Made by a program: the position numbers and the translations under genes. Below are positions 1 to 64,000 of a DNA stretch of 64,000 bases, piece after piece. The DNA is from a virus: IMG/VR virus record IMGVR_UViG_3300030497_000015; one strand, written 5' to 3'. The notes beneath the pieces were generated by a model. That model was not told the origin of the DNA, made no database searches, and was given only the letters and a program-made list of their open reading frames with translations. How positions within the stretch are numbered: the stretch's first letter is position 1; the number at the start of each line of letters is the position of its first letter.

Positions 1-211
1 CACGAGCCGAACTCGATTGCATATTACGTGTGTCGCCCTTCGTATAAATAATGTCGTTATACTTGAAGAACTCTTTCGGAGCTGATTCTTCCCCGAATAT
101 ATCTTCCCCGAGGTCGTGACGTTCTCGAAGTGTATTCAAGTAAGCGTCCTCCCCTCGTTCTGATTTGATCTTGACGAATGAGTTCGCTGCTTCGAATCCG
201 ATAACTTTCAT
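1..211 (-). CDS. parM: ParM/StbA-like actin ATPase, N-terminal part (runs off window start)
   Basis: Manual translation MKVIGFEAANSFVKIKS... resembles the actin phosphate-1 motif; RBS GGAGA upstream; C-terminal part is at 63600-64000. Confidence 0.8.
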   Translation of the reverse strand, partial: MKVIGFEAANSFVKIKSERGEDAYLNTLRERHDLGEDIFGEESAPKEFFKYNDIIYTKGDTRNMQSSSAR

Positions 212-235
212 AATCAATCTCCTTTTTCGATATGT

Positions 236-312
236 AATTGTCGTTACTATACTTATATTTTACTAGAAAAGTCGTTACTTTGCAAGAGTTTATTTTCGTT
301 CTTTTTCGTTAC
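236..312 (-). promoter_or_regulatory. parM promoter with repeated GTAACGA boxes (parC/ParR operator candidate)
   Basis: TTGCAA-17-TAAAAT on minus strand; TCGTTACT occurs 3 times (~241, ~272, ~306). Confidence 0.55.
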
Positions 313-343
313 TTTTCGACTCTTAGTAAAGAAAAGGGAGTAA

Positions 344-1423
344 TTAGTATACTCCGTTATCATTCATCCAATCTCTATCGGCAAACTCCTCGATAGGCAT
401 AGCGTAAGAAGGGGAAGCAGACGCTCTCTTTACGGATGCTTTTAGATGCTGCGGCAGGCTATCGAAAGAGAATAACTCGTCTACTTCGACTAGAGTTCCG
501 TTTAGTGCTGACTCTTTCATGCTTGCGTCGTAGTCCGCTAGTTCAGTAGATTCAATCTCTTTGTCGATTTCGTTATTAAGATTATAAACAAGGAATGCGA
601 TTTCGCCTTTTTTGAATACGAACTTGCCTTGTGATTCTTGCTTTTTAAAGTATTTAAGAGTTTCTAAAGAGTTTAATACTGATAGTTTGTAATCCACGAA
701 TAATAGATTTCTTTTTGCTAGAGTCTTTTCGATAGCTTTATGTAACTTGATCTTATCTTCGATCTCGAATCCAGATAAAAGCATGTCGATATCTCTATCG
801 AAAGGGGAAAAGGTTTTTGATTCCTTATAAACCGTTTCGAAAGATTCCTTGTGCGTGTCCTCTTGTACTATGTATTTAATATCTTTTAATTCCGAAGGAG
901 AGTCTTGTTTAAAAGAGTCTTGATTCGGCAGTTCAAAAGAAGCCTCGATAGCTTGCTGCTGCTGCGTTTCTGGGGCCTCGACGGTTTGCAATGACGGTTT
1001 GCAAGACGCTTCGCAAGGCTTGTCCGAAGGAAGTTCGCAAAGGTCCGAAAGGTTTCCGAAAACATACACATTATGAGCGTATCCTCCGAATCTTACGACC
1101 TTTCCGTTGCTGTCTTTTTTGCTTCCAAGAGCTTTTAGAATTGTGATTCCGAAGGTATCCGCAGCCTTGATGAAGTTGTCGAGTGATCGAGTAGATACTT
1201 TCGCCTTGTCTGCGAGTTCGCTTCGACGGATGAAAGCTACTCCTCGAGTTTTCGCTCCAAGTTCGAATAGAGATTTGAGAACCGCTTTAAATGACGGTTT
1301 TTGCTCAAGAATCTCTGCGAATGTATAAGTAAGTTTGCGATAATGTTCGTTGAATGCTTCGAGAGTTTCGAAGTTTGATAGGGAATTGTATTCGTTGAAG
1401 TTTCCTGCTTGTATTGTGTTCAT
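344..1423 (-). CDS. Plasmid-type replication initiator-like HTH protein
   Basis: Start at MNTIQAG with GGAGG RBS; HTH-like RRSELADKAKVSTRSLDNF; directly upstream of parM; long leader with antisense RNA. Confidence 0.55.
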   Translation of the reverse strand: MNTIQAGNFNEYNSLSNFETLEAFNEHYRKLTYTFAEILEQKPSFKAVLKSLFELGAKTRGVAFIRRSELADKAKVSTRSLDNFIKAADTFGITILKALGSKKDSNGKVVRFGGYAHNVYVFGNLSDLCELPSDKPCEASCKPSLQTVEAPETQQQQAIEASFELPNQDSFKQDSPSELKDIKYIVQEDTHKESFETVYKESKTFSPFDRDIDMLLSGFEIEDKIKLHKAIEKTLAKRNLLFVDYKLSVLNSLETLKYFKKQESQGKFVFKKGEIAFLVYNLNNEIDKEIESTELADYDASMKESALNGTLVEVDELFSFDSLPQHLKASVKRASASPSYAMPIEEFADRDWMNDNGVY

Positions 1424-1556
1424 GGTATAGCCTCCATATTTCGATAAACTCGAAAGAGGACGCTCGTAGACGAGGGGGAAAATTGTAGAACGATTCCTCG
1501 ACAAAAACGAGGAAAAATCCTTGCATATTCTATGTATAATCGTATATAATAAGGAT

Positions 1557-1686
1557 ATAAATTTAATTATAAAAGAATTTCTTCGGAATTTTCATTTCGA
1601 ATTTTCTTTTCGGTAGTTCCCCCTCGCCAAAGTGGGAGCGTCAATCGAGCTCGTAGGACGGCAATCCTGCGGGCTCTTTTTCTTTT
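1557..1686 (+). ncRNA. Countertranscript (antisense) RNA to the rep leader
   Basis: TTGCAT-18-TATAAT (1521-1550), then ~130 nt without an ORF, ending in hairpin GAGCTCGTAGGA/TCCTGCGGGCTC plus T-run. Confidence 0.55.
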
Positions 1687-1696
1687 CGGTAGGTCT

Positions 1697-1726
1697 ACTA
1701 TAACATTGATACGAATAATCTGTCAA
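1697..1726 (-). promoter_or_regulatory. sigmaA-type promoter for rep, with CGTATC box in the spacer
   Basis: TTGACA-18-TATAGT. Confidence 0.65.
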
Positions 1727-1796
1727 ACATTTTTGAGCTAGCAGATTAATGAATAATTTACCAACGAAAAAAGAGAGAGCCGAAGCCCTCTCGTGT

Positions 1797-1985
1797 TTAA
1801 GTTAATCGTATGATATCGCCTGATTGAATCTGGAAAGCCATACATTCGCCTTCTAAGATTGGAACGATATATGCGAGAATATCCTCGAATTGATAATCTT
1901 CTAATCCCGCAAACTTATAAACTTCCGTTTCCGCTAATGATCGTATCGCATTCGATAGTTCATGAAAAAGTATTCTTTTGCCCAT
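1797..1985 (-). CDS. Hypothetical protein
   Basis: 62-aa ORF coupled (TAATG) to the upstream ORF. Confidence 0.6.
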   Translation of the reverse strand: MGKRILFHELSNAIRSLAETEVYKFAGLEDYQFEDILAYIVPILEGECMAFQIQSGDIIRLT

Positions 1986-2230
1986 TAATCGAGAGCCTCC
2001 AATTCGTCGTAATCTCTTTCCGAGAGGTAGGCATCTATTACCGAATGGTCTTCGTTTTGCTTTTTATATTTATAAGCTGCGTCGTCCTCGTCTTTTGCTC
2101 GCATCCATGCAAGTTTTGATCTGCCGTCCTCGTCGTAGTACTCGATGAAGAAAGTCGGTAGATTAGGAGTAGGGGAGACAGCTACGGGAGCCGCCTCGAT
2201 TACTTCGTCGAATAAAGATAACTGAGTCAT
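1985..2230 (-). CDS. Hypothetical protein
   Basis: 81-aa ORF in an operon with its neighbours. Confidence 0.65.
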   Translation of the reverse strand: MTQLSLFDEVIEAAPVAVSPTPNLPTFFIEYYDEDGRSKLAWMRAKDEDDAAYKYKKQNEDHSVIDAYLSERDYDELEALD

Positions 2231-2231
2231 A

Positions 2232-2390
2232 TCATCGAGCCTCCAATTCTTTACGAAGGCTTTTAATTTCCTCGTTCTTCATGTCTCTATATACTCCGAA
2301 TAGAATGTATCCGATGAGTACGTCGACAGCTAGTGAAAAGCAAGATGTGGTAGCCTCTAAGTGGAATAATTGAGATAGAATGAATAACAT
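2232..2390 (-). CDS. Small membrane protein (52 aa, not in ORF track)
   Basis: MLFILSQLFHLEATTSCFSLAVDVLIGYILFGVYR...; AAGGAG RBS; promoter TTGACC-17-TATATT at 2456-2484. Confidence 0.6.
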   Translation of the reverse strand: MLFILSQLFHLEATTSCFSLAVDVLIGYILFGVYRDMKNEEIKSLRKELEAR

Positions 2391-2712
2391 AATAAGTCTC
2401 CTTTTCGTATATGTAGTTTTGTCGTGTTTATCGTCCTTGTCGTTTGGACACTCTTAATATATCATGATACGATTTTTCGGTCAACTGCTTTTTCGTATCA
2501 AAAATAAAATGTTTACTTGCGAACATATTTCGGCTATACTACGATTAAGCTAGACATGCACGGACGCATTAAGAATCGTCTCTGATTCGAATTGTGTTTG
2601 TCGTGTATTGTCGTGCATGAATTGTCGTTGACGTTCGTGTATGTCGAGCTCATTGTTTACCTACATATTAAAAAATCGGGACCGTCTCATTTCGAGATAG
2701 GTCCCTTTTGTT

Positions 2713-2919
2713 TTATTCGGGTTTCTTCGGGTCTCTGACGACTCCGATTACGACTAGCAAGCCGATAACATAGTTAAAAGTATCGGTATACTTGACGACG
2801 GCTTTTGCGTCTACGACTCCGAGGTTTAATAGAAGTCCGAAGATAGCTGACGCTATAATCCCGAGAGTGACTTTGTCAGTCAAACGGGTTTTCAGTTCTT
2901 TAAGAGTGATCTTCCTCAT
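2713..2919 (-). CDS. Holin
   Basis: 68 aa, two hydrophobic segments, GVVRDP C-terminus; follows endolysin. Confidence 0.8.
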   Translation of the reverse strand: MRKITLKELKTRLTDKVTLGIIASAIFGLLLNLGVVDAKAVVKYTDTFNYVIGLLVVIGVVRDPKKPE

Positions 2920-2959
2920 GCGATTTCACCTCCTCGAAAGAGGGGAGGGGAGTCCTCCC

Positions 2960-3706
2960 TTATTTTAGTTTTCGAAGCTGCTCGGTCATTGCTGTACGAG
3001 TCTTAGGACCGAAGATGCCGTCCGCAGGATTGCAGTATACGGATTGGAAGCGATAAACTGCATCCTTCGTTTTTGCTCCGAAGTAGCCGTCTGCTGTGCC
3101 GCAGTTGAATTTTAAAGCGTTAAGTCCTTTTTGTAAGACCCTGATCGCTTCTCGATTCGTGCTCTTAGTAGAAAGAGTCATGTTCGGCAGAACTAGCAAA
3201 GCAAGGGGATTCTTCGACTTAGTTTCTGTTTTCTTAGCAGGAGCCTTCGTAGCAGCCGGCTTCTTTGCGGGAGCCTTGTCGAGAACCTTATCCGTGCCAT
3301 ATCCTTTGTACTCGAATTGAAGATGCGGAGAGTCGACGAAGTCCTCATCGGAAGTCTTTCCGTCATTGTCCCAATCCGCCCCCCATGTGAAGCCTAGACG
3401 TTTCGCTTCTGCGATAGCCTTCTTCATTGCTGCCGTGTGGTATGCTGATTGGCTCCATTGAGCTTTTCCTTTTACGATCGGTACGAAGTCAAGAGCCTGT
3501 CCGACTAAGTGATAAGACTTCATCGTTTGGGAAGCTCCCGAAGCGACATTCGCTCTCTGCTCGGCCTCTGTACGACGTGCATCGTAGATTAAAAGGTCTA
3601 AGTTATTTTTCTCAAGGAACTCGTGCCATTTCGTAGCTGCTGCTCTCGTATTCGGAGCAAGTTCTTTGATCGTTGCTAGATTTCGAGTTTTGTAAGTGAT
3701 TGCCAT
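2960..3706 (-). CDS. Endolysin, M15-type L-Ala-D-Glu peptidase plus peptidoglycan-binding domain
   Basis: R..AEQ, SYHLVGQALD, WGADW, DSPHLQ motifs; C-terminal DGYFGAKT/DGIFGPKT; start MAITYK with GGAGG RBS. Confidence 0.85.
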   Translation of the reverse strand: MAITYKTRNLATIKELAPNTRAAATKWHEFLEKNNLDLLIYDARRTEAEQRANVASGASQTMKSYHLVGQALDFVPIVKGKAQWSQSAYHTAAMKKAIAEAKRLGFTWGADWDNDGKTSDEDFVDSPHLQFEYKGYGTDKVLDKAPAKKPAATKAPAKKTETKSKNPLALLVLPNMTLSTKSTNREAIRVLQKGLNALKFNCGTADGYFGAKTKDAVYRFQSVYCNPADGIFGPKTRTAMTEQLRKLK

Positions 3707-3756
3707 TGTGTTTCCTCCTTTTGTTTTTGGGACCGAAAAAAGCCCCTTCGCATTAG

Positions 3757-3784
3757 TTAGCGAAAGAGCTCTCGGGTCTGGGAC
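3757..3784 (-). promoter_or_regulatory. Phage-sigma promoter (endolysin)
   Basis: GTCCC-17-CGCTAA. Confidence 0.65.
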
Positions 3785-3795
3785 TTTCTTTTCCC

Positions 3796-4176
3796 TTATT
3801 CTCCAAAAAGGATAGGGAATGCGATTTTGATTCCGACTAAGCCGCCGAGTATAATCACGAAGCCTCCGAAAATCATTATGAGTTTCGAGATTAATCCCCA
3901 CGTATTCGCAAGAAAGAGTTCTTGTCGTGGTCCGAATGCTTTTACTTCGGATTTGACTTCGCCCATATCTCGGGAAAGTGCTGCGATGATAATTCCGATC
4001 TCGTCCATTCTTTTGTCGAGTACGTCGATTCGTTCGTGTGCCTTCGCTGCATTTCCGTCCGCATCCTTTACCTGTTCTTTGAGCTGCTTGAGCTCCTTTA
4101 AGATTTCGATATGTTCTCGGACTACTTCATCGATGCTTTTCGGCTGCATTTCGATTCGTGTCGTTTCTACGCTCAC
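3796..4176 (-). CDS. XhlA/hemolysin-like lysis accessory membrane protein
   Basis: Coiled-coil N-terminus plus C-terminal TM helix, between tail and endolysin genes. Confidence 0.6.
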   Translation of the reverse strand: MSVETTRIEMQPKSIDEVVREHIEILKELKQLKEQVKDADGNAAKAHERIDVLDKRMDEIGIIIAALSRDMGEVKSEVKAFGPRQELFLANTWGLISKLIMIFGGFVIILGGLVGIKIAFPILFGE

Positions 4177-4250
4177 GTATGTTCCTCCTCTCTGTCGTTG
4201 TTGTCGATTATCTATGAGTTAAAAAAGAGAGCCGAAGCCCTCTCTTGTTA

Positions 4251-7200
4251 TTACTTGATTAATCCATTGACTAGAGATTCGAGTTTCTCGAGACGATCTC
4301 GGAGCTCTTTATTCTCTGACTTGAGTTCTGCGATTTCGGTTTGCATCTCGGACCGCATCTCTTCGACATCATCGTCGAGCTCCTGAAAGGCTTTCCATGT
4401 ATAGGAGTTCATCGAGTATAAGTCGATTGTATCCGATGAGCCTTTAAGTTCATCGGGAGCCTCCTCATAGATTAAGCCGATTTGAACGGGAACCTCTTCT
4501 TTACTACGAGTGCCGACGAGATTAACTGTGTTTGTCTCTTCGTCCCTTTCGTAGATGTTGAAGTCGTCTTTAAGTTGGTACTCGTAGATTTGCGTCTCTC
4601 TAAGTACTTGACGAGCATTCCTCGAGAGTTTCTTTATGTTCCGCTTGAACTTACGTCTTGAGCCGACTGTGAACTTCGATGCGTCGATGTTAGCAAAAGC
4701 TGTATCGGCTGCATTTCTCGCTTGTAAGCCACCCGCAGTTAGGAACTTGAGTTTCGCAGTTCCGAAGGCTATTCCTCCGTTTGTGACTCCGTCGAAGGTG
4801 AAATAGTCCGAACTTCCGCCGACTCGGATAATGACATCCCCGTTGCTTCCCGCTTCGCTGTTCGAGATTGTTAGGATATTTTGATTCGCTGAGCCATATC
4901 CGATATAACCGAATCGAGAGCCTTGTCCTGTCGGAGACGTTCCGCCTTGAGGGAAAAACTCCATGAACGTATGCGTTGAGCCTACGAGCTTTAATGCGTT
5001 CGGAGATGTGCCTTTCTTACGAATGATTAGCGTTCCCGAATCGTCGAACTGCGATAAGTGTAGCTGTGAAGCATCGTATCCCTCTTGTACTCCCGTATGG
5101 AAATAGATTGAGTTGTCGGACGTGATGTTTATATGCTCGGACTCTATGTTCGTTCCTTCGGCAATTAAGCCATTGGCTACGGTGATCGGTGCTTCTCCGC
5201 CTCCGATGATAGTCCTTGCTCCGCCTCCGATTCTCATTACGAGCCCATTCTTCGAGCCCCCGAGAGTATCGATGAAAGGAAGGTCGACTACTTCGTAAAC
5301 TCCCGTCGTTGCGTTGTAAGACTCGTAGTGCCCGAGGAATGTTTGAGCCATTACCTCACGAACTGAGACTCTTCCTAGATAATCGGAGATGTTCGGCAGC
5401 TTATCGCCTCCGCCTTTACGGAGTAACCATAGGGAATTTTCCGCATCATAAAGCATCGGTATATCCCCTTTGATTAGCTGAGCTCCGTCGAGCTCTATCC
5501 ACTTGTCCGCCCCTTCGGACTTGAGTCTAATTACGACGTAAAAGTTCCCGTTCGTAAAGTTAGGAGTCGGAGCCGTGAAAGTGAATGCGAATCTCTCTGT
5601 CGGATTCATTCCGAAAGTCTTTTTCGATAGAGTGAAGGTTTTCGAAGTCTTTTGTCGTGAGACTACGTTTACCATATCATCGGTATAGAACTCGGCTTCG
5701 ACGATTAGATTTCCGACCGATGCCGCATTTCCGACTTGAGTTCCGCTTTCGTTTTTGACGGTCATGTTTTGAGTCGGAGCGAATGCGTGAATCGAGAAGG
5801 TGTATTCTTGACCCTCCCTCGCTGTGACTGCTTGCTCGATGTAATTTACTCCATCGACTACGACCGACTGGAAGCCGAAAGGCGAAGTGATTGCTAGGTC
5901 CGAATACATTACCGAGTTTAATCTCGGAGAACCTATTCGATGCCATACTCCGAATATCTCCGTCGTGCCCGCATACTGATAGTCCTTGATCGGATAGTAA
6001 CCGAGAAGATTTGGATAGGTATTACTTGTCCAATCGGGGTCCATCATCTCGAAGGAATGATCTCGGAGAAGGTTATTCGCTCGAGCGAGTGATTCCTTTA
6101 ATCCCGTGATGTTATCCTCGATAGTGAAAGCTCCGTTCTTTACGTTTACTCCGTTCTTAGAGACCGAGGTCGATTGCTTCCCGTCCGTGCCCGTAACGAC
6201 TAAGCCGTTCGCATCGAGTACGATTCCAGAAGTGGGGGAGAGAATCCTCGTAGCTTCTGCGTTAAGCTCGTTTGCTGCCTCATAAAATGCGACTCGGTCG
6301 AAGATGATGTCCTTTATTCCCGCTCCTACTGTCGACCAATTCCCTAAGACGTATCCCGCATAATCTCGGAAAGTGCCTGTGAAGTTGGCCGGTTTCTTTA
6401 GAACTGCCGTGACTGTGTACCATTTACCGAGAATCGGATTCGGCTCGTATGTCTTGAGGTTTAGAGTCGCTCGGTATGAAGTGCCTCCCGTATTGTACCA
6501 ATCGAGAAGGACACAAGCTCCGTCCATGACTCCCGATACGAGCATAAAATCGACCTCGACTGTTACGTATTGAAGGTCTGTCGGATTCGGGAAGAACGCT
6601 GCTGTGTTCATGTTCATTCCGACTTGTTCTGATGTGGTCGTCGATACCATTCGAACTCCCGAGCCTCCACGAGTAAGAGTCGTCTCTTTTGTCGGAACTT
6701 TGTTCCATGCTCCGAAGCCTACGGGATATGTTCCCGTCCATTTCGTGAATAACGAGTTACTTGAGATTAAGCCGGCTCCTATCGCTGTGTCTCGAGCTGC
6801 ATCCGATTTATTCGTTGCGTCGGTCGCTGCTGTTGAGACTGCCGAATTTTTTGCGGCATCGGCTTTCGATTGAGCTCCGGTAGTGGACTCAAGAGTTCCC
6901 GAGCCTACATTTGCCGTGATCTTATCGTTTGCTGTTTTCCCTGCATTCGCATTCGTTACGACCGTGCTCGCTGCCGTCCCGTTGACTGTTCCGGTGATAT
7001 TTCCTGCGAAAGCTACTGTCGTCGAAGGTTGATACGGGTTTTCCCCCGTGATCGAGGACTTGACGATAGCTGAGCGTAAGATTCCATTCGCATTGATATC
7101 CTTGTCGACTCTTCGATATGCTTGTATTCCGAAGGTGTAATACTTATTCGCTGCTACTCCTTGAATTACTATCGATCGATTATCGTAAGCCGTTGTAAAT

Positions 7201-10200
7201 ACTTGCTCGAGAGCCTTATCGGTCCCGAATGTATAAGCCGTGTTTGCAGTTGCCGCATAAACATAAACGATGAATCCGTCTATGTCGTAAGCGTCGCCCG
7301 TGCCTGAGAAGGTCCACTCGAAGGAGATGTCGACCGAGCCGTCTGTATTTACTGTATGATCGACTGTTGCTCCTGTTGTGTTAAGCGTAGGGTTTGCAGG
7401 AGTAGTCGATTTCCTGTCGTTTCGGTTATTGAAGTTCGCTGCTGCTGTTGCGATTGTTGACGCTGCTACTCCGTTTACTGCTGCCGTGTCCTTCGAAGTA
7501 TTTGCCGAAGTTACGTCGGCTCCTGCTGCTGCCGGCTTTAAGGCCTCGATCGTTGTTCCCGATGCGTACTTGATTTGACTCGCATTTTCGGGAGCTGTCG
7601 GAATCCATGCCGAACCATTATGCCGGTACATGATCTCAGGAGTAGTTCCCGTCTTGAGCCATAATACCGTAAGGTCCGTCGGAGCTGTGCTCTGCTTGAC
7701 GATCTTTTTCTCACTCGCTGCGATAGCTGCGTTCTGAGCATTGGTCGCCTTTGTGCTTGCGTCACTTGCTGCCGAGTTGATAGCTGCTGATTTCGCCGCA
7801 TCTGCCTTCGTCTGTGCGTCGGTTGCTGCTGCCGTTATAGCTGCCGATTTTGCTGCGGCTGCTGCTGAATCTGCATAAGAGTTCGCATCTGCAAGAGATT
7901 GTTCTAATCCTGCGAGATTTGCTTTCTCCTCTTCTGTAAGAATGCCGTCTGCATATGCTTTCGCTCGAGCTTCGGCAAGGTCGGATTCTGCTTTCGCTGC
8001 TGAGATAGCTGCCGCCTTTGCTGCGTCTGCTTTTGTTTGAGCGTCTGTCGCTGCTGCGGAAATAGCTGCGGACTTGGCGGCATCTGCTTTCGACTGTGCT
8101 CCTGATGGAGTTTCGGCTCCTACGTGTGCGGCGGTTGTCGGTGCAAGTGCTACCCATGCCGAGCCGTTGTATCTGTATTGAAGTTCGGGAGTAACGCCCG
8201 TTTTAATCCAGATAACCGAAGTGTCTACGGGAGCCGTAGAACCTCTTTGCATTCTTTTCTCTGATGCGTTAATCGCTGCGGCTTGTGCTGCGTCTGCTTT
8301 CGCTTGAGCTGTTGTAGCCGCCGAACTGATTGCGGCTGCTTGAGCTGCGTCCGCTTTTGCCTTTGCGTCGGCTGCGGCGGCTGCTTTCGCTGCTGCCTCG
8401 GCTGCATCGGCTTTCTTCTGGGCTTCTGCGATAGCTGCATTCTCCGCATCCGTAGCGACTCCGTCTGCATAAGCACGAGCTCGAGTGTCTGCGAGGTTAG
8501 CTTGTGCGATTGCCTCTTCTTGAATAAGGTCGAATACCCCATCGTCTGAGCCGACTTCGTATAATCCGAACTTAGTTGCATACATTGTCGAGCCTTTCGA
8601 TGCGTCGATCGTCTGGAATGTTAAATAGACTTTTGGTCGAATGTATGCCGAATTGACATCGTAGAACTTGAAGTCTGTATCAGGAGTTAAGGTGCTTTGC
8701 TCACCTACGCTCGAGCCTTCTGCCCCTGAGTCATGAGGAGCGATAAGAGCATAATGCTTCACCCATTTTCCCGTGCCTGCCGCAGTTGCGACCGCTCCGC
8801 TTACGATATAAGGTCCGTTCCCCGCATCGTTGTCGGCCTTTCCTCCGTTGTACTCCTCATATCCCCAATAATACTTAGAGTTTGCGTCCGATGCTTTCAC
8901 ATAGACTTCGAGAAGATACGTCTTTTTCGGATTGATCTTGATATAGTTCGGGAAGGTCCATCCTGCATCGTTTTTCGTTGCACCGGCCGTATGAACTTTC
9001 TTGAGAATCCTTCCTTTAATTCCGTCGGGAGTGTAGTCCGTTACCCATGTATAAGGAGTCGCAGGAGTAAGTTTTTCGATTCCCGAGATTAAGTTCGTTC
9101 CAGACTTTACGGCTGCATACCATTCGGCTTTAGCTTGAGCATTTACTCCGACATCGTCTGCGTATGCGATAGCTGCTGTTTTTGCCGCATTTGCTTCGCT
9201 TGTAGCGAATGACTTCGCAGTTGTGAGATTCGCTGCCGCTTGATTGATGCGGGCTGTTTCTTCTTTCGTGACTACTCCGTCGGCATAAGCTTTCGCTCTC
9301 GCATCTGCGAGAGCTCCCTCGGCTGTTGCGGCTGCTCTCGCTGCTTCTTCGGCATCTGTTTTCGCTGCTGCTACTGCTTCGGAGATTGCCGATGCTTTTA
9401 CCGCATTTGCTTTCGCTTGAGCTCCTTCGGGAGTTTCTGCTCCGATCTCTTGAGCTGATGTCGGAGTCGCCGGAACCCATGTCGCCCCGTCGAATTTCTT
9501 CCATACGAAAAGCTTTGGATTCGACATATCGAGCCATAGCATATCCGTATCGACCGGAGGCTCTGCTCCTTTGTAAACGACTTCGGCTGCATCGGCTTTC
9601 CCTTGTACTGCCGTGATCTGATTTTGCATCGTTTTGATGATCGATGGAGTCGAGATATATAATTTTACGTACTCACCGAGAGTCACTTTATCCTGCGTCG
9701 AATCCGTGTAAGAGCGAACGATTTCGATAGCTCTCGCATTTAGAGCAAGATAAGGCTCGAAGTTCATGTCCTTTACGATGATTGTATCTCCGAGACGAAC
9801 GTCCTCGTGTGAGATGCCTGCTTTTCTTTCAAGCATTACGACATCGACTTCGTAAGTGTATCGAGGATTCTTCCTGCGATTTAATTCCTTAGTCGCTTTG
9901 TTTAGAAGGTCCTGCGGATTCTCCGCATCCTCATTGATATAGACTCCGAAGATATGCTTCGATGTTCTGCTCCATCTGTCCCGAGCATCGCTGTCCCATA
10001 TATAATCGTAATTATTATTTACGGATTTTATAGTCATGCGGACTCCTTTTGCGTCGGCTTTCCCGATAGGGATAATCGCTGTCGCTAATTCGGTAGAGTC
10101 CTCGATGCGTCGTACTCCGATGATGTCTTTCGCATATTCGAATCTTTTACCTGTTTCCTCGCCTCGGCGTTCTAATAAGTCGATGTAACGATATCCGATT

Positions 10201-10760
10201 CGTGTTACTTCCTTCGTAGCATCTCCGTCCTGAGCATCCTCTTTGATTAAAGAGATTCGATAACGAAGTTCTCCTCCGAAGCCTTTAGCGATGTGCTGAA
10301 CTCCGTAAAGAGCTGTTTCGTAGTTTGAGAATCCGAAAGTATTAGTCGTCATATAGTCGACTTTACCCTTTCTCCATAGAGTACCATTAAGGACGAAGTC
10401 CATCGCTGCCGAAGCCGTGTAGCCATATCGGTACATCGGACGGATGATGTCTCCGTTTAATTCGGAGATAGCTGCATTCTCCGCATATACTTTTTTGATG
10501 TATTGACCGTCTCTCGAATACTCATCGACATTCTTTATCGTGAAAAGAATAAGATTGCCGTCTAAGTCCTCACGAACGACGAAGTTCTCTGCTTTTACGA
10601 ACTCGGATGCTTCATGAGCTGCGGGCATTTCGAACTCGTAAGTCGAAAGAGAATCTTCGAGTCGCTCGGTATGTTTATCGTTCCAGTATGGACAAGCGTT
10701 CGGGCTGTCATTATTTAAAACGACCTCGACGACTTCGTCTACGTTTAGAATAAATATCAT
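4251..10760 (-). CDS. Tail endopeptidase-type baseplate hub/tail spike with C-terminal intramolecular chaperone (S74-like)
   Basis: N-terminal prophage tail domain, Ala-rich AQxKADAA repeats, CBM/FN3-like blocks, C-terminal SRRKFKRNI...IGLIYEE...coiled coil. Confidence 0.85.
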   Translation of the reverse strand: MIFILNVDEVVEVVLNNDSPNACPYWNDKHTERLEDSLSTYEFEMPAAHEASEFVKAENFVVREDLDGNLILFTIKNVDEYSRDGQYIKKVYAENAAISELNGDIIRPMYRYGYTASAAMDFVLNGTLWRKGKVDYMTTNTFGFSNYETALYGVQHIAKGFGGELRYRISLIKEDAQDGDATKEVTRIGYRYIDLLERRGEETGKRFEYAKDIIGVRRIEDSTELATAIIPIGKADAKGVRMTIKSVNNNYDYIWDSDARDRWSRTSKHIFGVYINEDAENPQDLLNKATKELNRRKNPRYTYEVDVVMLERKAGISHEDVRLGDTIIVKDMNFEPYLALNARAIEIVRSYTDSTQDKVTLGEYVKLYISTPSIIKTMQNQITAVQGKADAAEVVYKGAEPPVDTDMLWLDMSNPKLFVWKKFDGATWVPATPTSAQEIGAETPEGAQAKANAVKASAISEAVAAAKTDAEEAARAAATAEGALADARAKAYADGVVTKEETARINQAAANLTTAKSFATSEANAAKTAAIAYADDVGVNAQAKAEWYAAVKSGTNLISGIEKLTPATPYTWVTDYTPDGIKGRILKKVHTAGATKNDAGWTFPNYIKINPKKTYLLEVYVKASDANSKYYWGYEEYNGGKADNDAGNGPYIVSGAVATAAGTGKWVKHYALIAPHDSGAEGSSVGEQSTLTPDTDFKFYDVNSAYIRPKVYLTFQTIDASKGSTMYATKFGLYEVGSDDGVFDLIQEEAIAQANLADTRARAYADGVATDAENAAIAEAQKKADAAEAAAKAAAAADAKAKADAAQAAAISSAATTAQAKADAAQAAAINASEKRMQRGSTAPVDTSVIWIKTGVTPELQYRYNGSAWVALAPTTAAHVGAETPSGAQSKADAAKSAAISAAATDAQTKADAAKAAAISAAKAESDLAEARAKAYADGILTEEEKANLAGLEQSLADANSYADSAAAAAKSAAITAAATDAQTKADAAKSAAINSAASDASTKATNAQNAAIAASEKKIVKQSTAPTDLTVLWLKTGTTPEIMYRHNGSAWIPTAPENASQIKYASGTTIEALKPAAAGADVTSANTSKDTAAVNGVAASTIATAAANFNNRNDRKSTTPANPTLNTTGATVDHTVNTDGSVDISFEWTFSGTGDAYDIDGFIVYVYAATANTAYTFGTDKALEQVFTTAYDNRSIVIQGVAANKYYTFGIQAYRRVDKDINANGILRSAIVKSSITGENPYQPSTTVAFAGNITGTVNGTAASTVVTNANAGKTANDKITANVGSGTLESTTGAQSKADAAKNSAVSTAATDATNKSDAARDTAIGAGLISSNSLFTKWTGTYPVGFGAWNKVPTKETTLTRGGSGVRMVSTTTSEQVGMNMNTAAFFPNPTDLQYVTVEVDFMLVSGVMDGACVLLDWYNTGGTSYRATLNLKTYEPNPILGKWYTVTAVLKKPANFTGTFRDYAGYVLGNWSTVGAGIKDIIFDRVAFYEAANELNAEATRILSPTSGIVLDANGLVVTGTDGKQSTSVSKNGVNVKNGAFTIEDNITGLKESLARANNLLRDHSFEMMDPDWTSNTYPNLLGYYPIKDYQYAGTTEIFGVWHRIGSPRLNSVMYSDLAITSPFGFQSVVVDGVNYIEQAVTAREGQEYTFSIHAFAPTQNMTVKNESGTQVGNAASVGNLIVEAEFYTDDMVNVVSRQKTSKTFTLSKKTFGMNPTERFAFTFTAPTPNFTNGNFYVVIRLKSEGADKWIELDGAQLIKGDIPMLYDAENSLWLLRKGGGDKLPNISDYLGRVSVREVMAQTFLGHYESYNATTGVYEVVDLPFIDTLGGSKNGLVMRIGGGARTIIGGGEAPITVANGLIAEGTNIESEHINITSDNSIYFHTGVQEGYDASQLHLSQFDDSGTLIIRKKGTSPNALKLVGSTHTFMEFFPQGGTSPTGQGSRFGYIGYGSANQNILTISNSEAGSNGDVIIRVGGSSDYFTFDGVTNGGIAFGTAKLKFLTAGGLQARNAADTAFANIDASKFTVGSRRKFKRNIKKLSRNARQVLRETQIYEYQLKDDFNIYERDEETNTVNLVGTRSKEEVPVQIGLIYEEAPDELKGSSDTIDLYSMNSYTWKAFQELDDDVEEMRSEMQTEIAELKSENKELRDRLEKLESLVNGLIK

Positions 10761-10809
10761 AGAATTGTTTCCTCCTTATCGGGCATTAAAAAAGAGCCTC
10801 TCGCATTGA

Positions 10810-10837
10810 TTAGCGAAAGACTCCTTCTTTTTGGGAC
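10810..10837 (-). promoter_or_regulatory. Phage-sigma promoter (tail spike)
   Basis: GTCCC-17-CGCTAA. Confidence 0.65.
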
Positions 10838-12393
10838 TATAAATATCGAGGGCGATGCGAGACTATTACGTCCGTTTTATTATCAGGCTCGAAGGTGATC
10901 GGATGCGATCGCCCTCCGTTGAGAGAGAAGAACTCACTCGATAGAGAAAGATAGTCCATGAAAGGAGAGCCGTTCAAGTAGACAGCTCCTTCCTCTGTGT
11001 CGATCTTTAGCTCATCGCCTGCCTCGAAGATTACTTGATTCGTGTTCTTTGTTACGTTCTTTAGATTCGTGAGGGAGACATATGCACAATAGGCAGTAGA
11101 CATTGCGGGATTCGTTTTGTACTGCCCGACGTGAACTGCTACTCCTGCGATCTGTCTTTGAAAATCGTTGCCCGAATCTGTGAACGAGAAATTCTTGATT
11201 AACGACGTTTTACCTGTGTTCGGGTCTCTTCGTTCGATTCGAGCTGTAATCTTTTTACCTACTCGCTTAATTTGAAGCAAGCCGTAAAAGTCTCGATAAG
11301 AGCCGTATTGTTCGGGAATGTACTTATAATAAGTGACCTTTTTCCCTTTGACTTTTTTAGTCGCTTTGACCTTTTTAGTCTTTTTCGATACTGAGCCCGT
11401 GTACTTTGCGAGATATTTCCCTGTTGCTCTTGTTCCGATACGTGCCTCGAAAGTTGATACCTCATAGCCCGAAGTATCGACGAGAGCTACCTTTCCGAAC
11501 TCGTTCCCGTTCGCATCGAGAAGATAGACCTCCACTCGACCGATTTGCTTTTGATCGGTTGCATAAAGCCCGACGACTGTGTCTAGCTGAAAGTCTTGCA
11601 GGGGAGTCGGATACATCTTTCGCATTGCGGGACCGTGCCACTCCGAACCCGAACCGTAAGAGCTCGCTCGGAATGATTGTCCTGTTGAGTACATCGTACC
11701 CGTCGAGACTCCGCCGTCGACGTAAGAGTGTCCTTCCCACGGAGTAACTGCGGACATCTGGTCGTTTATTACTTTTTCATTCTTTTCGACGATTAGCTGA
11801 TCTGCTGCATTCGAACCTACGAAAACATGTTGCTTCTTCGTAGCAAGTGCGAAGTAGGTAGAGTCTGCCGTGAATGTTACATCGTACACGGGGAAGGTTT
11901 TCTCTTTTCCTCCGATTACTAGACTCGCAGGAGATGTCGTAAGTTTAGGAGATTCGACTTCGGGTCCATACGCATACGGGTCGGGGCATATGAACGTAAG
12001 CTGAGTCGTTCCCATTGTGACGAGATGATCTAAGTTTGTATCTCCCGAAAGGAATCCGAAGTAAGATTTATCAGGCTCCACGTCGAAGATAAGTTCGTTT
12101 TCCTCTTCACCGTCCGAATCGAGGTCGTCGTTCTCAAGTAGCCATCGAGCTACTGCACGAGCTTTGTTGAGCATGTCGCTTTGTGAAGTTCCGACGATTG
12201 TTATGTCGAGTTTGAATTCACGAGGTCCCATCTCTCGGCCGAAGAAGTGAGCCCCTTGCATTGAAGGGACGTTGATTAACTTCGGAGTAAGGGGAGCCAT
12301 GATCGAACGTGTTATCTTGTTTAGAATGACTCCGTAAGCCGAGGAGTGTTGTCCACGGTATACGAAGCCTTGTAGTCCTGTTAATGACGGCAT
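10837..12393 (-). CDS. Distal tail protein (Dit) with inserted domain
   Basis: After TMP; ELIFDVEPDKSY, FICPDPYAYG motifs; 518 aa indicates an evolved Dit. Confidence 0.85.
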   Translation of the reverse strand: MPSLTGLQGFVYRGQHSSAYGVILNKITRSIMAPLTPKLINVPSMQGAHFFGREMGPREFKLDITIVGTSQSDMLNKARAVARWLLENDDLDSDGEEENELIFDVEPDKSYFGFLSGDTNLDHLVTMGTTQLTFICPDPYAYGPEVESPKLTTSPASLVIGGKEKTFPVYDVTFTADSTYFALATKKQHVFVGSNAADQLIVEKNEKVINDQMSAVTPWEGHSYVDGGVSTGTMYSTGQSFRASSYGSGSEWHGPAMRKMYPTPLQDFQLDTVVGLYATDQKQIGRVEVYLLDANGNEFGKVALVDTSGYEVSTFEARIGTRATGKYLAKYTGSVSKKTKKVKATKKVKGKKVTYYKYIPEQYGSYRDFYGLLQIKRVGKKITARIERRDPNTGKTSLIKNFSFTDSGNDFQRQIAGVAVHVGQYKTNPAMSTAYCAYVSLTNLKNVTKNTNQVIFEAGDELKIDTEEGAVYLNGSPFMDYLSLSSEFFSLNGGRSHPITFEPDNKTDVIVSHRPRYL

Positions 12394-15300
12394 TAATATT
12401 CTCCTCTCGCTCTTTGTTGTTGTGTCGCAAGGCGATCGAGTTCCTCTGCGATTCGTTTCACGTCTGCCTCTTCCCGAACTACCATTTGAGCGACTTGAAT
12501 CGTAGTTTTTGCGACTGCCTCTCCGACTGTTGCTTTCTTGAGATTTCCTGCTGCTACGCTTCCGAAAGTACTAATCATTCGGAAAAGGTTTGATTGCTGC
12601 CCTTGAGTAAGAACCATCTCATTACGCAATAAGCGAACATCTACCTCGTCGAACTTCGGTGCTGAGAACCCGAGCGATCTTAGGGACGGAGAGCCTCCTT
12701 CGTGGAACTTCGGCAGCTCGTGAACCGTACCGCCTCCGTGCTTTTTCCCCGATATCTTGTCCCATGCGGAACCGACTAGAGAAGCCGTCGCTTTGACTGC
12801 CATTGTCACGGGACTAAAGTTCGCCATAAACGAAGCTGTATTTATTAACTTCGCAGTAATGTTCTTCGTGCCCGCTTTCGTAGCTGCTGCGTGATTCTTC
12901 GAGTTAGTGCCGTTGTCGTTCGCCTTGACCGTTTTCGTGCCCGACTTGGTTGCGTCCTTATGATTCTTTTCGTTCGTGCCTTTATTCTCGGTCTTTACCG
13001 TTTTCTCTCCCGACTTGGTTGCGTCCTTATGATTTTTGTCATTCGAACCCTTGTCCTTCGCCTCTACTTGCTTGTCGCCTTTTTTCGTAGCATCCTTGTG
13101 ATTCTTGTCATTCGAGCCCTTGTCGTTTGCTTTGACCTCCTTCTCGCCTTTCTTCGTAGCGTCTTTATGGTTTTTCGAATTGGAGCCCTTGTCCTTCGTC
13201 TCGACGTTCTTTTCGCCCTTCTTCGTAGCCTCTTTATGATTCTTCGCATTAGAGCCTTTGTCGTCGGTCTTGACTTCTTTCTTGACATCTTTCTCGAGCT
13301 CTTTGTTCGTTTTCTTGGCTTCGTCCTTCATTTTTGTTACTTTGCCCGTGTTAAGGTCGAGCTCGTATCCCTGCTTCTTGAGTGCATCTTGAAGTCCCTT
13401 GAGAGCCTTCTCCTGATCTTTTGTCATTTTGGCATCTTTGTCCTTGATACCGAGATGATCTTGTAAGAGTTGTTTCGCATTCAGAAGCTCGTCGTTTTGC
13501 CTCATGTACTGATCGACTAGGGCTTGAGCTTGATCTTTCGTGAGCTTTTCTTTCTTTGCCTTCTCTTCGACCTTAGAAAGAGCATCGTTATTCTTGATGA
13601 TCTCTTCGTTAATGAGGTCGATTCCTTCTTCCTTCTTGCCGTTTAATCCGACTTGAGAAAGAATGATGTTCGCCATCTGCTGATCGACTGTATCGAGAAG
13701 CCCGAGCTCCTTTTCGACTTCCGCTCCTTCTTTCTGTTTTGCGAGGAGTTTCTCTTGAACTTTGACTTTCTGCTTTTGCAGACTGTTAAGTTCGAACTCT
13801 GCTCGCTGTTGCTCTTGCTTATGGAAGTCTGCGGCTCCGACTTGGTTTTCCTCACGAGCCTTCTTCTCGGCTTCCTTTTCCTTCGTGATCTTTTTCGAAG
13901 TATCAAGGATGTCTTTCTCGATTCCTGCGAGTTCCTTGTTAAGGTCCTTCATGTCGCTATTGATTTGCTTTTGTTCCGATCGATTCTTTTTCTCGTCTGC
14001 TTCGGCTTTTGCTTTCTTGATTTCGAGTTCAAGAAGAAGCTCGTCTCGTTTCGCTTGCGTATACTTGCGAACTGCTTCCGTACCGGCTACGACGATATTA
14101 TTCTGATCGGTGATCGCATTGTTTGCGTCTGGGACCGTCTCTGCGAGGTCTTGGTTTATCCCGACTAACTCGTCGAGTTCATCCTTAGATAATCCCGAAG
14201 ACTTTTGCAGCTTTTCCATCGCATCTTTGATCTTCTCGAGTTCGCTTGACGACTGAGTCGTTCCGAGTCGCTGATTAAGGTCGATGTACTCTCCGAACTG
14301 CTCGTTCGTAAGTTTCATTTTTCCTTTTAGGAAGTCGAATCGATCGGCAGAATCTTCGAGAGACCTCGTGCTCTTCGCTACTTCGTCGAGTTCTGCGAGT
14401 GTTTTCGTACTCATATCCTCGGCCCCATCTCCGACACTCAAGAACGCTCCTGCAAGAGCTCCGAGTCCGAGCATTAACCATCCCGTAGGTCCCATCGCTA
14501 TTTGAAGAGTCTTGAAAGCAAGGGGAATTTTTCCGAGAGCTGAGTATAAGAGCCCTGCTGCTGCCGCTCCGCCTGCGATCTTTAGTGTTAATTCGATAAG
14601 GTCGGGATCGAGTTCCGATACTACATCGACGATGTTTTGCATAATATCGACGACTGCTTTCGCCTCTGGCATGAAGGACATTCCGAGACTGATTCCGACT
14701 CCCTCGACGGCTGATGTTAAGTTATCCCATGCCCCCGCTAAAGTGTCTTTCATCGTAGCTGCGAAGGCTTCGGCTGCTCCGTCTGAATTCTCAAGCTTCC
14801 TCGAAAACTCTTCGATTGTGTCGCCGCCTTCGTTTAGTAGAGCAAGGAATCCTGATGATGCTTCGGTTCCGACGAGTGCTGCCGCCGCAGATACCCGATC
14901 GGCTTCGGATTTCCCTTCTAATGATTCCGAGATAGCGTCGATCATTTTAGGAAGAGAAAGCATTTCCCCGTTAGAATCCTTTACGGATAAACCGAGTTCT
15001 TTCATCATCTTTTTTCCTTGTCCTACGGGATTCGCAAGAGCAAGTAAGGAAGTTCGAAGGGTCGTTCCTGCTTGAGAGCCTTTGATTCCGTAGTTTGACA
15101 TTAAGGCGACTGCTGCTGCCGTATCTTCCATACCGATTTTCAAAGAAGATGCAACGGGAGCAACGTACTTCATAGCCTCTGCCATGTCGGGAAGGTCCGT
15201 ATTCGCATCGTTCATCGCTTTTACGAGAACGTCTACGGAGTGGGCCGATTCGGTTGCGTCGATTCCGAATCCTGCCATAATAGAACCGAGCCAATCGGCT

Positions 15301-15746
15301 GAGCTTGCAAGGTCGACTTGTGCCGCTCCTGCTAGATTTAACAGGCCGGGCATGGATGCGATAATATCGTTCGTCTTGAAGCCTGCTGCTGCAAGTAAGC
15401 CCATTCCGTCGGCTGCCTCTGTTGCTGAGAATGCCGTCGAAGCTCCGAGGTCTAATGCGGTTTGTTCTAACCTTGCGAAGTCCGAATCGGTAGCTCCCGA
15501 GATAGCTTTTACTTTTGCCATCGACTGCTCGAATCGAGATGCCATAAGTACGGAGGAGCCTACTACTCCTACGACTCCGACTCCGACTGCTGAAAGAGCT
15601 GTCTCGAGTTTTTCTTGTGATTTTTTCAGTGTGTGAGACGCTTGTCCCATCGTGTCCATTGATGATGTAGCTTGGTTCATCGCATTCATGAACTGTTGAT
15701 TATTTAGTACTAATTCGGCTTGAATTGTGCCTGCGTTAGCTGCCAT
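12393..15746 (-). CDS. Tail tape measure protein (TP901-type core)
   Basis: FEQSMAKVKAISGAT...GIKGSQAGTTLR; 1117 aa; 21-aa C-terminal repeats. Confidence 0.95.
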   Translation of the reverse strand: MAANAGTIQAELVLNNQQFMNAMNQATSSMDTMGQASHTLKKSQEKLETALSAVGVGVVGVVGSSVLMASRFEQSMAKVKAISGATDSDFARLEQTALDLGASTAFSATEAADGMGLLAAAGFKTNDIIASMPGLLNLAGAAQVDLASSADWLGSIMAGFGIDATESAHSVDVLVKAMNDANTDLPDMAEAMKYVAPVASSLKIGMEDTAAAVALMSNYGIKGSQAGTTLRTSLLALANPVGQGKKMMKELGLSVKDSNGEMLSLPKMIDAISESLEGKSEADRVSAAAALVGTEASSGFLALLNEGGDTIEEFSRKLENSDGAAEAFAATMKDTLAGAWDNLTSAVEGVGISLGMSFMPEAKAVVDIMQNIVDVVSELDPDLIELTLKIAGGAAAAGLLYSALGKIPLAFKTLQIAMGPTGWLMLGLGALAGAFLSVGDGAEDMSTKTLAELDEVAKSTRSLEDSADRFDFLKGKMKLTNEQFGEYIDLNQRLGTTQSSSELEKIKDAMEKLQKSSGLSKDELDELVGINQDLAETVPDANNAITDQNNIVVAGTEAVRKYTQAKRDELLLELEIKKAKAEADEKKNRSEQKQINSDMKDLNKELAGIEKDILDTSKKITKEKEAEKKAREENQVGAADFHKQEQQRAEFELNSLQKQKVKVQEKLLAKQKEGAEVEKELGLLDTVDQQMANIILSQVGLNGKKEEGIDLINEEIIKNNDALSKVEEKAKKEKLTKDQAQALVDQYMRQNDELLNAKQLLQDHLGIKDKDAKMTKDQEKALKGLQDALKKQGYELDLNTGKVTKMKDEAKKTNKELEKDVKKEVKTDDKGSNAKNHKEATKKGEKNVETKDKGSNSKNHKDATKKGEKEVKANDKGSNDKNHKDATKKGDKQVEAKDKGSNDKNHKDATKSGEKTVKTENKGTNEKNHKDATKSGTKTVKANDNGTNSKNHAAATKAGTKNITAKLINTASFMANFSPVTMAVKATASLVGSAWDKISGKKHGGGTVHELPKFHEGGSPSLRSLGFSAPKFDEVDVRLLRNEMVLTQGQQSNLFRMISTFGSVAAGNLKKATVGEAVAKTTIQVAQMVVREEADVKRIAEELDRLATQQQRARGEY

Positions 15747-15773
15747 CGCCTCGCTCTCCCCTTTCGTATGCTT

Positions 15774-15800
15774 TTAGCGTTCGAGTTTTGATTTTGGGAC
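15774..15800 (-). promoter_or_regulatory. Phage-sigma promoter (TMP)
   Basis: GTCCC-16-CGCTAA. Confidence 0.55.
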
Positions 15801-15801
15801 T

Positions 15802-16179
15802 TTATCCGTTCATCGCTGCTGCGAACGCATGAAGCTCGTCCATTTTGTCTCGATCGAACTGCTCGACTTTTTCTTCGATTCCTGCTGCTTTCGTTAAGCC
15901 CTTGATATATGCGTCGTACTCGGATTGCTCCATACGATGAGCATGTAAAAGTTGTAGGTGCTCGAGTTTGTCGATTGCTTTTTGTTTTCTCTTTTCGTCG
16001 ATGATGTTGAATATGTCGATCATGTAATACTCTTCTTCGATAGTGATTTGAGATACTCCGAGGACGACGGATGCGTCTCGAAGATAATCGTCGATCGTGG
16101 CTTTCTCGCCTTCCTCCTCGGTCTTTACTCCGTCGCTGTCGCTATCTCGAATTTCGGAAGAAGGCTCTTGACGTTTTTT
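15802..16179 (-). CDS. Tail assembly chaperone, -1 frameshift extension (GT-like)
   Basis: Slippery A AAA AAC at 16179-16173; the -1 frame is open into ORF 15802..16023. Confidence 0.75.
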   Translation of the reverse strand, partial: KKRQEPSSEIRDSDSDGVKTEEEGEKATIDDYLRDASVVLGVSQITIEEEYYMIDIFNIIDEKRKQKAIDKLEHLQLLHAHRMEQSEYDAYIKGLTKAAGIEEKVEQFDRDKMDELHAFAAAMNG

Positions 16180-16553
16180 ACTGCCCTAGAAAGGTCGTTC
16201 TTTTCGGCTGTCTGCGTAAAGAACTCGATTATTTCGGGAACTCCTGCATTTTCGTAAAGGTATTGTCTGTTAATCCCTGTTAGGACCGCAGTTATGTCGA
16301 GCATCTCGTCGAGTCCGATATCGAGTGCCGAGATTGCGTATGCTGCGAAGTCCTTTTCGGGAGCCATCGCAACTTTGATGATTAAGTTCGGGAGATTCTC
16401 CACGACTTGAAAAAGTTCTTTCCATTTCTTCGGAGTTAATTTCGGGATAGTTGCCGACTTGTCTCCGAGAAGAACCGTGTCTTTTCTTATGAATTTGCAT
16501 CGCATCGCATCGGATGAGATAGGCTCTTTTGCTTTTCGCTTGAAGATGTTCAT
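16125..16553 (-). CDS. Tail assembly chaperone (G-like)
   Basis: Position between major tail and TMP genes; slippery site near 3' end. Confidence 0.8.
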   Translation of the reverse strand: MNIFKRKAKEPISSDAMRCKFIRKDTVLLGDKSATIPKLTPKKWKELFQVVENLPNLIIKVAMAPEKDFAAYAISALDIGLDEMLDITAVLTGINRQYLYENAGVPEIIEFFTQTAEKNDLSRAVKNVKSLLPKFEIATATE

Positions 16554-16633
16554 TTCGTTTCCTCCTCGTTTTTAGATAAAAAAAATAAAGGAGCTAAGAC
16601 ATATAGCCTCGCTCCTCCGTGTTTGCTACTCTA

Positions 16634-17173
16634 TTACGTAGTAACTGCCGTCTCATCACCTAGAATGAATAACTCGCCATTCTTTGCGATGTCTGGGTAA
16701 GCAACGAAAGTGATTTTCGCTACTCGCTCATTATCCGAGTTGTACGTATATTCTGGGTCTGTGATAGCTCCTGCAAGTGGGATTGTCACCCAATCGTTAG
16801 CAGTTGCGGACGGGTCTGTCGGTTTGATTACTAGCTTTTTAGCTGCTGCAAGCATGTCGAATCCTGCTGAACCGCTCACGGATAGCTTCTTCTTGATGTT
16901 TGGAGCTGTTCCGGTTTCTACGTAAGTAGAGTTCGGCATTACTGCGGATAACTTTTTCAAGTCATGCAATGCGAACGGAACTGTTGCGTTTGCTGTACGA
17001 CCTTTCAGAACTGATTTAACAGTTGTTTCCCCGTACTGATCGACCTTTACGTCTTGTGTAGACGTTGAAGCTGCGAAAGTGATACCGCCCTTCGTGATGT
17101 CGAATGTTACCATTGTCGCTCCTGTGCCGAACTCAACGATTGCTGGTCCGATAGGTACGTTAATTCCTGCCAT
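16634..17173 (-). CDS. Major tail (tube) protein
   Basis: Position; G-T-GG motif region, DQYGET. Confidence 0.85.
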   Translation of the reverse strand: MAGINVPIGPAIVEFGTGATMVTFDITKGGITFAASTSTQDVKVDQYGETTVKSVLKGRTANATVPFALHDLKKLSAVMPNSTYVETGTAPNIKKKLSVSGSAGFDMLAAAKKLVIKPTDPSATANDWVTIPLAGAITDPEYTYNSDNERVAKITFVAYPDIAKNGELFILGDETAVTT

Positions 17174-17192
17174 GTGATTTCCTCCTCGTGAT

Positions 17193-17567
17193 TTACGGAC
17201 GGATAACCGTCTCGAAGTTTAGGGAAAAGACGGGACGTTCTGCCTCGTCAAGTCCAATAAAAATAGGAGTCGAGCTCTGCGGTCGGATAATGACTACGGA
17301 GTTCGCTCCTATTTGCTGCTCTTTTTTGTTTTTAAGTGCATCGAAAATCTCGTATGCCCTCGCTTCCGTGTTTTCGAAGTCTCTCGCTTTTCCTCTCACT
17401 AAGACTTGAAAGTTCGGATATTTAATCCCTGTCTCTGAGTCCTCGGGAGGTCCCGCATGTATCGCTATTACTCCGCATTCATCACTTGATGTCGTCGGGA
17501 AAGCATAGGGATAATATGAAAAGGGGACAAGCGAGTTCACGAAGTCGATGAGTTCTTGTATTTTCAT
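17193..17567 (-). CDS. Tail terminator-like protein
   Basis: YPNFQVLVRG...IGLDEAERPVFSLNF; synteny. Confidence 0.75.
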   Translation of the reverse strand: MKIQELIDFVNSLVPFSYYPYAFPTTSSDECGVIAIHAGPPEDSETGIKYPNFQVLVRGKARDFENTEARAYEIFDALKNKKEQQIGANSVVIIRPQSSTPIFIGLDEAERPVFSLNFETVIRP

Positions 17568-17996
17568 TTAACCGATGCTCCTTTCGACTGCCTCTTTCAT
17601 CCATCGAAGGTATTTCGCTTTTTCTCCATAGAGAGGACGGGAGAGATATTTATTCCCTACGTGATATCCGTCCGTGCCTTGAGATGCCCTCGAGATAGGT
17701 CCGAGTTTGTAAGTTGATTCATGCGTCCATAATGCGTAATTGAAGTTATCCTCTACCGCTCGGAATGAGACTGTCCCTTTCAAGGTCCTTAGTTTGACCG
17801 AGCCTGTGACTTTCTTTTTCACGGAACGACGAAGAGTACTCTTTCGTATCGGTGCGATATTACTCGAGATTCTTGCGAGGTCGTCGACGATGTCTTGCAT
17901 GGTATCTCGTAGCTCTCGTTCTAAGTTCGTTTGAATCTGTTGTGTTAGATTCAAGAAATTCGACGCATCTATGTTCATACTCATGTTCATGTTCAT
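17568..17996 (-). CDS. HK97 gp10-like tail completion protein
   Basis: APIRKSTLRRS, YALWTHE, KYLSRP; synteny. Confidence 0.7.
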   Translation of the reverse strand: MNMNMSMNIDASNFLNLTQQIQTNLERELRDTMQDIVDDLARISSNIAPIRKSTLRRSVKKKVTGSVKLRTLKGTVSFRAVEDNFNYALWTHESTYKLGPISRASQGTDGYHVGNKYLSRPLYGEKAKYLRWMKEAVERSIG

Positions 17997-18334
17997 AGAA
18001 GGACCTCCGTCATATCGGGATTTCCTGCGAAGTTTCTTTTTACTTTGATTCGAGAAGGCTTCCGTTTTACCGTGATGCCTAACTCATTCGTGAACTCGAT
18101 CTCATCATCATAGGAGATGTTTGCTAGTCCATCGAGAAATACTCTTATCTCGAAAACGACTACCTTTCCCGTAACGTATGACTCTTGATCTGAGGTAACG
18201 AAAGAGCCTTCATCGACACGAGCTTTCATGACGATAGGAGCTGAGACGACGGGATTTCCCCATCGATCTAGTCCCGCATTTCCTTCGACTCTTTTATGAA
18301 TTAAGACTTTTTGATTTAATGGAATTAATGCCAT
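17993..18334 (-). CDS. Head closure/stopper protein
   Basis: DRWGNP motif; synteny. Confidence 0.65.
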   Translation of the reverse strand: MALIPLNQKVLIHKRVEGNAGLDRWGNPVVSAPIVMKARVDEGSFVTSDQESYVTGKVVVFEIRVFLDGLANISYDDEIEFTNELGITVKRKPSRIKVKRNFAGNPDMTEVLL

Positions 18335-18723
18335 TACATAATCACGTCCTTAATCATTCGAGAGCCGAGTTCGATGTCGTTCGCTTTGCCGATTAACTTT
18401 TTGACCTCCGAAGTGATTGCGTCCTCGATGTTCTCTTTTGCTGCTGTCTCTTTGAACGTAAAGGAACCGACCCCCGTTACGGAGAATCCTGCGACTCCTT
18501 GTTGATTCATGCGGTTTGTATCGTTAAAAACGATTGCAAGTACCGCAGAAAATTCGTACACGGCTTCGTCTGGGATTTCGTATTCGGGATATTTGTCCGA
18601 TAGTGTCCGAGATGCTACGTTGAGGATTCGAGTCTTTTTATCGACATCGGCTGCCATCCAATCGGCATTGTCTATCACGAATGAAGATGTATAAATATCC
18701 GCATTGCTGATCGTTAATGCCAT
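18334..18723 (-). CDS. Head-tail adaptor protein
   Basis: Synteny after capsid; GVAGFSVTGVGSFTF. Confidence 0.65.
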   Translation of the reverse strand: MALTISNADIYTSSFVIDNADWMAADVDKKTRILNVASRTLSDKYPEYEIPDEAVYEFSAVLAIVFNDTNRMNQQGVAGFSVTGVGSFTFKETAAKENIEDAITSEVKKLIGKANDIELGSRMIKDVIM

Positions 18724-18737
18724 TCAAGCCGCCTCCT

Positions 18738-18977
18738 TTATTCTTCGGAGGTGTCGGCTTTAGGCTTTTCGGCTTTTGGCTTACCTTTCGGCTTTGCTTT
18801 CGGCTTTACCTCCGTTTTATCTTCCTTCACTTCATCGACACGGACTGCATCTCGAAGGTTTTCGACCTTTTCGATTACTGCCTCATCTTCTGTCGAGAAA
18901 GCTCCGTTCGAAAACTTGTGAGGCTTGCCGTCTACGAAGAACGTAAGCTCTAAGAATTTACTCTTGAACTGTGCCAT
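18738..18977 (-). CDS. Small capsid-region protein
   Basis: 79 aa, Lys-rich tail, strong RBS. Confidence 0.6.
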   Translation of the reverse strand: MAQFKSKFLELTFFVDGKPHKFSNGAFSTEDEAVIEKVENLRDAVRVDEVKEDKTEVKPKAKPKGKPKAEKPKADTSEE

Positions 18978-19041
18978 CGTTTCGCCTCCCTTTGTTTAAA
19001 AATAAGAGCCCGAACCGAAGTTCGAGCCCTGTCTTAGGCTA

Positions 19042-20139
19042 TTAACCTAAGTTTTTGATACGAGCGTGAGCTTTTTCTTGGAAGAACTCTAAAGAGTACT
19101 CGCCTAGAATCATGCCCTCCATGTAATCGCCTTTGATGCCTAAGTAAGTATGAGCGAACTCACGGCCTACTAATGGACGGATAGCGATACGGTTTGCGTC
19201 GATCACTAATACTTCATCGCCTTGAAGGTTGTTGTTTAGAACTACCTCAGCAGAACCGAAGTCCGTTGCGATGTGATCTACGACTACTCCACGAGAGTTT
19301 TGCTCTTGAGTCAAGCGAACTTTCTCGGAGTCTAGGTTTGAGATAGCGACTTTTTGCTTCGCTCCTACTACGATTACGAAGTTGCCTCCGCTTTCCATGC
19401 CGCCCTTCTCGAAGATGCTTTGGAATGCTTCTGTTAGCATTGCAGGAGAGATAGCTTCGCCGGCTGCATCTTGAACGTTCGTTTCGATGAATGAACGGAT
19501 ACCACGCATCATGCGTTTAGTGCCGTTTTCGTAACGAATGCCGTTGATGATCGCTTTCTCTAATTGAAGCGTAAGCTCTAATTGTTTCTTTTGCTTTTCG
19601 CTTTCGTATAGATTGTCGATGCCGTACTGATTAACTGCCATAGCAGTACCAGAAAGCTTCACGGAGTCGTCGAAGATTTGCGTAATGTTGCTTACACGCT
19701 TACGAGGCTTGTAACGAGATGTACGAGCTTCTTGTCCTTCGTCTCCTTCTGTGAACATTACTTCGGCTTTTGTGCCTACTGTGATCGCTGCTGCTGATGT
19801 GCCTGCGAATCCACGAGTTACCGTTAATTCTTTAGCTCCTACGTTTACCGCAGATACTAGAACTAACTCTTCGTCGATTTTTAGAACATGACCGACACGG
19901 AAAGGCTCTACGTCCGCTACTTTTAAAGTCGTTGCGTCGACTGCTGCTGCTGTTGCGATTGCTGCGTCTTGTCCGAACATTTCATCCTCGAACCATACAT
20001 GCTCCACGTTACCGATAGAAGAGCCGAAGCCTACTAGGGAAATCATCGGTGCTTGTAATGGATTAAGAAGTTTTAACTCGTCGACGATAGACTCACGAAC
20101 TCCGACTAAGTCGTTTGAGTATACTTTTTGTTCTGCCAT
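19042..20139 (-). CDS. Major capsid protein (SU10/DUF5309-like)
   Basis: HVWFED, NITQIF, RMMRGIRSFI, GEYSLE; follows scaffold gene. Confidence 0.9.
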   Translation of the reverse strand: MAEQKVYSNDLVGVRESIVDELKLLNPLQAPMISLVGFGSSIGNVEHVWFEDEMFGQDAAIATAAAVDATTLKVADVEPFRVGHVLKIDEELVLVSAVNVGAKELTVTRGFAGTSAAAITVGTKAEVMFTEGDEGQEARTSRYKPRKRVSNITQIFDDSVKLSGTAMAVNQYGIDNLYESEKQKKQLELTLQLEKAIINGIRYENGTKRMMRGIRSFIETNVQDAAGEAISPAMLTEAFQSIFEKGGMESGGNFVIVVGAKQKVAISNLDSEKVRLTQEQNSRGVVVDHIATDFGSAEVVLNNNLQGDEVLVIDANRIAIRPLVGREFAHTYLGIKGDYMEGMILGEYSLEFFQEKAHARIKNLG

Positions 20140-20205
20140 TGTTGTATTCCTCCTTGTGGAATTAAAAAGAGCCCTCTAAGTTTTGAAGGCTCCTTGCTAG
20201 TTTTT

Positions 20206-20871
20206 TTATTTTGATAGTTCTCTTTTTAGATTTACGTATGCGATTTTATCCTCTAGTCGTCCCGACTTTCTCGCTTTCTCTGCGGCTGCATTTAAAAGCT
20301 CTTCGTTTGATCGTTGCGACTTCTGATCTTTCACTTGATCGCTGCGACCTCCGATTTCTTTTTGCTGCTTTTTAGTAGCAAGTAAGAACGGTTTTTTCTC
20401 GATTAGATTTGCGACTACGTCCTCGATGCCTTTCACTTGATCGCCTTCGATCGTTACGGAACTCATGTCCGCTAAAGCGATAGCATCTTCGATATATTCG
20501 ATATTCGCTTTTCGAGCTGCCTCGACGAATGCCGAACGAATCGCTTTCGTTTCGTTATCTTTTTGAAGCTTTTCGATAGTCTTTTGAAGTTCGGAAAGGT
20601 TGCCGTCTTTTTCCTCAAGAGCTTTTTGAACTCGCTCTAATTCGGTAAGTTCCGCATCTGCTTTCTCTTTCTGAGACTTTTCGAATGCTTCTAACTTCGT
20701 TTTGATCTCGTCATAGTCTCCGAATTTCTCCTTGAGCTTATTGACTTTGCCTTGAATGATCGTATTAACTTCATCTTGAGTAAGAAGCTTTTCGTCTTTC
20801 TTAGCAGTTTCATCCTTCTTTTGTTCTGCTGCTTCTGCTGCGGCTTGAGCTGCTTGTTCTTCTGGGGTCAT
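20206..20871 (-). CDS. Capsid scaffolding protein
   Basis: Coiled coil, LTQDEVN, KKPFLL; precedes capsid gene. Confidence 0.85.
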   Translation of the reverse strand: MTPEEQAAQAAAEAAEQKKDETAKKDEKLLTQDEVNTIIQGKVNKLKEKFGDYDEIKTKLEAFEKSQKEKADAELTELERVQKALEEKDGNLSELQKTIEKLQKDNETKAIRSAFVEAARKANIEYIEDAIALADMSSVTIEGDQVKGIEDVVANLIEKKPFLLATKKQQKEIGGRSDQVKDQKSQRSNEELLNAAAEKARKSGRLEDKIAYVNLKRELSK

Positions 20872-21127
20872 AATGTTTTTCTCCTTTTTACCGTCGCTAT
20901 GACGTTTATTTTTCCTCGTGTATTAAAAGCCCGACCGAGTAGGCAAGAATTAAAAAAGACGAGCCGTCCGAGATAACCTCGAACCATTGCCCGCCTTGAC
21001 TGTTTTATTCGTGAGAGCTTCTGTACTTCTTTCGTTTCCATCGTCATATTGAACGGACTTTACTCCGCCTCTCTTCATTCGATGTGCCTTTCCGTGAATC
21101 TCCTTTATTGAGGAATGGTTTGCACAT

Positions 21128-22075
21128 TTATTCGATGTCTTTCGGATTCCTTCCGCCTGCTGCGAGTGCTGCGTTCCCTCGCTCGTGTTGCTTTTCCGCA
21201 GATTCCCGAACCGAGTCGGACAAGCGATCGAAATTCTTAAAGACTGTAAAGTGATGTCGGCATCTCGGATGAAAAATCTGATTCGATGCCTTGAGTTCGT
21301 CATACGTCGGATAACTTCCTTCTGCTTGGGGAACGAGCTTGATTATGCGTCCTTCATGGAAGCGACAAGCGTCTTTTGCCCCTGCATAGGAGATAATCCC
21401 GTAATTCGCTCCTCGAGCGACGGCTTCATTTGTCTGGGCTTGGCGATATGTTTCGAGCTGTACTGATCGAGTAAGCATGTCCACATAATCGCTTGGATTC
21501 CATCTGTTTTTTCCTGCATCGAGTATAACCTTCTCGACTGAGTCCCCGAGCTTATCTCTAAGCCCTTGCAGGATTAAACGATTCTGAGTCTCTATCCCGT
21601 TGACTCCTTTTGCCATCTGTTGCCGCATTACTTCTCCCGAGACTTCTCGGATAGTGTTGCGGACTTGTTTCCGAATGTTATTCGTGATTGCAAGAATATC
21701 CTCGTTGGTGCGTTCGATGTAAAGCTCGATCATAGCTGTGTTTAATTGATTAAACTTGACTATGTCTTTCGCTTCTACGAGAGTAGCTGCAAGCCCGAGA
21801 TTTACGAGCGTTGCTGCGGTCCCGTCGAAAGCAGCTTCGGGGATACTTGCCTTCACCCAATCGGCAGCAAACAAGTCGAGCTCTTTAAGTCTCTTCTCTA
21901 TTTGCTTGAGAGTGACAAGTGCATTTGCTCGTTGAAAGTTATTAAGGTCGATTCGAAGTAAATACGATTGTATATCTCGCATCGCTCTTTTATATTCATC
22001 GACGAGCTTTGTCGCATTGCCTTTATATTGAGGCTGAGGGACCGAACGTCCCTCGATGTCTAGGTACTCGGCCAT
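21128..22075 (-). CDS. Minor capsid/head morphogenesis protein
   Basis: DACRFHEG...IFHPRCRH motif. Confidence 0.8.
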   Translation of the reverse strand: MAEYLDIEGRSVPQPQYKGNATKLVDEYKRAMRDIQSYLLRIDLNNFQRANALVTLKQIEKRLKELDLFAADWVKASIPEAAFDGTAATLVNLGLAATLVEAKDIVKFNQLNTAMIELYIERTNEDILAITNNIRKQVRNTIREVSGEVMRQQMAKGVNGIETQNRLILQGLRDKLGDSVEKVILDAGKNRWNPSDYVDMLTRSVQLETYRQAQTNEAVARGANYGIISYAGAKDACRFHEGRIIKLVPQAEGSYPTYDELKASNQIFHPRCRHHFTVFKNFDRLSDSVRESAEKQHERGNAALAAGGRNPKDIE

Positions 22076-23691
22076 TATTCATCGCCTGCCTTGTCCTTTG
22101 AAATCTCCTCTTCGACGGCTTCATCTGTGATGTTGGCCGTTTGTTGATTAAAGATTTGAGAGTCTACTGTCGAAAGAGCTGCATCCTCTTCGTCTTGTAT
22201 TCTCTTCATCTCTTCGTCGATTTGGTCGTCAGATAAGCCGTCCATATCTTTAATAGCTGAGCGAACTGCTGCTGTAGCTTTATTTCCTGTACGAATAGCC
22301 CACGTCTCTGCGAGAGATTTTTCGTCTCTAGGAAGCCCGTCGTTCCACATAATAGATACGTCGGTCGGCTCGTATGATTCGAACCCTTCGACTGCTGCAT
22401 TTCCCTCGTTGTCGAGAATCATCGCAGATTTGATCGCATCTTTAAAAGCATGATCGACATGCGTTCGGATGCGTTTTACTTTCGTTAGAATCGGCATGAA
22501 CCGAGCTTTTATCGAACCCGAGTCCGTGTGACTTGTACCCGTTCCGCCTGCATTTCCTACCGAAGTCCCGAAGAGCCATTGTGGAGTCTCTGCGACTTGA
22601 TAGATTAATGAAAGCAAGAGCTCAAGCTCTCGGAATGCTGCTTCGAGTTTTCCATCGAAAGTAAGATAGTTCGGAGCGATCTCGTCTTTTCGAACGGGGA
22701 TATATACTCCGCCCGATGTCATTTCCCGACTATCTGATAAGTCTGGGCCGTACATATTCGGGTCTGAATGTTTGTAGAGTATATAGTCGATCTGTACGAG
22801 ACGATCGTTCACGGCTGCGATAAGGTCCTCGATGCGTTCGGCTGTGCCGATGCCTTGCCATTGTTCATCCGTTGTCTGATAAGGAACGTGGAAAACTAAT
22901 GGATTCGGAACTCCTGTTTCTACTAAACTATCTGGAAGATGAATCTCTTCGATAATGTCGTAGACTGTTATCCCTTGAGAAAAGGCTCCCGCATTCTCTT
23001 TCAGTTTGAATCGAGAGTACTCGATAAAACCTGCGAGATGTCTTTCGACTGCTAGATAAGGAACCGCATTGCCGAGAAGATTATCTTCCCATTCGACGTG
23101 TGCGATCGAGAATGCCTTGAACTTCTTACGAGAGTTCTTCGCTAGTTCTGGAAAGACTGTCGACGGGTCCTGAGCCTCGATGATCGGCTCCATTCGGTGA
23201 GACTTCGGTATATAAGGAAGGTCCGAAAGGTCCTCTCTATAATTGAAGAATACCTTCAAGAAGGAATCGCCTCGATAGCCGGCTCCTGTTGTGATCTCCT
23301 GTCCTAGAAGATTGAGCTTGTTTTTTGTTACGATGCGATTAAGAGCTTTTTGCTCCTTCGATTTGTGTCCCTTGTCTGTCTCGTAAGACGGGGCATCTTG
23401 GAACATCATATCGGACGGCTTCGTCGTAAGTATGCCGAGAATATTAACTGCTAGGTATAATGTTCGAAGCTGATCGGTTTTAACCTTGCTTCGATATACG
23501 GAGTTTGCTCGGTTGAATACTTCTTTGTGTTTGCCGTCGAAAAGAGCTTTGTATCTCTTATTCTTTGATAGTCGCTCGATCTCATTTTCGGGAGGGAACT
23601 GTTTCCCCACTTCAAAAAGACGATCGTTGCTCGGGGACATGAACTCGTAAGAATCATCCGTCCGAGTATCTTGTTTGAATATGGATGCCAT
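22075..23691 (-). CDS. Portal protein (SPP1-like)
   Basis: 538 aa after terL; acidic C-terminal helix; synteny. Confidence 0.85.
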   Translation of the reverse strand: MASIFKQDTRTDDSYEFMSPSNDRLFEVGKQFPPENEIERLSKNKRYKALFDGKHKEVFNRANSVYRSKVKTDQLRTLYLAVNILGILTTKPSDMMFQDAPSYETDKGHKSKEQKALNRIVTKNKLNLLGQEITTGAGYRGDSFLKVFFNYREDLSDLPYIPKSHRMEPIIEAQDPSTVFPELAKNSRKKFKAFSIAHVEWEDNLLGNAVPYLAVERHLAGFIEYSRFKLKENAGAFSQGITVYDIIEEIHLPDSLVETGVPNPLVFHVPYQTTDEQWQGIGTAERIEDLIAAVNDRLVQIDYILYKHSDPNMYGPDLSDSREMTSGGVYIPVRKDEIAPNYLTFDGKLEAAFRELELLLSLIYQVAETPQWLFGTSVGNAGGTGTSHTDSGSIKARFMPILTKVKRIRTHVDHAFKDAIKSAMILDNEGNAAVEGFESYEPTDVSIMWNDGLPRDEKSLAETWAIRTGNKATAAVRSAIKDMDGLSDDQIDEEMKRIQDEEDAALSTVDSQIFNQQTANITDEAVEEEISKDKAGDE

Positions 23692-23746
23692 CCGTTCCCC
23701 TCCTTTATAAGATATTTGCTCGATTTCTCGAGCTTTGCTTTACGAT

Positions 23747-23766
23747 GCTTTACATCGTGTAAACTA
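23747..23766. promoter_or_regulatory. Palindromic operator TTTACA-N3-TGTAAA upstream of portal
   Basis: 18/20 identical to 27344-27363. Confidence 0.5.
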
Positions 23767-23854
23767 CTCCCTCTCTATTCTAATAAGGAGATAGAGCCCT
23801 TTATTTGTATACTTATAGGAAAAAAACAAGAAAAAGAGGGGAAAAATCCCCCTT

Positions 23855-25615
23855 TTATAACCATGTCGGCTTTTCGATTACTGCTCGTTTTGCTCGTGCT
23901 ACGTTCTCGACGGACATTTGAAGAGAGTCGATCGCATCGACATAGTCTGTCGCATTCGGATAGCCTTGCATCTGCTCGAGTAGTATCTTATGATTCTCGT
24001 TGAATACGAGAGTCTTGTTCGCAGTATAGGGCTCGAGAGATTCGATACGCTGCTCCTTCGAACTTTTATGAGACTTGATATCTTGAACTCTAGTCGAATA
24101 GATTCCCTCGACACGAAGTCTCTCGGATAGCTGTCTATAAAATTCATGCTGAGCATTGATCGTCTCGACTGAGAATATGTGATGTCGGAATCGTTTTACT
24201 CTCTCGACTATGCGGTCGATGAATAGATGCGGCTGCTCTCTCGAAGAGTACTCGTCTAAGACGAAGATATATCCCGAAGGCTCATGCCTGCCGACCGTGA
24301 CTGCCGAGTTGAAACATCCTCGAGCTGCTTTTCCCATTGCGATATCCCACGAGCCCGATATCGTCATGTCGGAAAGCTTGTACTCATTTCCTTCGAACAT
24401 AATCGCTCGATTCCCGTACTCGTCCGTCTTGTACCGGTAATATGCGAATGCGTTGATATCGAAGAACATTTCATCCTCTGAATAGGCCCGATTTCTATAT
24501 TCCGAGTTAAAGTTTTTCGTTCCGCCGTTCGCTTTCTCGTGCATGAGTTCTCGATAGGTCCATCTCCACTCCCACGCTACACGGCATCCCGACTCAAGAG
24601 CTTCTCGGTGATCTTCGTAAAAATCGTCAGGCTCCGTCATGTTGTCGGCTCTCTTGTAGATTTGAAGATACTCTTCCCATAATTCGGGATAGTCTGGCTC
24701 TGCGAGTATCGCATCATGAAAAGAAGGAATGAAGTCCTTTCGGTTTAAGACGTGATTAAGAGCTCCCGTGCTTGAAACCATTGTTCCGACGAATACGATG
24801 CTCGTTGACTTTGAACCCATAGGCAAAACTACGGCATTCATCCAGTCGATGAGCTTCTCTCGAGCTTCTTTCGTTCCTTCGTTGTTCGTCGATGAGATGT
24901 CGTCTAGGACGATGAGCGAAGGTCTTAGGGCCCCGTGCCTCATGCCTCTAAGCTGCTTCCCTGCGGAAGATGCCTCGACTCGAGCGTTTGTGCTCGTGAT
25001 GAATACGTCCTCGTTATCCTTTTCGTTTCTTGTGTTCTGAGGATGCAAGAGCTCTCCGAAGTCCTCTCTTAAAAGAGAATTGAATTTAAGCTGCTTGTTC
25101 GCCCACGATACGAGCTTCTTCGAAAGAGTGTCAGTTTCACTTATGATAATTGTGTACGGACGTTTTCGAAAAACGGTTTGATGAAGAACGAAGCAGTTCG
25201 AAAAAATTCCGCTCTTGCTGTGCCCTCTGGGAGCTGCAATGCCGAGTTTTGCATTCGGTTTTTCATGATCGACGAAGTCGCATAGATTGAAGAACTCTCT
25301 ATGTATCGGAGCAAGTTCTTCTAGTGGCTGATGCGGAGTTCCGTCGTCTCCATTCCGAATGATGTTGTCCTCATTAGTCGGGTTTTCTTGATCTGATAGA
25401 TAAGCGAACGCAAAATAAGCGACATCTTCTTCGGCTCTGTGAATACGCTTGAGACGCTTTAGTTCCGCCTTATCTTGAAGCATCATGTCGATGTGATAGT
25501 CTGTTGCCTCTCCTGCTTTGTAGAGCTGTAAGAGCTTCTCAATGCGTGTAGAGACTAGGTCGATTCTGTCTTGTCTGGCTGCTCTGTCGAGCCATTTGTT
25601 ATTGATAAAAGCCAT
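23855..25615 (-). CDS. terL: Terminase large subunit
   Basis: APRGHSKS Walker A, IVLDD Walker B, nuclease WDIA...DAIDS. Confidence 0.95.
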   Translation of the reverse strand: MAFINNKWLDRAARQDRIDLVSTRIEKLLQLYKAGEATDYHIDMMLQDKAELKRLKRIHRAEEDVAYFAFAYLSDQENPTNEDNIIRNGDDGTPHQPLEELAPIHREFFNLCDFVDHEKPNAKLGIAAPRGHSKSGIFSNCFVLHQTVFRKRPYTIIISETDTLSKKLVSWANKQLKFNSLLREDFGELLHPQNTRNEKDNEDVFITSTNARVEASSAGKQLRGMRHGALRPSLIVLDDISSTNNEGTKEAREKLIDWMNAVVLPMGSKSTSIVFVGTMVSSTGALNHVLNRKDFIPSFHDAILAEPDYPELWEEYLQIYKRADNMTEPDDFYEDHREALESGCRVAWEWRWTYRELMHEKANGGTKNFNSEYRNRAYSEDEMFFDINAFAYYRYKTDEYGNRAIMFEGNEYKLSDMTISGSWDIAMGKAARGCFNSAVTVGRHEPSGYIFVLDEYSSREQPHLFIDRIVERVKRFRHHIFSVETINAQHEFYRQLSERLRVEGIYSTRVQDIKSHKSSKEQRIESLEPYTANKTLVFNENHKILLEQMQGYPNATDYVDAIDSLQMSVENVARAKRAVIEKPTWL

Positions 25616-25677
25616 ACGATTTCCCCTTTCCGGATAATAAAAAAAGAGGAGCCGAAGCCCCTCCGATTGTGTTGCGA

Positions 25678-26100
25678 TTATTTGTCGAGCATTTCCTCGA
25701 GCTCTGCGAGTTCTTTCTTGAGTGCAGCGTCCGAGCGATTCTCGTTGTCTCCTGAGCCGTCCTCGATGATCGTTTTATCGGTCAATAGAGCGAAGCGACG
25801 GAAGAATAAGTCGATACCTTTAATAGAAGGCTGCGAGCCCGATATCGTCTTGAGTAGCTGCTTGTATACGTATGGACGCATAGACGAGAAGAAGTCGTCT
25901 GCGAGCATGTTTCGATACTCGATGAACGTCTTATTCTGAGTCCTCCATTTATAAAGAGCTTGACGAGTGACTCCGACTTCGGATGCGATCTCGTCTTGAG
26001 ATTTCTTCTCTTCTGTTTCGAGTTCATTCTCGACGAGCATTAGAGCCGCCTTTCGTTGTTGAAGCGTGAGTTTTGCTTCGAGTTCCTTTCGAGTTGCCAT
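25678..26100 (-). CDS. terS: Terminase small subunit (HTH)
   Basis: SQDEIASEVGVTRQALYKW HTH; directly upstream of terL. Confidence 0.8.
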   Translation of the reverse strand: MATRKELEAKLTLQQRKAALMLVENELETEEKKSQDEIASEVGVTRQALYKWRTQNKTFIEYRNMLADDFFSSMRPYVYKQLLKTISGSQPSIKGIDLFFRRFALLTDKTIIEDGSGDNENRSDAALKKELAELEEMLDK

Positions 26101-26212
26101 CGTGTTTCCTCCCTTCGTAGATTTGTCGATAAATAATTATTGACTCCATTTCCGTATCGTGATATTATCGGTTTAACGACAAAAACACGGATAAGAAAAA
26201 GGAGACAATTCA

Positions 26213-26758
26213 ATGAACGTAGTTGAAGCGATCAAGGATAAGAAAGATATAAATAAATTGAAAAAGGCCCTTCCAGATAGAGATAGACTTATGTTTGTAT
26301 TAGGAATAAATACAGGTCTTAGAATTTCGGATGTTTTGGAACTACGTGTTCTCGACCTCCTCGACGAGAACGGCAAGCCGAAAGAAAAGGTTGTCATTCG
26401 TGAGAAGAAAACGAAAAAGAGAAAAGAGTTCCCTTTGAATAAAGCAGTATTAACGGAGCTTAAAAAATTGAAGTACAATTCAATGGAGGATTACATTATT
26501 CCTTCGCAAAAAGGCGGAGCGATCTCGAGAGTACAAGCCTATCGGCTTTTGAACGCTGCCGCAGAACGGGCAGGACTTTCCTTCGAGATAGGAACGCATT
26601 CATGTCGTAAGACATTCGGATATCATGCGATTAAAAATGGAACTCCGATTCACGTAGTACAAAAGCTCTTGAATCATTCGAGCTCCCGTGAGACTCTCCG
26701 ATATGTCGGATTGACTCAAGAAGTTATGGACGATGTTTATATGACGATCAATTTGTAA
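26213..26758 (+). CDS. Tyrosine recombinase, catalytic domain only (probable dimer resolvase)
   Basis: GLRISD, HSCRKTF, LNH, TLRY; own promoter TTGACT-17-TATTAT (26140-26168). Confidence 0.9.
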   Translation: MNVVEAIKDKKDINKLKKALPDRDRLMFVLGINTGLRISDVLELRVLDLLDENGKPKEKVVIREKKTKKRKEFPLNKAVLTELKKLKYNSMEDYIIPSQKGGAISRVQAYRLLNAAAERAGLSFEIGTHSCRKTFGYHAIKNGTPIHVVQKLLNHSSSRETLRYVGLTQEVMDDVYMTINL

Positions 26759-26760
26759 AG

Positions 26761-26790
26761 GGGACGGCAGCGATGCCGCCTCTCTTTTTT
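26761..26790. terminator. Intrinsic terminator between the recombinase gene and the convergent RNA unit
   Basis: GGGACGGCAGCGATGCCGCCTCTC followed by T-run. Confidence 0.65.
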
Positions 26791-26791
26791 G

Positions 26792-26915
26792 TTGTAGCTC
26801 GACGGGACTTGAACCCGTAACCCTCGGATTTAGGCCTTTCTTTTTCTTCCGCATCGCTTCGGAGAAGGAATTGAACCTTCACAGTGTCCGAGCTCTACCT
26901 ATTGATATACGAGCC
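26792..26915 (-). tRNA. Degenerate tRNA-like element with an ~50-nt insert in the anticodon loop
   Basis: GGCTCG/CGAGCT acceptor, AATAGGTAGAGC D region, TCGGA/TCCGA anticodon stem, ACGGG-TTCAAGT-CCCGT T-arm; no CCA. Confidence 0.6.
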
Positions 26916-27329
26916 TTTTAGTGCATCGGGGAGGCGGCGATATCTCCCATCTCTGGCGACTGCTTTACGCTTTTTATGTCTCCGTAGATTTGACGGCCAT
27001 TGTACGTTATTGCAGCGTGTCGGCAACCTTTCCGACCTCGATGCGAGTTGGCTTCTGGGCTTCTCGGTACTCCGAAGATATACCGAGACTACTCTTGCCT
27101 TACCGTTGCCGAAGCTGCCACGGGTCGGAGCCCTCGGGAGGTCCTCGCAGATTTGCGACGCTGCGAGACGTACTTCTCGTAAAATTATTCTCTCACGGCT
27201 GAATATGGCCCGATCTTTCTTGAGCCCTCGTCTATCCCGTGCCTCACGAGCGAGGTCCGATATCCTCCATTACGGGGAGCAAGGGAGCTCGAGTTCTCCC
27301 TCTATCTCTATTAATGATCTACGCATCCC
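26916..27329 (-). ncRNA. Candidate large structured ncRNA
   Basis: Four nested long-range helices plus many hairpins, including cUUCGg loops; no convincing ORF. Confidence 0.6.
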
Positions 27330-27343
27330 TTTTTGTATACATT

Positions 27344-27363
27344 GCTTTACATGATGTAAACTA
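27344..27363. promoter_or_regulatory. Palindromic operator TTTACA-N3-TGTAAA upstream of the ncRNA
   Basis: Near-identical to 23747-23766. Confidence 0.5.
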
Positions 27364-27414
27364 TTTATCTATGCGATCACGAGAGAGCTTTGCTCGATTC
27401 GTAATTATTTAATA

Positions 27415-27507
27415 TCGTTAAAGATTAGTTCTTGTTAAAAGATTAGTTCTTCTTAGTGTCAAGTCTACCCGTGTCGGCTCTATCGGTGTCGGGTCCGCTT
27501 GACATGG
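27415..27507. repeat. Iteron/origin-like element, copy 1
   Basis: AAGATTAGTTCTT direct repeats plus TGTCAAG...CTTGACA inverted pair; 23 bp identical to 62602-62624. Confidence 0.55.
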
Positions 27508-27604
27508 CTTTCTATTTGTCTATCTGTCGATGGATGCGAATGCGAGGCGATAAGAGGACGCATATACTCTCTGCCCTCGGCCCTAAAAAAGTTTTAAATT
27601 TTAT

Positions 27605-27632
27605 GTCCCGATCTTCGATGCTGCTTCGCTAA
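27605..27632 (+). promoter_or_regulatory. Phage-sigma promoter
   Basis: GTCCC-17-CGCTAA. Confidence 0.65.
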
Positions 27633-27671
27633 ACAATATGTAAGACAAATAAGCGAAAATAATCGGAGGAA

Positions 27672-28196
27672 TTGAAAATGTTAAATAAACCAATGAAAAC
27701 ATACGAAGTAGATGCATCGGCTTTAATAGATTTGGACCTAAACTTAAAAGGATTAAGCTCGGATAAGATAAAAGTATCGAAGAAGGTCGCAGAAGCTTTT
27801 CGAATACTAATGGACCGCTATTCGATGGAAACGCTATTCGAGAGGGGATATCAACTCATTAAGAACGCTCCTTTGTATAAGAACGTGAGGACCTCAACTC
27901 ACATAGAAGCTGCTTCTGTAATGGCGGAGTTTTTTAGGGGAATGGACGAGCCTGCTACGATGTACGCTCGCATGTTAATAGATGGATTCGAAGTAGAATA
28001 CACACAAGAGGAAGTCAATGCGGAACTATTAGAGGATTTAAAATGCCGTATTGCTCGTATGATAGAAAGGAAGAAAGACTTCGCAGAGAATGGACCTCTT
28101 CACATTCGCAATCATTACGAAGCGACGGGCAGATATCCGCAAGGTGTCTACGAGCTCGGGGAAGTTCTCGAATGCTTAGAAAATATAAAACTATAA
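27672..28196 (+). CDS. Hypothetical protein (DUF1642-like segment)
   Basis: 174 aa; preceded by the only plus-strand GTCCC/CGCTAA promoter. Confidence 0.7.
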   Translation: MKMLNKPMKTYEVDASALIDLDLNLKGLSSDKIKVSKKVAEAFRILMDRYSMETLFERGYQLIKNAPLYKNVRTSTHIEAASVMAEFFRGMDEPATMYARMLIDGFEVEYTQEEVNAELLEDLKCRIARMIERKKDFAENGPLHIRNHYEATGRYPQGVYELGEVLECLENIKL

Positions 28197-28332
28197 AAGA
28201 AGAAGCCGCAGGGACTCGATGCCCTCGGCTCTTTTTGTTATTCTGGGAGATTATCCCTTCGAAGTATATTTATTAGTAGATTCGGTATATAATAGAAGGA
28301 ATTAGAAAAACACGGCGAGGAGAGATTCGTTT

Positions 28333-28665
28333 ATGACGACAAATAAGATAAAAGATTCGTTAAAAGACTGTAAGCTCGAGTTCACTTTTGAGTCGGGGAA
28401 AAAGATATATCTCGAAGGCTTCCTCGATGCGGGGGACGATAATATTTTCGATATGAATATATACGAGGACCCTTCACTTAAAGACGAAGGAGTCGCCCTG
28501 TCGGATGATATGCGGACATCTATGCGGAATTTATTTGTAGGGCTGCATTCGATGTTGAATTTTTCCGAGCAAGACCCTAATTACTCTGCCGAAGATAAGC
28601 GAGTGGATATCGACATCGAGAAAGAATATGATCGGTTAGAAAAACGGGACGCAAACGGGAATTAA
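28333..28665 (+). CDS. Hypothetical acidic protein
   Basis: 110 aa with GAGG RBS. Confidence 0.65.
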   Translation: MTTNKIKDSLKDCKLEFTFESGKKIYLEGFLDAGDDNIFDMNIYEDPSLKDEGVALSDDMRTSMRNLFVGLHSMLNFSEQDPNYSAEDKRVDIDIEKEYDRLEKRDANGN

Positions 28666-28699
28666 TCGGGACGCATCCGACTACCCGAGTTTAAAAATA

Positions 28700-29650
28700 G
28701 TATGCGAAAATTTTCGGGACTTGCCGCATTGATATCGGAGGTCCTGCTTTCGCTTTTGGCCTTCGCCCTGAGTTCAAAAATTAGTGTTACTAAATTTATA
28801 TAGCAGCCCGCTTTTTTTTTCGTGTCGGGGGTTGGGGGTTTTCCGTTCGGAATTTTTTTTCGTCTGATTTCTTTTGAATTTTTATTCAGTTTTTGCGTAT
28901 GGAGAACGTAACAGAATTGCATTTTGTTACTTTATTCGTTTCGTTCGAGTCCTTTGTTCTCAAGGGTTTCACGCATTCGTTTCGTTGTTGATTCGATGGA
29001 TAGTTTTATGCATTGCTTGAACCCGCATTCCTTCGTTGCTTGTTCGCATTGTTGAATGAATAGAATCTTGCATAAAAGAATGTTCGAATGCCCTTCGATT
29101 GACTACTGATTCGCTGCTCTCCCCCCGAGTTTTGAGGCCCTCCCTCAGCAGAAGGGATGAGTGGATGCGTATAACCATAGCCCGCCATATATAACCGTAT
29201 AGCCCTACGACATATACACGCACATACTCCTAATCATTTACTCTCGATATCTCTTCGATTACATACTCGCATACTAAACGGTATTCTCCTCTCGTTATAC
29301 CTTTCGAAAAGACCTTCTTTCGTAAAGCATTGTATACTAATATCCTGCGATATCCTGCCGACATATACGGCCATATTATGCCGCCATATACCGGCCTATC
29401 ATACCGTACTATAAAGACGTATATCCTTACTGCCGCATAGTCTCACGACCTATATAACCGTACTAATCTATATGCGTATATCTCCTAACGATTGCCAAAT
29501 ATGCGGAGGTGTACTGCGGTGATTATGCGGTATGCCCTTCTGTTTACATTTCCTCGATAATACTACGATATCTCTTCGTATTCTCTTCGATCATTTATCG
29601 CATTCTCTTCGATCATATAACGGGATTACCTCGGCTCCGCCTCGTTTTAT
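28700..29650. other. Probable packaging/terminus (pac/cos) region
   Basis: Non-coding; G/T runs (GGGGGTTGGGGG at 28827-28838); degenerate direct repeats; at the convergence point upstream of the late module. Confidence 0.35.
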
Positions 29651-29852
29651 TTCTATCGAATAATCACGATTAAAAAGATTGCAGTTCTTCAAACTGCTAA
29701 TATCAAACTAGATTATATCGTACATAATCATCGAATCTTTTATTTCGCCCCCGCCCGATATTCTCTCGTCATTTATCGAAAACTCCTCGCAGCAGCCATC
29801 ACCTCACGCAAAATTCGTGATATTAAAAAAGAGAGAGCCGAAGCTCTCCCGA

Positions 29853-30287
29853 TTAATATGCGTTTCTTGTTACTCTACTGTCGACTAAGCCTCTATCTAC
29901 TAGATAATGAAAAGCCGCTCGGTACCCATTTGCAAAACCTTCCTCAGACGATCGTCTACTTGCCGCCATGTATTCATGATATTTCTTATTGTACTCTTTT
30001 CGAGCTTCCACGATTGCAGCTTCTTTCTTTTCTGCTTCGATCTCTTCTTTCGTTTTTTCTGGAACATAGCCTACGACTAGAGCTTTCGTGTAATTATTGA
30101 AGTTCTCTTCACTTGTTGTAATAAAGCGATGAATCGCTCCTGTATTCGGAAGGAAGCTATGTTCTTCGATCTTCTCTAAGCTGTAAAGTCGATTGCTGTT
30201 ATTTCTTCTTAAATATTCGATTGCCTCGATTACGTTTTGTGGAAGTACTACCTTTTCGATGTTTTTAAGATTAATAGTGTTTGTCAT
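29853..30287 (-). CDS. Hypothetical protein (paralog of 32525..32941)
   Basis: VVLPQNVIEAIEY...ALVVGY...EGFANGY. Confidence 0.7.
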   Translation of the reverse strand: MTNTINLKNIEKVVLPQNVIEAIEYLRRNNSNRLYSLEKIEEHSFLPNTGAIHRFITTSEENFNNYTKALVVGYVPEKTKEEIEAEKKEAAIVEARKEYNKKYHEYMAASRRSSEEGFANGYRAAFHYLVDRGLVDSRVTRNAY

Positions 30288-30337
30288 TTCGCATTCTCCT
30301 CGTTAAATGTTTTTTGTGTTAGTGCCTTACATATTAG

Positions 30338-30365
30338 TTAGCGAGCGAGGGACGATCATCGGGAC
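30338..30365 (-). promoter_or_regulatory. Phage-sigma promoter
   Basis: GTCCC-17-CGCTAA. Confidence 0.65.
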
Positions 30366-30441
30366 ATATTAATTCATATTTCTTTACGAAAATAAAAAAA
30401 GAAGAGACTTTTCGTCTCTCCTCGTTTTATAACGTTACTTC

Positions 30442-30786
30442 TTAGGAAGCCTCGGGCTCTTGTGTTGGCTCTGTTACTTCCTCAGTAGTTGTCGGCTCTT
30501 CTGTTACTGTCGGAGCCTCTTCGGTTGGTGTTTCGGGAACTGTCGGCTCTTGAGCTGCTGCTTCTTCGGCTTCTTGTTCCTCGATAGTCGGAATCTCGAC
30601 GATCTCTTCTTCTGGCTCTTCGATGATCTCTTCGACTACGGGCTCATACCCTTGTACATCGGTCTTTTTAATAGTGACGATCTGTCCTCGAGTATTAAAG
30701 ATTAAGAAATAATCGAATCCATCACGAAAGACACGATAAGTCCCTCCCGCATATGGTCCGCTTATGACTGTTACTGTTTTCGGCAT
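30442..30786 (-). CDS. KOW/SH3-like domain plus acidic Glu/Pro/Thr tail
   Basis: VTVISGPYAGGTY; low-complexity tail. Confidence 0.65.
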   Translation of the reverse strand: MPKTVTVISGPYAGGTYRVFRDGFDYFLIFNTRGQIVTIKKTDVQGYEPVVEEIIEEPEEEIVEIPTIEEQEAEEAAAQEPTVPETPTEEAPTVTEEPTTTEEVTEPTQEPEAS

Positions 30787-30791
30787 TTACT

Positions 30792-30950
30792 TCACCCCCT
30801 TTCGACTATTCGATAATTCGCTTCTCTCGCTATCTTTTCGAGCTCATCGATCATCTTTCTCGCATGTTCGAAGTCTCCCGCTATGATAGCTCCGTTAAGT
30901 ATTTGCTTCTTTGTGTGGAACTCTTGAAAGAGTTTATCTCGCCTTACCAT
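30792..30950 (-). CDS. Hypothetical protein
   Basis: Start at MVRRDKLF; 52 aa. Confidence 0.55.
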   Translation of the reverse strand: MVRRDKLFQEFHTKKQILNGAIIAGDFEHARKMIDELEKIAREANYRIVERG

Positions 30951-31648
30951 CCGAAGCTTGCCTCCGTGTAGACTTGAATTTGCGTTCGGATGATATCTCT
31001 TAGGTTTGTTTGCGGCTGCATATGGTCCGTCTCTGTTACTCGAATAAGGAATCTCCATTCGTGCCCTGTCGATTTAACTCCACGATGCAGCGTGAACCAA
31101 TCGAACTCGACCGCAGTACATGACGGAGCTCGCATCGTACTATATGGAGAGTCTGGATTCGTTACGAGTTCCCTCGTTTGTTCGTTTACCATTGAATATA
31201 ACTTCGTAGAAGGCTCAGAAGGAACCTCGAGAGAGATTGCTCCTACTTCATTCACGAACTCGGTCAAGCAATGTTCTCCCGTAACTAATAAGTGAAAGCG
31301 AGAGTCGCTCATTTGCTCTTGAAGGAATATATCGGGCTGTCCTTTGATCTCGGGACCGATTTGATCGCCTGCTCTTCGTGGAACTCCGTCCGTGTGCCAA
31401 TTAGGAATTGCGGGAATCATATTCGGCATTAACATATGGACTTTCGTGTCGACGACGATGTATTTCTTATCGAACTTTAAATTAAGAGCTCCGATCGCTT
31501 CTCGTGTTAATGGACCGCCATATTTTAAAGCATCTTCGAGGCTCGCATTCCATAACGAAGGAGTGCTCTTGATTAAGTCTTGCGAAGGCTGCTCGATTGT
31601 CTTTCCGAATTGAATAGGGTTTCGATTGAATAAGAATTGTTTTGTCAT
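30944..31648 (-). CDS. 2OG-Fe(II) dioxygenase-like protein
   Basis: NWHTDG (HxD), distal LHRG and RFLIR. Confidence 0.65.
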   Translation of the reverse strand: MTKQFLFNRNPIQFGKTIEQPSQDLIKSTPSLWNASLEDALKYGGPLTREAIGALNLKFDKKYIVVDTKVHMLMPNMIPAIPNWHTDGVPRRAGDQIGPEIKGQPDIFLQEQMSDSRFHLLVTGEHCLTEFVNEVGAISLEVPSEPSTKLYSMVNEQTRELVTNPDSPYSTMRAPSCTAVEFDWFTLHRGVKSTGHEWRFLIRVTETDHMQPQTNLRDIIRTQIQVYTEASFGW

Positions 31649-31899
31649 TAGTTTTCATCTCCTTTTGAATATTGTTCTATTAGCTCTATATAATTTTCAG
31701 AAACGATGGTAGATTCGTTAATTCTCTCGTTAAATATTACGAATAACCTACCCATAGGATTAGGAGCTGCTTCGTGAAGTACTAAAACCTCGTCTCCTAC
31801 TTTAAAAGTGTTTTCTTGAGCATCTTCTTCATAATACGGATAATCGTCCCCATGCCATTGAACTACTGAAAAAGGGGTTTTTATTATTGCTTTTATCAT
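31648..31899 (-). CDS. Hypothetical protein
   Basis: Start MIKAIIK; coupled ORF. Confidence 0.6.
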   Translation of the reverse strand: MIKAIIKTPFSVVQWHGDDYPYYEEDAQENTFKVGDEVLVLHEAAPNPMGRLFVIFNERINESTIVSENYIELIEQYSKGDEN

Positions 31900-32246
31900 T
31901 AGTCCTCGTCTCCTCTTAAATATTTTTCTATCCTTTGATATACTTTCGATTCGTAGCAATGGACATCATCGAGAAGGTCGTTCGCATCCGATAGCAAGTC
32001 CTCCGCCTGAGATAGTCTCGATTGTAGTCGCTCGATCTCCGAGATTAACAAGGGAATATCCTCTCGAGCATGTGCGATGAATGCTGCGTCATTGCCTTTT
32101 GTATATATCTTCGCAATATAAACATGACGATTAGTGACTAAAGTGTGCTTATCATCTGCCTTATAGTCGTCTGTCCACGGGCCTTTGGTCGCCTGTTTTT
32201 CTCTGCTTTTTATACTTTCGAGTTGCTCCGTTGATAGTCCGCTCAT
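31899..32246 (-). CDS. Ead/Ea22-like protein
   Basis: ATKGPW...DAAFIAHAREDIPLLISEIERL. Confidence 0.7.
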   Translation of the reverse strand: MSGLSTEQLESIKSREKQATKGPWTDDYKADDKHTLVTNRHVYIAKIYTKGNDAAFIAHAREDIPLLISEIERLQSRLSQAEDLLSDANDLLDDVHCYESKVYQRIEKYLRGDED

Positions 32247-32401
32247 TATTCGACTTCCTCCGTCCATTCTTTTTTAACGATGCCGATTCCGTATTTCCCT
32301 TTTATTTCGATTACGTTTACTCCTTCTTTGTGGACTTCGTATGTACCGCCTTTAAACGGTCCGTATATTACACGAACTTTCTTCGTCATTGCTTTTAACA
32401 T
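32246..32401 (-). CDS. Small KOW-like protein (51 aa, not in ORF track)
   Basis: MLKAMTKKVRVIYGPFKGGTYEV..., similar to the N-terminus of 30442..30786; GGAGG RBS. Confidence 0.6.
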   Translation of the reverse strand: MLKAMTKKVRVIYGPFKGGTYEVHKEGVNVIEIKGKYGIGIVKKEWTEEVE

Positions 32402-32524
32402 GTCATTTCCTCCAATTTCGAAAGAGAGCTCATCGGCTCTCCTCGATTGTTCTTTTTATTAAAAAGATTACTGTCGATAAACAGAATGCTAGGATTACGA
32501 AAACGAAAGCATTCATTCGACTAA

Positions 32525-32941
32525 TTAAAGCTCTAAGCCTAAGCCTAATTGAGCATTTACGTACTTAATTCCTTCCGAGTAGCCTGCTGCGAAGCCTTCT
32601 GCATGAGAGCTAGGACGTGCGTCGATATATACCTGTCTCTTTTCCTTGTACGTTGCTTCGACTCTCTCTTTCGGAGTGATCTCGTATTTATAACCTACTA
32701 ATAGAGCCTCGAAGTATCTACGCTTATTCTCGAATGAGCTGTTAATGAATGCGACGATTTCTCGTGCATTTGTGTTCTCGGGAACTCTTGACCTTTGAAC
32801 CATTTGCTGAATATCGAATAAAAGCTCTTCACCTACTCCGCTTTTATAGAAGTCGAGTGCATCTACTACCTTCCTCGGAAGAATTACTCGCTTATCCTGT
32901 GGACCTGTTACTGCTGCGTTGTTTGCTAAAATTGGATTCAT
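32525..32941 (-). CDS. Hypothetical protein (paralog of 29853..30287)
   Basis: VILPRKVVDALDF...ALLVGY...EGFAAGY. Confidence 0.7.
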   Translation of the reverse strand: MNPILANNAAVTGPQDKRVILPRKVVDALDFYKSGVGEELLFDIQQMVQRSRVPENTNAREIVAFINSSFENKRRYFEALLVGYKYEITPKERVEATYKEKRQVYIDARPSSHAEGFAAGYSEGIKYVNAQLGLGLEL

Positions 32942-32994
32942 AATGTTTATCTCTCCTCGAATTGTTTTTTGAGCTCTTAGCTCCTTCTCCTTAG

Positions 32995-33022
32995 TTAGCG
33001 AGCCTCCCAGATAAAACGGGAC
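32995..33022 (-). promoter_or_regulatory. Phage-sigma promoter
   Basis: GTCCC-17-CGCTAA. Confidence 0.65.
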
Positions 33023-33142
33023 ATAAAAAAGTTCTAGCCGAATACAATTTCAACTAGAACGAGAGCATGTTTTTTTGTATATATAATAGGAAGATTCTCG
33101 ACTTTTTCGCATAAAAAAAGAAGGGACCGAAGTCCCCTCGCA

Positions 33143-33535
33143 TTAGAATCGTAAAGCTATTTCGATTAGTTTTTGTCTGAATTTGAAGTGTCGTTCTGCT
33201 TCCGTGAACGTCTCTTGCATAGTTTCGATTGGAACTCCGATATATTTCGCTGCGATCTCCGTCTCATTCTCTTCGAGTTTGCTGCGGAAAGACTCGATAA
33301 GTTCCTCCTCCGCTGCCTTACATCGCATTTCGAGAGCAAAGATTCCCATATCCGAGCGGACGGCCTCTTGATCTTCGAAGATTCTTTCGATAAGTGCTTC
33401 GTCCTCGATTGTCGCTTGAGCTCCGAACTGCTTTTCGTACTGCTCTTCGATCTCTGCTGCTGCCGCAAAATACTCGGATAGCTTTCCGTCAAGTTCTGCC
33501 TTTGCTGTTATGTAGTTGTTTTTAGTTCTCGTCAT
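33143..33535 (-). CDS. Hypothetical helical protein under its own sigmaA promoter
   Basis: TTGACG-17-TATATT at 33590-33618. Confidence 0.7.
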   Translation of the reverse strand: MTRTKNNYITAKAELDGKLSEYFAAAAEIEEQYEKQFGAQATIEDEALIERIFEDQEAVRSDMGIFALEMRCKAAEEELIESFRSKLEENETEIAAKYIGVPIETMQETFTEAERHFKFRQKLIEIALRF

Positions 33536-33652
33536 TTCATCGTCTCCCTCGAGTTGTCGTTTTATCGGTTTGTCGTACCCGATGAAACAAATATATCATG
33601 ATACGGAATGTACGTCAACTAAAAAGACATAAAAAAAGAAGCCCGTAGGCTC

Positions 33653-33997
33653 CTAGTTTTTCGGCTTTAATTTAACTCCGTTCATATGTGCGATGAGTAC
33701 TTTTTGTCCATCCTTTAGCGATACCGTGACGGACTTAGTTGTCGCATCTTTCGATTCTCCTAATAACTCGTTAATAAATGGAACATCATCTGTCCAAACG
33801 GAGAAGTTTCCCGTTTTATCATCGATAGACTCGACTTTATATCGACCTGCATCGAGGTCCTCTCCGACTACGTACTCTCCCGCATTTAGTTCGATAGATT
33901 TATTATAAAAGACGACATAGTATGTCATTCCCGCAGCGTAAGCGATGAGGAGTGCTAGTAAGGTAGTTATTACTTTTTTATTTTTAAGTATTTGCAC
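33653..33997 (-). CDS. Membrane-anchored protein
   Basis: N-terminal TM helix; GEYVVGEDLDAGRY. Confidence 0.7.
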   Translation of the reverse strand: MQILKNKKVITTLLALLIAYAAGMTYYVVFYNKSIELNAGEYVVGEDLDAGRYKVESIDDKTGNFSVWTDDVPFINELLGESKDATTKSVTVSLKDGQKVLIAHMNGVKLKPKN

Positions 33998-34077
33998 GTT
34001 GATTCCTCCTATTAAGTAGATAAATTATACCATTTCGAAAGTCTTTAATCTACTAGATTAACGAAAAAAAGACGAGC

Positions 34078-34341
34078 TCATCGCCCGTCCTCTTTACATC
34101 TTTCGTGATATGCCTTGCCTGTCCCTGTCTCGATCATTTTGCCTTTCGTATAAGGACGATGCGTCTCTCCGCAGATATAACATACTCCCTTTGCGGATTG
34201 TTTAAGATATCGCTCGTAATCTTCTTTACTGATGATAATAGCGATCTCCTTCGGATTATCTGTCGGTCGGACTTCGAACATCTCCGATCTCTTGTGTAAT
34301 CTAAAATACTTCGTGATTTCTTGTGCTACTGCTTTAATCAT
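34078..34341 (-). CDS. Hypothetical protein with C-terminal Cys/His cluster
   Basis: CYICG...YHERC. Confidence 0.6.
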   Translation of the reverse strand: MIKAVAQEITKYFRLHKRSEMFEVRPTDNPKEIAIIISKEDYERYLKQSAKGVCYICGETHRPYTKGKMIETGTGKAYHERCKEDGR

Positions 34342-34708
34342 TTTGTTTCCCTGCCTTGTGTTTATTAGGTATAGCATGTTTTTTCCCGTCGCTGCCGATT
34401 ACTTCGAAGATGTCTCCTCCGACTTCCTTCTCCTGTCTCCGTTTGACTTGAGCATGAGTGAGAATCGGCTCCTCTTCTGCTGCTGATTTGTTGGGACGTG
34501 AATCCCCTTGTAAGTCCTCATATAAAATCGCATTCGTTAATCGTGCGAGCTGCGGAGCATCTGGAACCTTTCCTGTGTCCGTGACATACTCTTCGATGAG
34601 TTCGTCGATTAAGCGAATCCTTTCCGATCGTTCTCGGATATTGTTATACGAAAGCTTTTCGACTTCTTTTGCGAAAGCCGCTTTATAATCTCCGCCTGTG
34701 AATCGCAT
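34334..34708 (-). CDS. Hypothetical phage protein
   Basis: 124 aa; preceded by a GTCCC/CGCTAA promoter. Confidence 0.7.
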   Translation of the reverse strand: MRFTGGDYKAAFAKEVEKLSYNNIRERSERIRLIDELIEEYVTDTGKVPDAPQLARLTNAILYEDLQGDSRPNKSAAEEEPILTHAQVKRRQEKEVGGDIFEVIGSDGKKHAIPNKHKAGKQND

Positions 34709-34741
34709 ATTTTTCTCCTCCTGTTGTCTTTCTCTTATTGT

Positions 34742-34769
34742 TTAGCGTTCAAGTGTCCCGAAACGGGAC
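34742..34769 (-). promoter_or_regulatory. Phage-sigma promoter
   Basis: GTCCC-17-CGCTAA. Confidence 0.65.
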
Positions 34770-35132
34770 TTAGTAATCGAGATAATTCCAGAACCTAAAG
34801 ACTTCTACTATCTTTCGAAGAGCTGCTTTCTTATTTCGAGAAAGTGTCGAACTGTCGATTCCTAGTTTTTTCGCTGCGGAACCGTTGTCCATATCTACGA
34901 TATAAAGTAAATGGATAGCTTGACGCTGTTTCTCGGTTAAGTCCGCCGATTCGATTGCGAGAAATAGGTCGTTCTTTATGTCTACGGCTGCGATATCGCC
35001 CTTTTCGTAGGCTCTAATCTTTAATTTATGGAAGTCTTTAAGAAGCCTCCCGACCCCTGCCGTTGTATAAAATGAATATTTTTGCTCATATTTGTCGTGC
35101 TCTGAGCCTATTACGTGATTTCCTACCCCCAT
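34770..35132 (-). CDS. Sigma-70 region-4 HTH regulator (possible late activator)
   Basis: LTEKQRQAIHLLY...AAKKLGIDSSTLSRNKKAALRKI. Confidence 0.75.
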   Translation of the reverse strand: MGVGNHVIGSEHDKYEQKYSFYTTAGVGRLLKDFHKLKIRAYEKGDIAAVDIKNDLFLAIESADLTEKQRQAIHLLYIVDMDNGSAAKKLGIDSSTLSRNKKAALRKIVEVFRFWNYLDY

Positions 35133-35263
35133 CGTGAGAGCCTCCTTTGTTATCTATTTCTATTTGTCGATTTGTCGACTCGAAAAAGTGATTGCATCCC
35201 TCTCGAGTGAGTGATATAGTCTTAGTAACGACATACACAAACCTTTCGAAGGAGCGATATATA

Positions 35264-35869
35264 ATGGCATTGAAAGTATTTTCAAACGAAGGAGCTCGAC
35301 CGAACGAGCGTCCATATATTACGGCCGATAAGCAAGGTCGCTTATACATAAACCGTCTAGCACAAAAGGAAATGAATGCTCTTGTACTTCCTTTCGAAGT
35401 GTTTCTCGCATATGACGAGGAGACTTTCGAGATTGGTATTACTCAAGATTCAAGCATCGTCCCCGCAGGAACTAAGACTTTCAGATTTAACGGAAAGCGA
35501 GCTTATGCTTCTGCGAAGAGTTTTCTTGCTGCGAATCATATACTCCCGAACATGACCGAAGATGCTCACCGATATTTTTATCGTGGACTCGAGAACGGTT
35601 GGCATATGTTCATTCGATCTATTGATGATGAATCAATCGAGGAGAACGATGTTCCCGACGGTCAAACATCTATCGAGGATTTTAGCGAGGAAGCTGCTTC
35701 TGTCGAGGCTCCTGCTGATACTATCGAAGGGGAGACCGATGCTAATACGAAAGGTATCCTTGATATTCTGAAAGAAGATAAAACGACATCCTTTCGCAAG
35801 CTCGAAGAGAAGTGGGGCTTCAAGAGAGCCGATTTCTCCAAAGTTGCGAAAAAGTATAACTTAAGATAA
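35264..35869 (+). CDS. Independently transcribed protein with AbrB-like N-terminus and possible C-terminal HTH
   Basis: TTGCAT-17-TATAGT promoter, GGAG RBS, own terminator; PYITADKQGRLYI. Confidence 0.65.
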   Translation: MALKVFSNEGARPNERPYITADKQGRLYINRLAQKEMNALVLPFEVFLAYDEETFEIGITQDSSIVPAGTKTFRFNGKRAYASAKSFLAANHILPNMTEDAHRYFYRGLENGWHMFIRSIDDESIEENDVPDGQTSIEDFSEEAASVEAPADTIEGETDANTKGILDILKEDKTTSFRKLEEKWGFKRADFSKVAKKYNLR

Positions 35870-35894
35870 TCAAGAGCCCCTTCGGGCTCTTTTT

Positions 35895-36089
35895 TTATTC
35901 CTCTCCTGCTGTTAGTTCCTCCGTCTCTGTCGCAGATATTAAACATTCGACCGAGCAAAGCTTGTCCGCTTCGAATTTATAATACGTCTGCCCTTCGTAG
36001 ATTTTGGCGGAGCATTGATCGCAGCAAAAACGAGGCCGCTCCTGCTGTTGGTCGGGAAGTCCATACGCAAAACGGTCGAGGCTTATCAT
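35895..36089 (-). CDS. Small Zn-finger protein
   Basis: CCDQC...LCSVEC. Confidence 0.65.
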   Translation of the reverse strand: MISLDRFAYGLPDQQQERPRFCCDQCSAKIYEGQTYYKFEADKLCSVECLISATETEELTAGEE

Positions 36090-36703
36090 TTCGACTCCTC
36101 CTCTAATGCTCTTTCTTTCCTAATGTGAGCAAAGCCCCTTTCGATGCGTAGAATTTCATCTAACTGCTTGAACATATGCTCGAGGTCCTTCGAGTTGTCG
36201 ACGATGTAGTCGGCGGGGAATTTACTTATATGCTTTTCCGTCTCGTGATTCAAGAACTCGGGTTTTACCTCTTCGCCTGCTGCCTTCATTCTCTCGATGC
36301 GAATATGCTCGGGAGTTTCTATCTTAATCATGACGAATCCGTTCCCTTTGAGATGAGCGAACTCGTTCGGCTGCCTCATATCAGTAACAAATACCGAAGC
36401 TCCTTCGTTCTTGAAGGGCTGCATCGCTGCGTCGAGTTTATCTATCCAGACTGTCGGCTTATGGAATCTCGCTGTCTGTCCGAACCATTGATAACCGTTC
36501 CGCTCCTTTACTGCTTCCGATTGACCGAATATCTCGTGATAGTAACGTTTTAATGCGTCTCCATATGCGAGCTTTACTCGGGGATATCCGATTTTCTTCA
36601 TCATGTAAGCTGCTGCCGTGTCTTTTCCTCCTCGCATTTCTGAGAAGATTGAGAAAAGATGCTGCTCGCCTAAGTAGAGTTTTCCTCGATTAGTTCCTAT
36701 CAT
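36086..36703 (-). CDS. Deoxynucleoside monophosphate kinase
   Basis: RGGKDTAA P-loop variant, YQWFGQ, VTDMRQPNE, HETE. Confidence 0.85.
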   Translation of the reverse strand: MIGTNRGKLYLGEQHLFSIFSEMRGGKDTAAAYMMKKIGYPRVKLAYGDALKRYYHEIFGQSEAVKERNGYQWFGQTARFHKPTVWIDKLDAAMQPFKNEGASVFVTDMRQPNEFAHLKGNGFVMIKIETPEHIRIERMKAAGEEVKPEFLNHETEKHISKFPADYIVDNSKDLEHMFKQLDEILRIERGFAHIRKERALEEESK

Positions 36704-36981
36704 CGAATCATACCTCCCGATTTTAGTCCGTGTTTATATCCCTCGAGATACGAGTCTAATTCGATCATTTTCTCGATTTCCGCTCGTTCCTTATTGCCCC
36801 ATCGGATAAATAGAATCATTAAGACTGCACATAACGCAGCAAGAACGAGACTACCTTTCTTAAAAGCAAGCATCGTATTACACATGTCTACTCCTGCCGT
36901 GAAGTAAAATGCCGCCATTGAAAAGCGTCTTGCTTTTAGTGTTGTAAGGTCGATATTTAACTTAAATTTGAATTTTTTCAT
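36700..36981 (-). CDS. Small membrane protein
   Basis: Two hydrophobic segments. Confidence 0.6.
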   Translation of the reverse strand: MKKFKFKLNIDLTTLKARRFSMAAFYFTAGVDMCNTMLAFKKGSLVLAALCAVLMILFIRWGNKERAEIEKMIELDSYLEGYKHGLKSGGMIR

Positions 36982-37025
36982 TTCTCTTTTCCTCCTTGTC
37001 GTGGGCTCTTGCCCTTCTGTATTTA

Positions 37026-37053
37026 TTAGCGTCCTACTGCCGCATATCGGGAC
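37026..37053 (-). promoter_or_regulatory. Phage-sigma promoter
   Basis: GTCCC-17-CGCTAA. Confidence 0.65.
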
Positions 37054-37071
37054 ATAAAAAAAGAGAGAAGC

Positions 37072-37428
37072 TCATCGCTTCCCTCCGAAGTAGGGGACGG
37101 CAAGTCCCTCGTTTATTAGAATTGTTCCTAGATTTCGTCCGTCCTCGAGTATGACATGCCCGAGAATGCGTCCGTACTTCTCTCGAGAGTCCGCCGATAT
37201 CTTGACCGCCTTTCCCTCGATGAGCTCTTTTACTCGAGCTTTCGCCCGATCGCCCGCCTCTTTCGTGTCTCCTTCATCCTCGGGAGTATTGCATCCCCAA
37301 AAACGAACGGAGTCTTTCGCAGTTTGTTCGAGGAATGGATGAACCTTGAACTCTATTTCGATAGTGTCTCCGTCGATTACTCGAGAGCATGTCGCATCCC
37401 ACTCGAAAGAGTCTTTTAGTTTGTGCAT
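37072..37428 (-). CDS. Thermonuclease (SNase) family nuclease
   Basis: RVIDGDT, VRFWGCNTPE, KYGRILG. Confidence 0.9.
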   Translation of the reverse strand: MHKLKDSFEWDATCSRVIDGDTIEIEFKVHPFLEQTAKDSVRFWGCNTPEDEGDTKEAGDRAKARVKELIEGKAVKISADSREKYGRILGHVILEDGRNLGTILINEGLAVPYFGGKR

Positions 37429-37432
37429 GGTG

Positions 37433-38290
37433 TCACCTCCCCTCGACTATGACATCGAGAGTCTTTTCTCCGAATGCTCGAGCCCGTGAAAGGTCGCTTA
37501 TGAATACATCTATCTCGTGAAAATCGATCGCCCCTCCTCGGTCCTCACATACCCCAGAAATGCCGAGAGAAGGAATAGACATCTTTGTCCCGAACGAGAA
37601 CTCCGGACCGCAAGCGAGCGTCCTGCCCTCTGTGACTGTCGTTCCCGATGCGGTGATTCCGTAGCCTGCCTCTCCTGCCTTCTTTTGAGTGCTCTCGTAG
37701 CCTGCCGTATATGCCGTAACGTGCATTCGAATTGTCTGTCCGCTCTGTTGCTGCGGGGCCGCTTCTTTTATAGGTCTACTTTGAGTATCCCTTCGAACAT
37801 CTCCTCGAGTATCTCGAGAGGAATTGAGTTGAGCTTGTTTTCGCTGTTGGGCTTCGTGAGCCTTTCGAATCTCTTCCGCTTTTCGCTTTCGAGCTTCTGC
37901 GATACGGAGAGCTTTCTCCTTCTCCCTATCTTCGGCGGCTTTAATTTCTTGAGCTCGTTTAAAAGCCATCTCAAGATTCGACTTCTTCTCCGTCGTTTTC
38001 TCGAGTTCATATCGTTCTACCTCCTTTTCGAATTTCTTGAGAGCCTCATGTGAGCTTACCGAGGGACTCTCCTTTCCCATGAGTTCGACTTCTGCCGTGT
38101 CATGGTGTCTATACTGCGGGACTGCTGCGACTGTCGATGCTACTATGAACATCGCTGCGATGAATCCGAAGAGAAATCTCTTTTTAAAGAGGGCTACTCT
38201 CCTCGATTCCTCCTGCCGCTTCTGTTTTTCTAGCTGACGAAGCTGCCTGCGTTTCGCCTTCCTCCTCTTGAGTTCCTTTTGATTCTGCAT
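37433..38290 (-). CDS. Membrane-anchored 3D-domain protein (lytic transglycosylase-like)
   Basis: TM, coiled coil, then VTAYT...GITASG...EDRGGAI...IDVF. Confidence 0.85.
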   Translation of the reverse strand: MQNQKELKRRKAKRRQLRQLEKQKRQEESRRVALFKKRFLFGFIAAMFIVASTVAAVPQYRHHDTAEVELMGKESPSVSSHEALKKFEKEVERYELEKTTEKKSNLEMAFKRAQEIKAAEDREKEKALRIAEARKRKAEEIRKAHEAQQRKQAQLNSSRDTRGDVRRDTQSRPIKEAAPQQQSGQTIRMHVTAYTAGYESTQKKAGEAGYGITASGTTVTEGRTLACGPEFSFGTKMSIPSLGISGVCEDRGGAIDFHEIDVFISDLSRARAFGEKTLDVIVEGR

Positions 38291-38858
38291 TCGTGAATGC
38301 CTCCTTGTAATGACGACGACAAACGGAGATATACTCCTCGTCCCCGACTTGTATTTGCTCCCCGTCAATAGCAGGAGAGCCGTCCACGAGTCGAAGATTC
38401 ATCGTCGCTTTCTTTTCGCATCTCTCGCATATGGAGATAATCTCTTCGATGCGTTCTGCGTAGGCGAGTAAAGCTGCTGAGCCTTCGAAAAGGTCGTTTT
38501 TAAAGTCGTTCTTTAATCCGTAGCAAAGTACGGGGATTCCTAATCGGTCGACTACCTCCGCCGCTTGTTCGACTTGCTCCCTCGTGAGGAACTGAGCCTC
38601 ATCGACGAGAATCACGTCTGGACGCAAGAAAGTCGCATACTCAAGAATCTTCATCGGCTCGTAACCGCTCCATGCGTGAGCATCTCGAGTGATGCCCCAT
38701 CGAGAAGAGATTTTCCCCTTGCCTGACCTCGTATCTATGCTCGGAGTAAAGAGCATTACTTCCCGACCTTTTCTCTCGTAGCTTGTAGCTGTTTTGAGAA
38801 GCTCGAGACTCTTTCCTCCATCCATCGGACAATATTTGAAATAGAGATTCGCCATCAT
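38184..38858 (-). CDS. tdk: Thymidine kinase
   Basis: MDGGKS, ILVDEAQF, CYGLKNDF, CERC, YISVCRRHY. Confidence 0.95.
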   Translation of the reverse strand: MMANLYFKYCPMDGGKSLELLKTATSYERKGREVMLFTPSIDTRSGKGKISSRWGITRDAHAWSGYEPMKILEYATFLRPDVILVDEAQFLTREQVEQAAEVVDRLGIPVLCYGLKNDFKNDLFEGSAALLAYAERIEEIISICERCEKKATMNLRLVDGSPAIDGEQIQVGDEEYISVCRRHYKEAFTNAESKGTQEEEGETQAASSARKTEAAGGIEESSPL

Positions 38859-38900
38859 GTTTCCTCCTTTTCGCTCCGATTCGAAGCGTTCTCCCAGATT

Positions 38901-38928
38901 TTAGCGAATGCGGTCTCCATATCGGGAC
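38901..38928 (-). promoter_or_regulatory. Phage-sigma promoter (tdk)
   Basis: GTCCC-17-CGCTAA. Confidence 0.65.
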
Positions 38929-39000
38929 ATAAAAAAAGAGCCCCGAAGGGCTCAAGAACGCAAAAAAGACGAGCCGAAGCCCGTCCTTATACTGATTAGT

Positions 39001-39105
39001 CTATAATTTGTTAGTTGGTTCGGTTTCTTCATTACCCGTACCATTACATCCCGTGCAAGTATCTAATCCGTTATATCCTTTTCCGTTGCAATGTATACAT
39101 GCCAT
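39001..39105 (-). CDS. 34-aa DnaJ-type Zn-finger peptide (not in ORF track)
   Basis: MACIHCNGKGYNGLDTCTGCNGTG...; AAGGAG RBS. Confidence 0.6.
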   Translation of the reverse strand: MACIHCNGKGYNGLDTCTGCNGTGNEETEPTNKL

Positions 39106-39171
39106 TATTTCATTCTCCTTTTGTCTGAATACGTGTTTTTTTCATATGGAGGAGAGCCGAAGCCCTCCGTT

Positions 39172-39468
39172 TTATATTGCTATATTTGTTATTACGATTC
39201 TATTCGGAACTATTTCGATATCATATCGAAGAGCTATGCTCACTTCGTCGATTCTGGAAGCCTGCGGAAGCTTGACTCCCTCGTCTATCATCATGTTAAG
39301 GATATCCCTTGCCGCCTCGATTGCGTCTGCCTCATCGCTGCCGACCGTAGTCGCAGGAAGTCCCATCCTTATTAAGTCGGGGAATTTGACAGCGACTTGC
39401 TCTTCGTCCTTTGTCGGGTGTTTCTCCCAATATAAAACCGCAGGATATTCGATTTTCTTTTCGCTCAT
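39172..39468 (-). CDS. hicB: HicB-family antitoxin (short, no DNA-binding domain)
   Basis: YPAV...VKFPDL...T.G....EAIEAARDIL; own promoter TTTACA-17-TATAAT. Confidence 0.85.
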   Translation of the reverse strand: MSEKKIEYPAVLYWEKHPTKDEEQVAVKFPDLIRMGLPATTVGSDEADAIEAARDILNMMIDEGVKLPQASRIDEVSIALRYDIEIVPNRIVITNIAI

Positions 39469-39600
39469 TAATTTTCGTCCTCCTCGTATTCCTCGTGTCT
39501 GTCGATAAACTTATTATAACCGTATTGCCTTTAATTGTAAAGTGAGAAGTGATATACTTTATAAAGGGAGAGAGAGTCGCAATCCCTCTCCCCGTCAATC

Positions 39601-39807
39601 TTATTTGAATGTCAATCCCGATTGTGTTTCGAGCTCGTCGAGTGGTCCTCCGTAGTATTCCTTTTGACCTCTTCGAATCGCTGTTCGTCTCCCGTCGGGA
39701 TGAATCCATTTCTCGTGCTTCGCTCCTTCGTGCTTGATGAATCCTGCTTTGCGAAGTTGCTTTTCGATTGCTTTCGTTTTAAGTACTCGTCTTGGCATCG
39801 CCTTCAC
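39601..39807 (-). CDS. hicA: HicA-family toxin (mRNA interferase)
   Basis: LRKAGF...GAKHEKWIHPDGR. Confidence 0.85.
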   Translation of the reverse strand: MKAMPRRVLKTKAIEKQLRKAGFIKHEGAKHEKWIHPDGRRTAIRRGQKEYYGGPLDELETQSGLTFK

Positions 39808-39996
39808 CTCCTTGTCGACTTGTCGACTTGTCGTCCCTGTCGACTACTTAATAATAACATGATACGGATTACCAGTCAATAGTATTTCGAAAAAAACTTC
39901 GAAATATTTTTTTCGTTGACAAGATTTCCGTATACATGATAAGATAACCGTATCACATCGACAACAATGATTCGTCGAGAATACGGAGGACATACC

Positions 39997-40326
39997 ATGA
40001 GTGAGAGGCATGTACAAAAAACGATCATGACGGTCGACCTTTTGCCGATTTTACAAGAGCGTAAAATATCGCAAAGGAAATTCGCTGAAATTTCGGGGCT
40101 TCGGTACGCTACTATAAACGAACTTTGTCAAGGGAATACGCAATTATTGAATCTCGATAATATATGCATCATTTGCGAAGTCTTAGACTTGAATCCGTGG
40201 GACATCGTTCATTATCGCCCTATGACCGAAGAAGAGGTCGCAGCGAAAGAAGAGGATTACAATAAAAAACAAAAAAACTGGTCGGCAGCTAACAAGAAAA
40301 TTGCTGCGGCTGTCCATAAAAAATAA
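39997..40326 (+). CDS. Xre/Cro-family HTH regulator
   Basis: ISQRKFAEISGLRYATINELC...ICEVLDL; divergent from hicA. Confidence 0.85.
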   Translation: MSERHVQKTIMTVDLLPILQERKISQRKFAEISGLRYATINELCQGNTQLLNLDNICIICEVLDLNPWDIVHYRPMTEEEVAAKEEDYNKKQKNWSAANKKIAAAVHKK

Positions 40327-40337
40327 GACGGGAGCTA

Positions 40338-40634
40338 TTAAAGCCCTCGTCTTTTTTCGTGTATTCGATATACTCTTTCGGCTGAGTTCATTACATCGGG
40401 AAGATGCGTCGGAAGGTCGAAGCCCGAGCTCCCGTCGAATCCTTCGTACTCTTTCGAGTATACTGCGGCTCCTGCCTCATCTGGGTATTTTACTTGAAGC
40501 TCTGCGAGCTCCTTGCTCCACGCATCGTATAGATGGTCGTCGATGATATTTACATTTTTACGATAGTAGAGGTAAGAGTGAACGAGAATTTGTCGTCTCC
40601 GTCTCGATATGAGCTCGATTACTTCGTCTCTCAT
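40338..40634 (-). CDS. Stand-alone N-terminal (domain Ia-like) fragment of NAD-dependent DNA ligase
   Basis: HSYLYY....IDDHLYD....EL..L...YP. Confidence 0.7.
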   Translation of the reverse strand: MRDEVIELISRRRRQILVHSYLYYRKNVNIIDDHLYDAWSKELAELQVKYPDEAGAAVYSKEYEGFDGSSGFDLPTHLPDVMNSAERVYRIHEKRRGL

Positions 40635-40942
40635 ATATCCTCGGGGTCCTCATCTCGAATAAATAACTCCTGTTTATACCATGCTTGAATTACCTTCTCG
40701 ACTTTTATTAACTCGTCGATCGTGCAAGACCTTCCCGCATAGCGATTGCCTCGTCCCCATATAGTGAGCTTTTGTGTGTCGAAGTCAAAGCTCGAAGGGA
40801 AAGCTCCTCCGTTGATTTCGATACTCCTGCCCCCGTTCATGATTCGAGTCGGACGCAAACATGTTTCTCTTAATAATGCGATGAGATGGTCTCGTTTCTC
40901 CCTCCACTCATTCGGCTTTAGTTGGTCGATTGAAATTGACAT
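40631..40942 (-). CDS. Hypothetical protein
   Basis: Start MSISIDQ with GGAGG RBS. Confidence 0.6.
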   Translation of the reverse strand: MSISIDQLKPNEWREKRDHLIALLRETCLRPTRIMNGGRSIEINGGAFPSSFDFDTQKLTIWGRGNRYAGRSCTIDELIKVEKVIQAWYKQELFIRDEDPEDI

Positions 40943-40953
40943 TCCGCTTCCTC

Positions 40954-41112
40954 CTATCGTAGATTTAATCTGCTCGGCTTCTCTTGTCTGCGTTCCTCGA
41001 TTACTTTCTCGACATAAGCCGTACACTGTCCGCATACACCGTTTAAGCGTCCTTCTTCGTGTCTGATAATCATTTTTTCATCTGTGCAAGTACGGCAAAA
41101 TTTGTTCGTCAT
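40954..41112 (-). CDS. Small CxxC...CxxC protein (not in ORF track)
   Basis: MTNKFCRTC...VCGQC; GAGGAGG RBS. Confidence 0.6.
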   Translation of the reverse strand: MTNKFCRTCTDEKMIIRHEEGRLNGVCGQCTAYVEKVIEERRQEKPSRLNLR

Positions 41113-41160
41113 GTTGTTTATTCCTCCTCGTTGTTTTTGAGCTTTCGCCCTTCTATCCGT

Positions 41161-41188
41161 TTAGCGTCCGAGTTCTATCTTTCGGGAC
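41161..41188 (-). promoter_or_regulatory. Phage-sigma promoter
   Basis: GTCCC-17-CGCTAA. Confidence 0.65.
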
Positions 41189-41213
41189 AAAAAAAAAGAG
41201 CCCGAAGGCTCCT

Positions 41214-41357
41214 TTATGCTTTTTCGTAAGTTCTCTCGAAAGTCTTTTTCGGGATAATCCAGATATCGGAACTATCTCCTTCGTTCTGGACTTCCCTGTC
41301 TCCATTCGGCAAGACTCGAAGTACTTCGATTAGTTGTTTCTTTCGATACTTTTCCAT
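41214..41357 (-). CDS. Small hypothetical protein (47 aa)
   Basis: MEKYRKKQLIEV...KKTFERTYEKA; AGGAGG RBS. Confidence 0.55.
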   Translation of the reverse strand: MEKYRKKQLIEVLRVLPNGDREVQNEGDSSDIWIIPKKTFERTYEKA

Positions 41358-41673
41358 TAAGCTTCCTCCTTTACTTACCGTTTTTTATACATAGGACAGC
41401 GTGATTAATCGCCATTCCGAGAAGCATCTCGTCCCTTTGGTCTATCGCCATATGTGGGAATACTTCTTTTAGTGTTTTTTTAAAGTCCTCGAGTATCTCT
41501 ACGTTATTCAAGACGACTCGTCCTCCTTTATTTATCGAGTACGTATTCTCGGAACTCGATTTTTTCGTCGATTTCTTCTTCCGTCATTTCGTCGAAGTGA
41601 GAAAGAGGGACAAAAGCTCCCTCCGTCTCGTTGATTAGGTGTATGAGGTGACGTATTTTCTCATCCCTGCTCA

Positions 41674-42888
41674 TTACATCATCATTCCTGCGATTGCTGC
41701 TGATAGCAAGTTCGCAAGAGTCGCAGCGATTACGGCTTTCATGCCTAGCTGAGCGATTTCTCCTCGACGGCTTGGAGCCATAACTCCCATACCTCCGAGT
41801 AAGATTCCGATTACTGAGATGTTAGCGAATCCGCATAGTGCGAAGCTTGTTACGATTGCCGATTTCGGGTCCATGTCTCCAATAACGGGACCGAAGTTCG
41901 AGAATGCTACGAACTCATTCGCTACGAATTTTTGACCGATGAAGCTTCCTGCTTGTACCGCATCATGCCACGGAACACCTGTGATAAATGCGATTGGAGC
42001 TAGTACGTATCCGAGAATCTTCTCGATTGATAGATTCTCTAATCCGAATAGTCCTCCGATGCCGCCTACGATACCATTCGCAAGAGCTAGTAATGCGATG
42101 AATGCTAGGAGCATCCCTGCGATATTAAGTGCTAGTTGAACTCCTTCTGACGCTCCTTTAGAAGCTGCATCGACGAAGTTTACTGCATCCGACTTCGGAA
42201 GCTTAATATCTTGTTTTGCCTTCGTTGTTTCCGTTTCTGGAATGAATAGCTTTGCCATGACTAATCCCGCAGGAGCGGCCATGAATGAAGCTGCTAGAAG
42301 GTATTCGATCGGAACTCCTAAAAGTGAATATCCGATAAGGACTGAGCCTGCTACTGATGCGAGACCGCCTACCATTGCAGCGAATAACTCTGATTTCGTA
42401 AGCTTCTCGAGATAAGGTTTAATCACGAGCGGAGCTTCCGTAGGTCCGACGAAGATGTCGGCTGTTACTGAAAGAGCTTCGACTTTCGATACTCCTAGAA
42501 GTTTCGCAAGAGCTCCTCCGATTGTTTTAACTAAGAATTGCATAATACCGAAGTAATATAGAATCGAGATTAGAGCCGAGAAAAAGATTACTGTCGATAA
42601 TACTCCGAAAGCCCATACGAACGGGATATCGGGATTCTGCGTGATTCCGCCGAAAAGGAAGTTTACTCCTTCTTGAGTGTAGCCGAGTAACTTATCGACT
42701 CCGTTTCCTATCGCTTGAACTACTTTTTGCCCTACCGTTGATTTTAGAACGATGAAAGCAAATACGATTTGAAGTAGGACTCCGACTCCGACTGTCCTCC
42801 AATTAATCGCCTTCCTGTTGCTCGATAATAGGATTGCTAGTCCTAATAGTGCGACGATGCCGCCTATTCCCCATAAAACGTTAATCAT
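41674..42888 (-). CDS. nupC: Concentrative nucleoside transporter (CNT/NupC family)
   Basis: Multi-TM; IFVGPTEAPL, ASVAGSVL, QKFVANEFVAF, FALCGFAN. Confidence 0.95.
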   Translation of the reverse strand: MINVLWGIGGIVALLGLAILLSSNRKAINWRTVGVGVLLQIVFAFIVLKSTVGQKVVQAIGNGVDKLLGYTQEGVNFLFGGITQNPDIPFVWAFGVLSTVIFFSALISILYYFGIMQFLVKTIGGALAKLLGVSKVEALSVTADIFVGPTEAPLVIKPYLEKLTKSELFAAMVGGLASVAGSVLIGYSLLGVPIEYLLAASFMAAPAGLVMAKLFIPETETTKAKQDIKLPKSDAVNFVDAASKGASEGVQLALNIAGMLLAFIALLALANGIVGGIGGLFGLENLSIEKILGYVLAPIAFITGVPWHDAVQAGSFIGQKFVANEFVAFSNFGPVIGDMDPKSAIVTSFALCGFANISVIGILLGGMGVMAPSRRGEIAQLGMKAVIAATLANLLSAAIAGMMM

Positions 42889-42950
42889 CTTCTTTCCTCC
42901 GTTTTCTTATTTGATTTTTAGAAGGAGCCGAAGCTCCCTCGTCTTTTTGT

Positions 42951-42978
42951 TTAGCGTCCTGCTGCCGAGTTCTGGGAC
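42951..42978 (-). promoter_or_regulatory. Phage-sigma promoter (nupC)
   Basis: GTCCC-17-CGCTAA. Confidence 0.65.
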
Positions 42979-42980
42979 AT

Positions 42981-43694
42981 TTAGTATTGAATTATCTTTC
43001 GATCGAGCTCGTTAAGAGCTGCGTCTACTTGACGAAGGACCTCGACTGCATCCTCCGGACGTGTGATGTCGATTTTATCCGCATCTATTACGAGAACTTG
43101 AGACTTGTCGTAATGATTGAAAACCCAATCATCATAACGAGAGTGAAGTTCCCGCATATAGTCCTCGAGTTCGGGATTATCCTCGAATTGCTCAAAGGAG
43201 CGGCCCCGCTGCTTAATGCGGCTCTCTATCGTTTCGAATGAAGCTCGTAGGTAGATAAATAAGTCCGGACGCTTCTTCGGAGTATCTTCGAGATTCTCGA
43301 CCTCTTCGAGCATGTTCTCGAGTAAGTCGACATAACATTCGTATTCTGCGGCTGCCATGTTTGGCTCGTAGTATTTGCCCGTTACCTTCCCGAAGTATCC
43401 CTCTGCATTTAAGCTTGCGAAGAGTGAATCCTCGTAGATGCTCCTGTCGAGGACGTTGTTTCTGTGTCGCATTGCTCTTTTTATATCTCTGAATCGAGTG
43501 TTTAAAAAGTAGACTTGAAGCGGGAAGGCATATCTCGACTTGTCTGCGTAGAATAATTCGAGTAGTCGATTATCGTCGACACTCTCGAAGAATGCCTCGC
43601 TCCCTAGATGCTTGCTTATTAGTTTTGTATAAGATGTTTTTCCAGCTCCGATCATCGCTCCGATAACTATCACGGAATCTCTCCCTTTCTGCAT
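42981..43694 (-). CDS. Deoxynucleoside kinase (dNK family)
   Basis: GAMIGAGKT, DRSIYED, IKQRGRSFE. Confidence 0.95.
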   Translation of the reverse strand: MQKGRDSVIVIGAMIGAGKTSYTKLISKHLGSEAFFESVDDNRLLELFYADKSRYAFPLQVYFLNTRFRDIKRAMRHRNNVLDRSIYEDSLFASLNAEGYFGKVTGKYYEPNMAAAEYECYVDLLENMLEEVENLEDTPKKRPDLFIYLRASFETIESRIKQRGRSFEQFEDNPELEDYMRELHSRYDDWVFNHYDKSQVLVIDADKIDITRPEDAVEVLRQVDAALNELDRKIIQY

Positions 43695-43708
43695 GTATTA
43701 GCTCCCCC

Positions 43709-44203
43709 TTAGAAAATGAGCTTATTTTTTATTAAGTGTGTGAGTATGATTGCACATGCGTCCGAAGCATCGTCGCTCTCGAATACATACTCCTCGTCGA
43801 GTCCGAGGATAGCTCGAACATTTTCCTCGACTTCGTCTTTCGATGCCTTGCCGTACTGTGCGATAGTGGACTTAATCGCTGTCGGACTATACTCTTCGAT
43901 ATCGTAATCCTTGAAAACGATGTCCGAGACTCCGATACTTTTAAAGATTGCTTGTGTCGCTTTTGCGAAGCGGGAGAATCCCTGCTCTCGAATCACTTGC
44001 CTAAAAGGTCCGTATTCTGCCGAGATTGCTCGCATTTTTGAAGCGATCTGATAAAGCCGTTCTCCGTGTCTCTTCTTCGGATTCGTTCTCGCTCGAGTAG
44101 CGATAAGGAGCGTCGGGAGCCCCTTTTCTACTGCGATCGCTGCGATGCCTGCCGAGCTGAGACTCATATCGAGTCCGAGATATACGTCTCTATGCGACAT
44201 CAT
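43709..44203 (-). CDS. RuvC-like Holliday junction resolvase
   Basis: YLGLDMS, IREQ, ASKDEV, DASDACA. Confidence 0.85.
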   Translation of the reverse strand: MMSHRDVYLGLDMSLSSAGIAAIAVEKGLPTLLIATRARTNPKKRHGERLYQIASKMRAISAEYGPFRQVIREQGFSRFAKATQAIFKSIGVSDIVFKDYDIEEYSPTAIKSTIAQYGKASKDEVEENVRAILGLDEEYVFESDDASDACAIILTHLIKNKLIF

Positions 44204-44337
44204 TTCGGACCCCCCTTCGTTTGTGCTCTTGAAGGTCGATCTTCGTCCTGCTGCGGTTATTCTTCCGAAGCTGCTTTCGTTCTTGCTTGTCGGCTCTATC
44301 CCAATCGGGACGGAGCTCGTAGAGGAACCGTTCGGAC

Positions 44338-45465
44338 TTATGCATCTTTTCGGACCTCCTCGATGAACTCAAGGGCCTCTTTATAACTCGACTTCTTCCA
44401 TTCTGGAATACTCGAATTGATGTAAGCCTTCGCCTGCTTCGTTACTTCTGCGATCTCTTCTTCTGATAAGGAGAGAATACATGCCGTTTTGAAGTTATTG
44501 AACGTCCATTTTTCGAGGTCTAGTTTCGGAGGGAATCCCGTGTTAATCGACTCCATTACATACGCATAGAAGTCGAGAAGCTGAGTCCGATCTTTCTCCG
44601 TGACATGTACATGAAAGGCCCGAAGGTCCGGTGATTTCTTGTAGTCCTCTTCGCTCATCACCCATGCTTTCTTAGAGAGATTTCCGTATACGATTATGAA
44701 ATCATCGAGGGGAGCTTCGGGAGTCCCGTACATAATCGAATAGTTTATACATTGCTTGACGTGGTCGATCTTCGGCTCTTTCATCGAGTATGCGGACGTT
44801 TGAGCTGCTGTCGTTTGCTTCGACTTGATCTCGAGTCCTACTCGTTTCCCTTTCTGCGGGAGATATCGTAAGATGCCGTCGGGCTGTCCGAGAATAGGTA
44901 TCTTATATCCCTTGTGATCTACCCATACGATCTTTTGAGCGAACTTCTCCCATGACGGGAATAGCTTCGTATCCTTCGGGTCCTTGACGCTTGGAATCTC
45001 GATGTATTCGGGCTTATACGGAGGATGCTCTCCGAACTCCTTCTTGTAATGCTTCTCGATGAAAAGCAAGTCCTTCTGGATTAGGTCCCCGAATGCGGTC
45101 CCGATACGTCTCCATCTGCCTTGATGCGGAGGAGTTGGCTGCTCGTCTCGTTTGCTGCCGATTAGTTTCATGAAGAGCTCTCTCGCATCTGAGTTCGCAG
45201 AACTTGGCGAGAAGTATTTCGTTCCCTTCACTCCCCATGCGAGCTTAGGTTTGTGTGTCGATCTGACATCGACTTCGTTTTGTAGAATCTGAATGTCGAG
45301 GGCATCGTCCCATATTTCTTTGTGTCCGTGCCATCGGTCCATCATTGCGAGAAAGCTATCGACGAACTCGTTCGGCTCCTGCTCGGGAGTCTTTCGACTG
45401 CTGCCTGCCGCTCGTTTCGGCTTCTCGTCGAATAATGCTGTTCCGACTTTCTGTGTTAGTTTCAC
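44338..45465 (-). CDS. PD-(D/E)XK (RecB/Cas4-like) exonuclease
   Basis: GTAFGD, GQPDGIL, LEIKS, QCINY. Confidence 0.75.
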   Translation of the reverse strand: MKLTQKVGTALFDEKPKRAAGSSRKTPEQEPNEFVDSFLAMMDRWHGHKEIWDDALDIQILQNEVDVRSTHKPKLAWGVKGTKYFSPSSANSDARELFMKLIGSKRDEQPTPPHQGRWRRIGTAFGDLIQKDLLFIEKHYKKEFGEHPPYKPEYIEIPSVKDPKDTKLFPSWEKFAQKIVWVDHKGYKIPILGQPDGILRYLPQKGKRVGLEIKSKQTTAAQTSAYSMKEPKIDHVKQCINYSIMYGTPEAPLDDFIIVYGNLSKKAWVMSEEDYKKSPDLRAFHVHVTEKDRTQLLDFYAYVMESINTGFPPKLDLEKWTFNNFKTACILSLSEEEIAEVTKQAKAYINSSIPEWKKSSYKEALEFIEEVRKDA

Positions 45466-45508
45466 GTTATCGCCTCCGTACTGAGATAGGCTGTCGCCTT
45501 CTCTTCCG

Positions 45509-45536
45509 TTAGCGAGTGCGAGCTCTCTTTCGGGAC
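45509..45536 (-). promoter_or_regulatory. Phage-sigma promoter
   Basis: GTCCC-17-CGCTAA. Confidence 0.65.
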
Positions 45537-45597
45537 AACAAAAAAAGGAAGCCTTTCGGCTCCCCTCGTTACTACAAAAAAAGAGCCCGAAGGCTCC

Positions 45598-46023
45598 TTA
45601 CTCTATCCCGACGATTGCTTTCGCTTCTTCGAGTGTTTCGCATAACCATAGACGAGACTCTTTTTCTGCGAACTCCTTGCGAAGCTCTGCGATTTTCTCG
45701 TTTACGTCGCCTAACATTAAGTTATTTCTTCGATTAGAATATTTACTATATGTCGGGCTGTTGTATGAATAGTTATTATTTATATTTATATATTTACCCG
45801 TCTTTGCATTTAGCTCATCGCTTAGTTGAGCAAGTCGGACTCTTAGACTTTTCATTTCCTCGACGATTCCAGATACTCCGAACTCTTCATCTACGACCTT
45901 TTCGGCTTCGTCGTGAGTCATTTGCTGACTTCTAATCTTTGCGATTTCCTTCTTTTCCTTTTCGTTTAACATTGCGATAAGGGCTTTTACTCGCTGAGCT
46001 CCTAATACGTTTAACTTCGCCAT
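45598..46023 (-). CDS. Hypothetical coiled-coil protein
   Basis: Start MAKLNV; coupled ORF. Confidence 0.65.
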   Translation of the reverse strand: MAKLNVLGAQRVKALIAMLNEKEKKEIAKIRSQQMTHDEAEKVVDEEFGVSGIVEEMKSLRVRLAQLSDELNAKTGKYININNNYSYNSPTYSKYSNRRNNLMLGDVNEKIAELRKEFAEKESRLWLCETLEEAKAIVGIE

Positions 46024-46301
46024 TATTTCGACTCCCCTTCCTGTTGTGTTTGCGGCTGTGGACGTTCTACGTAAACATATCGAGCGACTGACGCATTCGC
46101 CCAAAAGGCTACTTCTTCGAGCTTCGATAATGCTTCGGCTAGTTCTCGACTATCAGGACATAGCTCGATTAATTTATAAGCATACTCTTTCGCTGTCCCT
46201 CGAATAGTCTCGTATTTCTCGGCTGATTGTGGGTCCGCTCTATGGAAAGAGAAGTTATTTTCGATTACTGCTGAGTAATGCTCCTTAGTTTGCTTGTTCA
46301 T
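46023..46301 (-). CDS. Acb2/Tad1-like helical-hairpin protein (possible immune-signal sponge)
   Basis: NNFSFH...CPDSRELAEALSKLEEVAFWANASVAR. Confidence 0.6.
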   Translation of the reverse strand: MNKQTKEHYSAVIENNFSFHRADPQSAEKYETIRGTAKEYAYKLIELCPDSRELAEALSKLEEVAFWANASVARYVYVERPQPQTQQEGESK

Positions 46302-46974
46302 TTGCTAACGCCTCCTCGACTTCGATGTCACTTGCTTTCTTGCGTTCTGTGAAGTTACCTTCCTTGTCGACTGATTGAACGAATGCTCCTTTAGGGATAA
46401 AGCTTAAAGGACGATCGGGCATGTCGATAACTGTATTTTGATATTCGAATCGACGAATCCCCTTCGATTCTAGTTTTTCGAATGCTTTCTTTAGGATTTC
46501 GATAGTCATTGATACATCGCTCATCGCTTGATGATGTCCTTCGTATTTGATACCTAGTCGCTCCACGACATGTTTCAAAGATGCGGACTCTGTCGGCTCT
46601 GCTAGTTTCATCATTGCACGAGTGCATAAGAAGAAGTCGGGACGTACTCCGAATTTATCTAGGAAAGATAAGTCGAACGGTGCATTCTGTACGACGACCG
46701 TAGTTCCTTTCGAGAATAATCCGAACATGATTGCGACGAATTGCTCGGGATAAGCTCCGAATAAGTCGTCCTCTGTGATGCCGGTTAGATTAACGATGAA
46801 CTCCGAAAGCTCCTGCCCTTCGTTTAAAGCTGCTCGCATATTTAATCGGCCGAACTCCTTTTCTAAGTCCGTTTGAATCGCTGCGAGCTCGATGATCTGG
46901 CAACCGTTCGGGTCTAGCCCTGTTGTTTCGATATCTAAAATTGTGAATAATTCCTTCGCTGCTTTCTGTTTCAT
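46285..46974 (-). CDS. DnaQ-like DEDDh 3'-5' exonuclease
   Basis: LDIETTG, QNAPFDLSF, HQAMSD. Confidence 0.9.
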   Translation of the reverse strand: MKQKAAKELFTILDIETTGLDPNGCQIIELAAIQTDLEKEFGRLNMRAALNEGQELSEFIVNLTGITEDDLFGAYPEQFVAIMFGLFSKGTTVVVQNAPFDLSFLDKFGVRPDFFLCTRAMMKLAEPTESASLKHVVERLGIKYEGHHQAMSDVSMTIEILKKAFEKLESKGIRRFEYQNTVIDMPDRPLSFIPKGAFVQSVDKEGNFTERKKASDIEVEEALANEQAN

Positions 46975-47186
46975 TATCTTTCTTCCTCCCATTTTTGCTT
47001 TTTGTAGTTATATATTTGAATAGGACTGATTGCCTCTACGTTGTTGATCTCTGCGACTCCGACATTACTTAAAACGAAGTGATTATTTCGTGCGGATAGC
47101 TTCGCCTTTCCGATGCTGTCGAATGGAATTGACCATATTAACTCGCCTGAATGTATGTCGACGATTCCGAACTTACGGTTACTCAT
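46974..47186 (-). CDS. Small protein, paralog 3 of tandem trio
   Basis: GIVDIHSGE...IGKAKLSA...KWEE. Confidence 0.65.
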   Translation of the reverse strand: MSNRKFGIVDIHSGELIWSIPFDSIGKAKLSARNNHFVLSNVGVAEINNVEAISPIQIYNYKKQKWEEER

Positions 47187-47461
47187 TTTACTTCCCGCCA
47201 TTTCTCCGATTCTTTGTCGAGATGATGCTCTACTCCTGTCGGAATGATTTTGACTTCGGCTACTACATAGCGATTGTCGGAATGATATCTGTTTTTCTCC
47301 CGAGCTGCTCGCTTTGCTCCTCCTCTATTTACGTAGACATCTCCGTGATATCTGACTTCGACTGCTCCTGTCTGAGTATTCTTAATCGCAAAGCCTTCGA
47401 GTATCTTCTCGCTTTCTGCGATGTGTTCGCCTGTCTGCGAATTTATTAACATATGACTCAT
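47183..47461 (-). CDS. Small protein, paralog 2 of tandem trio
   Basis: NTQTG...RGGAKRAA...AEV...KWRE. Confidence 0.65.
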   Translation of the reverse strand: MSHMLINSQTGEHIAESEKILEGFAIKNTQTGAVEVRYHGDVYVNRGGAKRAAREKNRYHSDNRYVVAEVKIIPTGVEHHLDKESEKWREVK

Positions 47462-47670
47462 CGAACGTCCTCCCATTTTTTCTTGTCCTTGTTGTATCTC
47501 GATATAGGTCCGACGATCACTGACTTAATCTCGGCGGCTCCGAACTTTTCGGGGTTTATTCGCTGCTTTGCTGATAACTTCGCATGACCGATATTATCGA
47601 AAGTCTTATCTCCTGCGATCTCTCCCGTTTCGATATTTACTACTGAATATTTACGCTTCGATGTGCTCAA
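47458..47670 (-). CDS. Small protein, paralog 1 of tandem trio (TTG start)
   Basis: SVVNIETGE...IGHAKLSA...KWED; GAGGAGG RBS. Confidence 0.65.
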   Translation of the reverse strand: MSTSKRKYSVVNIETGEIAGDKTFDNIGHAKLSAKQRINPEKFGAAEIKSVIVGPISRYNKDKKKWEDVR

Positions 47671-48760
47671 GCCAATAAGCCTCCTCTCCGTATTTGAACT
47701 CATAAGGACGGCAGTTCTCGAAGTCCCATTCGCTCGGGTCGTATTCACTCATCCACTGAGTCTCGATAACTGTATCGGACTTTAGGGGGAGTGATAATTC
47801 GACCGTGTTAATCATGCAGTCCGTTATTAACTCGCATACTTCAAGTGAAAGTTCCTTCACGGGAAGCGATGCTTTTACTTCATCGTGGATAGATGCGTTT
47901 AGCTCCCATCCTCGAGACTGACATTCCTGTCGAAGCCTATTCATATTCATTTTGAGAATATCGGCTCCCGTTCCTTGAATAACTGCGTTAAAGGCCGCCC
48001 GTTCCCAATAGCCGACGAGTCCCCTTTCTTCTGCAAGAGGCTCGATCGCTTCGTTGAGAGCTTTGATATCTTCTAGGTCTTTCGCAGTTTTTGCGATCTT
48101 ACGGTTTAACTTCGCTCTATCTTGATAAAGCATCGTAAGCCTTCGCTCGTTTCGTTTGACTCGAGCTGCTACTACGTTATAATCTGGGAACCTTCTCTTT
48201 CTTCCGAAGAGTGTCTCGACATATCCGTTTTTCTTCATAAAGTCTCGAATATCACGAACCATCGTTATGAACGAAGGAAACGCATCATCGAACTTCTGAT
48301 AAAACATGATTGCGACTTCTTCCGATACTCCCATATTCCGAGCGAAGGATTTCATCTGCTGATCGTATGATTTCGCAAGAACTCCCGTTTTCATCATTGC
48401 TCGGGGCTTGAATCGTCCCGTCGGGTCGTATGCCTTATCTACGCAATACTTTTCCTCGAGGCCGAATACGAGCATCGCCATCGTTGTATATAAGTCCTTT
48501 CCGTCGATGAATATTTGTCGAAGTGAGTTGTCGCCATATTGCGTAAACATTATATGCCCCATAATACGAGGCTCGATTTGACTCAAGTCGGCAGCTCCGA
48601 AAACCCATCCTTTCTTAGGTTTAAAAGCATTTCGTACTCGGGTCCCGTCTCCTCTTGACGGTAGGTTTTGAAGGTTTGAACCTTTCGATATTTCCTTCGT
48701 GTTCGTCGAGATTAACTTCTTGACGATGTCGTGATAATTCTTATCCGTGACGTTTAGCAT
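47651..48760 (-). CDS. polA: DNA polymerase family A, C-terminal half
   Basis: NLQNLP, ADLSQIEPR (motif A), YVETLFGRKR, IQGTGADILK, IHDE (motif C); own RBS and ATG. Confidence 0.95.
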   Translation of the reverse strand: MLNVTDKNYHDIVKKLISTNTKEISKGSNLQNLPSRGDGTRVRNAFKPKKGWVFGAADLSQIEPRIMGHIMFTQYGDNSLRQIFIDGKDLYTTMAMLVFGLEEKYCVDKAYDPTGRFKPRAMMKTGVLAKSYDQQMKSFARNMGVSEEVAIMFYQKFDDAFPSFITMVRDIRDFMKKNGYVETLFGRKRRFPDYNVVAARVKRNERRLTMLYQDRAKLNRKIAKTAKDLEDIKALNEAIEPLAEERGLVGYWERAAFNAVIQGTGADILKMNMNRLRQECQSRGWELNASIHDEVKASLPVKELSLEVCELITDCMINTVELSLPLKSDTVIETQWMSEYDPSEWDFENCRPYEFKYGEEAYWLEHIEA

Positions 48761-49272
48761 GTCGCTTCCCTCCTCTCTGGGGAGTTCTGATAGTGAATAC
48801 CTCGATAAGCTGCGGCGGCTGCACCTGCCTCCTCGGGAGTTTTGAAAGAGCCGATATATTTACACTTTCCACCTACCCTTGCCGTAGCTCTGTAAGTTCC
48901 TTTAGCTTTTTGGTAAGAGACTCCCTTATATCCCGTTTTATTGTTCGCATTTGCTTTATGTCTGTTTTGTAGGTTTTCCGATTGCGTTACTACCTTGAGA
49001 TTAGACTTACGATTGTCTAACGTATCTCCCGATAAATGATCGACAACGAATCCTTTCGGAGCATCCATGATAACTCGATGTAAATAAGGACGTTCTTTTC
49101 CAACCGTTGCTTTGATATAACTCTTTCTGCTGTTTACTTTTGATATATTCCACGATGTGTACTGAATTTTTGACAGGTCCTCCGTGTCGATTAAGACCTC
49201 GAACTTATCCCCGTTCTTTCGTTCAATAAAAATAACTGTTATTTCTCCTCTGACTTCAAACTTATTTTTCAT
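48754..49272 (-). CDS. HNH homing endonuclease with AP2-like domain
   Basis: LHRVIM, VVDHLSGDTLDNRKSNL, TGYKGVS...YIGSF. Confidence 0.9.
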   Translation of the reverse strand: MKNKFEVRGEITVIFIERKNGDKFEVLIDTEDLSKIQYTSWNISKVNSRKSYIKATVGKERPYLHRVIMDAPKGFVVDHLSGDTLDNRKSNLKVVTQSENLQNRHKANANNKTGYKGVSYQKAKGTYRATARVGGKCKYIGSFKTPEEAGAAAAAYRGIHYQNSPERREATC

Positions 49273-49294
49273 TAAAAAACCTCCCTCGCTTTGT

Positions 49295-49322
49295 TTAGCG
49301 AAGAAGGCTTCTTTTCTGGGAC
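49295..49322 (-). promoter_or_regulatory. Phage-sigma promoter (HNH and polA C-half)
   Basis: GTCCC-17-CGCTAA. Confidence 0.65.
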
Positions 49323-49323
49323 A

Positions 49324-49482
49324 TTAGTTTATTATTTTTTTCTCGGACTTGAGTACGATTCCCGCATGGAAATACTCGACGATCTCTTCTACGATCTGAC
49401 TGCGAGTGAGTCTGCCGTCGAAGTGCTGCTCAAGTTCACCGAGCTTCTTGCCGACTTCGTCCGATACTGTTAGCTTTTTCAT
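49324..49482 (-). CDS. Small RHH-like protein (not in ORF track)
   Basis: MKKLTVSDEVGKKL...TRSQIVEEIVEYF. Confidence 0.55.
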   Translation of the reverse strand: MKKLTVSDEVGKKLGELEQHFDGRLTRSQIVEEIVEYFHAGIVLKSEKKIIN

Positions 49483-49631
49483 GATTTCGCCTGCTCTCTA
49501 TTAAATGTTTTCGTAAGGATGTGACGCTGTGCCTCGAGTCCTGCTAGTACGATTTGATTCTCGGTGACGTCCTCTAATCCATTTTGACGATAGAGCTCTT
49601 TAAGCTCGAATATGAGTCTTTCGTACGTCAT
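49479..49631 (-). CDS. Small hypothetical protein (50 aa, not in ORF track)
   Basis: MTYERLIFELKEL...; coupled on both sides. Confidence 0.55.
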   Translation of the reverse strand: MTYERLIFELKELYRQNGLEDVTENQIVLAGLEAQRHILTKTFNREQAKS

Positions 49632-49632
49632 A

Positions 49633-50523
49633 TTAGTTCGTCCTTTCTAAGATGATTTTCTTAATGATCGGAGCGATTACTCGAGAAACGCATCCTCGAA
49701 GTTCTTTCTCTCCGAACTCTGCTTCCATTAAGTCGGACTCTTCTTCGATAATATCCTGCGTAACTGCCGGCCCCATAACCTTTAAAACTCGACCCATGTC
49801 CTCGAGCTGAATTGTAGGCGGGAACTCTTTAAGAAGGATTTTCTCGACTCGAGCCCGTGTTACCGTCTGTTCTACGAACTGCATAACGACCGACTTATTT
49901 TTCTCTTTCTGCGGCCTTACTCCCATGAACTCGGAGAACTCCTGAGATACGTACTTGACGATCATCTGCGGATTTTTACGATATGCTTTCACGACTACTC
50001 CTTCGCCTCGCTCGCCTAGTTTAGATTTGCCGACGAAAGATTTTATATGCTCCTCGGAGATGTAAGGTCCCGAGTAGAACTTCGGAGCCATCGTAAGCCC
50101 TAGAGTATGAGACTCGAGCATTACGTATAAATACTCGATGAAGCCTCCCCACCCATCGACTGAGTTGTCGTAGATATCGAATAAGTAGAACTTCCCTTCG
50201 TTTTCTCCATAATCGAGCTGGTGTCGAACGAGCCATTCTCCATAATAGATAAGACCTTCCTCGAACTCTTCCACGGGTAGGGATTGCACGAATCCATAAA
50301 AGCCCCTTAGTGTTTCGGACGCATCTAGTTTCCTGTTTCGAGAGTATGCGACTAACTTGTCGCCCTCACGAGTGAAGCTCGCATTCGCTCCGTCTAACTT
50401 CTCGAAAATTACGATGTGATCTCCTTCCTCGAATCTTGTACCCTTCTTCCCGTATCTCGGGACTTTCGGATATTTTCTGATGTGCTCTGTGTTTGTGCTC
50501 TCGATTGTTGTTAATGTTGTCAT
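49633..50523 (-). CDS. ATP-dependent RNA ligase (Rnl2-like)
   Basis: EKLDGAN (I), YYGEW (III), FYLFDI (IIIa), EGVV (IV), VKYVSQEF (V). Confidence 0.85.
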   Translation of the reverse strand: MTTLTTIESTNTEHIRKYPKVPRYGKKGTRFEEGDHIVIFEKLDGANASFTREGDKLVAYSRNRKLDASETLRGFYGFVQSLPVEEFEEGLIYYGEWLVRHQLDYGENEGKFYLFDIYDNSVDGWGGFIEYLYVMLESHTLGLTMAPKFYSGPYISEEHIKSFVGKSKLGERGEGVVVKAYRKNPQMIVKYVSQEFSEFMGVRPQKEKNKSVVMQFVEQTVTRARVEKILLKEFPPTIQLEDMGRVLKVMGPAVTQDIIEEESDLMEAEFGEKELRGCVSRVIAPIIKKIILERTN

Positions 50524-50605
50524 AGTTTTATCGCTCCTCGAATTTAATCGAACTCGCTAGAGTTCCAATTTTTCGAGAGCAACAAAAAAGAGCCCCTCGC
50601 TTGTA

Positions 50606-50633
50606 TTAGCGAAGAGCTCTCGTGCTTTGGGAC
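50606..50633 (-). promoter_or_regulatory. Phage-sigma promoter (RNA ligase)
   Basis: GTCCC-17-CGCTAA. Confidence 0.65.
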
Positions 50634-50642
50634 ATTAGTTTA

Positions 50643-52442
50643 TTAAGCCGTGACTTCGAACTCTTTTAATAGGTCCGTTCTCCGGCCGTTATATCCTTGT
50701 GAAGAATAGCGTCCCGTACTTGTTCCCGTGGAGTTCCATTGACAGTGGAATCGACCGTCTACATCGAGAGCCTCGGGGATTTTACGAACGTAAGTCGAAA
50801 GCAGCTTCTCATATGCTGCGATCGTTGCGAGAGGTTTTAAGCTCTCCTCATCCTCGTAATACATATCGAGAACGGCTGCGGCAGTTGATCGAGTTTTTCC
50901 TCGTTGAACTCTCGGAGTCTTATCTTCGATTTGAAGATAGTCGTATATTAAATATCCGATGTGAGAGTTGTTTGTGAGCTCGAATGCTTCGATCATAAAT
51001 GGAGAATCCTTCTCGTCGAGAGAGATTTCCGATAGCTGCTGCATGTATCTGTTCTTTTGGTCCTGCGTTCCTGTGTATCGCTTGAGATGCGTTTTGTCTT
51101 GATCTTCTAATTCTTTGAGAATTTGCTTTTGCTTTTTGATCTGAGCTTCGAGCTTCTCTTTTTTCGCCTGTTGTTTCTTCTTCCATCCGTGAATCTTTGT
51201 ACCGTTGATCGTCTTAGACATCTGATATAAGAAGTCCTCATCGATCTTGTACGTAGAGAATAACTGCTCTTTCGCATCCAGAAGCTTTTGCTCGAACTCT
51301 TCCTCCATTGCTGAGAGCTCTTTTAGTGAAATATTGAAGCCTGCTCGGGCCATAAATACGTCTGTCTCGGGAAGATGCGAGTCGATCTCGGCATAACATT
51401 CGAGAAGTCGATTCGTCTTTTTCATTGTTTCGAACTGCCATTCGAATAGATACCATCCGTAATAAACGTCCCATATCGCATAGATTCCGACTACCATCGT
51501 GTTAAACGGTGCGGGAGAGCCATTTCCGAAAAGGTCCTCGAAAGTATAGATTTCCTTTTCTCCTACTTCCTCGATATATTTTCCGTATTTCTGCATTAAC
51601 GGCTTGAGTCCGTATCTGTCGAGATGCTCTGTCATGATTTTCATTGCGTCGAGTGTGTCCCATCTCATACCCTTAATCGAATAACCGTCGTTCTCTGAGA
51701 TGTGTAAGTCATAGCGAGCCGAACCCATATGAAAGGTCTTGCCGTGCATTCCTGCTGATAGATAAGGCGAGATTGCTTCGATTACCTTCGATCGTGTGAG
51801 CTGATCGTCTCCCTTTTTGAACGCATATTCCTCGGGGATATGTTCGAAGCCCTCGGCTCCTCTCATGTCGACATGTCCATATGCGAGATAGAATCCTTCC
51901 TTGAGAATCGGAAGCCATATCGAAAAGCCGATCGAAAGGTCCATATAAGAGTCGATGCCTGTTCCCTCGAAGTCTCCTGCTGTCATGGATTGAACTCCTA
52001 GAACCTTGAATCGGTCCTTCCATTCGATCGCTTGAGCATTGACTTCGTCTCGGATTCTCTGGACGACACTCGGGAGCTGCTTATCTCGAGTAATGACGTA
52101 GAAGTTTTCGGGCCTATTTCCGATCACGTCTGCGATTCTTTGCTCTCGGATGATCTCCTCGTTTGCTTTTTTAAGCTGCATCCCCATCGAGAGAACTTCG
52201 CCCTTATTGAGCTTCCCTTCTCCGAGCCTGCCGATCTTTCCCGAGAAATATCCGTCTCTCGCAAGAATAAAGAGTTCGAGCTCCTTGTCGTTGAATTTCA
52301 TTTGCGACACTCTATCGAATGCCTCCTCGATTGTTTCCGAAGCATCCTTCTTCTTTGCCTTTGCTGCTGCCGCAGCTTTTCGCTTGTCCTCGGAATTGTC
52401 CTGTCCGAGTGATAGATTATTGAACGATAATTCTAGTTTCAT
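50643..52442 (-). CDS. polA: DNA polymerase family A, N-terminal half (3'-5' exonuclease and thumb)
   Basis: DFEGTG, ARYD, YAIWD, ends GTSTGRYSS... Confidence 0.9.
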   Translation of the reverse strand: MKLELSFNNLSLGQDNSEDKRKAAAAAKAKKKDASETIEEAFDRVSQMKFNDKELELFILARDGYFSGKIGRLGEGKLNKGEVLSMGMQLKKANEEIIREQRIADVIGNRPENFYVITRDKQLPSVVQRIRDEVNAQAIEWKDRFKVLGVQSMTAGDFEGTGIDSYMDLSIGFSIWLPILKEGFYLAYGHVDMRGAEGFEHIPEEYAFKKGDDQLTRSKVIEAISPYLSAGMHGKTFHMGSARYDLHISENDGYSIKGMRWDTLDAMKIMTEHLDRYGLKPLMQKYGKYIEEVGEKEIYTFEDLFGNGSPAPFNTMVVGIYAIWDVYYGWYLFEWQFETMKKTNRLLECYAEIDSHLPETDVFMARAGFNISLKELSAMEEEFEQKLLDAKEQLFSTYKIDEDFLYQMSKTINGTKIHGWKKKQQAKKEKLEAQIKKQKQILKELEDQDKTHLKRYTGTQDQKNRYMQQLSEISLDEKDSPFMIEAFELTNNSHIGYLIYDYLQIEDKTPRVQRGKTRSTAAAVLDMYYEDEESLKPLATIAAYEKLLSTYVRKIPEALDVDGRFHCQWNSTGTSTGRYSSQGYNGRRTDLLKEFEVTA

Positions 52443-52747
52443 TCGATCGTACCTCCGTCGAAAAGAATAATATAGTCCGACATGAAATTGACTACGATGT
52501 CTCCTCCGATATCCTCGTGAATTGTTCGCAAGATATCGAAGTAAGTCCCCTCGTCATTGCAGAACTCTTCTTCCTCGACGATCATATTCATAATGACGTT
52601 TTCTTCCCCGTTGTCGCCGAAGAATCTTTCCTTTATTACGTTCCAGACTTCCGATTCATCGAGCGATAACTTCTCGGAAATAAAGCGGATTAAGTCGTCC
52701 CCTTTATACGCTCCTATGATCTTAATGTTTTGAGTTTGTATGTTCAT
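52439..52747 (-). CDS. Hypothetical acidic protein
   Basis: 102 aa, GGAGGAG RBS. Confidence 0.65.
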   Translation of the reverse strand: MNIQTQNIKIIGAYKGDDLIRFISEKLSLDESEVWNVIKERFFGDNGEENVIMNMIVEEEEFCNDEGTYFDILRTIHEDIGGDIVVNFMSDYIILFDGGTIE

Positions 52748-52788
52748 GCGATCTCCTCCAATATAAAATAAAAAGCCCTACGCATTTA

Positions 52789-52816
52789 TTAGCGTAAGGC
52801 TTCTTTCGTTTGGGAC
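52789..52816 (-). promoter_or_regulatory. Phage-sigma promoter (polA N-half operon)
   Basis: GTCCC-17-CGCTAA. Confidence 0.65.
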
Positions 52817-52817
52817 A

Positions 52818-52967
52818 TTATTCCCCTTCGTTCATCATTTCCATAGCATCGCTGTATCCCTGCCAGTTATCGACTCCACATGCTTCTAGGCAGTTTAATT
52901 TCTCTCTATCCTCAAGTAAAGATTCGTACTCTTCCCTTGAAATAGTTATCGTTTTTTCCCCGTTCAT
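52818..52967 (-). CDS. Small hypothetical protein
   Basis: TITISREEYESLL...GVDNWQGY. Confidence 0.65.
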   Translation of the reverse strand: MNGEKTITISREEYESLLEDREKLNCLEACGVDNWQGYSDAMEMMNEGE

Positions 52968-53344
52968 TAGAAAACCTCCTTTGTACTCCGAAGTAATATC
53001 CATTTTTCCCCGATGTTCTTAGGAGTCGCCCAATATTCCTTAATCTCTCGATTTTCGAATACATAGACATTCTCTCCGTGAACTCCGATGATATAATCGA
53101 CATCGCTCTTCGGGTAGATTTCTCCCTTTCCGTTTTTGGCTTGAACTACTATCGCATTCCGATCGGGTCTTTCGATTGCCGTCTTTACTTGATAATACTT
53201 CGTTTCTCCTGTTTTCGGATGCCTTGTCGAAAGGTCGTATGTCTCCGCAGCTAGAGGCATAGATACCTCGTACCCTACCGACATTAAGGCAGCCGCAGCG
53301 AGAAGCTCGTTTTGCTTCCCGACTGCGATTGTATGATGTGCGAT
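52967..53344 (-). CDS. PD-(D/E)XK endonuclease; possible ATC start
   Basis: GK..EL...L...GYEVS.P....YDL...YQVKT; N-terminal part has no upstream ATG. Confidence 0.7.
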   Translation of the reverse strand: MAHHTIAVGKQNELLAAAALMSVGYEVSMPLAAETYDLSTRHPKTGETKYYQVKTAIERPDRNAIVVQAKNGKGEIYPKSDVDYIIGVHGENVYVFENREIKEYWATPKNIGEKWILLRSTKEVF

Positions 53345-53345
53345 C

Positions 53346-54089
53346 TTAGAATCCTAAGTTCGGGTCTTTTTCTTCGCTGCTGCCTTCGCCTTCTTCTACT
53401 CCGATTCCGATGCGAGATACATCGAATCCGAATTTCGTAAGGTCCTCGATTTGCTGATCTTCGCTCGCTACTGAAAGAACTTTCTCGAATAGCTCCTCAT
53501 CGAATGAGATGCCTTTCTCGACTGCAAGGTCGAAGTTCTTTTTCGCTTGAGGAGTCATGTCCTCGTCGTCGACGATGATGTCTAGGGAAACCGTAGTTCC
53601 TTGTCCTGAGCCTTCTTTGCCGATAGTGAATGCGAACTTGTCCGCCTTTGTTGCGTTCTTTTTAATCGAAGTGATGATCTGCTTCGCCTGCTTTTTCGTT
53701 AAGTCGATGATATAAGGAACGGGCTCCCCATCATCTAAGCCGATAAAGCCGATTAGGTATCGCTCTTTCGCTTTTAACGAATACGCTTCGTCTTTCTTAG
53801 CTTTGACTTCGTCCTCGGAAGCTCCTGCTTTTTCCATTGCTTCGGCTTCTTTGTAAAGGACATCGACTGCCTTGTCGTATAAGTCGGGAACTCCTGCTGC
53901 TTTCGTACATGGTGTCGTATAGAATACTTTGTATACGCTGTGAGCGAAGTACATTACGAAGTTATCGGGAACGATCTTCACCGTGTAGCTTTTGCCACTA
54001 GAGAACGACTTTAATACTTTGGAATAGTCGACCTTTTCTGCTGTTGCTGCGTCTGCTGCTTCTTGACCTTTTTTTGCGATGTAAGACAT
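53346..54089 (-). CDS. Single-stranded DNA-binding protein
   Basis: Acidic tail ending DPNLGF; replication context. Confidence 0.7.
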   Translation of the reverse strand: MSYIAKKGQEAADAATAEKVDYSKVLKSFSSGKSYTVKIVPDNFVMYFAHSVYKVFYTTPCTKAAGVPDLYDKAVDVLYKEAEAMEKAGASEDEVKAKKDEAYSLKAKERYLIGFIGLDDGEPVPYIIDLTKKQAKQIITSIKKNATKADKFAFTIGKEGSGQGTTVSLDIIVDDEDMTPQAKKNFDLAVEKGISFDEELFEKVLSVASEDQQIEDLTKFGFDVSRIGIGVEEGEGSSEEKDPNLGF

Positions 54090-54252
54090 TAAACATCTCT
54101 CCTCATTGTTTGTATTTGACTTTTCAGTCTCATTGCGGGCAAGCCCAATAACGAGACACAATTTAAGGAGAAGTAGCATAAGCAAGGGACGGAGAGCTCC
54201 CACGGGAAGCCATTCGGTCGTACACCGTGATATTTTCCGTCCTTCTATTTGT

Positions 54253-54280
54253 TTAGCGTTTATGTTTTATCTTCTGGGAC
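54253..54280 (-). promoter_or_regulatory. Phage-sigma promoter (SSB)
   Basis: GTCCC-17-CGCTAA. Confidence 0.65.
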
Positions 54281-54409
54281 ATGAGATTTTATTTCTTTTA
54301 CGGCTTCTTGCGTTTCCTCATCGAGCCAATAATCCCCCGCCCAATCTGCCGCAAGCAATACGTCTTGGAGTTTCTTTTTATCGACTGTAATCGTTATTTG
54401 TTCGCTCAT
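54260..54409 (-). CDS. Small hypothetical protein
   Basis: Start MSEQIT. Confidence 0.5.
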   Translation of the reverse strand: MSEQITITVDKKKLQDVLLAADWAGDYWLDEETQEAVKEIKSHVPEDKT

Positions 54410-54951
54410 AGAAAAGCCACGGCTCCTTTCGCTACTTTTGATCGCTTCGCCCTCGACGCATCGTACTCGGCTTCCTTGTAAGTGATAGAACGACGAACCC
54501 ATTCGATCTCAGACTCTTTCACGTTCATTCCTTGAATCGGGGCAAAGTGTTCGAGCATATTTAGCTCGATATTTAGTGCGAGAATCTCTTCTTGTATGCG
54601 AGATTCCTCCTCGTGCAAGCGAACCAGATAGTCGGAAATAATATCCTTGACCTCATTTCGGAGGTCCTCATCGACGTTCTCTCGTTCATATATCGTAATA
54701 ACTACCGCATCCACTCGGTCGACTACGAATGCAACTCTCCGATGAGCGAAGAGACGATCGACTTTCCCCGTCTCCCCGACGATCTCGCTTATAAAAGTAG
54801 ACTGTCGGAGTCTTTCTTGTACGTGAATCCTCGCTTCGTGCCTATTAGTGAATCCGAATATTTTTATCGCTTTGTCGATTGCGTGAGGAGTGACGAATAT
54901 AGACATCCCCTCGAATGCTGCCTTGCTAAGTAGCTCACTCGTATTCGTCAT
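54406..54951 (-). CDS. Hypothetical protein, nuclease-like N-terminus plus coiled coil
   Basis: FVTPHAIDKA...VVITIY. Confidence 0.65.
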   Translation of the reverse strand: MTNTSELLSKAAFEGMSIFVTPHAIDKAIKIFGFTNRHEARIHVQERLRQSTFISEIVGETGKVDRLFAHRRVAFVVDRVDAVVITIYERENVDEDLRNEVKDIISDYLVRLHEEESRIQEEILALNIELNMLEHFAPIQGMNVKESEIEWVRRSITYKEAEYDASRAKRSKVAKGAVAFL

Positions 54952-54952
54952 A

Positions 54953-55642
54953 TTACATCACCTCCGCTGCTTTTTCGTACTCGTCGACGAATGAGGCCAT
55001 ATCTTTTCGGAATCGGAAGATGAATTTCCGCATAGAATCGGAGTTCCCGCCCGATTCTGCTGCGATTTCCTCTGCTAATTCTGTGAAGTTGATTTCCTTC
55101 TCGTCCATAAAACGAAGAAGTAGTTTGCGACGTTTCTCGTCTGTACCGAATTTTTCGAATAATGCTGCTACGACTTCGGACTTTTCGATCTGCTCTTCGA
55201 TGAAAGCTTTTTCGTCTGTGAACTGAACGACTGATTTGCTCTCGCCCTCACCCTCACTCCAAGCCGTAAGCTCATCGTAAGAAGCCTCATTTTTTGAATA
55301 GCTTGTACGACGTTTATAAAATTCTCTCGTTGTTCTTTCGAATGTTCTTCGAACAAGTGCCTCGAAGTCTCCCTTTCCTGCCGCATATGTAAGCGTACAT
55401 TCCATTAATCTCTTGCGAAGGCGACGCTCGAAGGCAGTCGAGCCGTTCTCGTCTTTCGTTTTATTGAAGTTTGGTCCGTGCTGATCTTGCAAACTTCGAA
55501 TAATTCCGTCGAACTCCATCATTAAGTACCACATTGATTCCGTGTAGTTCTCTTCGTGTAGGCTTGTCCCTGCTGCTTTTAATGTTTGAGTGTCTGCTTG
55601 TGCTTTGATTGCTAGTGCGTTAATTTTTTTAGATTTAGTCAA
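54953..55642 (-). CDS. Phage sigma-70-like factor
   Basis: Region-2-like TYAAGKGDFEALVRRTF; C-terminal HTH FTELAEEIA...SMRKFIFRFR; TTG start. Confidence 0.65.
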   Translation of the reverse strand: MTKSKKINALAIKAQADTQTLKAAGTSLHEENYTESMWYLMMEFDGIIRSLQDQHGPNFNKTKDENGSTAFERRLRKRLMECTLTYAAGKGDFEALVRRTFERTTREFYKRRTSYSKNEASYDELTAWSEGEGESKSVVQFTDEKAFIEEQIEKSEVVAALFEKFGTDEKRRKLLLRFMDEKEINFTELAEEIAAESGGNSDSMRKFIFRFRKDMASFVDEYEKAAEVM

Positions 55643-55727
55643 CTTGAAAACTCCCTTTATTTTTTTGGTTTAAGACCGTTCGAATCGGGTAAAGTAATGA
55701 AACGGGATTGAAACGGGCTTACATGGT

Positions 55728-55755
55728 TTAGCTCATGGGTGTGAATGTCTGGGAC
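55728..55755 (-). promoter_or_regulatory. Phage-sigma promoter (sigma autoregulation)
   Basis: GTCCC-17-AGCTAA variant. Confidence 0.55.
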
Positions 55756-55845
55756 ATTGATTTTTTAAAAACTTTTAAAAACCCTTAATTTTTTTTGGAA
55801 TTAGTCGGCATGAAGCGAATATTTTTTTCGAATTTCGTTTTGGAC

Positions 55846-55907
55846 AAAAAAAATAGGTCGAGAGATAGGTTAGAACCGAATTACTAGGCTCTAACGCTCC
55901 CCCGACC
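55846..55907 (-). terminator. Leader terminator/attenuator upstream of the sigma-like gene
   Basis: GGTCGGGGGAG...CTCTCGACC hairpin plus TATTTTTTTT on minus strand. Confidence 0.6.
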
Positions 55908-56013
55908 TTGAGTAGAACGAACTATATTAATTTGATAATGTTATATTCGAATAGTGAAAAAGGACTACGTTCTTTACGCTATATCGTAAAAATATACGGT
56001 TAATCGTATAAAT

Positions 56014-56027
56014 AGAACACTCGTTCT
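56014..56027. promoter_or_regulatory. SOS (LexA/DinR, Cheo) box
   Basis: AGAAC-ACTC-GTTCT fits GAAC-N4-GTTC. Confidence 0.6.
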
Positions 56028-56249
56028 CTTGTCTTTATATACGGATTTTTGGTAGTATTGCATTACAGCAATAATTCTGTTGTCAAAAGATGTAACATGC
56101 CCCAAAAAAAGGACATAGTTATCCCTTTAGGTATATGAATTGTTCAATACGAAAAAAACCATGACGAAATAAGCATCGCCTATCTTCGAATTTTTCGAAG
56201 GTTAGGCAACGCAAATACACCGAAAAACAAAAGAAATGCAAGTGAGCAT

Positions 56250-56330
56250 CCGTTCGATCTTTGGTCGGGGAGAACGAATACTCTAAAAGAATGCAGATAT
56301 CAAACTTTGGTCGGGGAGATATCGCATTTA
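56250..56330 (-). ncRNA. Twin stem-loop regulatory RNA candidate
   Basis: 15-nt repeat (56259-56273, 56305-56319) displayed in two hairpin loops, complementary to the terminator arm; promoter TTGCTA-17-TATAGT at 56509-56537. Confidence 0.45.
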
Positions 56331-56680
56331 CGGTCGGTTGTGTTGCTACTGCTGCTCGGAATGGTTTTATTTTTTTATTCAAAAAATTAAGCGTTCGGAG
56401 TGGTTAAGTCCGTTCGCCCATTGCTTCGTCTATATTTTTTTGATGCGATATAATCTCGCAGATTATAATTTTCTTGTTTTATCGACAATTTTCATCGGTA
56501 AGATTAACTATACACGGAAATTCCTGTATTAGCAAGTGAATTTTTAGCAATTATAATCCGCTAGGTTAATGTAATATATTCCAGATTTCACGGTCATATT
56601 TTCCGCTTTACTAGGTATGTGGGTCTAGGTTATTATTAGAGTCTTGCCCCATGTTTTGAGATAACTTCGGAGGGGTACTA

Positions 56681-57055
56681 ATGGAAGAATCATTCAAGAA
56701 ATTCGGAGACTATTTATTCGAACTTCGGATGCTTAAAGGAGTAAGTTTAGTCGAATTAGGACGTTCGATCGGTATCTCTGCGAATCGTTGCAGCGAGCTT
56801 GAGCGTGGAGTTAACAAGAAGGTCGGAGACGACATCGTTCGTAATCTTGCTATTTATTATGATGTTCCCGAGGAAAGACTTTTCACGTTGCTAGGTCGTG
56901 TTCCTCTAGCGATTAAAGAACAAGTTTCGGAATCTCCCGAGCTTGCCCGCCTACTTGCCGACATAGCAGCGAATAAAGACTTGTCGCCCGAGAAGCGAGA
57001 GCTTATGATTTCAAAGGTCCGCAGCTACTATGAGAGTCTCGTCAATGATGATTGA
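56681..57055 (+). CDS. Xre-family repressor (CI-like, no peptidase domain)
   Basis: LRMLKGVSLVELGRSIGISANRCSELERG; divergent from the lytic sigma operon. Confidence 0.85.
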   Translation: MEESFKKFGDYLFELRMLKGVSLVELGRSIGISANRCSELERGVNKKVGDDIVRNLAIYYDVPEERLFTLLGRVPLAIKEQVSESPELARLLADIAANKDLSPEKRELMISKVRSYYESLVNDD

Positions 57056-57498
57056 GAGGACGTATGTTTATGAACGATTTTATCGTTGACATTTTTAACA
57101 ACTATCACCATGCGGTCTATGCAAAAAACCTTTTCATCGGATTAGGTTTCTTTTGTGTAGGTTTTTTGGCAGCCTTTATGTTATTCGCTTGGATGACACG
57201 AATTTCTAGGTATGATAGGGACATGGATGTCAAAATAATGAGGATTAAGCAAGGGAAAAAACGATTGTACGTCGGGAACCCTCGCAATATTTCCGAACTG
57301 CTTCAAAGTTTTTTAATAATGGTTTTGTGGGAACTCCGTGCCCCTTCCTTAAAAAACCGGAATGCCATTTATTATGAGGATGCTCGATTATCAAAGTTTA
57401 CCGTTCATATCTTAGTTATAATTTCAATTGTATTTGTTATTATCGCTATATATTTGACCTTTACTTCGATGAACTCGGGAATGGTTCACAATGATTAA
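57052..57498 (+). CDS. Two-TM membrane protein cotranscribed with the repressor
   Basis: Two hydrophobic segments; overlaps the repressor stop codon. Confidence 0.65.
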   Translation: MRGRMFMNDFIVDIFNNYHHAVYAKNLFIGLGFFCVGFLAAFMLFAWMTRISRYDRDMDVKIMRIKQGKKRLYVGNPRNISELLQSFLIMVLWELRAPSLKNRNAIYYEDARLSKFTVHILVIISIVFVIIAIYLTFTSMNSGMVHND

Positions 57499-57517
57499 AT
57501 AAAAAGAGACGGAAAGC

Positions 57518-58495
57518 CTACCCGAAAAGGGAGAAGCCGACCGTCTCTCTTTTATTTATCGCATCTTGTAGAATCGAGTTATCTTTTACGTCGTTCGCAT
57601 CCTTGTATTCCTTCGGAATCTTTGCGACTGATAATCGAATATTGAATTTCGATAGTTTCTCGATTGCCTGTGCTTTTAGAACTTCCCCCACTTCGTCGTT
57701 ATCTGCGAGGATTATTACTTCTTCGATGCTGCTTCGAGCAATAGCTTCGGCCTTCTCATCGGAAAGCTTTGCCGTTCCTGCTGCGATGCCTGCAATGCCG
57801 AGGCAGCTTCGAATATACATAGCGTCGATCTCTGCTTCCGTGAGAACTGCGACTTTTGCTTCTTCTTTGTTTGCTACGTTGAGCCCGAAAACGAGCTCGA
57901 GTAAGGGATACCCGTCCTCCTCATAGAAGAATATTTTCGAATCTGTACGTCGATACTTGATATTAGCGAGTCTCCCATCGGGGAAGTACCACGGAATCAC
58001 GACGGCATTTCTTTCTGAATCGTATTTGATTCCGTAAAGCTCCTCCACGAAAGGAAGTATTCCCCGTCCTGCCAGATAGTCGCAGGGAGGCTCGTATTTA
58101 CTCAAACGATCGTTCGGTAGTGCTCCCCTTTTCTCCCATATTCTGAGCCGAGAGAAGTCGACTGCGAGCTCGTCGTCCTCCGTGTATTCCCTCGCATAAA
58201 CTGAAAGAAGATATTCCTCCGTCTCGAATTGAGTCTCGTTTCGTAAATATTGAAGAAGTTGGATGAACGAACCTTTTCGAAAGTCGCCCGTACCGCCCGA
58301 ATCTCCCCACGAGCCCGCCTTCGCTGTGGCCGTGTCATAGAAATACACATAGAACGAAGGACTCGAATCGTACCGAAAGGGACTGTTTGCGATCAATCGC
58401 TCGGGGAGCCATCGAGCCCGATGCCATGTGTACTCCGATATTTCTTTCTCGATGTCGACTTCGACATTAAACTCCCGAACTTTGATGATCGCCAT
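57518..58495 (-). CDS. DNA primase (TOPRIM)
   Basis: SPFRYDSSPSF, VLTEAEIDA, LADNDEVG, KDAND. Confidence 0.9.
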   Translation of the reverse strand: MAIIKVREFNVEVDIEKEISEYTWHRARWLPERLIANSPFRYDSSPSFYVYFYDTATAKAGSWGDSGGTGDFRKGSFIQLLQYLRNETQFETEEYLLSVYAREYTEDDELAVDFSRLRIWEKRGALPNDRLSKYEPPCDYLAGRGILPFVEELYGIKYDSERNAVVIPWYFPDGRLANIKYRRTDSKIFFYEEDGYPLLELVFGLNVANKEEAKVAVLTEAEIDAMYIRSCLGIAGIAAGTAKLSDEKAEAIARSSIEEVIILADNDEVGEVLKAQAIEKLSKFNIRLSVAKIPKEYKDANDVKDNSILQDAINKRETVGFSLFG

Positions 58496-58507
58496 TCCGA
58501 TTCCCCC

Positions 58508-58702
58508 TTAATCTTCTTCGTCTGAGATAGATACTTCGAGGTCGAGTTCTGGATTTTCTACTTCGATTTGGTCTGCGATGATCTCTTCGACTACGCTTTC
58601 GGGCTGCATTTTGCCGTTATACATGATATCCCTTTCGCTGCATCCCGATAAGATTGCGATTAATCCGAGTCCTACTCCTGCGGCTGCTAGTCTCTTTTTC
58701 AT
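58508..58702 (-). CDS. Lipoprotein
   Basis: Signal peptide with lipobox LSGC. Confidence 0.8.
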   Translation of the reverse strand: MKKRLAAAGVGLGLIAILSGCSERDIMYNGKMQPESVVEEIIADQIEVENPELDLEVSISDEED

Positions 58703-59139
58703 TAAATCATCGCTCCTTCGAATCTATTTCGTGCCATTTTCTCGAAGTCATAAAGCATAAGTTCCGTCATGCTGCCGACGAACGCATGTAATGAATCGCT
58801 TATCATAAGATTCATTCGGTCGCTTTCCCATCCTTCAAAAAGTACTACACAAGGAATACGATTTGCATACGCATACCCAAGCTCCCACATAGTACCCTCG
58901 TCTTTTCCGTTATAAATAGCGACGACTATATCTGCTTTGTGAATGTTCGTTACATCATTTGCGAATACTGCTTCTCGCCATTCTTTCGATGCTGGCTCTA
59001 ATCCTTTTAACTGATTAAGTCTCGGGCTCCATACTTTCAAACCTTGATCTTCTAAGATTTTTTCTACTGTTGATACTCTTCTGATCTCCTCTGCGTTGAA
59101 GAACGGAGCTGCTAAATATACTTTGATATCTTTTTTCAT
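58702..59139 (-). CDS. Nucleoside 2-deoxyribosyltransferase family protein
   Basis: VYLAAPFF, ADIVVA, DEGTMWELGYAYA. Confidence 0.9.
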   Translation of the reverse strand: MKKDIKVYLAAPFFNAEEIRRVSTVEKILEDQGLKVWSPRLNQLKGLEPASKEWREAVFANDVTNIHKADIVVAIYNGKDEGTMWELGYAYANRIPCVVLFEGWESDRMNLMISDSLHAFVGSMTELMLYDFEKMARNRFEGAMI

Positions 59140-59142
59140 GGT

Positions 59143-59325
59143 TTAATTTCTCCCTTGTCTTATGATTTCGATTAGTTCGATATGGAACTTTCGTTTGATT
59201 TGCTCGTTTATTAATTCTTGAATGACTTTTTTATCGCTTTTTATTTTGATCTGAGCTTCTCTCCGAGCGATCTCTTCGTCTATGACTTTAATCGCTGCGG
59301 AGATTGTCTCGATTGGTGTTTTCAT
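59143..59325 (-). CDS. Hypothetical protein
   Basis: 60 aa; coupled ORF. Confidence 0.55.
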   Translation of the reverse strand: MKTPIETISAAIKVIDEEIARREAQIKIKSDKKVIQELINEQIKRKFHIELIEIIRQGRN

Positions 59326-60698
59326 TAGAAGCCCTCGGCTTTAAGAGTGTCGTCCTTTAGCATCGAGGCAGCTTCCTTCCCTGTCGGAACTTCCTTAATG
59401 ATTCCGTAGTTCGGCAAGTATACGAGGTCTATCTCGATTCCTTCTCCCCCGTTACGGCCTTTCCCGAGAACGACGACTCCTTCGCCTTGTGTCGCAAGAG
59501 TGTCGACTCCCACGAGCAAGGACGCATCCTCAAGGAGCTGTTTCGTTTTCTTTACCTCGGCTCTTCGTGGAGCTCGGATACCTCGGACTCCTGCTCGATC
59601 GAGTTCGTCTTGAGTTTCCTCGGCCTGAGTAATTGCGTGAATAACTGTTTTCGTTCTGCCTGCTAGATGTCGAAGCTTCTTCGATGTCTGAGCTGCTGCT
59701 CCTCCGTTTGTCCCGTCGACGTTTCGCTCATAGTCGAGATAGTAGAACGGGTCAATCAAGACGACATCTGCTTTCGTTGAAATGATATCTTCTTCGAGCT
59801 CTGAGAGTCCTCGTTTATGGAAGTCCTCATCGTCGATGCCTCGAACGATAATCGTCCCCTTTACGTTGTCATTAAGATTCTTCAAGAACTCCTCGAAAGA
59901 CACTTCGAAAGTCTCTCCTAGATTCCCCATAAGAAGGGCCTTGTTTTCGAATCCTGCTTCGAGGTCGACTCCGTTAAACTTAGTCGAGAATACCCCTTGT
60001 CCTGCTGATATGATCGAGTAAGCCCTAGCGAATACTTCGTACTTAGACATCTCCATCGCCCAAACAAGAACGGTAGCTCCTTGCATTGCTGCAAAGATTG
60101 CTTCTGCGAGTGTGACTGCGGACTTTCCTCGTCCTGATCTTCCGTACCATACGATCATTGAGGAGCCCATATAACCCCCGACTTCTTCGTTAATGGTAGA
60201 TAGGAAGCTCTTCCAGACTTTGAAGCTCTCGCCTTCCTTACGTCGCTTAAACTCCTCTAGGAATGATTCTGTATCTTTCTTTAAGTCTGAGCCGACTACG
60301 TTGCGGACTGTGTGTTCCCGCATTAATCTGTCGGCATCTTGTTTCACCCATTCGAGGAAATCCGCTCTTTCTTTGCTGCTTGCACTCGAGAACTTCGGTC
60401 CGACTTGAGTTTGTAACCATTCAAGAGTGCGGACTCCGAGCGATAGCTCCTTTACTTCTCCGACTAAATAGTCGTAAGTATCTGAGGTCGGCTCGTAGTT
60501 GAGCCCCGTCTCTTCGACTACTGTTAGATAGTCGGGAGTCTGCCCTCGATTTGATTCCGAATAATTACGGATGAACTCGAGAGCTTTCTTTTCGACTTTC
60601 GTCGTGAAGTGATGCTCTTTTAAATTGAATCGCTTGATCGCTGCTGCGTCCTGCATGTCGAGCATTTTCGATATTAACTTTTCTCCTGCTCTACTCAT
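59325..60698 (-). CDS. Replicative helicase (DnaB-like)
   Basis: GRSGRGKS, WAMEM, VLIDPFY, ITQA, KGRNG. Confidence 0.95.
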   Translation of the reverse strand: MSRAGEKLISKMLDMQDAAAIKRFNLKEHHFTTKVEKKALEFIRNYSESNRGQTPDYLTVVEETGLNYEPTSDTYDYLVGEVKELSLGVRTLEWLQTQVGPKFSSASSKERADFLEWVKQDADRLMREHTVRNVVGSDLKKDTESFLEEFKRRKEGESFKVWKSFLSTINEEVGGYMGSSMIVWYGRSGRGKSAVTLAEAIFAAMQGATVLVWAMEMSKYEVFARAYSIISAGQGVFSTKFNGVDLEAGFENKALLMGNLGETFEVSFEEFLKNLNDNVKGTIIVRGIDDEDFHKRGLSELEEDIISTKADVVLIDPFYYLDYERNVDGTNGGAAAQTSKKLRHLAGRTKTVIHAITQAEETQDELDRAGVRGIRAPRRAEVKKTKQLLEDASLLVGVDTLATQGEGVVVLGKGRNGGEGIEIDLVYLPNYGIIKEVPTGKEAASMLKDDTLKAEGF

Positions 60699-60823
60699 TC
60701 AAATAACCTCCTAAGCCCTTCGATGATGAAGTGCAACCATGCGGAAGCTGCTAGTAAAACGAGTATAAAGAACGAGTAAAGGAAGATAGTGTCCTTCTTC
60801 TTGTCGTATCCTTTTTTTCTCAT
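60695..60823 (-). CDS. Small membrane protein (42 aa, not in ORF track)
   Basis: MRKKGYDKKKDTIFLYSFFILVLLAASAWLHF...; GGAGG RBS. Confidence 0.5.
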   Translation of the reverse strand: MRKKGYDKKKDTIFLYSFFILVLLAASAWLHFIIEGLRRLFE

Positions 60824-60911
60824 CGACCGAACCTCCTATCAAGAACGAGCTCATATCCGAGCCAATAAATGATGAAGTATCGACTTGTCGTGTATATGCG
60901 TGGAAATATTC

Positions 60912-61685
60912 TCATCGTCTAAAACCTCTCTTTGATTCCCCGACGAATGGTATTTCCATCGTCATATCTCGAGTTCGGTCCCATACCTGCTTAGAGTAGA
61001 TAATCTCGAGCTCGGAAAGTGGCTGATTCGACGTGTAGACGGTCGGGAGCATTTCTGTATTTCTATGGTTTAATAGTCTATAAATATCGTCCGTGAATCT
61101 CTCTGAGCTTGATCGAAGCCCTATATCATCCAGAACGAGAAAGTCTACTGTTTTCGCAGCTTGTAAGATATCGTTATATTCTCGAGCTGCTGCTTCGGCA
61201 AGGTCCTTCGGCATATTAGGTCGGACCGATTCCGTGTACTGTGATTGAAGCTCGTTAAGTCCGATGAAAAATACCGGACGACGCTTCGGCTTGAGTCCTC
61301 TTATAATGCTGCCGACATAGTGTCGTTTGAGATACTCGGATGCGATCGCTGCTGCTGCGGTTGTCTTTCCTGTCCCCGTGTTCTTGCTCCATAAATAAAG
61401 ACTCTTGATTCGGTCCTTTTCTGGAAGGCCTGTCTCGAACATTTTTACGAAGGACTCGACATATGCGTCGATGATCGAGAATGCTTTCGCTTGATCTTTC
61501 CTTGCTGCGTTGAGTTTTACTGTTGCCGTGACATATTGCTTCGGTATGTTTGCGAGAGCCTGTCGTCCCCCGCCTCCGTTGCTACCGTGTAATGCGATGA
61601 AGTGAGGACAAAACGAATTACATGTCCCCTCGACTCCTGCGACATTACATGCGGAAGCGATGAGGCAGCGATTCTCATTCGTCAT
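60912..61685 (-). CDS. DnaC/IstB-like ATPase (helicase loader)
   Basis: N-terminal Cys cluster, GTGKT, LVLDDIG, VYTSN. Confidence 0.9.
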   Translation of the reverse strand: MTNENRCLIASACNVAGVEGTCNSFCPHFIALHGSNGGGGRQALANIPKQYVTATVKLNAARKDQAKAFSIIDAYVESFVKMFETGLPEKDRIKSLYLWSKNTGTGKTTAAAAIASEYLKRHYVGSIIRGLKPKRRPVFFIGLNELQSQYTESVRPNMPKDLAEAAAREYNDILQAAKTVDFLVLDDIGLRSSSERFTDDIYRLLNHRNTEMLPTVYTSNQPLSELEIIYSKQVWDRTRDMTMEIPFVGESKRGFRR

Positions 61686-61972
61686 GCAGACACCGCCTCT
61701 TTTGTAGGAACGGGAGGAAAATAGACTCCGTTTATAGTTCTTCCGACGTTCTCTTCGAATGTGTAAATAGTGTTTCGAGTCTCTACCCTCACGAGTCCGT
61801 ATTTACTTATCTTGTCTTGTATAGTTGTCGTTATAAGGAATCCCCCGCCGTCGAATTGAAAAAGTCCTGTGCGTCCGACCTCTGCTACTATTGAGCAAGG
61901 TTTACCGATGCACTCTTCGAATTGAGGAGACTTACCTTCTTTCCCCTTGATTCCGATTAATACGTATTGCAT
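61682..61972 (-). CDS. Hypothetical protein
   Basis: 96 aa; RVETRNTIYTF. Confidence 0.6.
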   Translation of the reverse strand: MQYVLIGIKGKEGKSPQFEECIGKPCSIVAEVGRTGLFQFDGGGFLITTTIQDKISKYGLVRVETRNTIYTFEENVGRTINGVYFPPVPTKEAVSA

Positions 61973-62086
61973 TCCTTTCGGCCTCCTTTAATAACTGAAT
62001 GTTATGTTCTACCTCTGCGAAGCTTATTGAGAGACTATGAACCTCTCGAGCTGCTGCCTTGAGATTTTCTGCGAGCTCCTTTGTTA

Positions 62087-62470
62087 TTAAAACCATTTCG
62101 ACGCATCCTCGAGAGATATACTTTGCTGCTCTTCGGCTTGTGCCATCGCTTGAACTTTCTTGATCGCTTGAGGGAGAACTCGTTCCCGCATCCACGAATA
62201 CATAAAGAAGAATGATAGATTCGGATATTGCGGACTCGGTCGGTACTCTTCGAAGCAAAGGTCGATAAATACCTTCGTTGTTTCCTTTCCGAACTCGTCG
62301 AACATTCTTTTTATGTTTTTGTTTTCTGCTGCGATATTGTTCGTAATATACGGCAGCTTGAAGCGTTCCTCGTGTAGGTCCATCATGTAATTTCGGAATG
62401 ATATCGCATTCCAATCGGAGACACTTCGATTCTTCCACTCCTTAGCAGGAGCGAGCTTTTCTTTCGCCAA
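62087..62470 (-). CDS. Replication-initiator C-terminal (DnaD-like) protein
   Basis: Before the loader gene; TTG start with GGAGG RBS. Confidence 0.55.
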   Translation of the reverse strand: MAKEKLAPAKEWKNRSVSDWNAISFRNYMMDLHEERFKLPYITNNIAAENKNIKRMFDEFGKETTKVFIDLCFEEYRPSPQYPNLSFFFMYSWMRERVLPQAIKKVQAMAQAEEQQSISLEDASKWF

Positions 62471-62502
62471 TTTAAAAACCTCCTTTTTGTCTTTCGTATC
62501 CT

Positions 62503-62530
62503 TTAGCTCTTGCGTTCTTTTATCTGGGAC
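62503..62530 (-). promoter_or_regulatory. Phage-sigma promoter (replication operon)
   Basis: GTCCC-17-AGCTAA variant. Confidence 0.55.
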
Positions 62531-62574
62531 ATTATGCGAACAAAAAAAAATACGAGAGCTCGTAGAGCGACTCG

Positions 62575-62676
62575 TAATGTTTATCTCGTTATTATTAGTT
62601 CTCGTTAAAGATTAGTTCTTGTTAGTGTCAAGCCCACCCGACACGGCTCGAGCTGACATGGATAGGCTTGACATGG
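62575..62676. repeat. Iteron/origin-like element, copy 2 (probable lytic origin)
   Basis: ~17-bp repeats ATTAGTTCTyGTTA plus TGTCAAG...CTTGACA; inside the initiator gene cluster. Confidence 0.6.
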
Positions 62677-62844
62677 TTAAGCGATCATTCCTTCGAGAAC
62701 TTCGATTGCGTATTCGATATTGTCGATCATGTGCATATCTTCTGTATTGTCGAATAAGTCGAACTCTCTTTGAGTAGCTTTTAACTTCTCTCGTTGTCGA
62801 TTTATTTCGAGTTCGATTCGATACTTCGTTTCTATATTTAACAT
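62677..62844 (-). CDS. Hypothetical protein (55 aa; different frame from the ORF track call)
   Basis: MLNIETKYRIELEINRQ...; GGAGG RBS. Confidence 0.65.
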   Translation of the reverse strand: MLNIETKYRIELEINRQREKLKATQREFDLFDNTEDMHMIDNIEYAIEVLEGMIA

Positions 62845-62855
62845 ATTTCCCCTCC

Positions 62856-63245
62856 TTAAAAGATATCAAGGCATGATAAGGGCATGATCGTATAAACGGT
62901 ATTATCGAACTTTGCTCCCTGCTGCCTATTCTTTACTCGTTTTATGATCGGCTGATCGTTCCATCGGAACTCCTCTAGTTTCTTTATACGAGCATTTGCC
63001 GTTTGCCTGCTGACTCCGAGTCTGTGTGCGATGAGAGCCTGTGACGGATAGCATTTGCCGTCCTCATCCATAAAGGCAGCTACGACACATAACGTCTGCC
63101 AAAGCTCGGCCCCTAGTGCTGCGATGAGTCCGTCGTGAACCGCATCCGTGTACATCTTTACGAAGATTCTCGGCTTGACCTTCTGCTCGCCTCCGACGAT
63201 CTCGAACTCTCTCTCCGTCTGGACCGAAACGTATTTTTTAGACAA
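62856..63245 (-). CDS. Winged-HTH replication initiator-like protein
   Basis: CYPSQALIAHRLGVSRQTANARIKKL. Confidence 0.8.
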   Translation of the reverse strand: MSKKYVSVQTEREFEIVGGEQKVKPRIFVKMYTDAVHDGLIAALGAELWQTLCVVAAFMDEDGKCYPSQALIAHRLGVSRQTANARIKKLEEFRWNDQPIIKRVKNRQQGAKFDNTVYTIMPLSCLDIF

Positions 63246-63291
63246 TAAAAAAACGACCTCCTTCGCCTTGATTCGGGCTTCCCCGTTTCGT

Positions 63292-63319
63292 TTAGCGATT
63301 GAAGGTCGTTCTTTGGGAC
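63292..63319 (-). promoter_or_regulatory. Phage-sigma promoter (initiator)
   Basis: GTCCC-17-CGCTAA. Confidence 0.65.
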
Positions 63320-63372
63320 TTTATTTATAGGTTGAGCTCAAGTAATAAAAAAGACGAGAAATAAATTCCCGT

Positions 63373-63585
63373 CTAAAAGTTTAATAGGTCGCTTTCTTCT
63401 TCCGAAGATGCCTTCCCTTTGCTCTCAGGAGTTTCGGAAAGGACCGAGCTCGCATCGTTCATGAAGCGACGTAGTGCGAGTCTCACGATATATGCGTTAG
63501 GCTTGTCCGCTAAAAAATTAATGATATCCTTATCCTTCTCTCGATCAAGCTTTAAGTTTAACGGGAACGGCTTTTCTGCTGCCAT
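63373..63585 (-). CDS. ParR-like RHH adaptor
   Basis: Follows parM; LKLDREKDKDIINFL...AYIVRLALRRF. Confidence 0.7.
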   Translation of the reverse strand: MAAEKPFPLNLKLDREKDKDIINFLADKPNAYIVRLALRRFMNDASSVLSETPESKGKASSEEESDLLNF

Positions 63586-63599
63586 CGTATATCCTCCTA

Positions 63600-64000
63600 T
63601 TATTTTTTATATTTTCCGTAGATGTAAAACCCTCGAGCGTTGCTCATTTGAGGATGCTTCACGGGAACCGCATTCGGGATTTCTTCGAGTAATACCTTGA
63701 GATGATCGTACAACGCAAGAACTCCTCCGCCTGCAAAGATAGCCGCATCGTATGAATCTAAGCTCACCCTATTTTTTAATCCTGTTATGATACGTCCTGC
63801 GACGATTCTCATAGATTCTTTTTTGATATCCTCTGCTTCGTACTCTCTGCCCCCGTATTCAATGACTAAAGGCTTCTTCTCTTTCTCAGCTTGTCTAACA
63901 AGTCGTTCCATTTGTAGATGCGAAAGACTATTCTTGAGCCCGAGCTTTGTAAGCATTCTGTCGTATACGTCGAACATGGATACTCCGATTCCGAAGTGAT
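63600..64000 (-). CDS. parM: ParM-like ATPase, C-terminal part
   Basis: IFAGGG, PQMSNARGF. Confidence 0.85.
   Translation of the reverse strand, partial: HFGIGVSMFDVYDRMLTKLGLKNSLSHLQMERLVRQAEKEKKPLVIEYGGREYEAEDIKKESMRIVAGRIITGLKNRVSLDSYDAAIFAGGGVLALYDHLKVLLEEIPNAVPVKHPQMSNARGFYIYGKYKK

Follow-up and report, generated by a model that had tools for sequence, protein, structure and literature searches.

How does a phage come to encode its DNA polymerase in two pieces, with an RNA ligase gene and an HNH endonuclease gene lying between them, and do these pieces still make up one enzyme? The question is raised by a locus in a 64,000-nt stretch of viral DNA (IMG/VR record IMGVR_UViG_3300030497_000015; here, the window), for which an earlier note, made from the sequence alone, had proposed that a cassette of these genes split the polymerase gene. 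We favor, at a probability of roughly 0.85, the reading that the locus encodes a naturally split, two-subunit family A DNA polymerase (PolA) and that the intercistronic junction is a swappable gene slot. Judged by sequence comparisons, the RNA ligase and homing endonuclease genes appear to be later passengers and not the cause of the split.

Two genes encode the predicted polymerase

The two polymerase genes are separated by a gap of 1,882 nt (positions 48761-50642) that contains four minus-strand ORFs (Table 1). The N-half comprises, in order, an N-terminal helical region, a 3'-5' exonuclease region, the thumb, the TGRYSS strand, and an 18-aa tail (QGYNGRRTDLLKEFEVTA), and its C-terminal end reads TGRYSSQGYNGRRTDLLKEFEVTA, followed by the stop. 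The C-half starts with MLNVTDKNYHDIVKKLISTNTKEISKGSNLQNLP and comprises a 27-aa head (MLNVTDKNYHDIVKKLISTNTKEISKG), NLQNLP, and motifs A, B, and C. The break therefore lies within the polymerase domain, between the TGRYSS and N(L/A)QN motifs, where canonical PolA has a turn of 3-4 residues and the split clade has an insertion of ~40 residues. Both halves score above the Pfam cutoff for DNA_pol_A (PF00476; 34.3 bits), the N-half with 41.7 bits and the C-half with 159.4 bits, and they cover adjoining, slightly overlapping parts of the profile (28-125 and 116-380 of 381, respectively); the N-half aligns with residues 481-580 of Taq and the C-half with residues 575-739 and onward. Invariant columns comprise T576-G577-R578 and, in the N-tail, Y584, G586, R587, and L592 among 21 aligned N-halves, and D58, R120, K124, Y132, and H292-D293-E294, which align to Taq motifs, among 40 C-halves; we take these conserved columns to be the TGR motif and catalytic motifs A, B, and C of PolA. 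The PF00476 matches, together with the conserved catalytic columns, identify the two halves as a predicted family A DNA polymerase, and neither half is degenerate, a possibility that the earlier note had flagged. Its description of an N-half and a C-half broken in the TGR...NLQN region, with an insert of ~1.9 kb and four genes, is likewise confirmed by the ORFs, Pfam, and PHROG, as is its claim that the C-half has a ribosome-binding site and ATG of its own: the site, GAGAGGAGGGAAGCGAC, precedes the ATG and falls within the terminal part of the HNH ORF. The split polymerase is accompanied in the window by helicase, primase, and loader genes, and no match to a second DNA polymerase was found among 41 larger ORFs (PHROGs) or 12 (Pfam).

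Table 1. Features of the polymerase locus and their positions in the window
Feature	Position	Strand	Basis or remark
PolA N-half	50643..52442	-	599 aa; Pfam PF00476, E = 9.4e-11; phrog_12241, E = 3e-180
PolA C-half	47651..48760	-	369 aa; Pfam PF00476, E = 1.7e-46; phrog_10285, E = 2.9e-95
RNA ligase-like gene (cargo)	49633..50523	-	296 aa; Pfam RNA_ligase PF09414, E = 7.2e-20; phrog_548, E = 1.9e-52
Small ORF (cargo)	49479..49631	-	50 aa; ORF only
Small ORF (cargo)	49324..49482	-	52 aa; ORF only; 4-nt overlap with 50-aa ORF
Free-standing HNH-AP2 homing-endonuclease-like gene	48754..49272	-	172 aa; Pfam HNH_3, E = 2.9e-9, and AP2, E = 3.8e-4; phrog_99, E = 5.9e-35
7-nt word GTCACGG	50648..50654 (N-half end); second copy, 48745-48751	-	Sequence read
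Promoter-like motif, copy 1	50606..50635	-	Directly after N-half stop; overlaps predicted terminator hairpin 50588-50621 (14-pair stem and T-run in terminator scan; RNA fold -25.1 kcal/mol, z = -4.78)
Promoter-like motif, copy 2	49295..49324	-	Overlaps hairpin (about 49274-49313; RNA fold -23.8 kcal/mol, z = -5.42) and U-run
Promoter-like motif, copy 3 (local)	52789..52818	-	With hairpin 52770-52805 (RNA fold -21.6 kcal/mol, z = -5.43); upstream of 102-aa ORF and N-half operon

The break is shared among relatives

The N-half ends in a stop and the C-half has its own start at the same position in 28 of 28 close viral loci, a count that leaves out the distant loci L029-L033 (24-29% identity; no N-half match), and, among the matches listed, in 8 of 8 close bacterial-genome loci, 3 of which are apparently contigs already seen; the loci with DNA context do not include P0122-P0125, the nearest relatives of the window (72-73% identity in the C-half alignment; 69-74% by BLASTP). 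The loci were recovered with an alignment query; a single-protein scan of viral contigs returned nothing, and phage records gave no megablast match to the region as a whole. The viral gaps measure -4 nt (n = 4), +5 nt (n = 1), 157-328 nt (n = 17), 532 nt (n = 1), and 1,282-2,300 nt (n = 5), and the full range among relatives extends from -4 or -10 nt, where the stop and start codons overlap, to 2.3 kb. Protein-level conservation of the N-tail reaches as far as the stop and that of the C-head begins at the start codon, and the boundaries of both in the window match those of the relatives. At least 202 protein clusters of C-half size were recovered (E ≤ 1e-30), and 119 C-half relatives among the matches listed are 333-385 aa long, the first of them being the window's own protein. 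The architecture is also present in cultured, lytic-capable Halcyonevirus phages, and the predicted PolA split is shared with hundreds of phage and prophage lineages. A splitting role for the RNA ligase/HNH cassette is not supported here: four of the loci with this break have only overlapping stop and start codons, most have unrelated cargo, and 27 of the 28 viral loci and all 8 genome loci among the matches listed are split in the absence of HNH. Since the break is the same in relatives with an empty slot or other cargo, the cassette evidently entered a preexisting junction.

In nine relatives (905-946 aa; 55-65% identical), the gene is fused and the reading frame continues across the junction without a break. 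Comparison with such uninterrupted homologs had been suggested beforehand, and it upholds the in-frame join noticed in the window (EFEVT followed by DKNY), which has its counterparts in P0001 (FTEVTDDNY), P0004 (SEVTDGNF), and P0007 (REVTDENY). The fused forms nest within the split clade at three places on the tree, and the split is therefore not universal. As to the direction of change, which is read from quick trees and parsimony, a split ancestor would require 4 changes versus at least 7 (hand count on the tree) for a fused one. The window falls in a 14-row clade (support, 98) with the slot-empty loci L004 and L005 and with loci carrying other cargo.

Contents of the gene slot

The RNA ligase-like protein scores 72.3 bits against PF09414 (Rnl2-like; cutoff, 27), and its translation contains KLDGAN, which we take to be the nucleotidyl-transferase lysine motif; it had no NCBIfam match and no PDB sequence match. 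In L006 and L013, homologs are encoded downstream of the C-half; no homolog was detected in the DNA fetched for the remaining 26 viral loci. The 50- and 52-aa ORFs had no match in Pfam, PHROG, or NCBIfam. The relatives carry DUF7296, DUF6440, Mom, SH3/KOW-like repeat proteins, and unknown small ORFs in their gaps, with HNH only in L022, and the cargo differs between loci with near-identical polymerases (L025/L024, L006/L010, and L012/L002). Neither the cargo genes of the relatives nor HNH paralogs were found elsewhere in the window.

The last 7 nt of the HNH gene overlap the start of the C-half. Its product and the HNH that occupies this slot in L022 share 36% identity across 177 aligned positions, and homologs occur in 649 phage records from many hosts, with at most 43% identity among the 25 matches listed; Goe10 carries a copy where SPO1 has none. 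The protein had no PDB sequence match and no NCBIfam match. Its HNH motif, DNA-binding module, and sporadic distribution fit a predicted HNH homing endonuclease. DNA context was counted for 29 loci, and in 2 of them (the window and L022) the slot contains HNH; no endonuclease remnants were recognized by Pfam in the other gaps.

The two "phage-sigma promoters" claimed for the insert proved to be copies of an element, ATGTCCC-N18-GCTAA, that occurs 12 times in the window versus 0 times in 100 shuffles; none of 33 other loci contains it, which marks it as specific to this phage. The ribosome-binding site of the HNH gene, GGAGG, lies in the 3' arm of the hairpin at copy 2. The promoter role of the element is putative and, like the terminator role of the hairpins, is predicted from motif statistics and folding. 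ORF 54953-55642, with no more than a weak sigma-like match, is a candidate for the factor that recognizes the element. As the earlier note had reported, the word GTCACGG is present at both junctions, but it carries little weight: after shuffling, 5% of 30-nt junction pairs still have at least 7 nt in common, and junction repeats of at least 7 nt occur in 3 of 25 loci, with a different word in each. We rejected it as a target-site duplication because the match is at chance level (P of about 0.05) and is not common to the relatives.

Predicted assembly of the halves and working of the slot

In a two-subunit PolA, the halves would be translated separately, each from its own ribosome-binding site in this phage, and translation would be coupled in relatives with overlapping stop and start codons. 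They would then assemble noncovalently via an interface that is intramolecular in single-chain PolA, with the N-tail and the C-head helix as part of it. In an AF2 model of the fused relative P0001 (pLDDT, 91.7; pTM, 0.83), the break-equivalent residues belong to a coil (592-601) that connects two short helices, in a block with a pLDDT of 90-95. A complex model of the window's halves scored 0.85, with the best of 3 controls at 0.00, and so passed a mark that was attained for 116 of 157 solved complexes and for 2 of 215 mismatched pairs, but single-chain PolA structures have been solved, so the pass may reflect likeness rather than binding. The runs agree in at least 95% of contacts, with a partner pLDDT of at least 88, and the modeled interface includes N-half residues 574-597 and C-half residues 1-34. 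Residues near the break contact the primer terminus in PolA structures.

Because the two cistrons would be independent, the junction would be safe for DNA insertion and could act as a swappable slot. The slot of this phage would consist of two modules, namely, the RNA ligase with the two small ORFs and the HNH-AP2 gene cotranscribed with the C-half. Each module would begin at a phage-specific promoter-like element overlapping a terminator hairpin, such that read-through transcripts might stop at the hairpin and promoter-initiated transcripts would be made without its 5' arm. The HNH protein would most likely maintain itself by cutting slot-empty polymerase alleles of coinfecting relatives (intronless homing).

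Alternative explanations

It is extremely improbable that the halves are rejoined by a group I intron, by an intein or split intein, or by RNA ligation through the embedded ligase, even though the PolA gene of SPO1-type phages is interrupted at precisely this point by a group I intron with an HNH gene, and an RNA ligase gene sits in the gap. Rfam searches of positions 47000-53000 and of the Tripp and Halcyone loci gave no match at E ≤ 1, whereas Intron_gpI was detected with the same settings in the SPO1 positive control (25.6 bits; E = 4.6e-4). Pfam found no Hint or intein domain, and the tails, at their 18 and 27 aa, are conserved as protein right to the stop and from the start; gaps of -4 or -10 nt in relatives leave no room for an intron. 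The absence of intron and intein claimed by the earlier note is thus borne out, and its alternative of RNA-level rejoining is rejected: in L006 and L013 the ligase homologs sit outside the gap, and the DNA fetched for the remaining 26 viral loci yielded none. Nor do we give any real credence to a decaying pseudogene in a phage that uses the host polymerase. Nothing favors this directly, although an integrase-like fragment suggests a temperate past, and against it stand the invariance of the catalytic columns across 21 and 40 sequences, the persistence of the architecture in the at least 202 clusters and in the cultured Halcyonevirus phages, and the replication genes alongside. A PolA of two polypeptides without intron or intein, as the note had held, is most likely, with catalytic columns kept and a join that mirrors the uninterrupted homologs.

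De novo fission in this phage, with the RNA ligase/HNH cassette inserting into an intact gene at GTCACGG and thereby making the halves, would account for the word at both junctions, for an in-frame join that fits the fused relatives, and for the abutment of the HNH gene on the C-half. It is nonetheless very unlikely, given a break common to the 28 viral and the 8 listed genome relatives, mostly without HNH or ligase, a clade around the window that includes slot-empty and other-cargo loci, a 7-nt match at chance level, and N-tail and C-head boundaries that are the same as those of the relatives. Possible, though doubtful in our view, is an origin in which homing endonucleases or intron relics created and spread the split and other cargo later replaced decayed endonuclease genes. 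The site coincides with the intron insertion site of SPO1, SP82, Bastille, and Pf-WMP3, related HNHs are found in the slot of both the window and L022, which belong to distant lineages, and the tree intersperses fused and split forms; HNH is, however, found in only 2 of the 29 loci, and the other gaps show no endonuclease remnants by Pfam. Equally tentative is the broader idea that the TGR-NxQ codons of PolA are a cross-family homing-endonuclease hot spot, seen as an intron in SPO1-type phages and as two cistrons in this Bacillales phage clade, and that the fission is a relic of endonuclease or intron invasion and not a neutral accident. If this were true, the slot would be a heritable landing pad at which HNH homing moves neighboring cargo, such as the RNA ligase module, between phages, and the split state itself could spread or revert by refusion.

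Comparison with known systems

The Paenibacillus larvae Halcyonevirus phages Tripp (gp65/gp67) and Halcyone (gp59/gp61) have the same break and the same tails as the window, with halves that are 52-61% identical; their annotation lists two DNA polymerase genes flanking a small gene. Where the window has RNA ligase and HNH, these phages have a single DUF7296 gene (105-110 aa) in the slot. The available portion of the 2018 Halcyonevirus genome paper tabulates two polymerase genes and does not discuss the split, and our full-text literature searches found no description of a split between TGR and NLQN.

In the nrdA-a/mobE/nrdA-b locus of Aeromonas phage Aeh1, as in the window, two genes encode an essential phage enzyme, and the gene of a free-standing HNH-type endonuclease separates them; the available text on Aeh1 states that function is restored by protein assembly, not splicing, and that the tails originated during mobE insertion (Crona et al. 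2011, PMC3045599). Unlike those of Aeh1, the tails in the window are parts of an older insertion that is continuous in the fused relatives, and most relatives are split without any endonuclease. With 27 of 28 viral and 8 of 8 listed genome loci split without HNH, we rejected Aeh1-type fission by endonuclease insertion.

The PolA genes of SPO1, SP82, Bastille, and Pf-WMP3 have HNH-bearing group I introns, according to the accessible part of PMC3428280. SPO1 exon 1 ends in TGRLSSNEP and exon 2 begins with NAQQFP, the same enzyme position as the break in the window. The SPO1-type introns self-splice to give one polypeptide, whereas the window has no detectable ribozyme, and the similarity of its HNH to I-HmuI is confined to the HNH motif (44% over 32 aa). 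PolA is also encoded as two genes, predicted to reassemble, in S-SBP1 and other T7-like cyanophages, a case that the available text of Czernecki et al. (2023, PMC10201439) calls the first PolA split. The S-SBP1 split parts the exonuclease from the polymerase domain, whereas in the window the polymerase domain itself is interrupted, between TGR and NLQN.

Essential genes that are split yet function without splicing reveal how much division an enzyme tolerates while still assembling, and the predicted cut within the polymerase domain is nevertheless kept in hundreds of phage and prophage lineages. Such a locus could provide a natural design for two-piece PolA enzymes and a model slot for gene turnover studies, and it would link free-standing and intron-borne endonucleases at a single site. 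A comparable layout is said to have been described by Petrov and colleagues in 2006 and 2010 for gp43, split as 43A/43B in T4-like Aeromonas phages. Like the polymerase of the window, split gp43 is a replicative polymerase in two cistrons with variable DNA between, but it is a family B polymerase, in another phage group, split at another site.

A family A DNA polymerase divided within its polymerase domain

PHROG matches mark the virus record (64,357 bp, rated complete by CheckV, and covered almost whole by the window) as that of a siphovirus whose replication module comprises a helicase loader, a helicase, and a primase. Its family A DNA polymerase (PolA) is encoded by two genes, the N-half and the C-half, which lie on the minus strand together with all of the genes in the gap between them. 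Rereading of the sequence confirmed both termini, the ribosome-binding site (RBS) before the C-half ATG, and the four gap ORFs described in the earlier note. The Pfam DNA_pol_A profile matches the N-half over positions 28 to 125 and the C-half over positions 116 to 380, and alignment with Taq polymerase (TGRYSS, residues 571 to 576; NLQN, residues 580 to 583) places the break inside the polymerase domain; canonical PolA enzymes have a short turn there. The N-half tail (consensus SxGYxGRPIDILxEF) and the C-half head [(V/I)TDxNYHxIVxKL] are conserved as protein. Each half has its own PHROG family (phrog_12241 and phrog_10285, respectively), the first hint that the split extends beyond the window phage.

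Coordinates of features in the window
Feature	Position	Strand	Length (aa)
PolA N-half	50643-52442	-	599
RNA ligase-like gene	49633-50523	-	
Small ORF	49479-49631	-	
Small ORF	49324-49482	-	
HNH_3+AP2 gene	48754-49272	-	
PolA C-half	47651-48760	-	369
DEDDh exonuclease	46285-46992	-	
Acb2/Tad1-domain ORF	46023-46301	-	92
ORF with weak RpoE-like match	54953-55642	-	229
Nucleotide-salvage cluster	36086-36703, 38184-38858, 42981-43694, 58702-59139	-	
Integrase-family ORF	26213-26758	+	181
Motif copies overlapping hairpins	49295-49324, 50606-50635, 52789-52818	-	
Other motif copies	30338-30367, 32995-33024, 37026-37055, 38901-38930, 42951-42980, 54253-54282, 55728-55757, 62503-62532	-	
Other motif copy	27603-27632	+	

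Age of the split and direction of change

The closest cultured relatives, the Paenibacillus larvae Halcyonevirus phages, have the same two polymerase genes (halves 52 to 61% identical to those of the window) and one gene of 105 to 110 aa between them. An alignment-based scan of viral contigs added 26 further close loci, and in 28/28 close viral loci an N-half stop is followed by a separate C-half start at the same position. The gap measures −4 nt (an ATGA or GTGA overlap) in 4 loci, +5 nt in 1, 157 to 328 nt in 17, 532 nt in 1, and 1,282 to 2,300 nt in 5. All eight close loci listed from bacterial genomes (Paenibacillus, Brevibacillus, Thermoactinomyces, and Neobacillus; three of them apparently contigs counted before) show the split as well, their gaps running from −10 to 276 nt. 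Protein searches recovered at least 202 clusters at E ≤ 1e-30, and the 119 relatives listed, of which the first is the window's own protein, are 333 to 385 aa long. We conclude that PolA was split long ago and that the split form is common among relatives.

A search among longer proteins recovered nine fused, one-chain clusters (P0001 to P0009; 905 to 946 aa, 55 to 65% identical to the C-half). P0001 reads through the junction (...DILEGFTEVTDDNYFEIV...), in agreement with the in-frame join of the halves noted earlier; more distant fused polymerases (≤47% identity) lack the NYHxIVxKL segment. In the trees, the nine occupy three separate positions nested inside the split clade, a pattern suggesting re-fusion of an anciently split gene. 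The larger tree held 70 of the 119 near-length relatives (the first 20 and every second one) and 37 of the first 49 longer proteins, 12 having been dropped for want of an exact TGR[YL]SS match. In the smaller tree of 52 chosen rows, the starred branches require two changes or more; early fission with re-fusions takes 4 changes versus, by our own count on this tree, at least 7 for the alternative, so that parsimony favors one early fission and later re-fusions.

Splicing and modeled assembly of the halves

The split site is, by sequence comparison, a known insertion site of HNH-bearing introns, since exon 1 of SPO1 gene 31 ends TGRLSSNEP and exon 2 begins NAQQFP, and the Pf-WMP3, SPO1, SP82, and Bastille introns are described as sharing one position (PMC3428280). 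With cmscan, neither 47000-53000 nor the loci of the Halcyonevirus phages Tripp and Halcyone gave a match at E ≤ 1, whereas the same settings found the SPO1 intron, which carries an ORF (25.6 bits; E = 4.6e-4). Relatives whose stop and start codons overlap have no space for an intron, and an intein was rejected because Pfam found no Hint domain. We therefore conclude, as the earlier note had proposed, that the polymerase halves are most likely not spliced; its speculation that the embedded ligase rejoins them as RNA fails because the ligase is unlinked to the gap in relatives, where homologs lie downstream of the C-half (L006 and L013). The window HNH protein has nothing beyond the HNH motif in common with I-HmuI; its full-length identity to the HNH protein in the L022 gap is 36%, and its family is scattered sporadically among phages. 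A 2018 P. larvae phage paper lists two polymerase genes with no comment where they are listed, and a 2023 PolA survey presents an exo/pol split as the first in PolA (PMC10201439); our literature searches found no description of a split between TGR and NLQN.

An AlphaFold2 model of fused P0001 (59 aligned sequences as input; mean pLDDT, 91.7; pTM, 0.83) places the break-equivalent FTE/VTD (594 to 599) in a coil (592 to 601) between helices 588 to 591 and 602 to 611, with block pLDDT of 90 to 95 around it. The modeled complex of the window's halves scored 0.85 (best of three controls, 0.00), a mark reached by 116/157 solved complexes and 2/215 mismatched pairs. Runs agreed in ≥95% of contacts, partner pLDDT was ≥88, and the interface includes N-half residues 574 to 597 and C-half residues 1 to 34. 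As single-chain PolA structures are already solved, this pass may reflect likeness to known structures only.

Cargo of the gap

The ligase-HNH cassette had been taken as the cause of the split, a reading disfavored by the same break in all close loci with varied or no cargo. Pfam identified DUF7296 in Halcyonevirus and L010, DUF6440 in L013, a Mom-family gene with a repeat protein in L003, and HNH, among relatives' gaps, in L022 only; of the large repeat proteins encoded in L009, L014, L017, and L018, the first three were scanned and had no match above the cutoff, and the other small gap ORFs scanned had none. In a C-half tree of 54 chosen rows, the window falls in a 14-row clade (SH-aLRT, 98) that also holds the empty-gap loci L004 and L005 and repeat-protein loci, whereas L022 belongs to the other major clade. 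Different cargo can adjoin polymerases that are nearly identical (L025/L024, L006/L010, and L012/L002). From this variation, the empty-gap loci, and these pairs, we conclude that the cassette is a passenger in a preexisting junction. The 7-nt word GTCACGG is indeed present at both junctions; it carries little weight as evidence, because a shared word of ≥7 nt turns up in 5% of shuffled junction pairs and in just 3/25 loci, each with a different one.

The L003 Mom-family DNA modification gene occupies 2918-3667 of that locus (E = 6.7e-48). In many relatives (the L004, L005, L015, and L025 junctions; L026, L007, L016, and others), the last N-half codons (GAAACGGAGGGG TAA, coding ETEG) include GGAGG, an RBS for the next gene; the window N-half lacks it and is followed instead by a putative terminator/promoter element.

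A promoter-like motif and neighboring genes

The two phage sigma promoters reported earlier are both copies of ATGTCCC-N18-GCTAA, which occurs 12 times in the window (11 on the minus strand) versus 0 in 100 shuffles and is absent from 33 other loci. The copies are intergenic, often right after a T-run. The motif resembles a promoter recognized by a sigma factor, or another RNA polymerase factor, specific to this phage, a role that we infer; the 229-aa ORF with a weak RpoE-like sigma match (NCBIfam E = 0.0023, far below the cutoff) is its possible reader. At three of the copies, the motif overlaps a strong hairpin (−21.6 to −25.1 kcal/mol; z, −4.8 to −5.4) that leads into a U-run, with compensatory differences among the stems. 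Upstream transcripts would terminate at these hairpins, and those from the motif would begin within the hairpin and escape termination, giving one promoter class and three units (N-half; ligase module; HNH plus C-half). The 3′ arm of the HNH hairpin contains the HNH RBS, which would therefore be masked on read-through RNA.

Like Halcyonevirus, the window phage has a DEDDh (RNase_T-type) exonuclease gene downstream of the C-half, in addition to the exonuclease region within the N-half. The ORF with an Acb2/Tad1 hairpin domain (E = 7.3e-15, above the cutoff), which directly follows the polymerase module on the downstream side, is a candidate sponge for cyclic-nucleotide defense signals. The salvage cluster (dNMP kinase, thymidine kinase, thymidylate kinase, and nucleoside deoxyribosyltransferase) may be a sign of altered nucleotide pools or modified bases, and the integrase-family ORF, a partial match (phrog_216 positions 49 to 237 of 301), is possibly a truncated integrase.
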